From assembly GCA_002269645.1 (NCBI GenBank), contig NIVC01000578.1, positions 200,549 to 264,548 on the forward strand: a DNA stretch of 64,000 nucleotides, given 5' to 3'. Numbering within the stretch: position 1 is the first letter of the stretch; every line of letters begins with the position of its first letter. The notes beneath the pieces are model-generated. The model had not been told where the DNA came from, did not search any database, and was given only the letters and a program-made list of their open reading frames with translations. A program made the position numbers and the translations under genes. This document shows, piece after piece, positions 1 through 64,000 of this stretch. The stretch comes from Macrostomum lignano (taxonomy: Eukaryota).

Positions 1-1031
1 GGGGGGGGCCCCCCCTTAGGCGGAGACCCAGAAAAAATTGAAGGGGGGACCAAGCGAATTTTCGCCAAAAACAGAGCCTCCCCTCCGCCCCCTCCCTCAC
101 GGGACTTTACCTTCCAGAATCCGCCCCCCCCTCAAAAAATTTCTGGTTGCCCTACTGCTTGCTCCCTTCCTCTGACATCTCTCCTTTCGCCTCTCTCCTC
201 TCTCCCTTTATCTCCCTTCTTTCTCTCATCTCGCCTCTCTCCTCTCTTCCCTCCTCTCACATCTCACATCTCTCCCCTCTCCCCTCCACTCTCCTCCTTC
301 TGGCCCGCAGTCTTGAGCTAGATTCTCTATCTGGCACTTAAAGTAAAATAGTTAGCCAATCCCTCGCAAGGAATTTCGATCATTACAATGAGCAAAAGTT
401 GACATTAACAAAATTTTGGCGGGCGCGTTGTGCCAAGCCTGAACAGCTTCTCTAGACAGCACTCTGTGCTCTCCAGAATTACTTGAACTGTTAGCAGTGG
501 CGCAAGCAGAATTTCTTATGTGGGGGGGGGGCGGATTCTGAAGGGTAAAGACCCAAGGGGGGCGGAGGGGTGGCTCTGTATTTTGGCAAAAATGCGCTTG
601 GTCCCCCTTTAATACAGCTTGGCAAACCTGATTGATTTTCCGGGATTTCCCCTGTCCTAGTTGTATTTCTCTAAAATTCTGGAAGATAAATCGAGATTCT
701 AGATAATAGCTGCATCTAAGATTAGTTTGTTTTGCTATCGCATTGTACCGTACAATTAATTATTGAAAATTTTAAACCTTTGCTGGCATACGCATATGTT
801 ATCTTTGACCTTACCTGTTGTTTAATAGGTAAATTATTACTGTATGGAGGTACATGTAGATATAGGCATTTTGACTGTCAACTGTCCACCCCATACAAGC
901 ATACGGCTTTCAAATAATTATGCAACCTTGTGCAAGGGTATGCCGCCTACTTACATGTAAAACTTTGAAATGAGTATTTATTTACGCCACTATCCAAGGG
1001 GGGGGCGCGGCCGCGGGAGACCGACAGCGGA

Positions 1032-1731
1032 GACCGCCACAATTTGCCCGCCAGACAATTTGCCCGCCAGACAATTTGCCCGCCAGACAATTTGCCCGCC
1101 AGACAATTTGCCCGCCAGACAATTTGCCCGCCAGACAATTTGCCCGCCAGACAATTTGCCCGCCAGACAATTTGCCCGCCAGACAATTTGCCCGCCAGAC
1201 AATTTGCCCGCCAGACAATTTGCCCGCCAGACAATTTGCCCGCCAGACAATTTGCCCGCCAGACAATTTGCCCGCCAGACAATTTGCCCGCCAGACAATT
1301 TGCCCGCCAGACAATTTGCCCGCCAGACAATTTGCCCGCCAGACAATTTGCCCGCCAGACAATTTGCCCGCCAGACAATTTGCCCGCCAGACAATTTGCC
1401 CGCCAGACAATTTGCCCGCCAGACAATTTGCCCGCCAGACAATTTGCCCGCCAGACAATTTGCCCGCCAGACAATTTGCCCGCCAGACAATTTGCCCGCC
1501 AGACAATTTGCCCGCCAGACAATTTGCCCGCCAGACAATTTGCCCGCCAGACAATTTGCCCGCCAGACAATTTGCCCGCCAGACAATTTGCCCGCCAGAC
1601 AATTTGCCCGCCAGACAATTTGCCCGCCAGACAATTTGCCCGCCAGACAATTTGCCCGCCAGACAATTTGCCCGCCAGACAATTTGCCCCTATTTCACCT
1701 TGAATAGAACGGCGATCAAATTGTGGCGGTC
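1032..1731. mobile_element. MITE-like shell with 15-bp terminal inverted repeats enclosing a 16-bp tandem array
   Basis: GACCGCCACAATTTG at 1032-1046 and its reverse complement CAAATTGTGGCGGTC at 1717-1731. No clear TSD. Confidence 0.55.
1040..1688. repeat. Homogeneous 16-bp tandem repeat (CAATTTGCCCGCCAGA)n, ~40 copies
   Basis: Read directly from the sequence. The six overlapping ORFs here are repeat artefacts. Confidence 0.98.
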
Positions 1732-2430
1732 AAATGTACTCGTAGATGTAGTAGACCCGGCGGCCGCCCCCTTTGCCATGGCTGGACTTGCATATAAGGG
1801 GGGTAAATTTTGAGCTTACTTTGGCTTTTTAGACCAAAACAAAAATTTGGGAAAATCTGCCCCCACTACTTTAAAAATCCTGAATTGACCACCAAATCGG
1901 ACTCATCTAAATGAAAACTTAAGAATACAAGCAACATTGTACATGCGCTAGTGCTTAAGTAGTGGAGTATTAAAAAATATATTTTTTGTTGCGTTGATTT
2001 CGAAGATCAAAAGGTATTACTTATAAGTAGGTAGGCTAAAACGCACACTTTTGCGTTCACATCCAATTTCTGAAGTGTATGAAACTCAGAAAAATTTGCA
2101 CGAGTCGCCTATACCCCACTTTGGAGCTTGCAGCAATTTTTCAAAGAGATGGCTGCTCAAAGGGTTAAAAGTTCAAGTTAGCTGTAGTATGAGGATTGGT
2201 CAATGCAAATAAATAATGAGCTCATTATACAAGAAAATAATTAATAAGGATATCAATAGTTCGCCCCACTGTCCACTGCACGTACTGAAAGGCGTACTGT
2301 CAGGTTCGAGCACAAAAACACCCGAAACTAAAAAAATCAACTTTAAAAATTCTGCTCTTTACATAATTTCCTCACAAAAATATTTCATACGTACAAAGAA
2401 GAAAACCTACAAACTTTTATCTTGCGGGAT

Positions 2431-2480
2431 GGGGCGTACCCTTGAGGGCCGCCGGGGCGCCGGCCTAGAGGGTACGCCCC
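2431..2480. other. GC-rich stem-loop
   Basis: GGGGCGTACCCT (2431-2442) pairs perfectly with AGGGTACGCCCC (2469-2480). Inner stem GGCCG/CGGCC (2447-2451/2461-2465). Flanks are AT-rich. Confidence 0.8.
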
Positions 2481-2510
2481 AATTTTTCTAACCACTGGGT
2501 ATAGCTATAC

Positions 2511-3345
2511 AAAGTCGAATTAGCAGACATCGAATTAAAAGAGTTAATGTCGAAACTACCATGACTTTTAAAAAATTAGAAAAAAGACTTTTTCTTTCTA
2601 ATGGATTTCGACATTACACAGGATCTTACTGGTGTCTTTAACAAATACGAAGCAATAGAGACGCTAATTTCTATCCTCTCGAACGAACACAAAATTATAG
2701 ACAACGATAATAGTGTTGGTAAAGATGTCTTACATGGTGTTATGTCAACTGTCGAATTAAAATTTACAAAAAATTCGTCTGCCAACTAACGTCGGGTGGT
2801 GTAACAAAGACTCTTGGGAATAACATTTACACTTTGGTTTATTGTCCAGATAAACGACTAAGACAAACATTTATAAATCCTCTTGCAAAAAATAATGGAA
2901 TTACGCGATTAGAAGCCACAATATACAACTATAATTTTATGGACAGCGATACCGTTTACAATCCATTAGAAGATGCGGAGCAGCTATTATTAAAACAGAA
3001 AGAATACCTAAATTATATAAGATTCTATTCGGAACCATTTACCACAATGTGGAGCAAAATAGCTAACGAGATTATAAATTCGTGCATTGTTATATCGCAA
3101 GACTTTTGCAGATTGCATATTATGGAAATTCGCTAACAAAAAAGATAATTGGAGCACAGATTAATATTGCAAACAGAACAGAAGACGAAAAAGAGAGATT
3201 ATTAAATTATGCAATAGCAGCCTTTGGATTTAATATGCTACCAATTAATGTTATTCGCATCGAGCCAAATTCGACAAATAAATCTCTTTTTAATTGTACA
3301 CACAGAACATTCTTAAAAGATGGAAAAAAGATGGTTTTTTGGTTT
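2511..3345 (+). pseudogene. Decayed AT-rich ORF, possibly a Rep_trans-like (non-HUH) initiator/nickase of mobile or viral origin
   Basis: ORFs 2601, 2834 and 3082 join through two 1-nt frameshifts (~2727, ~3110) into MDFDITQD...DNDNSVGKD/CLTWCYVNCRIKIYKKFVCQLTSGGV...NGITRLEATIYNY...QIAYYGNSLTKKIIGAQIN. Stops lie upstream of 2601. The function is inferred from motif order. Confidence 0.5.
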
Positions 3346-3621
3346 TTTCGGTTTTTTGGCGGCCTAAGGCCTCTGACCGGCACCCGGTTCTGTCGCCTGT
3401 TTTGCCTCGCCGTCCACCGTGCCGGGCTGGCAGACCGGTCTCTGTCTCCTCACAGCCTTCGACGCGGCGGCGCCTTGCTGGCGTTCCGCGCCGGTGTGCC
3501 GCTGCCGGTCGTCAAGGCCCTGGGCGACTGGCGGAGCTCGGCGGTTGAGGTGTACCTGGGACTGGAGAAGGGCTTCGATCTCCAGCTGGCGGCTGCTCGC
3601 AAACTGTCTCAATGCCTGTAG
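3346..3621 (+). mobile_element. Tyrosine recombinase C-terminal fragment (DIRS/Ngaro- or Crypton-like)
   Basis: SPHSLRRGGA (HxxR), LGDWRS (W) and EVYL (catalytic Y) are the typical C-terminal motifs of eukaryotic YR elements. GC content rises abruptly at ~3350. A T-rich region with short repeats follows to ~4040. Confidence 0.85.
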
Positions 3622-4764
3622 TTTTCCTTTTTAGCTTAATCCTGGAAGCAGCTAGTTTATTGTCTGCTCTCCTCTTTGCTGGCGTGAACTCAAATGCACA
3701 GATTTTTGTTTTTTCTCAACTCGTGCGTCCCCTGTTTTCTTCCTTTTATCTTTTTTCGCTTGCTTGCAATGATGACTGCTGTTTTATTGACCGAGTACTG
3801 TTTTTATGGCTTTCTATTTTACTCTTTCTACGATTTTACTCTTTCTACGATTTTACTCTTTATACGATTTGCAAGCGTATCCGAACCACCCTGCGCGCCC
3901 CCTCGTCTTCATTATCCTTTCTCATCTTTCTTTCGGATTTTGGACCGTCGTGTCTATTCGCACTGTCACGCTACTCGTTTTCGCAAACGCTCGAGTCCGC
4001 CTTCCTTTCCTTGGGGTGTGGTGCTTAAACAAATTTAAAGGGCAGATAAATTACGGATAATTTTACTGATATTGACTACGCTGCTTAAATATAGTAAACA
4101 AATTAATAATCATTAATAAATGCCTGAAATTAGAATGTTAATGAGTTAAGAGAAATATCTGAAAAGATCGCGATATTTGGATTTGCGATTTATAGAATGT
4201 TCGATCAATACAGTAACAGGAAATTTCTGCAATGAATGAAGGTCACTACACCTTGCTTGTTCTCTCCTATCCCAGGTCCAATTTTTTTTCGCTTTTTTGC
4301 CAAATCCAGCTTCCTGGTGTCACTGTGAGCAGAATGACGTATCATTTGTGTACATAGGTTACTCGGGCTCCACTTTATGAGCTTAAGTTGACAGGCCCTT
4401 TCAGCCGGCTGAACTTTCTAATTTTCACTTGTTTCACTTGTTCAATTAAGCGTGGGAAGCACAATGAACTCCTGCTGAACTGGTCTTGCTGTCCTGGGCT
4501 GATCGGCTGATTGTAGTGCGTACTGCTGAGATCGTTGATGATTCTGCTGCTGATGGTGCGAGCCGAGCTACGTTGGGTGTCTTAGACAAAGGTTAGCGTC
4601 CGCAACGTTGGGGCCTGCTTCATAACTTTGGTCCCCTCGCTCCAGGCTCACATTAGGTCCTCTCGTTACCGTCCAGCTTCGGCCAGTTGACTCGACCAGG
4701 TGACACGACCAGGTGCCCTAGCCTATCCCCGTTACTCAACTTATGAGCATTTTCTTCTGGCTCA

Positions 4765-6598
4765 TAGTTGGCGCCTTCGACAACGTTATCTTTGAAGCGT
4801 TTCAGAGGGCCTTTCAAAACCGCAAAGCTTACGCTACCCTCATACGGTGGATCATGTACATGATCTCTAACCTTACGGTCCCGCCAGAGAAACTGCCTCC
4901 ACCAGAGTCTGTAAGGGTGGACCCCAAGGCGGAGTCCTCACCCCGACGCTCTGGAACCTGGTCATGGACGCTCTTCTGAGTGACTCCCGACCTGATCCCG
5001 TCTTCAAAGTCGGGTATGCTGACGACGTCACTGCCATTGTGGCAGGGCCGTCCCCCAGCACGCTCAGGGATCTGATGCAGAGCTTTATCCGCAAAGCAGA
5101 ATCCTGGGCCAATGACAACGGTCTGGAACTCTCTGAGCCCAAAACTGTTGCCATTATGTTCACCAGCAGAATACACTGGAACATACGACCTCTGCAGTTA
5201 CGGCAGATAAATTGCCTTCGCGCACCAAACCAGATGTCTCGGGGTCATTACTTGACCACCGGCTCAACTGGTCCTTCCACGTGAAAGCAAAAGCCAAGCG
5301 TGCCTCAGCCCAACTCAGCCCATCCTGGCCCAACTCCGACGAGCACTTGGCACGTCTTGGGGTCTATCCCCAAAGCGGCTTTGGTGGATCTACACTTCCG
5401 TAGTTAGACCTGCCATTACGTACGCCTCTGTTGTCTGGGTTAGCGCTACTCAGGTCAAAAGCCACGCAGATTTGCTCAACACGATCCAGGGCAGAGCGTG
5501 TAGGTTTATCTGCAACGCCACCAGGTCCACGCCCTCTGCCGGCATGGGGGCCTTCCTTAATCTACCGCCTCTCGACCTCTTCGTCAGGGGTGAGGCGGCT
5601 AGAACGACGCGGCGTTTACTCGATGCCGGTGTCAAATTCCTTTACATGAGGGCACCTGCTAAGCGGAACCTCGTCCCGCATAGCGACCTGTGCCTCAACA
5701 TTCTTAACGAGTGTCAGGCCAATCGCGTCTTCACCGATGGCATTGCCTCAACGCTCAACCTGAGACAGCGCTACTCCGTAGCTATCGACTCGCGCGATAC
5801 CATCAATGACCACTGGAACCTTGGTGAGCTTCATTGCTACACCGACGGTTCTAAGCAGTCAGCCAACACCGGTTTTGGTGTTTGAATCTTCCTGAACGGG
5901 AGGGTCATCGCAACCCACGCTCGGTACACTGTGGTCAACTCCAGTGTCTTCCAAAATGAAGTTCTTGCCATCAGCTCCTGCATGCAGTGCAGGATGCAGT
6001 GGCGAGGAGCTGCAGGAGCTCCTCGCCACTGGCGTAACCGGAAAGAACATCATTTTCCATTCGGACAGCCAAGCTGCCTAGCACGCCATCAGTGGCTGCA
6101 GCACGAACTCTGCTACAGTCCTCGACTGTATCAAACTCCTCAACATTTTGGGCTCCACCAACAAAATCATGGTGGGTTCCGGGGCATGTGGGAATCCGAG
6201 GAAATGAGTTAGCTGACGCCGTTGCAAATATTGGCGCCTCCGGCTCCTCTCTCGGTCCCGAACCCCTTGTCCCGATTCCTGGCTGTGTCATCGACTAGCG
6301 CATCAAAGCGTGGATCAGGACCCAGCACCGCTCGACTTGGGTTAACTGCACTACCTGCAGGCAATCCAGAGGCGCTGTCCCTCAGCCCTCTCACCAGCTC
6401 CGGAAGCTCCTCTTGCGCCTCTCGCGCAGAGACATCCGGGCTGCCACCATGACCCTCTCAGGTCACGGCTGCTTCTCTAGGCACCAGTACCTGCAGGGCA
6501 ACGCCACCAACGCCATCTGCAGTTTCTGTAACTCGGGTGACGAAACCGCTGAGCATTTCGTCAGCATCTGTCCTGTCTTTACGCAAGCCAGACTCACT
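4765..6598 (+). mobile_element. 5'-truncated, degenerate non-LTR retrotransposon with RT + RNase H + C-terminal CCHC (R1/LOA/Tad/I-like), 5' part
   Basis: GAFDN, GGPQGGVLTPTLWNLVMD, YADD (ORF 4964), RNase H YTDGSK and WVPGHVGIRGNELAD, and CSFC...EHFVSIC. Several frameshifts and stops. Interrupted at 6598 by the LTR element. Confidence 0.9.
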
Positions 6599-6957
6599 TG
6601 TCGCGAAATTTCAGCTTGCGCTAATAGAATTCACTTGCTCCCTTTTCATTTTCTTCCATTCCCTGTGTGCCTAGTCCATCTTCTATCTACCGCGCTCTAC
6701 GTACTGTACATTCTTATCTTGTTTTCCGATTATCGATCGGTGAGTTTTCAGTCAGCCCCCCCCCCCTCGGTCTCGTTAGAGCATTTTAGCCCTCGCCCTT
6801 CTTACCCATTTTCTTCTTATCTATTCTCTACCCCCCTCTCTCAACCACGCAAATAAATATACTGCTGGAGGAGCCTTTTCATCCTAACTTTGGTTTTCAA
6901 GTTGTTATTGTCAACGTATTCACTGGCCAGTGTTATTTCTTCAGTTATTTTTCTACA
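6599..6957 (+). repeat. 5' LTR (359 bp)
   Basis: Identical by eye to the 3' LTR except a C11 versus C9 run. Contains AATAAA. Confidence 0.97.
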
Positions 6958-7564
6958 TGGCGCCCGACTGAATTGAACCCGTTCACTACACTGCTTCTGC
7001 TTGTGACCCTTCGTTCGGCTCGTTTACTCTATCGTCTCGCATCGTATCGATTTTGTTACCTCTGCGTTCGTCTGCTCGTCTTCGTCGAATCTGCCTTCGT
7101 TACCTCTGCGTTCGTCTGCTCGTCTTCGTCGAATCTGCCTTCGTTACCTCTGCGTTCGTCTGCTCGTCTTCGTCGTCGTCTTTGCTTCTCATCGTGCTCA
7201 AGGCTTCAGACTCTGTGCTCACTCCGGATTCAGGACTCAGGACGGACGAACTGGACAGCTGCCTGGAGAAGTCGACTCGTCTGCCAGCTAAGTTTTCATT
7301 TGGACTGTTTTCAGTTAGCTGTCTGACTTTCCACTCATTTATACTCCTTTCTATTCCTTGCGTGTTGTTTGTTTCACTGCTTTTGCTATCAGTCACGTAG
7401 TCGTAGATTTTCACTTTGCAATTTTATTCACATTTTCCTAATTCAGTAAAATTTTCGCTTGATTTGGGTGTGCACTGAGGTTACTTGTGGGTCCTATTGC
7501 GCTCCTCTCTGAACTCTCTCACTGCTAGCTGCTTGGTTGCTGCTCGTTGCTGCTCGAGGTCGTT

Positions 7565-10500
7565 ATGTCTGCGGAGGTCAAGAAGAGAGCTCTGATTAGA
7601 GCAGCTGTCACTCGGACTATCGCGAAGGCAGACAAGCTCTTGTCGCTTAGTTGGTGGAATGCCGAAGCCGTTGCTGATGCTGAGGCGTGCTTAGAGGTTC
7701 TCAAGGAGAAGCTGGAGGCGTTAAAAGGTGCAGATGAGGTGATTCAGGAAGATCTCTCTGAAGATAAGATGGAATCTGAGTTGGCTGAGAGCTATGACTA
7801 CTCGTTTCGCTGCCGCAAGTTCATTAAATTGCTGGAAAATTCCCAAAGTTCAAACGTGGCGCATCAACAGCCTTCAGGCTCCGCTCAACCTCAGGTGAAG
7901 CTACCTAGGTGTCAGCTACCGACCTTTGATGGGACAGTTACGGGTTGGCAGACCTTTTGGGATCAGTTTTCGTCATCTGTGGACTCAAATTCATCGCTCG
8001 CTGATATCGACAAATTCAATTACTTGCTCGCTTCTCTCTCTGACTCCGCCAAGGCTGGCATTCGGGGTCTGGCAGTGACTGGTGCGAATTACGCGGCTGC
8101 GATCACAATTCTGCGAGATCGGTTTGGCAAGCCAGATTTGATAGTCAGAGACCTCATGCATCAGCTGTCAGAGCTTAGGCTAAGTGACACCTCGCTTTCA
8201 AGCCTTCAGCGTTTTCATGACGATGTGTCTGCTGCCGTGCGCAGCCTTGAAGCTCAGAATGTGCAAGCTGCCTCGTATGAGACATTGTTGCTGCCAAACC
8301 TACTCAAGCGGTGCCCAGATGAATTTAGGTTGGACATGCTCAAGTCAGCCGCTTATTCAGGATCACAGTGCGATTCAGTTAAGGACTTTTTACACCTCTT
8401 AAGCCGGGAAATTGAGGTTCGTGAGAAGGCTGTTTTGATTGGCAAGAAGACTGGACACGATCGCGAGCGGTCTGGAGGCTCGCCGAAGCCTTCACTTTCA
8501 ACTCTGACAGTTCAATCTAGCTCGAATAGCACACCAAAGGAACATGGCAAAATCTTCTGCACTTACTGCAAGGCTGGACACAAGTCTGAAGATTGTCTTC
8601 AATTTGCAACAGCGGATAGACGTCGCGAGTTTTTGCACCAGGAAAAACGTTGCTTTCGGTGCTTGCGCACAGGTCATGGTGCTCGCACGTGCAATGATCC
8701 GCGGCAGTGCAGATTCTGTGACGGCGCACATCACGTGAGCATTTGCAACAAGGTTCCAGCAAAAACTGTCATCACTAGGCCTGCCGGTCTAGCTAAGTCT
8801 AATAAACCTGCCGGAAAGCAACTTGGAAGACAGGCAAGGTCAAATAATCAGTGCTTACCTACGACTGCAGTTTCCGCTGAGTCCTCGCCACTCGATCATT
8901 CGGCTCAAGCTCCGTCTGATAATTCGAACGCGCGGGCCGATGCTGGCAGCTCAGTCACCGTCTGTGCTACTCATGAAGAGCCGGCACCGGTCGCTTCACC
9001 GAATCACGTCTCTGATCATTTTTCTTCGACCATGTTCCTTAGCAGCAATCCTTCAGTGGCCCTTCCTGTTGCCAAAGCTATACTGTTGAGTGCTGATGGT
9101 CAGCGAGAGCTCCTGATTAGGGTGTTGCTCGATACAGCTAGCAACAGATCCTACATCAGAAAGGATGTATGCGATCTCTTAGGCATCACGGCAACCAGGA
9201 GTGAGCCATTGACTGTGTCGACATTCACTGGTCTCAATACAACAATCGAATCCGGTACTGTCACTTTCTCAATCAGGAAAATAGATTCGCGTCAAGTTTT
9301 GAACATCCGTGCTAATATGGTCAATGATATCTGTCAGCCTCAGCGCTCAGTCTTAGTGAACCAGTTTCCGCATCTGCGCAATTTAGACTTAGCAGCTCCG
9401 CATGACTCACGCGATGAGAGCACGCCAATTTCTGTTCTGATCGGGGCCGATCAATATTATGATATCGTCGGCGGAGAAGTGGTTCGTGGATCATCTGGAC
9501 CGTCAGCTGTGTCGTCAAAGTTGGGTTTCGTCCTTTGCGGGCCAGTCAAGTTGACTGAGGACTCCGGCAGTCCCGCGAACAATTCAGCAGCTGACGGGCC
9601 AAGTGAAGCTTCTCAAGTTCTCTGCTGTACAGTTGCAGACCCACTGACTGTCACTTCTGACTGTGACTTGTCCCGATTCTGGCGCTTAGAAGCTATTGGT
9701 ATCTCAGAAGTTCAGTGTCAGTCCTCGATCGATGAATTCGTTTGCGACCCGCAGCTAATCAACGGACGCTACGAAGTCAAGCTTCCTTGGAAGCATCCAG
9801 ATAGCTCACTCGTGCTACGCAATCATTTTGATCTCGCATACAAGCGTCTGGACACGACTATGCGCGCTCTCTCGCGCCAACCGGATACGTTCGAGAAAGC
9901 ATTTGCGATCATCCGTGAGCAGGAAGCTACAGGTGTCATTGAGAAAGTGCCGGATGCCGACCTACAGCAAGATACTAACTGTCATTATCTTCCTCATAGC
10001 TGTGTTGTGAAAGCTGACAGTGAGCACACAAAACTGCGTATTGTCTTTGACGGTTCTGCACGAACTTTCAGGGAAGATTATTCAATCAACGATCATCTAC
10101 AAGTCGGTCCGACGGATTTTCCTCGCATTCCCGAGATTCTCCTGCGCTTTCGTCGTAACCCTATTGCTATTCTTGGTGACATTGAGAAAGCATTTCTCCA
10201 AATTTCTGTTCACGCTGGCGATCGCGATATGCTGCGTTTTTTGTGGCCCGATTTGTCGGACGAAAGACAAATATGTCATTATCGATTTTGCCGTCTACCA
10301 TTCGGTTTGACTTGTTCGCCAGGTGTGCTCCGAGCTACCATCCTGCGCCATCTGGACACGTTTGAGTCTGCTTTTCCGGAATGTGTCGGTATCGTTCGGA
10401 AAGACCTTTACGTCGATAATCTCGTAACCAGTTGTAGTTCGGACACAGAAGCTCTAGCTCTGTACCATGACGCTAAAAAATTGTTCGATCTGGCTGGTAT

Positions 10501-13018
10501 GAATATGCGTCAGTGGATGACGAATTCTGCCTCCTTCAACGCGCATCTTCCGGAGCAAGATGTGGGTCACGCCAAAAAAGTCCTTGGGCTCGTCTGGTGT
10601 TCGAGTAATGACGTCATTCGTATGGATTTCCGTGACTTGGCTTGCGTGCACAGTGAGCATTGTCCAACTAAGCGCTCAGTACTAAGTAAGCTGGCATCAG
10701 TGTACGATCCGCTTGGACTAGTGTCTCCAGCCGTAATCTCTGCCAAGATATTGCTTCAACAGTTGTGTGTCAGAAAAATCGACTGGGATGAGCCTCTCCC
10801 ACCTGACATCTCCCAGGCTTGGCACTCCTGGCAGCAATCGTGGGATGGTTGCATCTTCGAGTTTCCTCGTTATTTCCTCCGCACGCTTGGTGCCAAGCCA
10901 ACAAACATTCAACTGCACGGCTTCTGTGATGCTAGTGAGTCAGCTTTTGCTGCTTGCATCTACGCGCGTGTTGCATCTGACGATGGCGCCGTCGACACCG
11001 TGCTCCTCATGGCTAAGTCTCGCGTTGCGCCGCTGCTGAATCTATCCATTGCTCGCTTGGAACTGCTAGGAGCCTTAATACTATCGCGCCTTATGCACCT
11101 GGTCTCACAACAATTCCCAGGCGCGGAGCGTTTCCTTTGGACTGACAGTTTAACGACACTCTGCTGGATCACTAACATAGAAAAGCTTCGCAAGGTGTTT
11201 GTTCAGAATCGGGTCCGAGAAATTCGTAGCTTAACCTCTATTTCTGAATGGCGACATGTGCCAGGAGAGAATAATCCTGCCGACATTCCATCTAGAGGCT
11301 GTCGACCAGAGAGTCTGCAGTCCAACACCCTCTGGATGCACGGCCCAGATTTTTTGCGTTCAGGAGACTTTCCGTCATCTCTAACTCCGTTTCCTCAACC
11401 GGTTGCCGAAGAGTCCACGTCTCAGTCTGGTACAGTGCTCCTTGCCTCTGTGGCTGCAGCCACGTTCCCTGATCGTGAGTCTGTTTTGGATTCCCCAACA
11501 TCGGACGTTTCTTCGATTATTGATGTCGAGCGTTTCTCTAGTTTTAACAAGTTACTTCGCGTCACAGCTTGGGTCAGGCGTTTCGTTCTGAATTTAAAGG
11601 CCTCGTTGGCGCGGTCACCGCTACAAAAATTCAATTTTGTGACCGCAGCAGAGCTGCACACGTGTGAAACACTCTGGCTCCGTTCTGCTCAACGTTCTGG
11701 ATTCTCGAAAGAAATCGATCACCTCTCGAAACACTCGACAGCTACTCCGCTGTGCAGGGATCTAAATCTGGTTCTCGACGACGAAGGTTTGCTTCGATCG
11801 AAAGGACGAATCGGTGAAGCCTTTCCCTATGAGACCAATTATCCAATTCTAATTCCTCGTCATTCTCACCTGGAGCAGCTCCTCATCAGGAGAGCTCATC
11901 AGTCAGTCGCGCACGGGGGAGTCGCTCCCACGCTCTGCAAGATTCGAGAGAAGTTTTGGGTACTCAAAGGTAGACAGCGAGTGAAGCAGGAGTTGTCTCG
12001 GTGTGTTGTATGTCGGAAGATTCAAGGGCGTACGTACACCGTGCCGGTCGTTTCCCAGTTACCGAACTTTCGTTTGGCGGATCTTCGCCCCTTTCAGACT
12101 GTTGGTCTCGACTATTTTGGTCCGATTTTGTATCGGACGGGGGAGAGTGACGTCTCGACTAGTGAGCCTGCAAAAGGGTACGTGTTGCTCTTCACATGCT
12201 CGACCACTCGAGCAGTGCATTTGGAGCTGCTATCAGATATGTCAACTCGACAATTTCTTCACGGCTTGCGACGCTTTGTGGCGCGTCGTGGACTTCCTTC
12301 GTTGATCAGCGACAACGCAAAAACCTTCCGTTCAGCAGCTCGAATCCTCGGTGCCAGCACTAGCGATCAGGTGCAGGCGTTCTGTGCTGAAAGGAGAATT
12401 ACCTGGCAGTTCATACCGGAAAGGGCCCCATGGTGGGGCGGATTCTGGGAGCGGTTAGTTGGAGTCATTAAGGGCTCTTTGAAGAAAAGCATCGGCCGTG
12501 CTCAGTTAAACTTTGATCAGTTGTCGTCTACAATCATCGAAATCGAAGCTATCATCAACAGTAGGCCATTGTTGTACGTCTCTGCCGATGACCGGAGTGA
12601 AGTTATTACTCCTTCACACTTTCTACTTGGAGTGCGACTCACTTGGGAACCTGATCAAGGTGCGACTCAGTCGTCAACGCTGCTGTCACTACCTAGACGA
12701 CTCGATCTTCTGCGCAACGCTCTGAATCGTTTCTGGAAGGTTTGGCAAGAGGACTACGTCACCGCTCTCCGCGAGAAGCCATTGCATGGGCAAGGATGTG
12801 GTCCCTTTCCGAAACCTGGTGACGTTGTGGTGGTGTGCGGTGAATCACACCAGCCGAGGCTGATGTGGAAGCTCGGTGTTGTTGAGTCGGTTTCTGTTGG
12901 TCGTGATGGTGTCAGTCGCTCTGCTCTGGTTCGTGTAGTTAGCGGTGTGGGAGCTAGGAGGAGGGAGCGCATTAGGCGCCCGGTGCGAGCCTTGGTGCCA
13001 CTCGAAGTCTCTGAGTAA
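7565..13018 (+). CDS. BEL/Pao Gag-Pol polyprotein (~1817 aa from the ATG at 7565)
   Basis: DUF1759-like gag (LPTFDG..W..FWDQF), three Cys/His knuckles, protease LLDTAS, RT YVDN, RNase H FCDAS, integrase H-H-C-C + DYFGP + SDNA + WWGGFWE, and a C-terminal DUF5641-like region. Uninterrupted. Confidence 0.96.
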   Translation: MSAEVKKRALIRAAVTRTIAKADKLLSLSWWNAEAVADAEACLEVLKEKLEALKGADEVIQEDLSEDKMESELAESYDYSFRCRKFIKLLENSQSSNVAHQQPSGSAQPQVKLPRCQLPTFDGTVTGWQTFWDQFSSSVDSNSSLADIDKFNYLLASLSDSAKAGIRGLAVTGANYAAAITILRDRFGKPDLIVRDLMHQLSELRLSDTSLSSLQRFHDDVSAAVRSLEAQNVQAASYETLLLPNLLKRCPDEFRLDMLKSAAYSGSQCDSVKDFLHLLSREIEVREKAVLIGKKTGHDRERSGGSPKPSLSTLTVQSSSNSTPKEHGKIFCTYCKAGHKSEDCLQFATADRRREFLHQEKRCFRCLRTGHGARTCNDPRQCRFCDGAHHVSICNKVPAKTVITRPAGLAKSNKPAGKQLGRQARSNNQCLPTTAVSAESSPLDHSAQAPSDNSNARADAGSSVTVCATHEEPAPVASPNHVSDHFSSTMFLSSNPSVALPVAKAILLSADGQRELLIRVLLDTASNRSYIRKDVCDLLGITATRSEPLTVSTFTGLNTTIESGTVTFSIRKIDSRQVLNIRANMVNDICQPQRSVLVNQFPHLRNLDLAAPHDSRDESTPISVLIGADQYYDIVGGEVVRGSSGPSAVSSKLGFVLCGPVKLTEDSGSPANNSAADGPSEASQVLCCTVADPLTVTSDCDLSRFWRLEAIGISEVQCQSSIDEFVCDPQLINGRYEVKLPWKHPDSSLVLRNHFDLAYKRLDTTMRALSRQPDTFEKAFAIIREQEATGVIEKVPDADLQQDTNCHYLPHSCVVKADSEHTKLRIVFDGSARTFREDYSINDHLQVGPTDFPRIPEILLRFRRNPIAILGDIEKAFLQISVHAGDRDMLRFLWPDLSDERQICHYRFCRLPFGLTCSPGVLRATILRHLDTFESAFPECVGIVRKDLYVDNLVTSCSSDTEALALYHDAKKLFDLAGMNMRQWMTNSASFNAHLPEQDVGHAKKVLGLVWCSSNDVIRMDFRDLACVHSEHCPTKRSVLSKLASVYDPLGLVSPAVISAKILLQQLCVRKIDWDEPLPPDISQAWHSWQQSWDGCIFEFPRYFLRTLGAKPTNIQLHGFCDASESAFAACIYARVASDDGAVDTVLLMAKSRVAPLLNLSIARLELLGALILSRLMHLVSQQFPGAERFLWTDSLTTLCWITNIEKLRKVFVQNRVREIRSLTSISEWRHVPGENNPADIPSRGCRPESLQSNTLWMHGPDFLRSGDFPSSLTPFPQPVAEESTSQSGTVLLASVAAATFPDRESVLDSPTSDVSSIIDVERFSSFNKLLRVTAWVRRFVLNLKASLARSPLQKFNFVTAAELHTCETLWLRSAQRSGFSKEIDHLSKHSTATPLCRDLNLVLDDEGLLRSKGRIGEAFPYETNYPILIPRHSHLEQLLIRRAHQSVAHGGVAPTLCKIREKFWVLKGRQRVKQELSRCVVCRKIQGRTYTVPVVSQLPNFRLADLRPFQTVGLDYFGPILYRTGESDVSTSEPAKGYVLLFTCSTTRAVHLELLSDMSTRQFLHGLRRFVARRGLPSLISDNAKTFRSAARILGASTSDQVQAFCAERRITWQFIPERAPWWGGFWERLVGVIKGSLKKSIGRAQLNFDQLSSTIIEIEAIINSRPLLYVSADDRSEVITPSHFLLGVRLTWEPDQGATQSSTLLSLPRRLDLLRNALNRFWKVWQEDYVTALREKPLHGQGCGPFPKPGDVVVVCGESHQPRLMWKLGVVESVSVGRDGVSRSALVRVVSGVGARRRERIRRPVRALVPLEVSE

Positions 13019-13423
13019 ATTTTGAAGTGTGAGAGTTCCATTTAAACTTTATTTTTCATCATTTCTATTTAATGATCGCGTCTTTTGCTTTCTGTTTCTT
13101 TGTTGCAAGAGGTGACTCGTTTAGCCTTGGTAGTTTTTTTTTGTTTCCTAGTGACAGTTACTTATTGGCCTTAGCGTCATCGTGTTATTTTCTCTAAATC
13201 GCTAAGTGTTTTGTCACCAACCTTTTGTATGTTTCATGTCATTTATTACAATTTTTTTTCATTGTTTGTCGAATCTTTAGTGATGATTGGTGAAGGAATC
13301 CTCAACCTTTTCAATGGTCTAAATTTTCTTATAATGAAGTCATTGTCATTTCCTGTGTTTGTTTTTTTTGCGTTTTTTTTGGAATTTTTGGTATCGGGAA
13401 AAATGTGATCATTTTTGGGGGAG

Positions 13424-13780
13424 TGTCGCGAAATTTCAGCTTGCGCTAATAGAATTCACTTGCTCCCTTTTCATTTTCTTCCATTCCCTGTGTGCCTAGT
13501 CCATCTTCTATCTACCGCGCTCTACGTACTGTACATTCTTATCTTGTTTTCCGATTATCGATCGGTGAGTTTTCAGTCAGCCCCCCCCCTCGGTCTCGTT
13601 AGAGCATTTTAGCCCTCGCCCTTCTTACCCATTTTCTTCTTATCTATTCTCTACCCCCCTCTCTCAACCACGCAAATAAATATACTGCTGGAGGAGCCTT
13701 TTCATCCTAACTTTGGTTTTCAAGTTGTTATTGTCAACGTATTCACTGGCCAGTGTTATTTCTTCAGTTATTTTTCTACA
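13424..13780 (+). repeat. 3' LTR (357 bp)
   Basis: Direct repeat of 6599-6957. Confidence 0.97.
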
Positions 13781-13785
13781 TCACT

Positions 13786-14054
13786 TACCTCGGGCCACAC
13801 ACATCTATTACTGAAGCGTGCAAACCCGAAAACTTTAATCAGCTTATGCGCTACCTCCGGGCCACCCGCAGGGCTGAACTCTCCTTTCCAGAGAGGTCTA
13901 TAGCTGCTGGCGACACTGGGGGACCTCCCTGGGCGGCGCCAACCCTTCGTCTATAGCGACGCGTCGGCTATTCAGGGATTAGCGGGATGCGCGTTCGCGC
14001 CTTCCCGCTGTGTCCCTCCTGAAACAGCCCTGCAGTTAAGTCAAGTAAGTCAAG
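13786..14054 (+). mobile_element. 3' end of the interrupted LINE
   Basis: The frame ...TQARLT resumes after the TSD as YLGPHTSITEACKPENFNQLMRYLRATRR. A short structured 3' UTR ends in AAGTCAAGTAAGTCAAG. Confidence 0.8.
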
Positions 14055-14290
14055 AGGGGACGCCAGCTACAGAGGGGACGCCAGCTACAGAGGGGACGCC
14101 AGCTACAGAGGGGGCGCCAGCTACAGAGGGGGCGTCAGCTAGAGAAGGGGCGCTAGCTACAGAGGGGACGCCAGCTACAGAGGGGGCGCCAGCTACAGAG
14201 GGGACGCCAGCTACAGAGGGGGCACCAGCTACAGAAGGGACGCCAGCTACAGAGGGGGCTCCAGCTACAGAGGGGGCGCCAGCTACAGAG
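14055..14290. repeat. 18-bp minisatellite (AGAGGGGACGCCAGCTAC)n, ~13 copies
   Basis: Read directly from the sequence. Confidence 0.95.
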
Positions 14291-14644
14291 TGTGGTACCG
14301 GAGCGCTGAGCTCTAGGCACTGCAGTGACTAACTAACTAGTTGATATCATGTATGTGCACCGGCAACATGCACACTTTCTCTCTTGCTCTCTTTGGCCTG
14401 TCTGGCTGTAACCCTTAGATTTCATGTACCTATTTGTCATTACGTGACCCATTTCGTTATTGATCTATCAACCACCGCCATGCATAAAATCTGTAGAAGA
14501 TGCTGATATTACTGAGGAAACCGCTGAAACTGTCTGTGCTACTTTTGTTAGTAGCATATGCCTAAAAATCTATAAAATAAAAAACCTAGGATAAAGGATC
14601 TTCGTATGGGTTCATTTGTTTGTACTTTAAATTAAACTGAAGCG

Positions 14645-14777
14645 TGCATGCAGCTCGCGTCGCAACCCAGCAGGTTGTCGATGGGGCTTCCAGCTGGCTG
14701 CACGGTGCGGTAGAACGGCCCGCCGGAGGAGGTCGGGTTCATGTAGACGCGGGGAGCTGCGACGAAGTTGTTTCCAG
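14645..14777 (-). pseudogene. Inverted orphan fragment of WSC-PAN exon 2
   Basis: GNNFVAAPRVYMNPTSSGGPFYRTVQPAGSPIDNLLGCDASC, with its own acceptor (TCATTCCAG). No exon 1 on this strand. Confidence 0.85.
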
Positions 14778-15359
14778 CTGGAATGAGCAATGAGCCAGTT
14801 CGCTTAGAAATCTCCAAATGAAGAAAAGTAGAAGAATTTTCATGCGCCATGCAAACCAATATGGCGGCTCTAAACTCAACTCCTCACTTCTCGCGTTTAT
14901 TGATCGCAAGACAGCTCACTCCTACAGTGTTGGAGCGCCTTCTCCTACTCTCCACCGCTCCTCCTTGGATTGCCAGAGGAAAAGCTGCCGTGGATGGAAA
15001 CAAGCGACTTAAAACCGGGGCCTGTTGCAGTCCCTGTCAATAAGTCTCTTCCATTAAGGTTTGATGGGCTATCTCGGCCTCCCATTGTTTGATTTTTTCT
15101 CTCAAAGCTACTGTAGCAGCTCTCGGCTTTTGTCTTCCGCCCCGCTCCGGAGCTCCAGGAGCTCCGCTCCCGCAGGCGCTCGCTCAAGAGTGCAGTGCCG
15201 TTCCGCTACAGTGACTCTGCAACATCTCCATGCGGCTCAAAGCCTCTTCAACTCAACTTTCCAGAATGAGTTTAAAAAGGAGTCAAGCAGAGACAGCAGC
15301 TGCTGCGATCAAGTCCGGCTTACTTTGAGCGGCAGTTCGCCACCCAAAACAGTCTGAAA

Positions 15360-16150
15360 ATGTACCTTGCAGGCCCTCTGCTGATGCTGCTGTGCGCTCG
15401 GCTCTGCTTGGCTGCTGAGTTCGGCTTCGTCGGCTGCTACAGGGACAACACCGGGGGTGCCAGGGACCTCGGTGGACTGACCGGCATGTCCTCCATCGGG
15501 CCCTACGCGGTGAGCACAGTTAATAAAGGCGTGATCCGAAACGACATGACGCTGCAGCTGTGCAGCCAGATCTGCGAGCTGGGCAACTTCAAGTACTTCG
15601 GCACGCAGTACAGCACAAACTGCTTCTGCGGAAACTCGTACGGCAGTCAGGGCGGTGCCTTAGCGAGCGACTGCAACATGAACTGCGCTGGCAACGCTAG
15701 CCAGATCTGCGGCTCGGGAAACCGAAATTCGGTTTACCAGCAGATTAACCACCGTCCCAGTGAGCAGCGGCTGCCTTGCAATTTTTATGGCTGAGGGATT
15801 TGATGGATTCAGGCCTTACTGTCCCTCTATGGGACTACTGAAACTGCCCGATGACATTTCACACTTTACACTGACACTTTATTGATAAGCAGCTGCCCTG
15901 AATTTTGCTCATTGCAGTCGGCAACAAGTTCGTCACAGCTCCCCGCGTCTACATGAACGCGACCTCCTCCAGCGGGCCCTTCTACCGCACCTTGCAGCCG
16001 GCCAGAAGCCCCATCGACTGCCTGTCGCTTTGCCGGTCCAGCTGCCAGGCTGTCCTGTTCCACCTGGACACCTGCTACCTGCTGAAACTGCCGGTTCTGC
16101 CGCAGCAGCTGGTCGGCGTTCATGGCGGGGAGTTCTTTGTCCGTGGCTAA
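15360..16150 (+). CDS. Secreted WSC-domain + PAN/apple-like protein, copy 1 (intact, ~210 aa)
   Basis: Exon 1 15360-15759: signal peptide and WSC Cys pattern GCY..C..C..YFG.QY...CFCG..C...C.GN...CG...NSVY, donor GTGAGC. Exon 2 15918-16150: acceptor TTGCAG, C-x3-C-x3-C..C pattern. The phase-1 splice is consistent, total 633 nt. Confidence 0.85.
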
Positions 16151-16690
16151 GAAGACCTGATGCTTCAGCTCGTACTTGCGCTGCGATCAACTTGGTGGTG
16201 TTTTCTGTTAATCCTCGGTGTTAATTCCTTAATCTGTGGTTTTTCAGTTCTCTTAAAAACTTTGGCTTGTTTCTAATTTTACAAAACCTTTGTCAGATCC
16301 ACTTTAAGTTTTTTTAGTTTCAGTAATAACAGTTCAAATGTTGTACCTTCGAGACTAAACACCTTTGTGAGCACTGACTACACTTTAGTTTAGGTTGCAA
16401 TTAAAATGAAAAATAGTAGTGAACCTATAATAAAGGACTATTTATTTGTCTAAAATGTGGGCTCAAATTTTGTGGGTCCTTGCAGCCCCCCCCAAAAAAA
16501 AATAAATATACAGGTTTCGCCTTCTCAGCCATGCTATCCAGCATTCACAATGTGCGCCTTGCTTGTCGTCTTTGAATTTTTGGCAGCGTTTGTCGAACCT
16601 GACAGTCGCTCCCTGCGCTGCTGAATGACTTAGAGAAGAATCTGACAATATTAGTAGCTTGAGCTTCTACCGGCAGCCATTGAAATTTTC

Positions 16691-17125
16691 ACACTTGTGC
16701 TGGATCGTGGCTAGACCGACAGCTCGGGCATGACTTTGATTGGCCCAGGCAGCCATTGGTATTTGCACACTTGTGCTGGTTCGTGGCTAGACCGACAGCT
16801 CGGGCATGACTTTGATTGGCCCAGGCAGCCATTGGTATTTGCACACTTGTGCTGGTTCGTGGCTAGACCGACAGCTCGGGCATGACTTTGATTGGCCCAG
16901 GCAGCCATTGGTATTTGCACACTTGTTCTGGTTCGTGGCTAGACCGACAGCTCGGGCATGACTTTGATTGGCCCAGGCAGCCATTGGTATTTGCACACTT
17001 GTGCTGGATCGTGGCTAGACCGACAGCTGGGGCATGACTTTGATTGGCCCAGGCAGCCATTGGTATTTGCACACTTGTGCTGGATCGTGGCTAGACCGAC
17101 AGCTCGGGCATGACTTTGGTTTGCC
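16691..17125. repeat. 76-bp tandem repeat, ~5.7 copies
   Basis: Unit CACACTTGTGCTGGTTCGTGGCTAGACCGACAGCTCGGGCATGACTTTGATTGGCCCAGGCAGCCATTGGTATTTG. Confidence 0.95.
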
Positions 17126-18070
17126 CAGGCAGCCAAGATCGGCATAATATGCCCGATGGGAAATATCAATAATTGTCCTTCAATTGCGTCAAATGGCACA
17201 TAGAAAACAGGTAGAAGTAGAATGACAAAATAACTGTCGAGTATTACGAGTACTAAAGACGGTTGCAATCGACGGTTTTTGTGCAGATTATGCTGATTAG
17301 CATAATTGTGCCGTAACAATGCCAACTGTGTCGCCGGTCAAGAATCAGAAAGAACACTTAATTTTATGTTGCATTTGTGCATAAAAATGAAGTGGCAAGT
17401 GTTGTATGCCCGAGTATATACGAGTTAGTAATATTGTATTATAGTAATAATATGTAATCAGTTTAGATTGAAAAAACAAAAGCAAAACAAAAACGGTGAG
17501 ATATAACGAAAAAAAACACGCCATCACGGCAAACAGAAACAGACAAACAGAAAAGCTTGAAAAGATAAACTGCACTGAATAAATGGATTGATTTAAGTGT
17601 ACATTTTGTGGGATGGTCAGTGTGGAGCAGGGCACCTAACGGCTGACGGCAGCCGTGAAATCCGTGAAGTCAAACCCCCCCTGCTGTGCTGAGCCGGTGG
17701 ATCCACCGTGGACCCCACGCTCGGCCAGCTGTACTGGCTGTATACTTGAGATTTTATTATTGCCCTTTGCGCTACTCTGTTTGAGTAGTACATATTGAAT
17801 GTAACATATATAAATAAACATAAAAAATATATCAATACATGAATATAACAATATAACAAATATAACAGGAAACCTAAAAACATTAAATTTGTGTTTTTCA
17901 TGTTTCTGAAGCGCTACTTGTATAGTGATGCTAATCAAATTAATGTCTACTGACTCTACATGAAGGACAACTGATAATCTAATACTATATAAGTTTACTA
18001 AGAGTACTGTGGTAAAGTTGCGCGTCTGAGAAAAAGTAGAATTAAGAAGGTGAGCGCTATCATTTTTTAT

Positions 18071-18110
18071 GCGACATGTTTCGCCTCGCGTCAGGCATCG
18101 TCAGGCTCTT
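18071..18110 (-). ncRNA. Minimal hammerhead ribozyme motif in the 3' pLTR
   Basis: Minus strand reads GAGC-CTGACGA-TGCCT-GACGCG-AGGC-GAAA-CATG-TC-GC: core CUGANGA, 4-bp stem II, GAAA, palindromic stem III ACAUGU, GUC cleavage triplet. Confidence 0.75.
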
Positions 18111-18588
18111 AAAATTAGTAACGATTTATTTGTTCATTAATATTTAACAATTAAGACTAAGAACGGGTCGATAAAAGTCAGAAATGTATATAAATTAACA
18201 GTAGATTGTACAGTCCGACGGAGAGGTCACAGAGTTGCAATGAGGGGAGAGAGAGAGAGAGAGAGAGAGTGAGATGAGCACAAGTGTACACCTAGAATAC
18301 TCTAAGGAGGGCACTGGCACCGTGATTGGCAAGTTGCTTATTTAGGATTGGTTTACGCGATTTTATATACAGGGCTTCAAGCACTTTTAGTCTGTACTCA
18401 TTTGAGCACGTATGGATGGTGGAAAAGTTTTTATCTATTTGGCTGTCACAGCATTCTTTGCATATCATCAGGTGGTCGTGCACGGCCGACATCTTTTGCC
18501 TATGTTCTCTACTTCTCACGTACAGGTGTCGGGTAGTTTCACCTATGTAGGTGATACTCTGGTCGCCAGAGCATTGAAATTGGTAAAT

Positions 18589-18637
<49 letters not shown>

Positions 18638-18771
18638 CTCATTGCAACTCTGTGACCTCTCCGTCGGACTGTACAATCTACTGTTAATTTATATACATTT
18701 CTGACTTCTATCGACCCGTTCTTAGTCTTAATTGTTAAATAAAAATGAACAAATAAATCGTTACTAATTTT

Positions 18772-18811
18772 AAGAGCCTGACGATGCCTGACGCGAGGCG
18801 AAACATGTCGC
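18772..18811 (+). ncRNA. Minimal hammerhead ribozyme motif in the inverted pLTR
   Basis: CTGACGA 18778-18784, stem II GCCT/AGGC, GAAA 18800-18803, GTC 18807-18809. Confidence 0.75.
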
Positions 18812-18896
18812 ATAAAAAATGATAGCGCTCACCTTCTTAATTCTAAGTTTACTAAGATTATTCAGAAAAGATGTTAAATTTGTCAACACAATTTGG

Positions 18897-19080
18897 CAAA
18901 GAGCCGGCAAGTTCAGCAGGTAGCAGGTCCCCAGGTGGAACAGGGCAGCCTGGCAGCTCGCGTCGCAACCCAGCAGGCAGTCCATAGAGCTTCTGGCCGG
19001 CTGCACAGTGCGGTGGGAGGGCCCGCCGGAGGAGGTCGGGTTCATGTAGACTCAGGGAGCTGCGACGAACTTGTTGCCAA
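18897..19080 (-). pseudogene. Second inverted orphan fragment of WSC-PAN exon 2
   Basis: GNKFVAAP*VYMNPTSSGGPSHRTVQPARSSMDCLLGCDASCQAALFHLGTCYLLNLPAL. The flank is homologous to 14780-14845. Confidence 0.85.
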
Positions 19081-19690
19081 CTGGAATGAGCAATGAGCCA
19101 GTTCACTTAGAAATCTCCAAATGAAGAAATCGTTGAAGAATTTTCATGCGCCATGCAAATTAAGATTCTGAGTAGGTTTGGGGAAAACAAAAAGTCTAAC
19201 AGCAATTGGGAGGCCAAACCCCCAGACGTTTGGAAAACGCCTTGTGCGGCTCTAAACTCAACTCCTCACCCCTCGCGTCTATATTGATCGCAAGACACAG
19301 TTCACTCCTATAGTGTTGGAGCGCCTTCTCCTACTCTCCACCGCTCCTCCTTGAACTGTAGGAAGAGCTGACGTGGGTGGAAGCAAGTGACTTAAACTGG
19401 GGACTGACTTCTGTAGGCCCTGACAACAAGTCTCTTCTATTAAGATCTCTTCTATTAAGATTGGATTGCCTATCTCGGCCTCCCATTGTTTAATTTTTTC
19501 GTTCTCTGCCAAGCAGCTCCTGGCTTTTGTCCCACAGGCGCTCGATTGAGAGCGCAGTGCCGTTCCGCTATAGTGACTGCCGCAGCATCCCCATGCGGCT
19601 TAAAGCCTCTTCAACTTGACTTTCCAGAATGAGTTAAAAAGGAGTCAAGCAGATAAAGTCAGCTGTCAAAAGAACCAAAGCTGTCAGAAA

Positions 19691-20487
19691 ATGTACCTCG
19701 CAGGCCCTCTGCTGCTGTTGCTTCTGTTTGGCTGCTGAGTTCGGCTTTGTCGGCTGCTACATAGACAACATACCCTGGGGTTTCAGGGACCTCGTCGGAC
19801 TGGACGGCATGTCCTCCATAGGGCCCCACACGGTGATCACAGAAAAAAATTGCGTGATCAGGGACGACATGACGCTGCAGCTGTGCAGCCAGATCTGCGA
19901 GCTGGGCAACTTCAAGTACTTCGGCGCGCAATACAGTAGCGAGTGCTTCTGCGGAAACTCGTACGGAAGTCAGGGCGGTGCTCCAGTGAGCGACTGCAAC
20001 ATGAACTGCGCTGGCAACGCTAGCCAGATCTGCGGCTCTGGAGGCCGGAATTCGGTTTACCTGCAGTTTAACCACCGTCCCAGTGAGCAGCGGATTTCTC
20101 GCAATTTTTGTGGCTGAGGGATTTGATAGACTAAGGGCTAACTGACCCTCTATGAGACTACTGACACTGCCCGATGACATTTCACACTTTACATCACACT
20201 GACTTTTCAAGCATTGATAATCAGCTGAACTGAACTGCATTTTGCTCATTGCAGTCGGCAACAAGTTCGTCGAAGCTCCCCGCGTCTACCTGAACGCGAC
20301 CTCCTCCGGCGGGCCCTTCTACCGCACCTTGCAGCCGGCTAGAAGCCTCATCGACTGCCTGCTGGGTTGCGATGCGAGCTGCCAGGCTACCCTGTTCCAC
20401 CAGGGTACCTGCTACCTGCTGAAATTGCCGGCTCTGCCGCAGCAGCTGGTCGGCGTTCATGGCGGGAAGTTCTTTGTCCGTGGCTAG
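19691..20487 (+). pseudogene. WSC-PAN copy 2, frameshifted in the signal peptide
   Basis: ATG at 19691. There are 37 nt to the TTG GCT GCT GAG anchor versus 48 nt in copy 1, an 11-nt loss. Exon 1 to 20082 and exon 2 20255-20487 are otherwise open, with GT/AG intact. Confidence 0.8.
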
Positions 20488-21794
20488 AAGACCTGATGAT
20501 TCAGCTCGTACTTGCGCTGCGATCAACTTAATGGCGCTTTCTGTTAATCCTTGGGTTAATCCCTTAACCTGTGGCTTTTCAGTTCTCTTAAAAACCTTGG
20601 TTTGTTTCTAATTTAACAAAATCCTTTATGCCAGATCCACTTTAAGTTTTTTAGTTTCAGTAATTACAGTTCGAATGTTGTACCTTCGAAACCAAACAGC
20701 TTTGTGAGCACTGACTATGTGTAGATACGCTTCAGTTCAAGTTGCAATTAAAGTGAAAAGGAATAGGAAACCGATACTAAAAATCTATTGATTTTTCTAG
20801 GAACTGGGTTTGAACTTTTTGGATCTTTTCGCAACCCCAGCAAAATAAATATACGGGTCTCGGCTCCTCAGCCACTTTCTCCAGCATCGACAAAATGCGC
20901 CTTGCTTGTCGTCTTTGAATTGTACATGTACGTGGCAGCGAGTTTCTCGAGCCTGAAAGTCGCTGCCTGCACCGCAGAACGGCTTGGAGAAAAATCTGAC
21001 AATATTTTATGGCGTGAGCGTCTAGCTAACTGAAAACTAAGAACTAAAAACTTTAAGTACACCTCGGTCCTTCAGTTATTTTACGCATCTGTGGGGCAAG
21101 CACCTGGACCAGACTAACGCGTAAATTCATTGCTTTTCAGTAAAAATATTTGTAAGAGTACTGATAGTCTTTAATGCTCGCTAAGGCGTATTCAACATGC
21201 CAGTGAAGTATGAGACAGACCAGGCCTATGATCTAAGCCCTAAGGTCTGCAATGCTTCACGCCTGCCCCCATCTTCAGCAGGCAAAGGCTGGCGGGAGGT
21301 CTGCACCCTCTATAGTCGACCCAGGGGTACTCGTCCCCGCGAGTGTTCAAGGCAGACCCTCGGGCTGCTGGACAGACTGGGCTCCGACGCTGGGTACCCA
21401 TCCAGTGGCTCCGGCCGAATTTGGGTATGCAGGTCTGGCTCGCCAGTCCGCAGGCCGTGGTACTGCTTAACGTACCCTCTAATGCCTAAGGTGTTGACCG
21501 TGCCTAGTATTTTATTATTTTCCCCTTATTTTTCATTTATTAATTAATCATTTTTTATCATAATTAATCTTTCATAACAAAAATAATAAAAATATTCATC
21601 GATTACTTGATGCAAACTATGTTGCGCAAACTGCTGTAACGCAAAGGGTTTGCTTTACGTTGTGTGTGAGTTACGTACTATTTTATTGCATCCTGCTGTA
21701 ACACATTCATCATAGAAGCATTTATTGTAACCACCGATCTGCTTACTTTCTACAAAGAACGCTCCAGCGAATATTGACATAACTGAATAAGTTC

Positions 21795-22210
21795 ATATAC
21801 GCAATTTCACCTACTATAAGTAGTTTTCACTAGCCTAATTTTGTGTTAATATCGTTGACTACATATCGTTGCCGCAGGCGCACCCTCCCGATATGTACAC
21901 CCTCCCGAGCCGCAGGCGACCCTCCCGATATGTATGTACCCCGATATGTACACCCTCCCGATATGTACCCCGACATATATGCCGCAGGCGACCCTCCCGA
22001 TATGTATGCTGCAGGCGCCCTAAAGATACACCCTCCCGAGCCAAAGGTACATTCTCCCGATATGAGTGTACACTCTCCCGATATGAGTGTACACTCTCCC
22101 GATATGTGTGTACACTCTCCCGATATGGGTGTACATCGATATGTAGTCAACGATATTAACACAAAATTAGGCTAGTGAAAACTACTTATAGTAGGTGAAA
22201 TTGCGTATAT
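21795..22210. repeat. Local palindrome with 74-bp arms at the left end of the long-TIR element
   Basis: 21795-21868 is the reverse complement of 22137-22210. Confidence 0.9.
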
Positions 22211-23070
22211 TTATATAAAAAGTAGATAAAACGTATCAGTATGTGTAAATATCGGTGCATAATGCATATTACCCGCCTGGCCAAGTGGTCCGGCTTTTCA
22301 TCCGGTTTTGGTCCGTATCGTCCGGTTTTTATGCCTTTACCGGACTACCGGAACAATTCGTCCGGTTATCGTCCGGTTTCGAAGTCCGGGTGAAAAACCG
22401 GACAAAAACCGGTCAAAAACCGGATGAATTTTTACTCCGGAATCATACCGGACGAAAAACGGACGAATTCGGCCCAGTTCCGGATGTAGGGACCTGTTTT
22501 GATCCGAATTTTTGTCCGGTTTCCATCCGGAAACTTGTCCGGTCCTAATCGGACAATTAAGCGGACAAAATCCAGATGGAAACCGGACTAAATCTTGCGA
22601 GATCAGTAAGTAAGCCTTCACAGTCTTCACAGTCTACGAAGTGTACTTTTTAGGTATGCATCATACGTACAGGATTCGCTTTAACTCCGCCAATGCCGGT
22701 CCCAAGCCCGGTTGAAAAATGAGGAGGGTTTGGGGAGACGGTCTCTCCAGTAGAAGCCATCTTTCGTATCTAATTTATTATGAAGCTGAATATGAACTTC
22801 AATTTATACAGCAATTATCTGGCTACAATATATGACACTACCTCATGTGTAGGACTACCTCAAGTGTAGGAAAGCAAACAATTAGTTTCGCTATGATAGG
22901 TATCTTGGAGGTATCTTTACTGTGTCTCCAGTAATCTTATAGATAACACTGTCCAATGACCCATACTATGATACCATTGATGATGAGCACTATATGTACT
23001 CTGAAAAACACGACTAACCTTAGCTCCCCAAACTTGCATTGCAGCCCGCACCTAGTGGTTGTCCGTGTCC

Positions 23071-25905
23071 ATGCAGCCCTCAGGACGCAACCGGCGGCAG
23101 TATATGCAGCAGCGAAGGTTCGAGCAGAAGCTAAAAGCTGCCATAAGTAAGGGTCAGCCGTCGCTTTCCCACTCCCCAATTCAACGCGATTCTGCAACTC
23201 TGCAGACCCACGAGCCGAAACCCTCTGGCAGCGTTAATCGTACGGCAGGTATGTACTGTTCATCGAATACATCACATGGCTGCAACGAGAGAAAGTGTTA
23301 CTTTTTACTACTTCTTTCAATTCCTTATACCTTCTCGGGACAGGCGATGGCATTGTCGCGGCAGCCAGCGCCAGCGTCGACGAAGCCGACAGCGACACTG
23401 ACAGCTACGCCAGCAGTGGCGCGGCGCCCCAGGGCAGCGGCGACGAAGCCGACAGCGACACTGACAGCTACGCCAGTGGTGCTGCGCCCCAGGGCAGCGG
23501 CGACGAAGCCAACAGCGACACTGACAGCTACGCCAGTGGTGCTGCGCCCCAGGGCAGCGGCGACCAGGCCGACATCGACGCCAGCGGCGCTGCGTCCCAG
23601 GGCAGCGGCGACGAGGCCAACAGCGACGCCAGCGGCGCTGTGCCGCCAAACTTCGACCTCTTCCAGCACCCATAACACGATGGGGTACTGGCTGAGCCCA
23701 TATACTCCATAGCGCCTGCCATTTGTGAGGTCAATGACTGCGCTATTGACCTGCAGATTCCCCGTGAAAAAGTCGGCCGGCTTTTGGCTACCATCCACCG
23801 CCTCGTCCCCGGCAACAGGTTGCCGCGGACGGCGAAGACGTTGTGGCGGAATATGAAAAAGGCCCAAAGTTGCATCGGCTCCTCAAAGTGCATGACTGTG
23901 TGCAATTCCTGTCGATGTAACTATCCAGGAGACAGCAGCCAGAATGAAGGACTTTGTCGGAACTGCAATTCTCAACTTGTCTCAAATTTCTGGGTGTTCG
24001 ATATCCGTCAGCAAATTAGGACTTACATCGAGGCCTGTGGATTGCTGCAGAATGTCACCTTTCCCGTGGACTTCCAACAACCGGAGGATTGCATTCACTT
24101 CTCAACCAGCCAAATGTATGCCGAGTTTATTGAGGCGATTGAACCCCAGGATCGAATGGACTTGTCCTACACCCTGAGCTCGGATGGCTTCTCGCTGCAT
24201 ACTACCAGCCGAGTTGAAGTCTGCCCCGTGTACATCAGCATCAACGAAGTCCACGACCGCTTCAAACTGAAGTATGTCGTCATTTGTGGTGTATGGGCGG
24301 GAAAGAAGAAATTGCACGCGTCTGCCTTCCTTCCTTGTCTCATCGGCGCGTTGAATAACCTGCGCACGCGAGGCGTCACCTACTTAGACGACGAATCTGT
24401 GCGACGGACAATCCGGTTTCATCCGCTTCAGACCCTCTTCGACGCACCCGCTCGGGCCGACGCTCTTAATATGAGGCACTGTACGGCCACTTACGGTTGC
24501 GACAAGTGCTACATTGCCACACGTCTGCACCCATCCGGCAGTGGTCGCTACTACGACGTGGAGATTACTCCCGCAATGCTGAACGAAGCCGCCCGTCTCG
24601 GTTGTGTGCAGACCGTCGTACGCAGCATGACCGACACGTCTCATCTTGCTGAACTGCATCTGCAACGGATACCTTCTGATCCGAACGGCGACGTCCTTGG
24701 AGTCCGCGGTCATTCTCCCCTTGGCGAAATTCTCGGATTTTACTTCGTTCGAGGCTGTCCGCCGTGTTACCTGCATCAGCTCAACGTCGGCCTATGCAAA
24801 ATGAAGATGCTGCAGTTTTTTTCTGTTCGGCGCGACAAGCCTGACCGTGGCTCAGTGTCCGGATTTACACGCGAGGCAGTACCAAGTAGACGCCCGACTG
24901 CGGAATCTTTACGTGCCCGATTGCGTGCAGCGGCATTCCGTTCGTCCGCTCAGTGACCTACGCAATATGCGCGGTCACGAGTTTGAAATGTGGCTCCTCG
25001 CTTACGGGCCACTCGTTCTTGACGGAATTCTACCAAAGGCCCATATGGACCACTTCAAGGTCCTCTCTTCCGCTGTATTTTGGATGACGGCTGACTATGC
25101 GCCCAAAACCGAATTGCGACACGTGGAAATTTCCCTGCGGCATTACCACGCGAACTTGCAGCGTCTGTTTTCGCTACGGGCTCTCACCTACAATGCACAT
25201 CAGGTGTGCTGCCACATGCTGGCCTATGTGCACCTCGCTGGATCCGCGCATCGCCTATCGACTGGCCTCTTTGAAACCATGCACAACCGTTTGGCACAAC
25301 GTCTTCATGGGACCCGCCGCAGCGATGTCGAATTGGTGAATGCTGTTGAGCGCCAGATCGGCAGCATCCAAGCGAGAGCACGACTCCTAGGCCGGCAAGT
25401 TCCACGGCAGCAGGATGAGCGGGACCTGCGCCGCTTTGAGATCCACACCGTCGGGGGCGCTGTCCTTCGCAGGCCGAAGTCTCAACAAGTTGGCTGGCAA
25501 ACCGTCTCGCTGCTGTCTGGCTGGAAAGTCAGCGCGTATCGGCCTGCAGGCGCCAGGAGAGACGCGGCCTGCTTTGCGGCTGTCGCCGACCAAACGTCCC
25601 CAACAGAGTTCCGATTCTGTCGGGTAGCCTCCATCGACGTGGAAGGTGACATCGTCGTGCTGAAGATCATCGTGCTGCCCCTGATGCAACCCGAGCCGGA
25701 CCCACTGGAGTCGCTGGCCCAAGTTCCTGCAGCCTCGGTAAATCGTGGCTGCCGCTTCGTCCACGTTAGGCGACTGGGCTGTGACCCATTCGGTGACCTA
25801 CGCATTGAACCGGTCGCCGTGCGACTCGAGGCGCTTCGTGGGGTCTGCGGTCTGCATGGCCGCAAAATTGCCTTGTTGCCCCATCCGCAATTGTGCTTCG
25901 CGTGA
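23071..25905 (+). pseudogene. CACTA-type transposase (~910 aa reconstructed), one premature stop and one frameshift
   Basis: Predicted exon 23071-23248, GT-AG intron 23249-23343, exon 23344-25905. TAA at 23673 and a +1 shift in the T7 run at ~24816-24822. Motifs LSSDG, PVYISINE, FDAPARA, YGCDKC, YLHQLNVG, GHEFEMWLL, YNAHQVCCH, FETMH. Confidence 0.85.
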
Positions 25906-27044
25906 ACATTAACTGCTTCGATGCTTCGTTTGTAACTTCTGTTTCAATACATGTCCGTTTATTTATATTATGCTACGCTAGGTAAGCATAAGCAATTCAA
26001 TAAGACAGGGAATTAACTCGTGTAGAACATATTCTGCTTGTTTTGCTGTATTATATTATGTATGCGTGCCGTACTAATAATAATAAAATTTATCAAAAAA
26101 GACACTAATTTTGGTTGTACACTATTGCGTTGACTTCAATTATTAATGTAAATTTATCAAACATGGGTCTAATTGTAGGAGCATTAAAACTTATGGCAGA
26201 AGTTTTTGTTGAAATTTGTTATAAAAACTCAATCGGATGCTTTCGTAAAAATCAGGTGCTAGAAAAATCGTACTCAAAGCCATTTTGATCCCAGCGAGTA
26301 AGGCTACTCGTAAGTGAAAGTTGAAGATCTTAGTAGACTGTTTAAATAACGGCATTTACATTTATGGCTGTGTATAGATACAATGTGTAAGACCTGTCTG
26401 GGAAGCAAATGTAGTTTGATGGCTTGCTTAATTAAGGGTTATTTTTAAACGACGACCAAACGTAGTTTGAGCCCCTATTAAAATTGATGAGCGCCGAAAT
26501 CCACACGCCTCACGCCTTTGCAGCTGCATGGCAACTGGGCATTCTGGGCATTTCCCGTCATGGGCGGCCGGACGAAGCGATACCCAGTCCATGCCTCTAG
26601 CAGATCTTCGATCCTGCATCCAAGAAGCCGAACAACGAGGCGTGCGCGTGTACACGAGTACTCGTAGTCTGCTACTCTTCGTGGAGGCACTGAACGTGAT
26701 CGACTCAGGTTGGCTGGCTACAAGGCACTGTTTCCGACGAGACCTCATCAATTAATGCTTTAATTAACGCGCCGGCCTGCCGGACGTTTCCAGATATTCA
26801 AAAAGGAGCGACATTTCTTCTTGAGAGCCCAACACTTTTCAATGTCGACTCCGATTTGCACGGTCGCTACTCGTTGTCTATCGCACCAGGGCAGATTCGG
26901 CGCGTATATCCACGCCCAGTGGTGGGTAATTCATTTATGTTCCGGTTTGCTTCCATCAATGCGTCGTTTCAGTCAGTCAAATCACTTCAGTCAAACTCGC
27001 GGCACTTATTAGTTTATTTATTTATTCGCACGCACGCCAATATT

Positions 27045-27368
27045 ATGGTCTGCACCGTCACATACTTACCACTGCAGGAAGCCACGTTCGTGAGCTATTA
27101 CGGACCCGAGTCGAGCAGCTACCGTGACTACACGATCGTGTCCACAGAGGAACTTCCGACTAGTCGTCGACCATGTCAACTCGGTTCGCCACCACCATCC
27201 AAAACGCCTGACAACGGGTCCCAAGAAAGCACCGAATGGAACATGTTTGACACCCAGTCTGAGTCCCAGTCTGCGCTGGAGGTGCCGGCATCTGCAGTCT
27301 TGGAGTGCGTCTGCGGCCAAGGCAATTTCCTCGGCTGCACTTGGTGCAGGCGACATGCTAAGAAGTAG
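27045..27368 (+). CDS. Small ORF inside the CACTA element with a C-terminal CxC...CxxC cluster, function unknown
   Basis: ATG at 27045 after an AT-rich stretch. GC-richer coding-like composition. Ends ECVCGQGNFLGCTWCRRHAKK. Confidence 0.35.
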   Translation: MVCTVTYLPLQEATFVSYYGPESSSYRDYTIVSTEELPTSRRPCQLGSPPPSKTPDNGSQESTEWNMFDTQSESQSALEVPASAVLECVCGQGNFLGCTWCRRHAKK

Positions 27369-27943
27369 AAAGTTTTACAGTAGAAACTATTTGGCGGTCT
27401 ATTATATCCTAACGTATAGTTTGGTTGCCGAATTGCATTTTCTGCATTGCAGTTCTTCTGTCAAGTTGTGGCTTACCCTGATAATTATTAAAGCTGACAT
27501 CATTATTGAGAGAACTGCTGAGTTCTCTATTCGTGAAAATAATTGTGTCTATTTTTCTTTGCTTTTAATACTGTTTTAAGTTTCCATAGAAAGGCTTATG
27601 CGCTCCTCTCCTCTCCTCTCTCCTGTCTCCTATATCCTCTCGATCCTCTCTCCTATCCTCTCTCCCTAGCTCTCCTCTCTTCTCCTCTCCGCCATCCGCC
27701 ATCCGTTACGGACAGTTCGCTTTCGTATTCAATTCAGTTGCATTAAGTCAGTTAAGTCAGCCACAGAAATTTTTACAGAATGTACATCACAAAACGTTTC
27801 CCGCAGCACAACTGCATCGTTATGGGCCACTTAAGTAAATCCAAAGAAAAAAATAAAAAACAAAGTGAAAAAAACGAAGCGAAAAGTCTAATTCGAAACG
27901 GACAACGCAGGCCACCGTCACCAAAAGGCGAAAACTGGAAGCG

Positions 27944-28358
27944 GCTGCTGGTTCCGCTGCTGCTTCGACAGAGCCGCCGACCTCGGCTCTACTGTACGTG
28001 CTGCTGGTTCCGCTGCTGCTTCGACAGAGCCGCCGACCTCGGGCTCTACTGTACGTGCTGCTGGTTCCGCTGCTGCTTCGACAGAGCCGCCGACCTCGGG
28101 CTCTACTGTACGTGCTGCTGGTTCCGCTGCTGCTTCGACAGAGCCGCCGACCTCGGGCTCTACTGTACGTGCTGCTGGTTCCGCTGCTGCTTCGACAGAG
28201 CCGCCGACCTCGGGCTCTACTGTACGTGCTGCTGGTTCCGCTGCTGCTTCGACAGAGCCGCCGACCTCGGGCTCTACTGTACGTGCTGCTGGTTCCGCTG
28301 CTGCTTCGACAGAGCCGCCGACCTCGGGCTCTACTGTACGTGCTGCTGGTTCCGCTAC
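27944..28358. repeat. 57-bp tandem repeat, ~7 copies
   Basis: Unit CTACTGTACGTGCTGCTGGTTCCGCTGCTGCTTCGACAGAGCCGCCGACCTCGGGCT. The frame STVRAAGSAAASTEPPTSG runs in frame into ORF 28369. Confidence 0.95.
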
Positions 28359-28368
28359 TTCTGCATAC

Positions 28369-29924
28369 TTGCAGTACGACTGCGTGCCGTACAAAACAGA
28401 GGGTACGAGGAGATTCTTTTTATTCAAATATTCCAACTATCACGAGAAAACCGATGTGGTCTCCACGGACGACATTGTCGGCCGCAAACGCGATTCGTCA
28501 ATACCCGTCGCTGTGGGCAGCGAAGTTCTTATAATCAAGGCTAAAGTCAATAGAACTGCGGCCAAAAAGTGGCATGGCACCCTGGTGCAGGGGCCATTCA
28601 CAGAAAGGAATGCAGCCGCACGTGCAGCTTCGTTAACTAATGTTCACACCACGAGTGTCGAGCTGCCAAGGACTTGTGGCTCCTGCCGCAGCTTTTCTGT
28701 CGAAGTCCAGCGCCAGTTGGCGCCAATAGAAACTTTACGTGAGTAAATTTTTACGTTTTTAGGCATACATACACCCTAAGCCAGGATCCTCAACAGGACA
28801 ATTCCCGCATATTTATAGGGGGACAGCTAAAATCGGCGACTCAGAAGGAGACCCAGCTGCGCGAAGATAATCAGTCGCTGACGGAGCAGCTTTGCGTATC
28901 CAGCAGAATGGAAAAAAGTCTGCTGCGCCAGTTGGAGGCAGAGCAGCGGCGCAGCACTAGATTGGTAGAAGCTGCGCAGCGCAGCAACTCGCTGCTTCTC
29001 AAATCGTCGGACATCCTCTGCCACGCCACGTCCGGCCGGGTAAAGTCCGGTACCAGTCAGTCCCTGACTGATCGGGAAACTTCTGAGTCAAGCATGCAGA
29101 GGGGAGGAGCCGTTGGTGCAGCGGCGTGTGCCCATCAACAAGACGAAGATGAGGCCGATGAGGTCGATGAGGATCTCAGTTTCACATGCGAACAGAATCT
29201 GTCTGTTGCACAGACTCGTGCGCTGCTGACTGCAAGCCAGAAGGCAGCAAACTGTTCGGAGACCTCGTCCTCGTCCGGCTACGTGTCGCTCTCAGAGACG
29301 CAGCCGTTCGTCAAGGTGCAATTTCAGCGGCGCGCGGATCTTCAAAGGCGACTGGAAGAATTCGGAAAGGTGCCAGCCCCGTCCGATGCGGAGCACGCAG
29401 ATGTCACGTTCATTCGTGCAACGGCCCTGCAGGCCCTCCTCCGCGCTCTGCTGCGCACTATGTTCACGGACGAACAATTTGCTAGTTCTAGCATATCGGG
29501 TCGCAACTCAGAGGTGGCAAACCCAGGAAAGATGGCTGCGGTGAGAGTCTGGCTGGCCGAGAACAAAATTAGCTACACGCAAGCCAATCTAAACAGGGCG
29601 TTCAATCGTTGCAGTGATACGGCTAAAGACCACCTCGGCATCTCGGGTATCAAAAAGCGTGCAGCTATGTCCGTCCCAATGCGGTCCAAGAAGCCCGGTA
29701 CAGGTGCCGCTGCAACGAAGCGCTCAAAGAAGGCCGCCCAGAGCAGTGAGAGCACAGTTGTTGTCATCGTGGACGATCCCAGTAGCGCCAACCAGAACAT
29801 CTATCCGTCTGCTTCGAATGCTACAGTTGCCAGTTCGGCCGATGCGAGCGCCGGCAGTTCGACAGCCAATTCCGGCAGTAGCGGCACTGTCGATATGCTG
29901 CAGGAACTGTATTCGAATGATTGA
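28369..29924 (+). CDS. CACTA accessory gene: coiled coil + BEN/DUF4806-like domain (5' end uncertain)
   Basis: An exon to 28738, a phase-1 GT-AG intron 28739-28818 and exon 28819-29924 join in frame. LLRALLRTMFTDEQFASSSISG...NPGKMAAVRVWL resembles the BEN-domain helices. Confidence 0.65.
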
Positions 29925-31011
29925 CTGATTTTTATAGTTCAGACTTTCTTACTTTCCTACGTTTTGATCGTATGAGCAGGTTGAAGCAACGTTTTGAGGA
30001 GTGTGAATAAACGGAACGGGAGTCGACGTAAGATTGTTTCTTTTAGTGTTTTTAGTAATTCAATGGACAAATCTACAGTACAGGATATTGTGTTTCATGC
30101 GTTTAATTTGTTTCTTTGTGAACTATTTGTGAACTATGGCTACAGTAGTAGCAGCAGCAGCAGTAGTAAACAAAATCAGCATTCTGTCTTCCGGTTTTCG
30201 CCCGTTGTTGGTCCGCTTCTTCATCCGGTTCAGCTCCACATTCGCACTCGCCCGGTTTTCGCCCGCTTTTGGTCCGGCTGTTGGTCCGGGAACCGCCCGG
30301 ACGAACTACCAGGTGAAATTCCAGATGAGCACCGGGCGAAGCAACCGGACGAAGTCCTCAAAAAACATGTTCTCGTCCGGATTCCTAACCATTTGCGGAC
30401 AAACGAGATACGAGAAAATACATAACGCACCGGATGAAAACCGGCTGCAAAGCCGGATTTGCAGCCGGATGAAAAACCGGACCACTTGGCCAGGCGGGTT
30501 ACGAAACATATAGTTGTACAGTCATAAGCATATGGGCAGCAAAAAACACACAATGTAGGTGCATATTATCGATATATTTGCAGAAAAGTAGGTGAAATAT
30601 ACAAAATAATACAAAGCAGGTATATATCGCTTATTAGTGTAGTAGGTGCTTGTAGATGCTAGTATAATAAAAACATAGGTTGACTCATACGCACAATAGG
30701 GCTCTCCCAGGACAATAGTAAGAGATACGCCCCCGCATTCCTCCCCAGCGCCGCGACCAAGGGACCGCGGGCTGAGTAATGTTTCGAGGGGATCCCAATG
30801 TACAGTGCAGGCAGAGAGCTATTTTCCTACCCAAATGGGGTTTTTATTCAAGGGACCCCTCACCTAGTACAGTGCGGGCAGAGAGGAGTAGCAGAGAGCA
30901 ATAGAGACCGCCCCATGTACAATGCGCTCCAGGGTTGAGGTGTCAAATGGGAGTTTTTGATCCCCCGCCCCAATGTACAGTGCGCTCCAGGGTGTCAAAT
31001 GGGAGTTATGA

Positions 31012-31740
31012 GTGTCCCCTCACGGATACAGAGACTGCACAAGCAGAGTGCATTCCTCCCCAGGGCTTCCAAACGATAGTTATGAAGGACCCCTCACCAA
31101 GTACGGTGCGGGCGGGGTAACACGCCCCGGGGGGGAACCCCACGCGATCCTTATCGCTCACTCGCGAAAGCCATACGGACGGCTGGCGGCCCCATACACC
31201 CTCTTAGTCATGGAAGTGTGGAAGGACGGCTTCCCAGCAATCTATTTGAGCGAGCCAGAGTGGAAGAAGCTCGAAGCTTTGCGCCCTGACCTGGAGGCTG
31301 CCGCCCGCCTTCACGTGGACAAGCGGGTCGTGCTGGGCAATTTCAAGGCGGTCGAAGCTTCACGGGGGCGGATTCGTTTGCGGCGCAATTGGCTCAATCG
31401 GGATCCAAAGTTTAATTGGCGCTACATGATCGAATTCACGCCGGAACTGTGGCACCGGATGCTTGCGGCCGGTTTAGACAAGCTCTTCAAGCCGGCACCC
31501 GAGGCCCCGCCGCCGGCAAAGCGAGCCAAGACAGAGACCCCTCCAGTAGCCAGGACTGAGGAGGAAAATCTCCAGGACGTTCTCCACGACTCCAGGTTGT
31601 GGGTCTCAAACCCTACCAATCCCCGCCCTGGGAAAATCTGTTTGACAAGAGTCAGCGCTGGTAGTTTCCTATTGGCTCACACCACCCCGCGGGGCCCCTA
31701 TATAACTAATCTGTCCTGTCTTCAGAGAGCCAGGCCCTAA
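31012..31740 (+). CDS. Putative tandem PC4-like ssDNA-binding protein with an NLS-like motif (start uncertain; first ATG ~31210)
   Basis: Two units each end in a PC4-like I-x-[LF]-x2-E-x-W-x2-[LM] helix: AIYLSEPEWKKL and IRLRRNW...MIEFTPELWHRM, linked by VVLGNFKAV. NLS-like PPAKRAKTE. Confidence 0.5.
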   Translation: MSPHGYRDCTSRVHSSPGLPNDSYEGPLTKYGAGGVTRPGGEPHAILIAHSRKPYGRLAAPYTLLVMEVWKDGFPAIYLSEPEWKKLEALRPDLEAAARLHVDKRVVLGNFKAVEASRGRIRLRRNWLNRDPKFNWRYMIEFTPELWHRMLAAGLDKLFKPAPEAPPPAKRAKTETPPVARTEEENLQDVLHDSRLWVSNPTNPRPGKICLTRVSAGSFLLAHTTPRGPYITNLSCLQRARP

Positions 31741-31946
31741 TTCCTAGCTCTGATACTATACTCTCTCTCTCTCTCTGTTGATTCCAACATGTCCCGCCGA
31801 GCTCTATCCACCCTCTGGGATAATAATCGCCCCCCCCTGAAGAGTTAACCTCCCTCGACGGTGAAATACCCGAACATATAATCCCCCTAGGCACAGAAAA
31901 CAACGGAACTGATAATTAGGGGGCTGATATATCCTTGGCTTGGGCT

Positions 31947-32777
31947 ATGTGGGCTATGACCTATGATAGCGACACTGAGTCTGAAGTTTTCGACCTCCCG
32001 CTGCTGACTATCGGAGGGGTTGTGAACGGTGCCCCTGCTGCTGCCGCCTCTGATTTGACCGCTGCATCTGCCGCCCTCTTTGAGGTCTCTGTTGATGAGC
32101 TGACCACTGCTGCGACCGTCTCTGCCTCTGCTGCCTCCACTGTTGTCTCGTCTGCTGCCGTCTCTGCCTCTGCTGCCTCCACTGTTGTCTCGTCTGCTGC
32201 CGTCTCTGCCTCTGCTGTCTCCACTGTTGTCTCGTCTGCTGCCGTCTCTGCCTCTGCTGCCTCCACTGTTGTCTCGTCTGCTGCCGTCTCTGCCTCTGCT
32301 GCCTCCACTGTTGTCTCGTCTGCTGCCGTCTCTGCCTCTGCTGCCTCCACTGTTGTCTCGTCTGCTGCCGTCTCTGCCTCTGCTGCCTCCACTGTTGTCT
32401 CGTCTGCTGCCGTCTCTGCCTCTGCTGCCTCCACTGTTGTCTCGTCTGCTGCCGTCTCTGCCTCTGCTGCGCCCGTCTCTGCCTCTCGCCTGGCCTCAAT
32501 ATCATCAGCCGCTTCGCTCCTTCTCTTTGACGATGAGGACGAGGATATGTCCGGGGAGATCGCCATGGTTCGTGAGCGCCTTCCCCGCATTGTGGCCTCA
32601 TTTTTCCGCGGGGACATTGACTGGCTGAGGTCTCGCCACCCCGGCGGCCTGCCCTCCCAAGACACCTTTGTCAGAGCCTTTAATCGGGTTCTCGATACCT
32701 TGGTGTCGAAGGGGGCTGGTCTACGGGAGGTGTTGGAGGCGGAGACGTTACACCAGGATTGGTTAAATGGGGCGTAA
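31947..32777 (+). CDS. Unknown ORF with an internal 42-bp (14-aa SAAVSASAASTVVS) repeat
   Basis: Open frame across ~8 repeat units (32120-32470), with non-repetitive N- and C-terminal parts. The C-terminus looks helical. The stop overlaps the start of the next ORF. Confidence 0.4.
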   Translation: MWAMTYDSDTESEVFDLPLLTIGGVVNGAPAAAASDLTAASAALFEVSVDELTTAATVSASAASTVVSSAAVSASAASTVVSSAAVSASAVSTVVSSAAVSASAASTVVSSAAVSASAASTVVSSAAVSASAASTVVSSAAVSASAASTVVSSAAVSASAASTVVSSAAVSASAAPVSASRLASISSAASLLLFDDEDEDMSGEIAMVRERLPRIVASFFRGDIDWLRSRHPGGLPSQDTFVRAFNRVLDTLVSKGAGLREVLEAETLHQDWLNGA

Positions 32778-33274
32778 TTCGTATGCCTCTGACTCGGAGG
32801 CGTACCTGGCAGGTCCGGGAGCGCGCCCGACTGCGTGGGATGAGCCTGCTGCAGCTATCTGGCCCTCCAACTGGGAGGAGCACCTCTCGCTGGTGCGCTA
32901 TACGGCGTCTCTACGCCTGTGGCGGCTGGGGGATCTAGATTTGGTAAGATATTACGCGGCATTTACATTTCATGTAATCATATACAAGGCTTATATTCTT
33001 TCTACATTGAATTTTTTAATTTTCACATTGACAGTCGGCTGACTACTGCTTCGAGAGCGCTGAGGAGGAGGCCGCGTATGAGACAGCCCTGAGGGAGCGG
33101 ATGGAGGTTGACTCAAAAGGGGATTTCTCTTTATACTCTATTACTCTCTGCCTGCACTGTACTTGGGCCTCGCAACACACTGGGGATCCCTCAACTTGGA
33201 TTCTACTTGGAGAGTTACCCTCTGGGGATCCACTAAAACCCCCATTTGGGGGCTTGGGGTGGGAGCTGCGGTAA
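32767..33274 (+). CDS. Unknown spliced ORF
   Basis: Exon 32767-32943, AT-rich GTAAG...ACAG phase-0 intron 32944-33034, and an in-frame exon from 33035 (SADYCFESAEEEAAYETALRERME...) to TAA at 33272-33274. The 3' part runs into subterminal repeats. Confidence 0.35.
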
Positions 33275-33853
33275 AGTTTGACTGGAATTCTGTATGTGGT
33301 CTGTTACTCTACCTCCACTGTACATTGGGGCGGGATCCCTTGAATAAAAACATGGGGAGGAATGGAATTTCTCTATGTTACTCCTCTCTGCCCGCACTGT
33401 ACTAGGTGAGGGGTCATTGGGGCGGGGGATCAAAAACTCCCATTTGACACTTCAACCCTTTGACACTTCAATTTGACACTTGTGTGTTTTTTGCTGCCCA
33501 TATGCTTATGACTGTACACCTATATGTTTCGTAATATGCATTATGCACCGATATTTACACATACTGATACGTTTTATCTACTTTTTAAATAAATATACGC
33601 AATTTCACCTACTATAAGTAGTTTTCACTAGCCTAATTTTGTGTTAATATCGTTTACTACATATCGATGTACACCCATATCGGGAGAGTGTACACACATA
33701 TCGGAAGAGTGTACACTCGTATCGGGAGAGTGTACCTTTGGCTCGGGAGGGTGTACCTTTGGGGCGCCTGCAGCATGCATATCGGGAGGGTCGCCTGCGG
33801 CATACATGTCGGGGTACATATCGGGAGGGTGTACATATCGGGGTACATACATA

Positions 33854-34440
33854 GGTACCGACGACCTGAAGAGACGACGAGGACTGGCCTGGGCCGCATT
33901 TTGATCTGTGCGCTCCGTGCTCCAATCTGAGGCCCTGGACGACGGGCTCAAGGCTCGGCTGTTTCAGACAGTCGTCGAGACTGTCCTGTTGTACAACGCC
34001 GAGACTTGGACCCTGACGGACGCCTTGGAGAGGCAGCTGGACGCTGCGCATGCGGCAATGCTGCGTGCGGCTTTCGGAGTGCGCAGCGGCCCAGGCAGCG
34101 AGACCAATGCCGCGCTCTACACTAGGGCGCGCCTGACGCGGCCTTCTGACCTGCTGCGCGGGCGGCGACTTCAACTGGCTGGCCATGTCATCCGGTCGGA
34201 GGCCCGCTGTCCTGAGCCGCTACACGACGTGCTGCTGCTCAAGCTGCAGGGACCGCGGAGGCGAGGCCAAGGGCGAACGGTGCGATACCCTGACCGACTT
34301 CTGAGTGACGCTGGCGCCCCGGACCAAGCAGGGGGATGCGACTTCCTGAAGGCAATGGCCCACAGACGCGCTTTCTGACTGCTCCCCCTTTCTGGCTACT
34401 GCGTGGGCGGCGGGAGCAGTACCTTGTTGTTGTTGTTGTT
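33854..34440 (+). mobile_element. 5'-truncated RTE-like LINE fragment inserted in the right TIR
   Basis: RRRGLAWAAF*SVRSVL..LLYNAETWTL..LQLAGHVIR, (GTT)n tail 34425-34440, near-perfect 7-bp TSD ATACATA/ATATATA. Confidence 0.9.
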
Positions 34441-34980
34441 ATATATATCGGAGGGTCGCCTGCGGCTCGGGAGGGTGTACATATCGGGAGGGTGCGCCTG
34501 TGGCATGGGCGCCTAGATGGCGCTTGGCGCGGCGCGCACGCCAGCCAATGAGAGGCGAGGAGGGTTGACACCCACCCACCTCCAAAAGGGACCTTACGGG
34601 GTCATTTAGTAGTACGAGCTAAGTAATGTGCTAAGATTTTCATAAAACTAATTATATTGTGCGTATTACCTGCTTAGCCTAGTATTGATACAAGTATTGT
34701 AGTTAGCAGGGACGCAGTGGGAGGATTTTGATTTGGTGGATTTTCATAAATTGCTCATTGTTAGGCTTTTTCACTGGATGCACAAAAGGATAAAAAATAA
34801 ATTAATGTTTTTATATTAATTGAATTGCATTTATCTGCATTTGAAGCGGCATTTGCAAGGGCCCCAAATATATTGTGATGAGAAAAGGGAACAAGGGATC
34901 AGGTGGGAGCAGACGCGAGGGGAGCAATAGTGAAGCTCATCAGAGATGCGGTGCGGCTCTTCGCTGAATCAATAATAACA

Positions 34981-35231
34981 GGCGGGCCCAAGGTGGCCGG
35001 GGGCAGTGACCCCCCACGAAAATATATTGCAGCATGGTAACAATGTACCACCTCCAAGGTAGGAGTAAATAGCTTGCTAATGCCGCCCCTCTCTCTATCG
35101 CTATAAGGCGCACTTTCCCGTGTCCCTTTGCTAGTGCTATATAGTTACAGCCTTGGCGCCCCCTTAGCACTGGATGGCGCCCTTGCAAACATCGCCCCCC
35201 CAAAAAAAAACCCAAAAATCCTGGGCCCGCC
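34981..35231. mobile_element. Possible short MITE
   Basis: GGCGGGCCCA at 34981 and TGGGCCCGCC ending at 35231. No TSD established. Confidence 0.3.
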
Positions 35232-35814
35232 ATTAATCAGTAATAGCCTCGAAGTGCATATTTAAACAAATCCGTACCTTCTTTCAGTCGGCAGCTTCCT
35301 GAATTCATTCTTGGTGTGCTGCCGGGTGTTTACCGGGAAAACTAAAGCTGATGTGTGCAGCAGTTTCTGTGCTGTGGTGTATTGGGGTAAAAAAAGGGAA
35401 TCGAAGACACGAAGGAGCACTGCTGTCACTACTTATAATTGAATAATGGATCAGTGATAAAAATTGAGTCATTTATTACAGATCGTTGGGATTTTAGTGC
35501 CTGGTTTGCAGTCATTGAAAGAAATTGTTTTTTGTTTTGTTGTGCTGTAAGACTTTTTAAGAATTGAACTGTCAAACTGCAGCCATCAATCAAGAAGTCC
35601 CAGTCTCCGCCCATACAAAATGCCACCTCACTCACCGGGAATCCGCCATCACCGCTGCTATTCCGCATCGGAGACGTCGCCGACAATCAATGGGAGCTGT
35701 CTGCAGGCCATCTGCATCCGGTACTCTTCGAGTCTTGTCTGCGAACTTCGAATTGCAGCCGCAGGAAATCCTCGCAAGCCGCTTTTATCCGCTTCTCCTT
35801 CAGCAGGCGCCGCG

Positions 35815-36412
35815 CCTCCTGCTCCTGCTTCTGCTTCTGCTCCTGCTTCTGCTTCTGCTTCTGCTCCTGCTTCTGCTTCTGCTCCTGCTTCTGCTTCTGC
35901 TCCTGCTTCTGCACCTGCTTCTACTTCTGCACCTGCTCCTGCTTCTGCTCCTGCTTCTTCTCCTGCTTCTGCTCCTGCTTCTTCTCCTGCTTCTGCTCCT
36001 GCTTCTACTTCTGCTTCCTGCTCCTGCACCTGCTTCTGCTCCTGCACCTGCTCCTGCTTCTGCTCCTGCTTCTTCTCCTGCTTCTACTTCTGCTTCTGCT
36101 CCTGCTCCTGCACCTGCTTCCTGCTCCTGCACCTGCTTCTGCTCCTGCACCTGCTCCTGCACCTGCTCCTGCTTCTTCTCCTGCTTCTACTTCTGCTTCT
36201 GCTCCTGCTCCTGCACCTGCTTCCTGCTCCTGCACCTGCTTCTGCTCCTGCACCTGCTCCTGCTTCTGCACCTGCTCCTGCTTCCTGCTCCTGCTTCTGC
36301 TCCTGCTCCTGCACCTGCTTCCTGCTCCTGCACCTGCTTCTGCTCCTGCACCAGCTCCTGCTTCTGCTCCTGCTTCTTCTCCTGCTTCTGCTCCTGCTTC
36401 TGCTCCTGCTCC
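35815..36412. repeat. Degenerate (CTGCTC/CTGCTT/CTGCAC)n low-complexity array
   Basis: Read directly. The poly-L, PASA and SR ORFs are artefacts. Confidence 0.95.
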
Positions 36413-37990
36413 GCACGGTACCACCTGATCGACTGATCACCGCTCTTAAACCCTTCGCAATGTTTGCAAGTGTTGCGTCATGTTACAACAGTAACTACTA
36501 TTGTTGTGGCACGGTTGATAGAACTACAGATTTTTCGAGGACAGTTATTTGCCGTCAGGTATGGAAGCCCAGAAGGAAGCTCAGCGCAAATATTTCACTG
36601 AGCGGCTTAAGGGCATTCAGGGAGGGCGACTCCATGACGCAGCCCCAGCCGCTTGCATCCCTGCAAGTCAGGTTTGATTTCGGGGTCATGCACAGCACAG
36701 AAGTGCTGCTGGGGACCCTCTTTGATATGCAACTCTTTTTGTAGCTCCGTGGGCCACCATAGGCGAAATAGGTATAGGCAACACTTGTGAAAATAAAATA
36801 TACGATCATACTGCGAACACAAAAAGTTTGCAGTCAAATGAAAGGGAATTTTTAGCTTTCCAATGACTTTAAGCTTGTTCGATTTTAGGCATGCATTATA
36901 AAATCTATAGCCAAAATATCGCTACTTTTTGGTTGCACCTCGTATTTCAGTTTTTCATACCAAAATTTTATACCAAAACAGCCAAAAAACAGTATTTTAC
37001 GAGCGCAAGTCTATGATTCATCGGCTGCTCATGCGTGAAAACTTGCCGTGAAAGCGCAGCGCAGTCTTCTGTGGCATGCAAGCGAATGCAGACGCTGAGC
37101 TGCCTCCTATACTGCCAATCCCAGCCTCACGCCGAGCTTAACGCTTGGAGACTCGTTTTTCCAGAGCTGTGAGTTGAAAATGCATCAACCATGCGACAGC
37201 AGCCACAACAGCTCAACTCTGCCTATCCCATCTGAGACTTTGAGCGGCAGTTTGCCACCCAAAACAGTCTGAAAATGTACCTCGCAAGCCCTCTGCTGAT
37301 GCTGCTGAGTTCGGCTTTGTCGGCTGCTACAGGGACAACACAGATGATGCCAGGGACCTCGACGGACTGACCGGCATGTCCTCCATCGGGCCCTACGCGG
37401 TGAACACAGTTGAAAGAGGCGTGAACAGGGCCGACATGACACTGCAGCTGTGCAGCCAGATCTGCGAGCTGGGCAACTTCAATTACTTCGGCACGCAGTA
37501 CAGCAGCGAGTGCTTCTGCGGAAACTCGTACGGCAGTCAGGGCGGTGCTCCCGCAAGCGACTGCAACATGAACTGCGCTGGCAACGCTGGCCAGATCTGC
37601 GGCTCGGGAAACCGAAATTCGGTTTACCAGCAGATTAACCACCGTCCCAGTGAGCTTTCTTGGCTTTGTTTTCAATTTTTAACAAGGGGGTGCTTCAAAA
37701 GTAATGAGCCCCCCGATTAGAAAACGCCCTTCCGCAGCAGATATAAAAAGCAAACTTATCCATATGGCAGCTGAACATCAAACTGTCACGCATGCTACGC
37801 GAAACTTAAGAAATGGTAACGTAGCCTCCGCCGCACACAACAACTCGGTCAAATTGGGGGATCAGCTTGTCAAGTTCCTCCTCCCTAGCTCATTTCAGTA
37901 GCTCGATAAATAAAATTATTGCCGACAACTTCAAAAAAAGAATGAAAAGCACTTCAGCACGCTCCTTTCATTAAATTCGATAGAGAGCGT

Positions 37991-38195
37991 AAGTATGAGA
38001 TAACCCCCCCCCCAGATTTGTTTCTATGGCGTATAGAATGGCTGAGGATGCGTTTCTAGGCCGAGGCGTTTGTGGCCTACCTGTAATTAGGCATAATGAT
38101 AGATTATTCAGACTCAGAGGTAAGGCTTCGCCTCGGCCTAGAAACGCATCCTCAGCCATTCTATACGCCATAGAAACAAATCTGGGGGGGGTTAT
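37991..38195. repeat. Palindrome with ~70-bp arms and a ~60-bp spacer
   Basis: GATAACCCC..CAGATTTGTTTCTATGGCGTATAGAATGGCTGAGGATGCGTTTCTAGGCCGAGGCG and its reverse complement at 38128-38195. Confidence 0.9.
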
Positions 38196-38968
38196 CTTTT
38201 ACTTGAACCTAAGTGTGGCTCAGCCAGGTGATCCCAAATCTCAGGGGGGTGTTATCTTATACTTGAACCTAAGTGTGGCTCAGCCAGGTGATCCCAAATC
38301 TCAGGGGGGTGTTATCTTATACTTGAACCTAAGTGTGGCTCAGCCAGGTGATCCCAAATCTCAGTGGGGGGTGTTATCTTATACTTGAACCTAAGTGTGG
38401 CTCAGCCAGGTGATCCCAAATCTCAGTGGGGGGTGTTATCTTATACTTGAACCTAAGTGTGGCTCAGCCAGGTGATCCCAAATCTCAGGGGGGGGGGTGT
38501 TATCTTATACTTGAACCTAAGTGTGGCTCAGCCAGGTGATCCCAAACTCAGGGGGGGTGTTATCTTATACTTGAACCTAAGTGTGGCTCAGCCAGGTGAT
38601 CCCAAATCTCAGGGGGGGGGGTGTTATCTTATACTTGAACCTAAGTGTGGCTCAGCCAGGTGATCCCAAACTCAGGGGGGTGTTAGCTTATACTTGAACC
38701 TAAGTGTGGCTCAGCCAGGTGATCCCAAATCTCAGGGGGGGGGGTTATCTTATACTTGAACCTAAGTGTGGCTCAGCCAGGTGATCCCAAATCTCAGGGG
38801 GGTATCTTATACTTGAACCTAAGTGTGGCTCAGCCAGGTGATCCCAAATCTCAGGGGGGTGTTATCTAATACTTGAACCTAAGTGTGGCTCAGCCAGGTG
38901 ATCCCAAATCTCAGGGGGGTATCTTATACTTGAACCTAAGTGTAGCTCAGCCAGGTGATCCCAACTCT
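38185..38968. repeat. ~60-bp tandem repeat, ~13 copies
   Basis: Unit TTATCTTATACTTGAACCTAAGTGTGGCTCAGCCAGGTGATCCCAAATCTCA(G)nT, with a variable G run. Confidence 0.95.
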
Positions 38969-40453
38969 CACGCAGCTCTGAGCAAATCTACTGGACTTTC
39001 TGATGCAAACAGAAAATGAGTCACAATTGGCGCGCTCCAGTAAAAATAACGGACGATTCCAGACACTGATAGAAGCGGACGCTCAGCGAGAGATTGAGGA
39101 GAGCTCGCCGTCGACAACAACAAGGAAGGCAGAATGGGCAATCCAAATCTAAATCTACCAAATACAATTTACCATGGGGGGCTATTTACTTTTCAAACAC
39201 GGCATTATTAATCGACTAACATTCCATTGTTTAGTGAATGCTAAGTATTTATAACCCAGCTCTCGGACTATCCATAGCAATGCTCACTCTAGCTCTGGTG
39301 CTTGGCTGAGTTCAGATGCGCTACGTTTTGCTCATTGCAGTCGGCAACAAGTTCGTCACAGCTCCCCGCGTCCACATGAACGCCACCTCCTCCGGCGGGC
39401 CGTTCTACCGCACTGTGCAGCCAACTAAAAGCCCCATTCAGTGCCTGTCGCTTTGCCGGTCCAGCTGCCAGGCTGTCCTGTTCCACCTGGGCACCTGCTA
39501 CCTGCTGAAACTGCCGGCTCTGCCGCAGCAGCTGGTCGGCATTCAGGGCGGGAAGTTCTTTGTCCGTGGCTAAGAAGACCTGAAAGTACATTCGTGCCAT
39601 GGTGAAAACTTGAGTCGAGTCGAACTCGCAAAATGATGACCCCGAACCGAATTCTAAGTTCTCATTCACTGTCTCTTCCTAGCTACCCTCTCTTCAACAA
39701 CAGGAGACGTTTGAGAAGCTAAAAAGTCAGCAGTTTAGCCTTGTTGCCATGTTCCTTAGGACATAAACCTGAAGAAAAGGATAAAATAATTGGGTCACTG
39801 CGCAACCCACACTACAGGTACAATTTGTTCATTTTGTGTTTATTTCATTGCTGTAATAAATAGTCAAAGAGTTCGAGCTGACTACTACAAGTAGAAGCCG
39901 GAGTACAAGCGTATATAATAATTGAAAAAGAGTTGCTATTAAAAAGACGAACAAAGGAAAACAGCCGAACCCGAGCGAGACTAGCAACCAGAGCAGAAGA
40001 AAATTGTTCGAGCACTGCTGTCTCATCACCCTACCACAAAATAGATGTCATGCGCATAAAAGAAGATAAAAATGAGACACAAAAGTTTGTTTCAAATGAT
40101 AAAAAGGTGCACAGAAGTCGGAGAGGTTCGGGTGTCTTACAATTACAACCAGCCTGATTTGTTCCTCGAGAATTGAAAGATGCGCATAGGAATTCCGAGG
40201 GGGTATTTCGCTACGGGGGTATTTTTAAAGGGGAATCAAGGAGGCGGAAAAGAACAAAACGACCATATTGCCCATCCGGTTTGCTTGTAACGCAGACAAA
40301 AATAGGGAAGAAAATTGGCAACTCCCTACTGACAGTAGGCTAGTAGTAACGCTGGCATTGAACGCTGGTTTGTCAATCTAAAAAGTGATTATTTGTCATG
40401 GACAAAAGAATCGCAGAGTCAGAAGGAAGTCCTTGATTTGGTTCGCGAGCGGC

Positions 40454-43400
40454 TTATTTGACCAGCCCGTCAATAACACCGGAAATTATTTCCACGCATT
40501 TGTTAATCTGCGCCTCGTTGATGACCAGCGGCGGCGCCAGGCGGATGATGTCGCCGTGGGTTGGCTTGGCCAGCAGGCCGGCCTCCGCCAGCTTCAGGCA
40601 CACCTCCCAGGCATCGAACTCTGAGATTAAGGGGGGGAATCCAGGCTTGAGCAGGTGAGATTCGGCCTTTCTGGCTTCGAGTAGTACTAAACAAGGGGTC
40701 GGGGATACAGAAGGGAGATAAGATGCGAGGTGAGAGGGAGATAAGAGAGGGGAGACGATAGGGGAGACAAAAAAGGGGAGATGAGAGGGGGGAGACAGGA
40801 GAGGGGAGATGAGAGAGGGGAGATGAGAGGGCAGATGAGAGAGGGAGAAAAGAGAGGGGAGATGAGAGGGGAGACAAGAGAGGGGAGATGAGAGGGGAGA
40901 CAAGAGAGGGGAGATGAGAGGGGGGAGACAGGAGAGGGGAGATGAGAGAGGGGAGATGAGAGGGCAGATGAGAGAGGGAGAAAAGAGAGGGGAGATGAAA
41001 GGGGAGACAAGAGAGGGGAGATGAGAGGGGAGACAAAAAAGGGGAGATGAGAGGGGGGAGACAGGAGAGGGGAGATGAGAGAGGGGAGATGAGAGGGCAG
41101 ATGAGAGAGGGAGAAAAGAGAGGGGAGATGAGAGGGGAGACAAGAGAGGGAGATGAGAGGGGAGACAAGAGAGGGGAGATGAGAGGGGAGACAAGAGAGG
41201 GGAGATGACAGAGGGGAGACAAGAGAGAGGAGATAAGAGAGGGGAGACAAGAGAGGGGAGACAAGAGAGGTGAGATGACAGGGGGGAGATGACAGAGGGG
41301 AGACAAGAGAGAGGAGATAAGAGAGGGGAGATGAGAGGGGAGAAAAGAGAGGGAGATGAGAGGGGAGACAAGAGAGGGGAGATGAGAGGGGAGACAAGAG
41401 AGGGGAGATGACAGAGGGGAGACAAGAGAGAGGAGATAAGAGAGGGGAGACAAGAGAGGGGAGACAAGAGAGGTGAGATGACAGGGGGGAGATGACAGAG
41501 GGGAGACAAGAGAGAGGAGATAAGAGAGGGGAGATGAGAGGGGAGAAAAGAGAGGGGAGATGACAGAGGGGAGACAAGAGAGAGGAGATAAGAGAGGGGA
41601 GACAAGAGAGGGGAGACAAGAGAGGTGAGATGACAGGGGGGAGATGACAGAGGGGAGACAAGAGAGAGGAGATAAGAGAGGGGAGACAAGAGAGGGGAGA
41701 CAAGAGAGGTGAGATGACAGGGGGGAGATGACAGAGGGGAGACAAGAGAGAGGAGATAAGAGAGGGGAGACAAGAGAGGGGAGACAAGAGAGGGGAGACA
41801 AGAGAGGGGAGATGAGAGGGGAGACAAGAGAGGGGAGATGAGAGGGGAGACAAGAGAGGGGAGATGACAGAGGGGAGACAAGAGAGAGGAGATAAGAGAG
41901 GGGAGACAAGAGAGGGGAGACAAGAGAGGTGAGATGACAGGGGGGAGATGACAGAGGGGAGACAAGAGAGAGGAGATAAGAGAGGGGAGATGAGAGGGGA
42001 GAAAAGAGAGGGGAGATGACAGAGGGGAGACAAGAGAGAGGAGATAAGAGAGGGGAGACAAGAGAGGGGAGACAAGAGAGGTGAGATGACAGGGGGGAGA
42101 TGACAGAGGGGAGACAAGAGAGAGGAGATAAGAGAGGGGAGACAAGAGAGGGGAGACAAGAGAGGTGAGATGACAGGGGGGAGATGACAGAGGGGAGACA
42201 AGAGAGAGGAGATAAGAGAGGGGAGACAAGAGAGGGGAGACAAGAGAGGGGAGACAAGAGAGGGGAGATGAGAGGGCAGATAACAAACGGTGCAAACTGC
42301 AAGTGAGCTTCAACAGGGCCAGCAGCCAGACAAAGGCGGGGGTGTGGGCTCCGCTTCCGAGAATCACGCGCCCCCCGCGTGCTCAGGTGAGAGGAGGCTC
42401 GGAAGTCCCAGGAGCCTCAGCACAGGCTGCAGCTTGCAGAGCCCCCCCCCATCCTGCTCACCCACTGAGAGGCCGCCAACATATTTATGAAACAGCAACG
42501 CTAAAGTCCTTTCAAGCTGTGCCCTCATATGGCCCTAGCTATATTTATCGTTAGGCACTGTGCCTTGGGGGTTGGCCCTCAAGGGCGTTCATTGCACGAG
42601 CAGAGCCAAGCCGAGATTCCGATTTAGCCCCAAATTAACGTTGACTGCACTTGGAATCGAGCCTGGGCCGCTGGCACATCAGAGCGCCGCGCCAGACCAC
42701 TGGGCTGCGGCCCCCAGCCCTAGCCCTAAACTCCCTAGCATGGGGAACAGAACAGATATCAAGAAGCGCCGGGAGCCTCACCCTGACTGATCACGATAGC
42801 ATTCAGCAGGCCCTTGCCGCGCACGGTCTTCACCACCTTGCCGGACAGCCGGGACAGCTCCTTCCTGAGCAGCGCGCCCTGCCGGTCCGCGTTCTCCGCC
42901 AGGCCCTCCTCCTCCAGCACCTGCAGTGCCGCCATGCCGACCCGGCAAGCCATGGGGTTGCCGCCGTAGGTGGAGCCGTGCTCGCCGGGCCCGACCGTCA
43001 GCATCACCTCGTCATCGCCCAGCAGGGCGGACACCGGGTACAGTCCACCGGACAGCGCCTTGCCCAGGCACACCAGATCCGGCCGCACCTGTCCGAGGGG
43101 TGGGTTTGAGGATTTATCTAAGATTTTTGGGTATTTTTAATGGCTAAGTGTCCGACTATTGAAGTATTAATTATAGCCTAGTGTCCCAGTTTTTTTTAAT
43201 TACCGTGTCCGAGCTTTGGGATTTAAGATGACCGAGTGTCCGAGATTTGAATTTAGAATGTCTAGAGTGTCCGAGTTTGGGATTTATAATGACCACCGAG
43301 TGTCCGAGTTTTGGGATTTATAATGACCACCGAGTGTCCGAGTTTTGGGATTTATAATGACCACCGAGTGTCCGAGTTTTGGGATTTATAATGACCACCG

Positions 43401-45570
43401 AGTGACCGAGTTTTGAATTTATAATGCCCATCAAGTATCCGAGTTCGGGACTTATTATGTCCATTAAGTGTCCGAGTTTGGGATTTATTATGCCAATCAA
43501 GTGTCCGAGTTTTGGGTTTATTATGTCCACCGAGTGTCGGAGTTTTGAGATTTCAAATCACCGAGTGCGGCGGCTCACCTTCTCGTGGTCGCTGCAGAGC
43601 CGCTTGCCAGTGCGCGCGAGGCCGGTCTGCACCTCGTCGCAAATGAGCAGCGCCCGGTGGCGGGTGCACAGCTCACGGGCTCCGCGCAGAAAGCCATCCT
43701 TGGGCACCACGACGCCAGCCTCACCCTGGATGGGCTCAACCATGAAGGCCGCCACGTTGGGGTCCTGCAGCGCCTTCTCAAGGGCCTGCGGTGTGGGAAG
43801 AGAATAATGAGATTTTTGCTATGAATTCCCTCACGGCTTTTGACTTGGAATTTTCCTTGACAGCTACAAACTGGGGATTTCCATTGACAGCTATCCCTTC
43901 GAAAAAAATCGAATTGGTGGGATTCACTTTATGACCATCGAATTGGGATTCACCTTGACAGCAATCGATTTGGGATTTTCCTTGACAGCTATTGAATTGG
44001 GATTCCCCCTGACAACTATCAAGTTGGGATTTCCCTTAGCAACTAAAGAATTTGGGATTCTCTTGATAGCTATCGAATTGGGATTCCCCTTGACAGCTAT
44101 CGAGTTGGGATTCCCCTTGACAGCTATCGAATTGGGATTCCCCTTAGCAACTAAAGAATTTGGGATTCCCCTTGACAGCTATCGAATTGGGATTCCTCTT
44201 AAAAACTATCGAATTGGGATTCCTCTTAACAACTATCGAATTGGGATTCCTCTTAACAACTATCGAATTGGGATTCCTCTTAACAACTATCGAATTGGGA
44301 TTCCTCTAAGCAACTAAATAATTTGGGATTCCCATAAAAACTATCGAATTGGGATTCCCCTTGACAACCTTAAATTGGGATTTCCATATATAGTTGTCGA
44401 TTTGAACCCTTCGACACAAATTAAATTGGGAATTCCCTACATAGGTAACGATATGATTTGGGATTTCCATATAATTTCTACTAACCGAAAATCTCCCAGG
44501 GCATTGACTCACTCACCGGCAAATCGTCGTATGGAATGATCTCAAAGCCCGGCATGAAAGGCCCGAAGTTTTTGAAGCTGGAGGGGTCGGTGGAGGCCGA
44601 GATGGCGCCGAGGCTGCGGCCCCAGAAGTTGTCGCTGGCGAAGATCACCTTGGCGCGGTTCTCCGGCACGCCCTTCACCGTGTAGGCCCAGCGGCGGGCG
44701 AATTTCACGGCGCTGTCGCAGGCCTCCACGCCGGTGTTCATCGGCAGCAGCTTGTCGTAGCCGAACAGCTTCGTGACGAATTCCTCGTATTCGCCCAGCA
44801 GCGAGCTGTAGAAGGCCCGGCTGCACAGCGCCAGCACCGAGGCCTGCTCGGTCAGGGCCGCCACGATCTTCGGGTGACAGTGGCCCTGGGGACGGCCGAT
44901 TGGGGGGAGCGGGTTGAGAGACTGCGCAATGTCGGGGGCAGCCAATCTCAAGGTTGGCTGTCTTCAAGGGCTTTAGTTGCGTACTAACCGAAGCCAATTC
45001 TGCTTAACTTTTAACACCGACTTTCTCAAATATGCAGCACCATAATTCCACAATCAGCACTGAGGCAATTCTGCCCACGGAGTCGCACACGCGCTCACAC
45101 AGGGTGCACAGCGGCCCTGAATCCAATCGTCAGGCATGTCGACACTCGTGCCTTGGGGGTTGGCCCTCATGGGTGTGAGTTGCAAGACAATCTCCGGACA
45201 ATTTTTCATGCACAAACCCCAAATTAATGTGACGCTTAGCGGAGTCAAACCCAGGACCTCCAGGTGTGTGCTGGCAGTCTTAATTAACCGCAGCCTCTCT
45301 CACCTGGTTGACAGCGCTGTAGGCGGACAAGAAGTCGAAGTACTGGTTGCCGTCCACATCGTACACAAAGACGCCTTTGCCGCGGCACAGCGCCACAGGC
45401 AGCGGGTGGTAATTGTGCGCCCCGAAGCGGCTCTCCCGGTCGTAGACAGCCTGCGACTTGGCCGTCTGCTTGCGCGGCCCGTCTTTCCAGTCCAGACCGC
45501 CCGAGGCCAGGGACCGCGAGAATCCTTGGCGGGCGAGGCCGAGGCTGCACTTGGATAGGCGGGAGAGCAT
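40454..45570 (-). CDS. OAT: Ornithine aminotransferase, mitochondrial-type (~438 aa), 5 exons
   Basis: Exons 45570-45304, 44885-44517, 43785-43579, 43088-42782 and 40620-40454 total 1317 nt. All introns are GT-AG with consistent phases. Motifs [59 protein letters not shown] (PLP Lys), [16 protein letters not shown]. Confidence 0.96.
40735..42280. repeat. Purine-rich (GAGAGGGGAGACAA/GAT) compound array in OAT intron 4
   Basis: Read directly from the sequence. Confidence 0.95.
42545..42713 (-). mobile_element. tRNA-derived SINE-like element in OAT intron 4
   Basis: Minus strand GGCCGCAGCCCAGTGGTCTGG (A box-like) ... GGCTCGATTCC (B box-like). Its 3' core GAGGGCCAACCCCCAAGGCAC is shared with 45140-45295. 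Confidence 0.6.
43145..43565. repeat. 31-34-bp degenerate minisatellite in OAT intron 3
   Basis: Unit ~GACCACCGAGTGTCCGAGTTTTGGGATTTATAAT. Confidence 0.9.
43830..44470. repeat. 27-bp degenerate minisatellite in OAT intron 2
   Basis: Unit ~CTATCGAATTGGGATTCCCCTTGACAG. Confidence 0.9.
45140..45295 (-). mobile_element. Second, diverged SINE-like copy in OAT intron 1
   Basis: Minus strand B box-like GGGTTTGACTCC, then AATTTGGGG, and the shared 3' core GAGGGCCAACCCCCAAGGCAC. Confidence 0.5.
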
Positions 45571-47723
45571 GGCTGCTATATCGCTGATTGCTGCAATGCA
45601 GTCAATTGAAGATCTGCTTGTAACAGATGGAGAAACTTCGTGTTGACCAACTGGCCATCTGGCACAGTTTAAAAAATTCAAGATCAGGTTTTTGCGTTAA
45701 ATTTGACATCCTGAGTTTGGAGCCCCAATTTCTAAAATAGCACCCTGATATCCAAGCTGGATACCATTAAACTCAAGCTTGAGTTATTTTTGCGATCATT
45801 TTATAATCCTTGGAATTCTTGGGATTCCAAAACTTCCATTAATTGTCAAATTGAAATAATTATTAAACATTGAGTCTGCAGACTTCCGCAACTTTTGTGT
45901 GTCATGGAACTTAGCAATGCAAAGAGCAATGCAATGCAATTAGCAATGCAAATAGTCATACATAATTAGTACTACATGAGCAACACCCAGCTAAGCCAAC
46001 TGAACTGGCGAGGTGAAAAGCCTCTGGCTAAAAGTATGTTGAAAGGCAGAAAGGTACAAAGGCAATGAGGAAAAGAAAAAAGAAGTCAACTGGATTTGTG
46101 GACCAACATAAGTCTAAACCAGAGCCAACAAAGTTACATTCTTCATTAAAACTAACTTGCATAGGAAGTGTAAATTAAGAAGATATTTATATATGGGTAG
46201 GGTAAAGATGTTGGTATTTTTATTGATTTTTTACTAATGCTAGCTGATATCCTAGTTTTCAATTTGGTAACTCAACTTTGGACTTAATAAAAGTCTAAAT
46301 AGCATATTGAGATTCAGATGCTTTAAAAACCCAGTCTCTGGGGCTCAAGTGTCTGTAGCAAAGGGAAGACCAGCTTTGATTAATGCAATCAAACCTTTGG
46401 ACTTAGTAGCTGGCCTAGTTATCAAAATAAAATAAAATTTAAATTTATAGAGTTAGCATGATAATTCCTATAATCTATCTATCCAAACTTCATTTATACA
46501 ATGTCTAGATCTTTATTGTATGGTAAAAATACAGTTTGGCATATATTTATCTCTACTTATAAAAATGAAAATACTATACAGTTGTGTTTTGCTGTTTTTT
46601 ATTCTAGTATATAGTTGATATTGACATGCCTTTAACAAGGGTTAGCTTTCCCCTATTAGGTATAGATAATTTCAATGACAAATGATTTCATTGATATGTT
46701 TTAGAGACAAAGATTTGTTTTGGTATTATTTTTTTAACTTGTTTCTATGTCTATAACAAATGCTTTAACTATAAATAGAAGATTTGATAAATAGTAATTT
46801 TAGTAATAGTATACTTTTTAGTAATATTATAGTTTGTAACTATTTAGTAATATTTGTACCCATTTACTGGAGGGAAAATCCATAAGAAATTATTTCTATA
46901 GGACTATCTAGAATTATATATACAATTCATGTTTTTATTTTATCTATCAAAGTATCAATGAAAATATAAGGACCACTGTTAGTAGAAAGACTCGGCACTC
47001 ACAAACCATTGAAAAAGTTTTGAAGGCTAATTTTCAAATTTGGATATTGTCTCTTCAGATAAAAATATTAAGATGATTTTTAAACCACATTAGTAGCTCA
47101 ATATTTTAAGAAAATTGACTGACATTTCCTTTTAGTAATGCTTGCCACTTCTAATGAAGATTTTGATGCTTAACTTAGATATAGTAGTGATATAGCTAAT
47201 GCTACTAGTATTTTGTATGAGTTTGTATGATTTTTATGTCAAATTAATTGACTTCAATTAACTAATATTTGCAATAAACATACAGTTTTTATTTTGTATA
47301 GATCATTAAAAAGGCTGTGATGTTTTAGCAACATAAACCAATTACCAAATATTTTGATGACTCACGAAAGGTAATGTTTCAGCAAAATATTGTAATATTT
47401 AGGCAAATTTACAAAAGCTAGTTAAACTTAAAGAAATATTAAAGAAATGCATAAAAATATTAACAAATAGGAAAAAAACGACATAAAATAACAAATACAT
47501 AACAAGCTTTTACCTTTAATCAAAAAAATTCTGAAAGTAATAAAGAAGTAAAATTAATAAACCTTTTAAGCCTTAATCATTGGGTTTAGGTCTTGCTTTG
47601 TTCTTTAGGTGGTAGAAATGGTATTGCCATCAGTTTGTGACAGAGCAGGTTAGTCTTGTTGTCATTTTCTATCTCCTTTGCAATTTTTCCCAGGAAATTG
47701 GCCTTCAAAAAAGTATACAATCT

Positions 47724-48832
47724 CAACAACAACAACAACAAAATACGCTGTCATGATGGTAAAAGTCAGCGTCACAGGGCGCGCTTCATGGCTTGGGCGC
47801 GAACAAAGGCCGCGCCACCGGCAGTGTCCGGGGCGCCGGCGTCAGCCAGCAGACAGTCGACATAACGCCGAGTTCGCGCTTGACCTCGCCGGTAGGGTGC
47901 CTGCAGCGTGAGCAGCAGCACCTCCTGCACCGGCTGTGGGCAGTACGACTCGGCGCGGATGAGATGGCCTGCGAGCTGGAGTCGCCGACGGCGCAGTAGA
48001 TCACTTGGACGTGGCAGGCCAGCGCGGCGATAGAGTGCCGCGTTGGTGACTCGCTCGACGCCGATGTTGAAGGCGGCGCGCAGCAGACCAGCGTGCGCCG
48101 CATCGACTTGCTGTTCGAGTGAGTCCGTCAGCGTCCAGGTCTCGGCGTTGTACAGCAGGACGGTCTCGATTACCGCCTGGAACAGCGCCGCCCTCTGGCG
48201 GTCCGGTAGGGCCTCGGACTGCAGGACTGCCCTCACAGAACGAAAGGCAGCCCAGGCAAGCCCGCGGCGGCGTCGCAGGTCCTCGCGAGCGTCTGGAACC
48301 AGACCGCCGAGGTAGACGAACTGCTGACATCGCGGGAGTTCGGTCGCCTGCCCGTCAGCGCCTCGGCAAAATATTGCAGCCTCGATGTCGTCCGGCACGC
48401 AGAGCACAACGGTCTTCTGCGTGTTGACCACCAGGCCGACACTCGCCGCAACGGCAACCAGCCTGTCCAGCTGCCGTTGGGCGCCCTCGACGGTCGAGGA
48501 CAGCAGGGCGAGGTCGTCGGCGTAGCCAAGCACGCTGAGCCGCTTCTCCGGTTGACGTCGACCCACGCGTCGCTGCAGCAGAAAACCGTCGTCGTCGGTA
48601 GGAAGAGCAGTCCGCAGCACCCAGTCAAGCACCAGGACGAACAGAAACGGCGCCAGCGTATCTCCCTGAAGCACTCCGGAGGATGTCTCAAAGGAGTCCG
48701 ATAGGCCGTCCGGTGTTGTCACAGCAGCTGTCGTATCACGGTACATCGCCATGACGGCGGAGATCAGCTGCTCAGGCACGTTGTACGCGCGGAGCACCAT
48801 TGGAAGCACGGCTCTGGGCTGCAAAAGCTTCG
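47724..48832 (-). mobile_element. 5'-truncated RTE-like LINE
   Basis: ORF 48824-47772 with GVLQGDTLAPFLF, YADD and LLYNAETWTL. (GTT)n tail (CAA repeats on the plus strand, 47724-47740). TSD CAATCTCAACAA at 47718-47729 and 48833-48844. Confidence 0.93.
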
Positions 48833-50549
48833 CAATCTCAACAAGGACAACTTATTTTAGCTCTATTGATATTTGTAAATTGGCATAAATTCAGTTATGA
48901 TTTTAACAAAGTAGTCTTAATTGCTACTAGGTAGTATACAATTCTTATTGTTAGTTTAAAAATTAATAAAATATATAGCACTGTCCTTTCAAAATGAAAA
49001 AGCCTTTGAAAATGAATTTGCCAAAACATTTGTTACTAGAAAGAGTCATTAAAACTTCTTCATAAAAACAATTGTAACTCATACTATTAAAACCTGACCT
49101 AGTAAAAACAATCAAAGTATAATCATAATTACAAAGCTATAGACAGTCATAGTCATCGTCATGCATTTATGCATTATACAAATACAAAAGATGTAGCCAT
49201 GCCATAGCTTTTTGGGCTACAATGACAAAAAATAAAATAATAAAATAATATACTAATCAATGCATGCAGATAAAGGGTGAAGTAAGCAGTATAGTACATA
49301 GCATTATATTATATACTCTTATAGTCGATTACGATTAAAATTACAGCTGCCAGCCAGTTGTCTTTAATTGGTGTAGTTGTAGTATAATATATATAAGAAA
49401 CTGTTCCGGACTCTGGTCACGTGTTTTATTACCTACATGCGTCCAAGACACTCCCATGTGTCCTTCACTTATATAAGGCCAAACTTTCAATAGGGGTTAT
49501 CTCGATGTCTTACTCTTATCAAAACCAAAGTACGTACGTAAAGTTATTGGCACTAGCACTGGCACATAATTTTCCACGTATCGTGGAAGAAATATAGAGT
49601 TGAAAAAGTCCCTACCAATTCTAAAAAGTAACAGTTAATTTCAAATTTAATAAATTTTACTTTTAAAAATAAATTGACATACCAAATTTTTATTAAATAA
49701 TGAAAACGTTTTTTATTTTAAGCCGTTAAGCTATACTTTATTTGTTATATTTTCTTATCCTGTTTTTAAACGGGTTCTTAACATTAAAAAGACTGGGAAA
49801 TTTCCATTATCGTGGCTTGTATGTCTTTTTAAACGAAGATAACTGCATTTTTTCGTGAGGAACCTTGGTTTGAAATTATTAATTTATCGTTATGTGCAAT
49901 GACTTTTTGGTTTAGAAAATTTTATAAAACCAAATATTTTTAGTTTATCAGTTTTAGTAAACCGAGTATTTTAGTACATACTATTTATACTAATATACTG
50001 TAATACTAATACATAGCTATGCTATACACTTACTCAGAACTGTCTACTTGGCTCCTATTCAAGAGTTTCGAATTAGAAATGCAGCATTTGACAATTAAGG
50101 TTTTTGATTTTGAAAATACATTTTGTAGCAATACTTCTCATAGCATATTTAAAAACCAAAAGATTAAATTTATTGTGTTGTGCCAGTTTAATTTTACTTT
50201 TATGTTTGATTTTGTACTTTTATTTTTCATTTTTTGCCACAATATTATTATTGTTATAACTGTTTATATGGACTTATAAAAATCATTCTTAGACCTAGAA
50301 CTTTTTAATAGTTTTTTGGGCTCAAAAAGTTTTTGAAATGCAATCATAACAGATTTTTTGTTCAACCAATTAATATTATAAGTATTGGGATAATGCTTGT
50401 ACTGACAATATTTTGCACTATTAAAAGATCTAATCCTTTGATTTAATGTTATGAAACTTTAGTGTCATAAATCAAGTGAAAAGTGACAATTGCTGTTTTG
50501 GCATATTTTAGTAGTGATTTTTAATTCCTTTATGAGGCATAGCCATGAT

Positions 50550-53500
50550 ATGGCAGGGGATGTTAGTCTAGCCCTGGCCCCTAGAATCAGTACTTGGCCT
50601 CAATGGCTGCCACAAGCATTGCTGCTGATGTTGCTGCTGTTGCCATGGCCAGCTTCAACAGTCAGTCCCCAGATCAGTGGCATCCTGGTGGCACCATCAG
50701 CAAATGGTGTTTCACCCAGCGGCTGGAAGAAGACCAACGATGGTGCTTATCAGGAGCTGCCATTCAACAAAGTGTTCACTTTCCACCTGTTTGGTCGCAA
50801 CCTCAGCCAGGTGCTGAAGCTGGGGTTCAGCTACATGCACAGGAATGACAGCGATTGCCAGGACACCAAGCTGTCCCAGGCCTTCGATGTCGAGCTTGTT
50901 GACGACAGTCGAGCCCTTGCGGAGGCGTCAGTGACGCAGACCTCAACCGTAGATGAGGTGGTTTACATCTGCGCCAAGCTGCGCGGCGCTGACGGCGCTC
51001 AGCACCGCTGGATGTTCTTCGGCAGCCATCTGCGGGTGTACATCTCCCGGGAGGTGTTCCCGATGTACGCCACGGTGCTGTTTATCTGCGGCCTGTTCAC
51101 GCTGTCCGGCCTGTTCTCCGGCCTCAACCTCGGCCTCATGGCGCTGGACATCAACGAGCTGCGCATCATCTGCCGGGCGGGCAGCAGCGCGGAGAAGTCC
51201 TACGCCAAGAAGATCATCCCAGTGAGGAAGCGGGGCAACTTCCTGCTGTGCAGCCTGCTGCTGGGCAACGTGCTGGTCAACACCACCCTGTCGCTGCTCA
51301 TGGACTCCATCACTGGCGACGGCATCTACGCTGTGATCTCCGCCACTATTGGCATCGTCATCCTGGGCGAGATCATCCCTCAGGCGCTGTGCTCCCGCCA
51401 CGGCCTGGCCATCGGCGCCTACACCATGCCGATCACCATCTTATTCATGGCGCTCACCTCCCCGATTAGCTTCCCGCTGTCGTTTGTGCTGGACAAGGTG
51501 CTCGGAGAGGACTTCGGCCAGGTGTACGACCGCAACAAGCTGAAGGAGTTCATCGCTGCCCAGGGCCTGGAGAAGACCGAGGCCAACATCATCCTGGGCG
51601 CGCTGTCCCTGCAGAATAAAACCATCTCTGAGGTCATGCGGAACCTCGGCGAGGTGTACATGCTGCCCGCCGAGACCGTTATCGACTCCTTCACCATTGA
51701 CCAGATCCGGGACACCGGCTTCACCAGGATCCCCATCTATGACAAGGAGCGCAGCAACATCATCAACATCCTGAACTTCAAGGACCTGACCATCGTTAAC
51801 AGGGACACCCCCATGCGGGCGGACCTCATCTGCGAGTACTTCAACCGCCAGGTACAGGTGGTGTACGACACGGACACGCTGGACAACGCGCTAAAACTGT
51901 TCCTTAGCAACCGAATCCACCTGGCTATTGTGAAGCATCACGTGGGCGAGGAAGAGGGCAACGATAAGGACCCGTACGAGGTCACGGTGGGCCTGGTGAC
52001 GCTGGAGGACATTCTGGAGGAGATCATCCAGGAGGAGATCGAGGACGAGACCGACATTCCGGGTAATTTCCTAGCTGAGATTTCAGGATAGAATATGAAA
52101 CTTCAGAGACTTCAGGATAGAACTGAGGCTTCAGGATAGAATATGAGACTTCAGGATAGAATCTGAAACTTCAGAGACTTCAGGATAGAATCTGAGACTT
52201 CAGGATAGAACTGAGGCTTCAGGATAGAATCTGAGACTTCAGGATAGAATCTGAGACTTCAGGATAGAATCTGAGACTTCAGGATAGAATCTGAGACTTC
52301 AGGATAGAATCTGAGACTTCAGGATAGAACTGAGGCTTCAGGATAGAATCTGAGACTTCAGGATAGAATCTGAGACTTCAGGATAGAATCTGAGACTTCA
52401 GGATAGAACTGAGGCTTCAGGATAGAACTGAGGCTTCAGGATAGAACTGAGGCTTCAGGATAGAATCTGAAACTCCAGAGACTTCAGGATAGAATCTAAA
52501 CTTCAGGATAGAACCTGAAACTTCAGGATAGAATCTGAGACTTCAGGATAGAATCTGAAACTTCAGGATAGAACCTGAAACTTCAGGATAGAATCTGAGA
52601 CTTCAGGATAGAATCTGAGACTTCAGGATAGAACCTGAGACTTCAGGATAGAATCTGAGACTTCAGGATAGAATCTGAGACTTCAGGATAGAATCTGAAA
52701 CTTCAGGATAGAATCTGAGACTTCAGGATAGAACCTGAGACTTCAGGATAGAATCTGAGACTTCAGGATAGAATCTGAGACTTCAGGATAGAATCTGAGA
52801 CTTCAGGATAGAATCTGAAACTTCAGGATAGAATCTGAGACTTCAGGATAGAATCTGAGACTTCAGGATAGAATCTGAGACTTCAGGATAGAATCTGAAA
52901 CTTCTGGTGGCACAGAAGAAGAGTAACAAAATGAAGACTTGCTGCTTTTGCGCACCCAGTTTCTGGCGGACCTGACCTCTAGTGCGCGATAAGAAGAGGG
53001 TGAAGAGAAAGAGGGCTCGCGCCGCTGCTCATTCACGTCAGGAGCGGGGCTCAGCGATTGGGAGATAAGATTACGCAGCCTTGCCTGTTTCAGTCAGGGG
53101 CTCATGAGCCAGCCATTTGAATTAAATTAAGTCAGTAATCGGAGCATATATTTTGAATGAAGAGCTCTGCATGCGGGTATCAGCTGTGCACTTGATCTGT
53201 CCGTGGAGCCTATGCGGGGCTGTCAAAATCAGGTGACAGTTAGAAGCCCCCTAGCAAAGATAGTCGGGGCAATCTTCACTGTTTCAGTTGGGCCAGCCGC
53301 AAGCAGTGCGTCAGTGCTGTGCGTGGATTCTTAAAAAGACCGCACAACATCAACGGCTTGAGTGGATAGAAAATTTTGTCTCTTAGATACTTTTTGAGGG
53401 CTGGGACGGCTGGCATTACACAAGAAACAATGAACTACTTATATTTTACTGCGGAAGTTAAATTCATAAAAAGTGATGCAAAAAAACTTTTGAAGCAATG

Positions 53501-56500
53501 AACACTCAAGGTAAATTCAAATATGAGCACTTTGAGTTTTTGTTTATTGGAATCTGCTCCGTTCAAACAATGGGTCTATGAGAATTTCCCGCAGGTTGTT
53601 TTCCTGCCGAGGTTTTCCCGCGGGGGTTTTCCAGTCGGAATTGAAATCTAGTCTATTCTATTCTAGTCTAATCTAATCTAATCTAGTCCAATTTAGTTCT
53701 AATCTAGTCTAATCTAATCTAGTCTAGTCTAATCTAATCTAATATAGTCTAGTCTAATCTAATCTAGTCTAGTCTAATCTAATCTAGTCTACTCAAATCT
53801 AATCTAATCTAGTCTAGTCTAATCTAGTCTAGTCTAATCTAATATAATCTAGTCTAGTCTAATCTAATCTAGTATAGTCTAATCTAGTCTAGTCTAGTCT
53901 AGTCTTGGCTAATCTAATCTAATCTAGTAATCTAATCTAGATTATAGTCCAATATAATCTAGTCTAGTCTAATCTAATCTAATCTAGTCTAGTCTAATCT
54001 AATCTAGTCTAGTCTTGTCTAGTTAATCTAGTCTAGTCTAGTCTTGTCTAGTTAATCTAATCTAGTCTAGTCTTGTCTAGTTAATCTAGTCTAGTCTAGT
54101 CTTGTCTAGTTAATCTAGTCTAGTCTAGTCTTGTCTAGTTAATCTAGTCTAGTCTAGTCTTGTCTAGTCTATAGACTGGATTTGACTTGGAATTCCGTCT
54201 CGAAAACCCCTGCGTGAAAAGCTTGCTGCGGGAATTCTCGTGCTCCCGAAACAATGTCGCTGTTGCGGGACCAAAAATTGTAAATAAAAAAAATCTCATG
54301 TGTTTCTTTTTTGCGTAGTCGGCCCTCGAAGATTTCCTAGAAACGAAGGACTTACGTAGTCCCAGAATTACAGCTCTTGTTGCTATTAAAAACAGTCACT
54401 TGTTGACCCTTTTCCGAGGAACGAAACTTTCCCACACTTTAGCTTCAAATGGGATTTTTAACCATTTCAAATGGAAAGTTAATCCGCGTCTGTTGACACT
54501 CCGGCTGAACTCCTCCTCATTGCAGAGGTGCCGCAGGTGAACAAGGCGCTTCAGGGCAGGCGGAAGTTCTGGAAGGACGTCAGCCTGAGCGGCACCTCGG
54601 CTTCACAGATTCCTGGCCAGCTGCGCTTGGCGGCCGCGCAGAATCTGGCAATGCGTAAGGCGTGGCACTGACCCACAATGCCCTGATCCTCAGTTGCTGG
54701 GCCATCGCCCTCCCAGATCCTCAGTTGCTGGGCCATCGCCCTCCCAGATCCTCAGTTGCTGGGCCATCGCCCTCCCAGATCCTCAGTTGCTGGGCCATCG
54801 CCCTCCCAGATCCTCAGTTGCTGGGCCATCGCCCTCCCAGATCCTCAGTTGCTGGGCCATCGCCCTCCCCAGATCCTCAGTTGCTGGGCCATCGACCTCC
54901 CAGATCCTCAGTTGCTGGGCCATCGCCCTCCCAGATCCTCAGTTGCTGGGCCATCGCCCTCCCAGATCCTCAGTTGCTGGGCCATCGCCCTCCCAGATCC
55001 TCAGTTGCTGGGCCATCACCCTCCCAGATCCTCAGTTGCTGGGCCATCGCCCTCCCCAGATCCTCAGTTGCTGGGCCATCGCCCTCCCAGATCCTCAGTT
55101 GCTGGGCCATCAACCTCCCAGATCCTCAGTTGCTGGGCCATCGCCCTCCCCAGATCCTCAGTTGCTGGGCCATCGCCCTCCCAGATCCTCAGTTGCTGGG
55201 CCATCACCCTCCCAGATCCTCAGTTGCTGGGCCGCCGCCTCTTCTCCCAGACCAGTTGTCCCGTTTGCAGGTAAAGTTTGCAATGTAAAAGCACCACCCC
55301 CTCTTATCAAATCGCCATCCCCACTGCAGAGTACAGCGAGCTGTTTGGCCGGAACGCAATTTTGGAGCCCGTCCTGGATCGAATGTTTGAGGAGAAAATC
55401 CTCGTGCGTCACATGTTTGTGTAAGCCGGCCTGCTCTGTTCGAGCTGAATCTGAAATCTGAGCTGGGGGTTGAAAATAATGGGGAACGGAAATATGCGCT
55501 GCTTTTGCTGCCCCCCTCTCCCGTTTAACCCTTCGATCGGCTCTGCTGAGCTCTCTGCTGCATCTTCTTGCAATCGGAGCCTGTATCAGTGAAGCAGGTC
55601 TTCGCTGCCAGCTTTTCCTTGTTAACTTTGTCTTTAATTTAATAAAGCCGAGTTCCAATAAATATTATTTGATGTCCACCGCCACGTTTTTAAGCTAAGC
55701 GGGTCCTTTGATGTCTACCGCCACCTTTTTAAGCTAAGCGATTCCTTTGATGTCCACCGCCACGTTTTTAAGCTAAGCGATTCCTTTGATGTCTACCGCC
55801 ACGTTTTTAAGCTAAGCGATTCCTTTGATGTCTACCGCCACGTTTTTAAGCTAAGCGATTCCTTTGATGTCTACCACCACCTTTTTAAGCTAAGCGATTC
55901 CTTTGATGTCTACCGCCACGTTTTTAAGCTAAGCGATTCCTTTGATGTCTACCGCCACCTTTTTAAGCTAAGCGATTCCTTTGATTTCTACCGCCACCTT
56001 TTTAAGCTAAGCGATTCCTTTGATTTCTACCGCCACTTTTTTAAGCTAAGCGATTCCTTTGATTTCTACCGCCACCTTTTTAAGCTAAGCGATTCCTTTG
56101 ATTTCTACCGCCACCTTTTTAAGCTAAGCGATTCCTTTGATTTCTACCGCCACCTTTTTAAGCTAAGCGATTCCTTTGATTTCTACCGCCACCTTTTTAA
56201 GCTAAGCGATTCCTTTGATTTCTACCGCCACCTTTTTAAGCTAAGCGATTCCTTTGATTTCTACCGCTACGTTTTTAAGCTAAGCGATTCCTTTGATTTC
56301 TACCGCTACGTTTTTAAGCTAAGCGATTCCTTTGATTTCTACCGCCACCTTTTTAAGCTAAGCGATTCCTTTGATTTCTACCGCCACGTATTTGAGTTAA
56401 GCGGGTCCTTTGATGTCCGCCGCCACGTTTTTAAGCTAAGCGGGTCCTTTCGTTTTCGACGATTTTTCGATATTACACAGGTCTTTCGAAGCCCAAAAAT

Positions 56501-59500
56501 TAGTTTCATACCCGATAAATTTCAGCTACGGAGACGAGGACCGGAACGCTCTGTACCGCAGGAACGAGCCCGCCGACTACGGCTGCTTCCTGTTGGAAGG
56601 TCGCGCCGTGCTGAGCATAGGGGTGGAGAACCTAGAGTTCGAGGCCACCATCTTTACCCTACTCGGCAGCAAAGCTCTCAGCGGTGAGTCTATCTGCTTG
56701 ATACAATTATATCTACCCCTCCGCACCCAGTGTAAATCTACCCCTCTGCACTCAGTGTACACCTACCTCCACCCAGTGTACATCTACGCCTCTGCACCCA
56801 GTGTACACCTACCTCCACCCAGTGTACATCGAACCCTCTCCACCCAGTGTACACCTACCCCTCTCCACCCAGTGTACATCTACCCCTCTGTACCCAGTGT
56901 ACATCTACCCCTCTGTACCCAGTGTACATCTACCCCTCTGTACCCAGTGTACATCTACCCCTCTGCACCCAGTGTACATCTACCCCTCTCCACCCAGTGT
57001 ACATCTATTTTCTTCACCCAGTGTACATCTACCCCTCTGCACCCAATATACACATACCTCCACCCATTGTACATCTACCCCTCTACACCCAGTGCAAACC
57101 TACTTTTCTACATTTTCTCCCTAGCCGGTAAATTGTCCTTTGCCATTATTTATCCTGCTGCATCAACTAAGCCCTGTTCAGTGGCTTCCCGCAGCTTAGC
57201 AATCGATGGCGGCTCATATGCACTGTTGATCCATAATTAGCCTGATCTCCAACCCGCTCGGGTGTGCCGTTCTCCTATTTCATGCATCTGACCTGTCTCT
57301 GGCTGTTTAACTATGTGTTATATCGGATTCACTATTTGCCACTGTGTTTTACATAGCTGGCCCTTCCCAATCCTTCAGTGAGCCAATGCCACCCTTTCTA
57401 ATCCTTCAGTGAGCCACTGCTGGACCCTTCCCGATCCCTCAGTGAGCCACTGCTGGACCCTTCCCGATCCCTCAGTGAGCCACTGCTGGACCCTTCCCGA
57501 TCCCTCAGTAAGCCACTGCTGGACCCTTCCCGATCCCTCAGTGAGCCACTGCTGGACCCTTCCCGATCCCTCAGTGAGCCACTGCCACCCTTCCCGATCC
57601 CTCAGTGAGCCACTGCCACCCTTCCCGATCCCTCATTGAGCCACTGCCACCCTTCCCGATCCCTCAGTGAGCCACTGCCACCCTTCCCGATCCCTCATTG
57701 AGCCACTGCCACCCTTCCCGATCCCTCAGTGAGCCACTGCTGGACCATTCCCGATCCCTCGGTTCTCGGTAGCTCTCTGCCAGTGCACCGCTATCTCAAA
57801 AGTGCACGCTGATCTCTCTCTCCCTCAATTCAAGTACAGCCAGGCCAGCAGCCTCATCCCAATAATTATATCTGACCTGCTGCCGCTTCAGTTCTGCTTC
57901 TAATCTGTTTCTTTCTTCTGGGGGAGCCGCCTCTCCAGCCTGGCCTACCAGCCAGAATGCGTTCTGCATTGGATTATCTGCCCTCCCGCCAGGGACTCTG
58001 CGCTCCCTGAGGTCGTATTTCCTCCCACAGAGGCCCGTCGCTGCTCTTGCCTTGCTGCAGTGTGTTTTACACGGCACACAGCCCCCCCCCCCAGACTGCC
58101 GCTGGGGCCAAGGGGAAGTTGCTGGCTGGTCGGCCGGCCTCCCCTGTCCCTCTGTGCGATCGATGCAGCCCGTGCGAGAACTCCGCTGAGACCCTCGCAC
58201 TATTGGCGAGTTCAGCGCGGCCTTCCGCTGCGGCAGTCGCAGAATAGCAAGCCCTAATTATATACAGGTTGATGTGGCAGAAAATTCTTAGCATTAGTGT
58301 TGGGCCTGCCACACTTTGCTCTACAAGCCAAGCACGTTATTTTGCTGTCCTGGTAGAAAGCGCGATGGGAGGGCAGGGAGACTGCTGCACTCTACAGGCT
58401 TAGGAGAGCTGTGTGTGCTCACCTGTTTTCAACTAAGTCTGTCCCGGCCCCGGAGTCTGCACGTACTGTTAAGGAAGTTGGGATGAAGTTGGGATGAAGT
58501 GCAGTTTGAGCTCAGGCCGCTCAGGTTGAGCTGCGGTGTGGGCTGCAGTCTCCTTTCCATTTTACTGACTGATGGTTGGGAGGCCGGAAATGCAAAGCTG
58601 CGATTAGAATAATTTGTTGCAACTGTTCTTCTACCTGCTTACACACTGAGGTCTACCTGATTACACAATGCGTTCTACCTGCTTACACACTGAGGTCTAC
58701 CTGATTACACAATGCGTTCTACCTGCTTACACACTGAGTTCTACCTGATTACACAATGCGTTCTACCTGCTTACACACTGAGGTCTACCTGATTACACAA
58801 TGCGTTCTACCTGCTTACACACTGAGGTCTACCTGATTACACAATGCGTTCTTCCTGCTTACACACTGAGGTCTACCTGATTACACAATGCGTTCTACCT
58901 GCTTACACACTGAGTTCTACCTGATTACACAATGCGTTCTACCTGCTTACACACTGAGGTCTACCTGATTACACAATGCGTTCTACCTGATTACACACTG
59001 AGGTCTACCTGATTACACAATGCGTTCTTCCTGATTACACACTGAGTTCTACCTGATTACACACTGAGTTCTACCTGATTGCACAATGCGTTCTACCTGA
59101 TTACACACTGAGTTCTACCTGATTACACAATGCGTTCTACCTGATTACACACTGAGTTCTACCTGATTACACACTGAGTTCTACCTGATTGCACAATGCG
59201 TTCTACCTGATTACACACTGAGTTCTACCTGATTACACAATGCGTTCTTCCTGCTTACACACTGAGGTCTACCTGATTACACAATGCGTTTTATCTGATT
59301 ACACACTGAGTTCTACCTGATTACACAATGCGTTTTATCTGATTACACACTGAGTTCTACCTGATTCCACATTACATTCTACCTGATTACTCTTTGGATT
59401 CTACTTGATTACTCATCAGATTATACCTGATTACACATTTTATTCTACCTGATTACACACTGAGTTCTACCTGATTACACACTGAGTTCTACCTGATTAC

Positions 59501-62500
59501 ACACTGAGTTCTACCTGCTTACACACTGAGTTCTACCTGATTACACACTGAGTTCTACCTGCTTACACACTGAGTTCTACCTGATTACACACAGAGTTCT
59601 ACCTGATTACACACTGAGTTCTACCTGATTACACACTCAGTTCTTCCTGCTTACATACTGAATTTGAGCGAGTTCTCGTCTAATGGGTTTTCATGGCGAG
59701 ATTCACACTGACTCATCGATCTGCACGCAGCTTTCTCTTCTTCATGCTATCGACCTTCGGTTTCTATGCAGTACACTTAGTAGCAGAGCCGAGCGCTTAT
59801 GTGGCGAATGCCGGGCTTTCCTACACTGGGTTCTGCATTGAGAGACAGAGAAATGAAATATCGACCTTGTCCGCTTCTATTTTGACGCTGCACTCTGGGA
59901 GCTAGTGCTGTGAAAATGAGCACACACAGAGGCACACTTTTACCCCGCCTGCTCAAGCCCGGTCTGTCTGGGTTGGTCAGCCAGCAACTGGATTAAGAAG
60001 TGCAAGCACGTCTCAGTAAGACTTGCGAAATTCTGGGTCGTATTGAAACGGGCGGGAGGAAGAAGATGAGTGAGATGAGAGAGATAAGAGAGATGAGGGA
60101 AATGAGGGAGATTAGGGAGATGAGGGAAATGAGGGAGATGAGAGAGAAGAGAGAGAAAAGGGAGAGGAGAGAGATGAGGGAGAAGAGAGAGAAGGGGGAG
60201 ATGAGAGAGATGAGGGAAATGAGGGAGATGGGGGAGATAAGGGAGATGAGGGAAATGAGGGAAATGAGGGAGATGAGGGAGATGAGGGAAATGAGGGAAA
60301 TGAGGGAAATAAGGGAAATGAGGGAAATGAGAGAGATGAGGGAAATGAGGGAGATGGGGGAGATAAGGGAGATGAGGGAAATGAGGGAAATGAGGGAAAT
60401 GAGAGAGATGAGGGAAATGAGGGAGATGGGGGAGATGAGGGAGATGAGGGAGATGAGGGAGATGAGGGAAATGAGGGAGATGGGGGAGATGAGAGAGATG
60501 AGGGAGATGAGAGAAGAGGAAGATTAGGGCGATGAGGGAGATGAGAGAGAAGAGAGAGAAGAGGGAGATGAGAGAGATGAGGGAAATGAGGGAGATGGGG
60601 GAGATGAGGGAGATGAGGGAGATGAGGGAGATGAGGGAAATGAGGGAGATGGGGGAGATGAGAGAGATGAGGGAGATGAGAGAAGAGGAAGATTAGGGCG
60701 ATGAGGGAGATGAGAGAGAAGAGAGAGAAGAGGGAGATGAGAGAGATGAGGGAGGTTAGGGCGATGAGGGAGATGAGGGAGATTAGGGCGATGAGGGAGA
60801 TGAGAGAGATTAGGGAGATGAGAGAGATGAGGGAGATGAGAGAGATGAGGGAGATGAGGGAAATGAGGGAGATGGGGGAGATGAGAGAGATGAGGGAGAT
60901 GAGAGAAGAGGAAGATTAGGGCGATGAGGGAGATGAGAGAGAAGAGAGAGAAGAGGGAGATGAGAGAGATGAGGGAGGTTAGGGCGATGAGGGAGATGAG
61001 GGAGATTAGGGCGATGAGGGAGATGAGAGAGATTAGGGAGATGAGAGAGATGAGGGAGATGAGAGAGATGAGGGAGATGAGGGAAATGAGGGAGATGGGG
61101 GAGATGAGAGAGATGAGGGAGATGAGAGAAGAGGAAGATTAGGGCGATGAGGGAGATGAGAGAGAAGAGAGAGAAGAGGGAGATGAGAGAGATGAGGGAG
61201 ATTAGGGCGATGAGGGAGATGAGGGAGATTAGGGCGATGAGGGAGATGAGAGAGATGAGGGAGATGAGAGAGATGAGGGAGATGAGAGAGATGAGGTAAA
61301 TGAGAGAGATGAGGGAGATGAGGGAGATGGGGGAGATGAGAGAGATGAGGGAGATGAGAGAAGAGGAAGATTAGGGCGATGAGGGAGATGAGAGAGATGA
61401 GGGAGATGAGAGAGATGAGGTAAATGAGAGAGATGAGGGAGATGAGGGAAATGAGGGAGATGGGGGAGATGAGAGAGATGAGGGAGATGAGAGAGATGAG
61501 GTAAATGAGAGAGATGAGGGAGATGAGGGAAATGAGGGAGATGGGGGAGATGAGAGAGATGAGGGAGATGAGAGAAGAGGAAGATTAGGGCGATGAGGGA
61601 GATGAGAGAGAAGAGAGAGAAGAGGGAGATGAGAGAGATTAGTGAGATTAGGGCGATGAGGGAGATAAAAAAGATGAGGGAGATGAAGGAGATAAGAGAG
61701 ATGAGGGAAGGGAGGTAAAACACTTTATTCTGTGGCTCATGGACTACTAGGTGGATTGGAAACTGACCGGCCAAGCCGCAAGAGGTGCACAGAAAAAGAG
61801 AAGAATTGAGCAAATGCCAGATAAAAGCAGAGAAGCTGCAATGCATTGTCGGCTCTACCTGGCTTCCATGTAGCTTTTAGTTAGCTCGTGTTTGCACGGG
61901 CAAGTCAAAGCGACAGTCGCAGAGGCAAGCTGACCCTAAGCTCGCGCACTCGTTTCTCACCGACAGGCGCTGCATCATCACCCAGCTGCTTTGCCAATAA
62001 AATGCGTTATCGTACAGCGAGTTTCCAATCCAGACACCTAATGCTAGATCGCCATGCTTTCTCCCGAGGGGGGGGGTAGTCAAGGAGGCCGCGGCTCCGC
62101 CTCTGTACTGTTGGCAGTGGGAAAGCCCAATTGAGATTTTGAGACAGCACCATCCAATTGATTAATCTGTGATGAAGGATCGCCTTGGCTGGTCTGGCGG
62201 AAGCTTTAGTTGAATCTTTTTCGGTTTTTTATTCACTTGGCTGCAGGAGGGGCCGCCCGCCTCTGCACGCCTCGCTGCTAATTGGGCCTGCGCTAGTTTT
62301 TGGAGGCCCGGCTAACCCGTGTAATTACCTGCAGTCTCTCTTCTCCCTCACTTCAGAGATTTTCGCACAAAAGCTTGCTTTATTGACAGGCACCGTTCAC
62401 GATCGCCAAAAATATATGCGCTGACTTGTCCTTATTAATATTTCACATCTCTGTCACTTATTCCTGGTTCAATATTTAAATGTATAGGCAACCAACGAAA

Positions 62501-63578
62501 TTGACGATTAATCTGAAATACGCTTTCAGGCTACTTATTGGATTGTCAGTAGTCGATATGGGATTTTTCGACTGTGTTATTAAAGTATTGTAAAAGTACA
62601 AACATAGATTTTGTCACGATATGTATCGAAATCTATTATTTGGCCAATAGGTATGGACAATTATTTTTTGCCGATATGTATCGACAACTACTCTTTGCCG
62701 ATATGTATCGACAACTACTCTTTGCCGATATGTATCGAAATCTATTCTTTGCCGATATGTATCGAACATCTATTCTTTGCCGATATGTATTGACAACTAC
62801 TCTTTGCCGATATGTATTGACAACTACTCTTTGCCGATATGTAACGACAACTACTCTGTGCCGATATGTATCGAAATCTATTATTTGCCGAAATTTATCG
62901 AACATCTATTCTTTGCCGATATGTATCGACTACTACTCTTTGCCGATATGTATCGACAACTACTATTTGGCGATATGTATTTCTAAATGCATTGCAGTTG
63001 TCCGCGATCTGCACAAGCAGCAGCCAGAGCGGCTGGCCGACCCCGTCGAGCTGCGCCGCCTGCCCCAGTTCGTGCCGGACTACACGGCCAAGGCCAAGCA
63101 GAACATGCAGTACCTGAAGATCACGCAGGCCCAGTACGCCGCCCTGCTGCGCATCTCCGACATCATCAGGCAGGAGGAAGCCGCGGCCGGGCGCGAGTTC
63201 GCCGGCCCGGAGCTCGAAGAGAAGCTCGGCGCCCTGTTCGCCGCCTACTTTCCCAGGCAGCTGGGCCGCCAAGGTATCGGCGGCAGGCGGCCGTCCCGCT
63301 TCTCCGTCAACAGCCCCTTCGCCGCCAGCGCCGCCGCGTCGCCTACTAACGAAGCCAGGGCTGCCGCCGCCGCCTTGCAAACCGCCTCTCCGTCATCGGT
63401 CGAAGCCTCCGCCAGCGCAGCCGCTTCCGCCGCCACCGCCGCCCCAACCGCCCCCGCCGACGCCGTCGTTGTGGTCGACGCTGCTCCGGCACCGGCCGCT
63501 GCCGTGGCCGCCGCTGCCGACGCTGCCGCCTCTGCTAATGACGATTCGCCATTGATTAATGGGGGAGTCAGCGCTTGA
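50550..63578 (+). CDS. CNNM: CNNM/ACDP metal transporter (signal peptide, DUF21, CBS pair, CNBH-like domain), ~823 aa, 5 exons
   Basis: Exons 50550-52062, 54526-54654, 55330-55420, 56526-56683 and 62998-63578 total 2472 nt in frame, with GT-AG introns. Motifs LSGLFSGLNLGLMALD, LLCSLLLGNVLVN, GEIIPQA, GFTRIPIY, GLVTLEDILEEIIQEEIEDETD, LYRRNEPADY, FVPDY. An alternative ATG lies at 50532. Confidence 0.9.
52081..52902. repeat. 20-bp minisatellite (CTTCAGGATAGAATCTGAGA)n, CNNM intron 1
   Basis: Read directly from the sequence. Confidence 0.95.
53578..54242. mobile_element. Foldback/MITE-like element: imperfect ~75-bp inverted arms around a (TCTAG/TCTAA)n microsatellite
   Basis: Left GAGAATTTCCCGCAG..GGGGTTTTC..CGGAATT..AAATCTAGTCTAT matches the reverse complement of right ATAGACTGGATTT..AATTCCG..GAAAACCCC..CTGCGGGAATTCTC. 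Confidence 0.6.
54686..55232. repeat. 31-bp minisatellite, CNNM intron 2
   Basis: Unit GATCCTCAGTTGCTGGGCCATCGCCCTCCCA. Confidence 0.95.
55670..56450. repeat. 39-bp minisatellite, CNNM intron 3
   Basis: Unit ATTCCTTTGATGTCTACCGCCACGTTTTTAAGCTAAGCG. Confidence 0.95.
56715..57090. repeat. 25-bp minisatellite, CNNM intron 4
   Basis: Unit CACCCAGTGTACATCTACCCCTCTG. Confidence 0.9.
57380..57757. repeat. ~33-bp minisatellite, CNNM intron 4
   Basis: Unit CAGTGAGCCACTGCTGGACCCTTCCCGATCCCT, plus a shorter variant. Confidence 0.92.
58625..59650. repeat. 22-bp minisatellite with an alternating A/B (44-bp) higher-order structure
   Basis: CTACCTGATTACACAATGCGTT alternates with CTACCTGCTTACACACTGAGGT. 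Confidence 0.92.
60065..61710. repeat. Purine-rich 9-bp-based array (GAGGGAGAT/GAGAGAGAT) with larger internal duplications
   Basis: Read directly. The MREMRE ORFs are artefacts. Confidence 0.95.
62615..62980. repeat. 27-bp minisatellite just upstream of the last CNNM exon
   Basis: Unit TTTGCCGATATGTATCGACAACTACTC. Confidence 0.92.
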
Positions 63579-63639
63579 GGAGTTTTTTCACCCCCCTGTC
63601 GGCTAGCTGGGTCCCGGCCTCCCCTCTGCTCCCTTCGTT

Positions 63640-63870
63640 ACTGCTGAGTCAGTGTGCTGCCTGCTGCTGAGTCAGTGTGCTGCTGAGTCAGTGTGCTGCT
63701 GAGTCAGTGTGAAGGTTGCTGCTGAGTCAGTGTGCAGGCTGCTGCTGAGTCAGTGTGCAGGTTGCTGCTGAGTCAGTGTGCAGGCTGCTGCTGAGTCAGT
63801 GTGCAGGCTGCTGCTGAGTCAGTGTGCTGCTGAGTCAGTGTGCTGCTGAGTCAGTGTGAAGGTTGCTGCT
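63640..63870. repeat. 16/23-bp repeat containing TGCTGAGTCA 11 times, downstream of the CNNM stop
   Basis: TGCTGAGTCA at 63642, 63665, 63681, 63697, 63720, 63743, 63766, 63789, 63812, 63828 and 63844. Confidence 0.92.
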
Positions 63871-64000
63871 TGTATCAACAGCTCTCCAGCCAAAGAATTA
63901 CGAGCCAAGCTCCTATATCGCCCAAAATGTAATATTTCCCGAATCCAAATTCCCTGAGCGAGCCCACAAAGCCATCCCACAAGCGCTAAGTGAGTTGCCT

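Follow-up and report, generated by a model that had tools for sequence, protein, structure and literature searches.

A dead Rep_trans-like gene in Macrostomum lignano and its intact relative in a palindromic element with Maverick ends

The window analyzed here, a 64,000-nt stretch of Macrostomum lignano contig NIVC01000578.1 (positions 200,549 to 264,548), contains the 3′ piece of a dead Rep_trans-like gene, on the forward strand at 2497..3328, corresponding to residues ∼375–648 of an intact 1004-codon relative found elsewhere in the genome. Three motifs lie along this piece: DITQD (2610..2624), the predicted counterpart of RepDE D142-x-A-x-D146 with its metal ligand; RIKIYKK (2753..2773), that of R189-x-Y191-x-K193 with the catalytic tyrosine; and GITRLE (2897..2914), that of R212-x-E214 with a further metal ligand. 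A first-pass annotation had listed these motifs in this order, spaced by ∼50 aa and ∼45 aa, and both observations hold, the intact relative having 52 aa from D to Y and 49 aa from Y to E. The two 1-nt frameshifts it described are present relative to the intact copy, near 2725 (2720..2730) and near 3104 (3099..3109), but two in-frame stop codons must be added (at 2562 and 2577, spanning 2562..2579). Its extent of 2511..3345 also needs adjustment; homology covers ∼2497–3328, an unrelated retroelement begins at 3358, and the 5′ half of the gene lies outside the window. The catalytic motif reads Y-K-K in the window copy and Y-N-K in 104 of 107 aligned family members. As had been remarked, the copy (GC 0.32) is more AT-rich than host exons (0.58 in a long exon-like ORF; 0.51 in the LTR-type ORF of the window), but other 1-kb bins in the window are equally AT-rich, so this property alone is not distinctive. 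The gene is not a chance arrangement of motifs, because it has both an intact 1004-codon relative in the same genome and database homologs.

The 5′ piece lies ∼10.3 kb upstream of the 3′ piece (C578:∼191,990–192,770) and supplies residues ∼51–374, including the FCD motif with the first catalytic Asp. An insertion block of ∼10.3 kb splits the gene: its CAGTGG terminus begins where the 5′ piece stops, and the window piece resumes just past its CCACTG-ended terminus (2426..2497), which forms the left boundary and lies outside the element. We take these CAGTGG/CCACTG termini to be hAT-like MITE ends. The right boundary (3358..4000, forward strand), also outside the element, belongs to the 3′ terminus of a GC-rich, repeated retroelement in which an RT-like ORF overlaps a tyrosine recombinase; by name we presume it DIRS/Ngaro-like, and it gave ∼30 long matches among 36 candidates scored. 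The recombinase fragment at 3358–3621 was considered as part of the Rep-like element and rejected, being the 3′ end of this repeated RT and recombinase retroelement. On its upstream side the 5′ piece has a 21–22-bp tandem array and the decayed terminal arm of a Maverick-type end. The sequence ∼450 bp upstream of the piece gives a diverged match to the inner hairpin arm of Maverick ends, with a score of 86 that was the best of 836 windows and was reached in 0 of 1000 shuffles.

Other features of the window include a perfect 16-bp tandem array of ∼40 copies (1047–1689), an uninterrupted LTR-retrotransposon ORF of 1829 codons (7529–13018), presumably BEL/Pao-like, and transposase-like ORFs with companions that resemble a large DNA transposon (23676–29924), which we assume to be CACTA-like.

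A search of the host genome for intact copies, proposed with the first-pass annotation along with the definition of neighbors, ends and target duplications, gave three matches at the DNA level, the window itself and two inverted copies at C1500, 72% identical. The latter belong to a palindromic element of 15,501 bp (C1500:203,854–219,354) with arms of 7,394 and 7,279 bp, a spacer of ∼830 bp and a flanking 6-bp target duplication. Each arm has an AT-rich end, a 19-bp array (∼100 copies), a 227-codon ORF, the 1004-codon ORF and small ORFs on the opposite strand. The 227-codon ORF is similar to the N-terminus of the 1004-codon ORF, and an ORF in the spacer is similar to its C-terminus. A frame break in the right arm was considered as real and rejected, since it is missing from the contigs of all four sequencing runs; it is likely an assembly error. 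Depths per contig in the two DNA-like runs were higher in the arms than in the spacer (∼92–136 vs 47, and 11–13 vs 7–8), as predicted for a real duplication. Parts of the element are covered by two further runs presumed to be RNA, which is not evidence for or against expression. In a single low-depth contig from such a presumed RNA run there are six clustered A>G differences (L006:3616–3658); these would be consistent with RNA editing of a double strand formed by the inverted arms, with error or strain difference also possible.

The diverged hairpin-arm match, followed by the 21–22-bp array upstream of the 5′ piece, indicates that the window and C1500 loci are built alike, with an end followed by an array and then the gene. 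Comparison of the two copies over 348 codons gave a dN of 0.18 and a dS of ∼1.7, a ratio of ∼0.10. Judged by this ratio, the copies represent two lineages long under purifying selection, of which the window lineage is now dead. The window copy would be an older lineage of the same kind of element, later split by insertions and with its 3′ end cut off.

The ends of the C1500 element are those of Mavericks. Its first 125–128 bp match at least 38 other genome sites at 98–100% identity (40 of 211 candidates were scored), and all 28 matching ends inspected begin at AGTAGTAT, with differing flanks. Behind these shared ends, the five interiors read (of seven fetched) contain integrase, polymerase-motif, ATPase and capsid-like ORFs. 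Pfam confirmation extends to rve and Pox_A32 only; the names PolB, capsid and protease are our assumptions from motifs. A complete Maverick (C326:102,324–120,579) has the same ends as the C1500 element and a 6-bp duplication. We had entertained the shared termini as marks of a MITE or a Helentron-like element, and rejected this because the interiors are Mavericks. Each Maverick end folds into an imperfect hairpin of ∼260 nt. The 6-bp duplication of the C1500 element, together with the shared ends, agrees with the terminal repeats and the 5–8 bp target duplications given for Mavericks/Polintons (10.1101/2023.08.22.554363).

Gene content is another matter. Among 73 Maverick ORFs compared with the C1500 element, the sole match was a small accessory ORF (63–78% amino acid identity, with a paralog at ∼36%), common to both Maverick families tested. 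Neither this comparison nor the ORF list yielded a pPolB, rve integrase, capsid, ATPase or protease gene in the element; no helicase match was found among its ORFs and no further long ORFs are present. The accessory ORFs gave nothing informative against Pfam, with one weak DUF816 row below cutoff, and the Rep-like protein had no match in 18 Maverick stretches. The C1500 element is no Maverick, although its ends are those of one.

Some features of the Mavericks themselves were noted in passing. Two close families (L098 and L101, in C4485 and C581, vs L095, in C326) have the same gene order and clearly different polymerase-motif genes, which suggests polymerase replacement. In-frame, GC-rich palindromic inserts of ∼34–45 bp occur in the 227-codon ORF (L005:6794–6827) and in a Maverick ATPase gene (L094, C326:107,971–108,004); the latter is found in one Maverick family and absent from its sister family, and similar inserts occur in polymerase genes. 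Such an insert may be a tiny mobile element. At L054:1470–1510 the outer flank of a Maverick end consists of the inner tail of that same end in reverse complement, which points to inversion or fold-back at its terminal hairpin.

The Rep-like protein belongs to a sizeable family. A search with the core gave 18 database homologs at 31–48% identity, including named genes in Schistocerca, Planococcus, Cacopsylla and Aphis, and the wider family has 343 representatives at E ≤ 0.001. For alignment, 107 rows were chosen for core coverage, with near-duplicates dropped. The most conserved columns are Y244, K246 and G288 (107 rows each) and E293, R291, K242 and D196 (106 each), followed by D192 and N245 (104 each) and D55 (99); D, D, Y, K and E occur all together in 96 rows. 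The (R/K)xYxK signature around the predicted catalytic Tyr is thus nearly universal (Y and K+2 in 107/107, K−2 in 106/107), and this Tyr sits at a strand end, before a helix. None of the 30 most conserved columns is a His, and no HUH motif occurs there. The named insect homologs are chromosomal and lack the ∼200-aa N-terminal extension; one homolog (P0012, P0027–P0031) is annotated as a gene in six Schistocerca species, where it is conserved at >90% identity, and may be a domesticated copy. Prokaryote genomes gave one locus among 95 candidates, on a 3.6-kb contig that also occurs, with identical sequence, as a metagenome contig and that we infer is probably mis-binned; mis-binning is likewise suspected for a homolog labeled Baumannia.

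The closest known proteins are the Rep_trans initiators (PF02486) RepC, RepD and RepDE with RepSTK1 (PDB 4cwc, 4cwe, 4cij), Phage_CRI (PF05144) and archaeal Rep-Arvir. A model of the core (301 residues) is a confident TBP-like saddle, the crescent beta-sheet that characterizes the Rep_trans catalytic domain, and RepDE and RepSTK1 are among its best solved matches. TBP was first or tied in both structural-aligner runs, and viral early transcription factor subunits were among the best predicted-structure matches. In RepDE the metal ligands are D46, D142 and E214 and the nucleophile is Y191, with R140, D146, R189, K193 and R212 conserved (PMC4797284; PMC13107129). All of these except R140 have counterparts in the same order in the Rep-like family. 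By motif and strand register, the three ligands correspond to D55 (99 of 107), D192 (104) and E293 (106); going by the starts of the aligned ranges and assuming no gaps, D55 falls within one residue of D46/D9. The family thus shares with Rep_trans initiators the curved sheet and the near-invariant order D...DxxxD...(R/K)xYxK...RxE.

Differences are also evident. The R140 counterpart is missing, with Arg in 1 and Asp in 75 of 107 rows. The Y-to-E spacer, correctly noted at the outset as longer than in RepD, is 46–52 in all rows with both residues, vs 23 in RepDE, or about twice as long. The Rep-like proteins are also large (500–1000 aa), with extra N- and C-terminal domains, and are found in eukaryote genomes. 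Similarity at the HMM level was absent: Pfam, including PF02486 and PF05144, gave no match for the intact protein, the window pieces, 58 homologs or the distant loci, and no confident match to an unrelated family appeared. The PF05144 profile found nothing in the M. lignano genome, and HHalign of two family alignments against pT181 RepC, short of a full profile–profile comparison, was not significant. Sequence searches of PDB, run with one protein and with three profiles, gave nothing informative, nor did tblastn of phage records or an IMG/VR scan with RepC. With no Pfam match, no significant HHalign result and the R140 counterpart missing in 106 of 107 rows, formal Rep_trans membership is unsupported. 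The original suggestion of a relic of a eukaryotic Rep_trans-fold element thus survives in its motif order, saddle fold and eukaryotic mobile-element origin, though not as formal membership. We consider it likely that the protein is a Rep_trans-fold tyrosine nickase, and predict that it works like a Rep_trans initiator while not being a formal member of that family.

Among eukaryotic elements, the C1500 element resembles the Mavericks/Polintons of its own genome in its near-identical terminal 125 bp, 6-bp duplication, AT-richness and similar size range, and in the one small ORF held in common (two paralogs). Unlike them it has gene-containing arms of 7.3–7.4 kb and a Rep-like gene, missing from the Mavericks examined, and is without PolB, rve integrase, ATPase, protease and capsid genes. 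It is like Helitrons and Replitrons in being eukaryotic and in its presumed use of a tyrosine nickase; Replitrons, however, reportedly have HUH enzymes, and Helitrons are not known to have long inverted arms or target duplications. The HUH enzymes of Helitrons have a fold different from the TBP-like saddle (PMC13107129). Transpovirons and Tlr1 are similarly bounded by inverted repeats and tied to larger DNA viruses or polintons, and transpovirons are capsid-less (PMC5499653). An SF1 helicase is encoded by both, and Tlr1 has capsid, ATPase and integrase genes as well, none of which was seen in the C1500 element; the descriptions of them that we consulted include no Rep_trans-fold protein.

Thirteen metagenome loci with relatives of the Rep-like protein were compared. 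The 5.7-kb contig L019 is bounded by terminal inverted repeats of 127 nt, which may stem from an assembly k-mer effect, and its only genes (L019:1–5694) are a Rep-like gene and a convergent D5-type primase-helicase gene, making it a candidate autonomous linear replicon. L022 is a 9.5-kb contig with 435-nt terminal inverted repeats (98%), and L023 and L024 are hairpin-ended contigs. In L026, a large contig dense in genes, 81-bp direct repeats flank the Rep-like gene, and in L025 that gene is beside a DDE transposase. Apart from L019, L022, L023, L024 and L026, the remaining eight loci were short or without such ends. IMG/VR scans with close and distant family profiles found nothing.

We favor, with modest confidence, the reading that the window gene is the decayed main gene of a capsid-less, polymerase-less, Maverick-dependent satellite, its product being a predicted Rep_trans-fold replication nickase. 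In such a satellite the three acidic residues would coordinate a divalent metal, and nicking of one strand would fall to the invariant Tyr, which would form a 5′-phosphotyrosine link as RepD does. A nick in or close to either the 19-bp array or the terminal hairpin would provide a 3′-OH for a host polymerase, leading to rolling-circle or rolling-hairpin copying; the C-terminal beta-rich domains, perhaps OB-like judging by an alignment, could bind the displaced strand, and fold-back copying could produce the palindrome. The linear product might then be inserted in trans by the Maverick rve integrase. Since the Rep-like gene sits in an element with Maverick/Polinton ends and a 6-bp duplication, insertion at C1500 was most likely by the Maverick integrase rather than by the Rep-like protein.

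The main rival, which we judge unlikely, is that a self-mobile nickase cassette, either a small rolling-circle transposon or an end-invading module, entered a Maverick end, leaving C1500 as a defective Maverick derivative with cargo and no stable satellite lineage. The unrelated settings of distant relatives (direct repeats in L026, a DDE transposase in L025, a D5 helicase in L019) would suit such a cassette, as would the chromosomal insect homologs with their shorter N-termini, and mobile replication modules that invade the ends of polinton-like viruses have been proposed (PMC11296320). On the other hand, each of the two M. lignano copies, separated by a dS of ∼1.7, is preceded by a tandem array and, before that, a Maverick-type end, which at the old copy is itself diverged; this fits long co-residence better than two chance insertions. 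Moreover, no copy was found in this genome away from such ends, nor any within the 18 Maverick stretches.

Two other explanations are less likely. It is improbable that the nickase, rather than initiating replication, favors the element by cutting helper DNA, as a homing-type enzyme or a weapon against Mavericks would. The element encodes neither a helicase nor a polymerase, the Maverick polymerase could copy all of it from the shared ends, and nuclease conflict at such ends has been discussed (PMC11296320); but the characterized enzymes of the Rep_trans fold are initiators or relaxases, according to the accounts in PMC4797284 and PMC13107129, and a relative is paired with a D5 helicase in the inverted-repeat-bounded contig L019. 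We give still less credence to a TBP-like protein of viral type that binds DNA or acts in transcription without catalytic activity, its motif likeness to Rep_trans being convergent, an idea that draws on the leading or tied rank of TBP in the structural alignments, the viral early transcription factor matches and the lack of a sequence-level link to Rep_trans.

Returning to the Maverick-dependent satellite, the window gene likely marks an undescribed hitch-hiking mobile element. Our literature search, with Repbase, most subscription journals and bioRxiv supplements outside its scope, found no eukaryotic Rep_trans-like element and no such Maverick satellite; the relevant passages of PMC11253617, 10.64898/2026.10.13.758929, PMC6431247, PMC5499653 and 10.1101/2023.08.22.554363 mention no Rep_trans-fold protein for these elements. 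Tentatively, there may be a new class of eukaryotic mobile DNA, consisting of linear replicons with inverted-repeat or hairpin ends and a Rep_trans-fold nickase, distributed among animals and other eukaryotes, whose animal members are Maverick satellites that borrow ends for integration and perhaps packaging. The Rep_trans fold, previously seen in bacterial elements only, is now also known from archaea (PMC13107129, 2026), and a conserved, catalytically intact-looking eukaryotic family would extend it to all three domains and introduce a nickase fold absent from current transposon classifications. The link to Maverick ends gives a concrete candidate substrate, in the 19-bp array or the terminal hairpin, and also suggests that Mavericks in animals are accompanied by satellites. 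If this is true, a second, non-HUH family of rolling-circle initiators enters the eukaryotes, and Mavericks gain a parasite of their own.

Follow-up and report, generated by a model that had tools for sequence, protein, structure and literature searches.

A stretch of about 3.8 kb, enclosed by inverted repeats of about 450 bp, was characterized in a flatworm (Macrostomum-type) genome. We put the probability at roughly one half that it is an old copy, now decayed, of a foldback-type class II element that is non-autonomous and multi-copy, belongs to the Macrostomum lineage and is built around a single transcription unit of about 2 kb. The copy lies in a window of 64 kb, the whole stretch of DNA that was analysed (Table 1). 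When the two insertions that interrupt it are left out, its pieces sum to about 3.81 kb.

Table 1. Features of the element and of the sequences inserted into it, in positions of the window.
Feature	Position	Strand	Remarks
Extra inverted copy of arm segment X	21795-21871		77 nt, immediately outside left end; pairs with 22134-22210
Left arm, outer part	21870-22271	+	17-27-bp tandem units (21872-22133), segment X (22134-22210), further 61 nt
Nested 8.2-kb TIR DNA transposon, foreign to element	22272-30498	+	35-nt TIRs, TTA target duplication
Left arm, inner part	30502-30553	+	Resumes arm across nested insertion; 98% against 33480-33534
AT-rich spacer with TAGGTG-type motifs	30554-30779	+	Left side only; no right counterpart (blastn)
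Left subterminal motif cluster	30780-31113	+	Five GTACAGTGC-type units, all +
Gene A, putative tandem PC4/Whirly-like protein, damaged	31210-31740	+	Profile, Pfam, M. lignano protein comparison
Gene B, acidic Ser/Ala-rich protein, damaged	31789-33274	+	M. lignano protein comparison
42-nt x 8.5 tandem repeat inside gene B	32116-32470	+	Units 99% identical
Right subterminal motif cluster	33139-33459	-	Three GTACAGTGC-type units, all -; AATAAA signal inside
Right arm, inner and middle part	33480-33853	-	Inverted match to left arm
Nested 5'-truncated non-LTR retrotransposon tail, foreign to element	33854-34449	+	Ends (TTG)n
Right arm, outermost 56 nt	34450-34505	-	98% against 21870-21925

The original prediction of internally repetitive inverted arms around a 2.9-kb core was confirmed by alignment. 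The left arm (21870-22271 and 30502-30553) and the right arm (33480-33853 and 34450-34505) are 91-98% complementary. The matching pairs are 22041-22272 with 33531-33762 (232 nt, 95%), 21929-22114 with 33668-33853 (186 nt, 95%), 21870-21925 with 34450-34505 (56 nt, 98%) and 30499-30553 with 33480-33534 (55 nt, 98%), the last two segments being spaced 2926 nt apart. Gapped blastn, with the pieces kept apart, gave an arm-versus-arm identity of 91.6% over 344 columns and revealed that the left arm exceeds the right arm by one 21-bp unit. The arms are made up of 17-, 21- and 27-bp tandem units. For the arm motif CCCTCCCGATATG the window has 11 occurrences, as compared with a chance expectation of 0.06, and all of them are inside the arms, + in the left and - in the right. 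The predicted inverted clusters of subterminal motifs were also found, with five units of the GTACAGTGC type on the left (+) and three on the right (-), and the genes occupy exactly the interval between the two clusters. Such an inverted arrangement goes far beyond what chance would give, and its orientation is strict. The subterminal regions of the two sides are not collinear.

It is very improbable that two independent, opposite insertions of a common repeat of about 450 bp flank an unrelated 2.9-kb segment by chance, because the inverted symmetry continues past the arms into the motif clusters, which lie at both ends of the core and abut the genes. The left end does hold a self-contained foldback of 416 nt (21795-22210), possibly a small foldback repeat itself, but arm homology runs about 115 nt past it, to 30553/33480, and there is no solo arm elsewhere in the 64 kb. 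Blastn likewise found no second copy of the arms, core or flanks in the window.

This foldback has segment X as its stem and the tandem units as its loop. It is created by a 77-nt copy of segment X, absent from the original prediction, which is inverted relative to segment X (99% complementary) and is at the same time a direct copy of part of the right arm (33586-33669). As single-stranded DNA the foldback has a folding energy of -114 kcal/mol (z -17.6). A search of the right flank for a counterpart of the 77-nt copy found none. The copy is best explained by snap-back copying, which would have taken place at a free DNA end. A linear single-stranded DNA element of the parvovirus or bidnavirus kind was considered and rejected: the hairpin-capable palindrome is present at the left end only, and there is no NS1/Rep (HUH-SF3)-like ORF.

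The two insertions are younger than the arms they interrupt. The larger one is bounded by TIRs that are 97% identical, with termini CCCGCCTGG...CCAGGCGGG, and by the TTA duplication at 22269-22271 and 30499-30501; its empty site is visible in the uninterrupted right arm. It had been taken for a CACTA element. The 3-bp duplication and CCGG-rich subterminal repeats fit the CACTA/CMC group, but the element starts with CCCGCC and lacks the CACTA pentanucleotide. The only match of its ORFs was a weak one to DUF1258 (E 0.0064, 16.5 bits, below the cut-off of 33.1), the Mirage group, which is sister to the CACTA Transposase_21 (PMC3985635). No relative of its ORF was found in the PDB. The smaller insertion comes from the 3' part of a non-LTR element whose relative in the window is the RVT_1 ORF at 47772-48824; it is 70% identical to this RT-bearing ORF at 47.8 kb (47826-48285). 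The 5-9% divergence between the arms, together with the two nested insertions, indicates that the copy is old. Once in place, the copy would have taken in a CMC-type DNA transposon as well as a non-LTR retrotransposon and would have gained frame-breaking changes.

The presence of a PC4-like gene in the core was upheld by a profile of the gene A family, which matched human PC4 (4usg_A, E 9e-9), 1pcf (E 9e-8) and 6ycs (E 1e-7). Pfam PC4 (PF02229) was found in three of the eight family members, at best with 1.1e-6. The profile match places the C-terminal single-stranded DNA-binding domain of PC4 on the first repeat of the family; its sequence alone does not reveal the second repeat. An AF2 model of the relative P0013 (pLDDT 80.8) has two bbbb-alpha repeats in one chain, and with this model Foldseek retrieved MRP1/2, PC4 (TM 0.77, rmsd 2.2) and Whirly (WHY2). 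The fold assignment for the window's own protein rests on P0013, its own model, built from a four-sequence alignment, having a pLDDT of 40, too low for use. Profile and model together identify the predicted product of gene A as a tandem PC4/Whirly-like protein, for which the fold predicts binding of single-stranded DNA or RNA. It resembles PC4/Sub1 in its first repeat, and Whirly and MRP1/MRP2 in having two bbbb-alpha repeats per chain. It differs from all of these in that a single small polypeptide combines the two repeats with a basic, NLS-like stretch and a P-W-x-N-L tail that is conserved.

Gene B encodes an acidic, Ser/Ala-rich protein (about 314 aa in M. lignano) without known fold and carries one GT..AG intron (32944-33034), which is kept in P0007 and spliced out in P0004-P0006. 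Together, these four splice variants establish the intron and a fusion of A to B. In intact M. lignano relatives, as the proteins show, genes A and B are one alternatively spliced transcription unit of about 2 kb. Its predicted products in these relatives are the tandem PC4/Whirly-like protein and the acidic protein, the latter either on its own or joined to the tail of the former.

In the window both genes are damaged. Compared with the M. lignano proteins, gene A has one frameshift in its C-terminal tail, and of its first repeat no more than the C-terminal part is left, the N-terminal segment being missing. Gene B has two frameshifts and one in-frame stop, and its terminal stop is lost. Summed over the two genes, the damage comes to three frameshifts, a single in-frame stop, the loss of one stop and the absence of one N-terminal segment. 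The three same-strand ORFs originally predicted do exist, but they are fragments of these two genes, which share one spliced unit, rather than a three-ORF cargo. What had been described as a 14-aa repeat is the 42-nt x 8.5 repeat, an in-frame expansion specific to the window's copy; M. lignano gene B proteins have just a short Ala/Ser stretch at this position.

Close relatives of genes A and B were found in Macrostomum lignano only. When clustered at 90% identity, the relatives of both genes, about 19 sequences that are 63-95% mutually identical, fall into at least 10 clusters, and truncated and chimeric members are present, such as P0008 with its zinc-knuckle N-terminus. Such diversity, with truncated and chimeric forms, is typical of dispersed repeat-borne genes; the evidence for a multi-copy family is at the protein level. 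All known members of the gene A family come from Macrostomum and three eukaryotic contigs. Its distant members P0011, P0013 and P0014 lie on short contigs, where they apparently stand alone and gene B is missing, and gene A could therefore be of host origin.

We regard it as unlikely that the unit belongs to a non-mobile, lineage-specific host gene family, the window holding a pseudogenised paralogue inside a local inverted duplication or palindrome, with the motif clusters as promoter- and terminator-proximal repeats. The distant homologues of gene A, which stand alone as small TATA-preceded genes (one locus, L004, also with repeat units upstream), point in this direction, as do the failure to find a target-site duplication (TSD) and the surrounding region, which is itself a tandem gene array. 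M. lignano assemblies carry a recent genome duplication, which inflates copy counts. Against a host gene family stand the diversity of 63-95% identity with its chimeric and truncated forms, terminal repeats made of tandem subunits, motif arrays strictly oriented on both sides, an inverted symmetry that wraps tightly around one gene unit, and the decay of the window's locus.

As originally predicted, the core offers no transposase, pPolB, integrase, Rep or capsid: a Pfam search of the three same-strand ORFs gave no match to a transposase, polymerase, integrase, Rep or capsid. The non-genic part of the core is only about 1 kb, and the element has no room for any such gene. The likeness to foldback elements that had been suggested holds structurally. 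As in Drosophila FB/FB-NOF and in long-TIR elements such as Galileo, the arms are several hundred bp long and composed of short tandem subunits, the number of units differs between the arms, the segment between them may harbour genes, and a transposase is missing from most copies. In contrast to these families, the 7-9-bp target duplication was not found here, no related transposase of the MULE/Phantom or P type is known for the element, and a literature search gave no report for them of central genes for a PC4-like and an acidic protein. Long TIRs around a transcribed, spliced, non-transposase coding sequence are shared with Pack-MULEs and other gene-carrying non-autonomous TIR transposons. 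The MULE-like alternative is nevertheless disfavoured, as the 9-11-bp TSD is absent and the cargo is a complete, family-conserved two-gene unit and not an assortment of host gene fragments.

The prediction that the outer termini and TSD could not be fixed from this copy proved correct. At or near 21870/34505 or 21788/34505 there is no direct repeat of at least 4 bp except chance GGCG(C) matches inside the repeat, and this test is weak because the 77-nt inverted copy rearranges the left flank. From a single copy in which no TSD was found, the mobility and superfamily of the element can only be inferred, and its class cannot be fixed. Counting against a foldback-type element are the lack of a TSD and of a known autonomous partner, the non-collinear subterminal regions and the stand-alone relatives of gene A. 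If the element is of the foldback type, its repeats and motif arrays would be cis sites for an enzyme supplied in trans by an autonomous partner, and the PC4-like protein may coat single-stranded DNA intermediates of the element or serve it as a PC4-style transcription cofactor. This would amount to a family of transposase-less inverted-repeat elements that maintains its own conserved, spliced genes. A literature search found no report of a tandem PC4/Whirly-like single-stranded DNA-binding protein in cut-and-paste transposons.

Derivation from a Polinton/adintovirus-like element, also proposed originally, gained one lead. Of 738 viral matches of the PC4-like family, the structurally best was MOSUB of the Branchiostoma lancelet adintovirus (Foldseek E 7.9e-4, probability 1.0, 162 aligned columns over both repeats, TM 0.59/0.49, 15% identity). 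The element might then have arisen by internal deletion from a Polinton/Maverick/adintovirus-like linear double-stranded DNA element, as its miniature derivative or satellite. It would have kept only the TIRs and an early-type unit with the single-stranded DNA-binding protein of that element, and full-length relatives would have to provide for its replication and integration. A TIR length of several hundred bp is in keeping with Polintons, the compact alternative splicing of a single unit is virus-like, and the snap-back foldback at the left end implies that a linear DNA end was once free. We nonetheless consider this derivation improbable. No pPolB, integrase, capsid, ATPase or protease is present in the core (ORFs, Pfam), the 6-bp TSD was looked for and not found, and the element measures 3.8 kb as against 15-20 kb. 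IMG/VR holds no sequence-level relative of P0001, P0006, P0011, P0013 or P0014, and the arm motif is absent there too. At 15% identity, the MOSUB match may reflect merely a shared tandem PC4 fold, and the MOSUB gene is undiscussed in the text of the adintovirus paper. About equally improbable is the specific version in which a flatworm adintovirus or Polinton-type linear DNA element gave rise to this one as a satellite-like miniature with an alternatively spliced, MOSUB-like early unit, the left-end snap-back being a trace of the free linear form.

The two-repeat PC4-like proteins make up a small, previously undescribed family, whose nearest viral look-alike is the adintovirus accessory protein. 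If the foldback reading is right, this provides a link, open to checking, from the accessory genes of Polinton-like viruses to small genomic repeats in animals. On the same reading, repeat-borne proteins would stand behind several UniProt entries of M. lignano that bear unrelated automatic names ('Replication endonuclease', 'ParB' and 'DDE_Tnp_1_7' among them).

The element, a ~3.8-kb unit bounded by inverted repeats and interrupted by two nested insertions, was compared throughout with its pieces kept apart. A repeat scan of 21000-35500 and a blastn comparison of the individual pieces with the entire window bore out the overall architecture of the original prediction, in which two long inverted arms enclose a 2.9-kb core. 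The arm pieces paired at 95-98% ungapped and 91.6% gapped, with one 21-bp unit as the sole large difference between left and right. In both arms the outermost ~260 nt were composed of degenerate tandem units of 17, 21 and 27 bp. Their core, CCCTCCCGATATG, occurred 11 times in 64 kb as compared with 0.06 expected, and every copy lay inside the arms, on the + strand in the left arm and on the - strand in the right. A second motif, with the core GTACAGTGC, was clustered within the 2.9-kb core, five copies on the + strand at the left and three on the - strand at the right, so that the predicted inverted subterminal clusters are present. The two clusters were mutually inverted, yet not collinear, and the left side carried an extra 226-nt AT-rich spacer. 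It is highly improbable that the arms arose from a small repeat that inserted twice independently, because the inverted symmetry runs beyond them into the core. This tight symmetry around one gene unit, the tandem-subunit arms and the oriented subterminal arrays match the anatomy of foldback-type class II elements.

Coordinates of the element's arms, its nested insertions and the neighbouring features in the window
Feature	Position	Remarks
Left arm	21870-22271, then 30502-30553 past interruption	read inward
Right arm	34505-34450, then 33853-33480 past interruption	read inward
Nested DNA transposon	22272-30498	35-nt TIRs, TTA duplication
Non-LTR retrotransposon, 3' part	~33854-34449	(TTG)n tail
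Tandem array, three paralogous units	14864-16669; 19246-21024; 37237-37655 + 39313-39583	80-87% identical
WSC-domain-looking cysteine-rich exon, one per unit	15360-15794; 19728-20117; 37376-37720	
BEL/Pao LTR retrotransposon	6599-13781	1823-aa gag-pol ORF at 7547-13018
CNNM-type metal-transporter gene, exons	50490-52091 and 62574-63578	CNNM, CBS, CNBH domains

The empty site of the nested DNA transposon was visible in the uninterrupted right arm. This insertion had been called a CACTA element; it is a TIR transposon with a TTA duplication, but its termini read CCCGCC... rather than CACTA. Its largest ORF gave only a sub-threshold match to DUF1258, the Mirage transposase group, which neighbours CACTA Transposase_21 (PMC3985635); CMC-superfamily transposon is therefore a fair but tentative label, preferable to CACTA in the strict sense. 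Coding tandem repeats were present within this 8.2-kb transposon at 27944-28356 and 23372-23644 (57 nt x 7.3 at 99%, and 60/48-nt units). The retrotransposon segment in the right arm showed 70% identity to an RT-bearing ORF at 47.8 kb.

A feature absent from the original prediction was found directly outside the left end, where 21795-21871 repeats arm segment 22134-22210 in inverted orientation (99%) and is also a direct copy of 33593-33666. The left end therefore forms a 416-nt foldback with a 77-bp stem and a loop of tandem units; as single-stranded DNA it had a computed folding energy of -114 kcal/mol (z = -17.6). We read the extra copy as the probable product of a free DNA end that snapped back on itself and was copied. 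A search of the right flank for a degenerate outer copy of the same segment gave a signal no better than shuffles, and no target-site duplication was found at either candidate left boundary. The flanking tandem gene duplication provided no paralogous empty site, since its duplicated units stop before the insertion point. By blastn, the arms, core and immediate flanks had no similar sequence elsewhere within the 64-kb window, and no Rfam family matched 20000-36000. Exact-protein look-ups for the DNA of other copies (M. lignano proteins P0001, P0004, P0005 and P0009, and the window ORFs) returned no record. We favour, with a probability of about 0.5, the reading that the element belongs to class II and is of the foldback type; its mobility is putative, neither a target-site duplication nor a second DNA copy having been found.

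The core had been described as carrying three ORFs. All lie on the same strand, but comparison with M. lignano proteins indicates two genes in one transcription unit rather than three genes. P0001 (165 aa) corresponds to ORF1, here gene A, extended by a short tail. Two proteins of ~314 aa, P0006 and P0007, start just 3' of ORF1 and span the second and third ORFs, here gene B. P0004 and P0005 are splice fusions joining the ORF1 tail to the ~314-aa protein. A 91-nt GT..AG intron at 32944-33034 is removed in P0004-P0006 and kept in P0007. Protein searches found relatives of ORF1 in Macrostomum lignano only, and likewise for the downstream ORFs searched via P0004, which points to M. lignano or a near relation as the host. 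As compared with P0006 by tblastn, gene B in the window contained two frameshifts and one in-frame stop and had lost its terminal stop. The tail of gene A contained one frameshift, and the N-terminal segment of its family was missing, with no upstream exon for it anywhere in the window. The window copy is therefore pseudogenised. Its 14-aa repeat, a 42-nt x 8.5 expansion with 99% unit identity, is private to this copy. The foldback-type reading also agrees with the position of a decayed copy among other repeats and with an M. lignano protein family that is multi-copy, divergent and in part chimeric; that the genes belong to a non-mobile host family within a local palindrome is rather unlikely. 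The family member P0008 is chimeric, with a zinc-knuckle N-terminus. The UniRef names of P0001-P0010, the M. lignano proteins, include Replication endonuclease, ParB, DDE_Tnp_1_7, HTH CENPB-type, BSD, Nanos-type and TEX11; these look like annotation artefacts and were rejected as evidence, no named domain being present in the sequences. Also rejected was an LXCXE/'Oncoid' reading of the conserved C-F-E-S-acidic tail, as the motif is not an LXCXE.

An exhaustive HMMER search with P0001 revealed three further distant relatives of gene A, P0011 from a Namib salt-pan metagenome and P0013 and P0014 from Logan assemblies. The family profile matched the human PC4 C-terminal domain (E 9e-9), and Pfam PC4 was detected in three of eight members. 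An AlphaFold model of P0013, built with the distant relatives included, had a pLDDT of 80.8 and two bbbb-alpha repeats, and Foldseek matched it in the PDB to MRP1/MRP2, PC4 (TM 0.77, rmsd 2.2), MoSub1 and Whirly. The 'PC4-like' assignment of the original prediction was right. The AF2 model of the window's own gene A (pLDDT 40 from a 4-sequence alignment) was set aside and not used in the fold search. The second half of gene A scored E 0.05 and a probability of 1% against the first in hhalign and had no match in a PDB profile search; a second repeat is predicted by the structure model only. The P0011 contig has, at positions 100-380, three repeats of ~85 bp with TGTAC as their core, placed just 5' of a TATAAAA box and the P0011 gene; this layout recalls the motif cluster that precedes gene A.

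Among predicted viral structures, the best match was MOSUB of a Branchiostoma lancelet adintovirus (E 7.9e-4, probability 1.0, 162 columns across both repeats). The text of the adintovirus paper contains no discussion of the MOSUB gene. This match and the snap-back left end together give a real but thin lead towards a Polinton/adintovirus derivative, an origin that we regard as improbable. IMG/VR viral contigs, queried with five proteins and the arm motif, yielded nothing related to gene A, gene B or the motif, and JGI metagenomes searched with P0011 and the 22-nt arm motif gave no hit either.

ORF and Pfam scans of the core gave no signal for a DDE transposase, family B polymerase, integrase, HUH/Rep or capsid, in agreement with the original prediction. 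There is no space for any such gene, since genes A and B occupy ~2 kb and the remainder consists of motif clusters. As a foldback-type element without its own enzyme, it would require a partner to move it in trans. Gene B, whose product has an acidic, Ser/Ala-rich middle region and a probably helical C-terminal half, had no relative in Pfam or the PDB, where low-complexity noise was all that was returned.

Units 2 and 3 of a tandem array of WSC-domain-like genes flank the element, with a BEL/Pao retrotransposon upstream of it and a CNNM-type gene, the sole clear host gene in the window, downstream. The BEL/Pao gag-pol ORF contains Peptidase_A17, RT and integrase domains, and this copy looks young because its 360-bp LTRs (6599-6958 and 13424-13781) are 99.4% identical. 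A 250-bp inverted repeat (18025-18274 / 18608-18857, 96.8%) overlaps a minus-strand ORF at 18292-18813 with a sequence resembling the GIY-YIG nuclease motif; 18025-18857 is possibly the remnant of a Penelope-like element. Two minisatellite arrays, at 16672-17135 and 38177-38970, have periods of ~76 bp and ~60 bp and units 93-97% identical. Strand asymmetry was extreme at 40000-42400 and 60000-62000, where GC skew reached 0.83-0.93 and AT skew 0.81; these stretches are presumably purine-rich low-complexity repeats.
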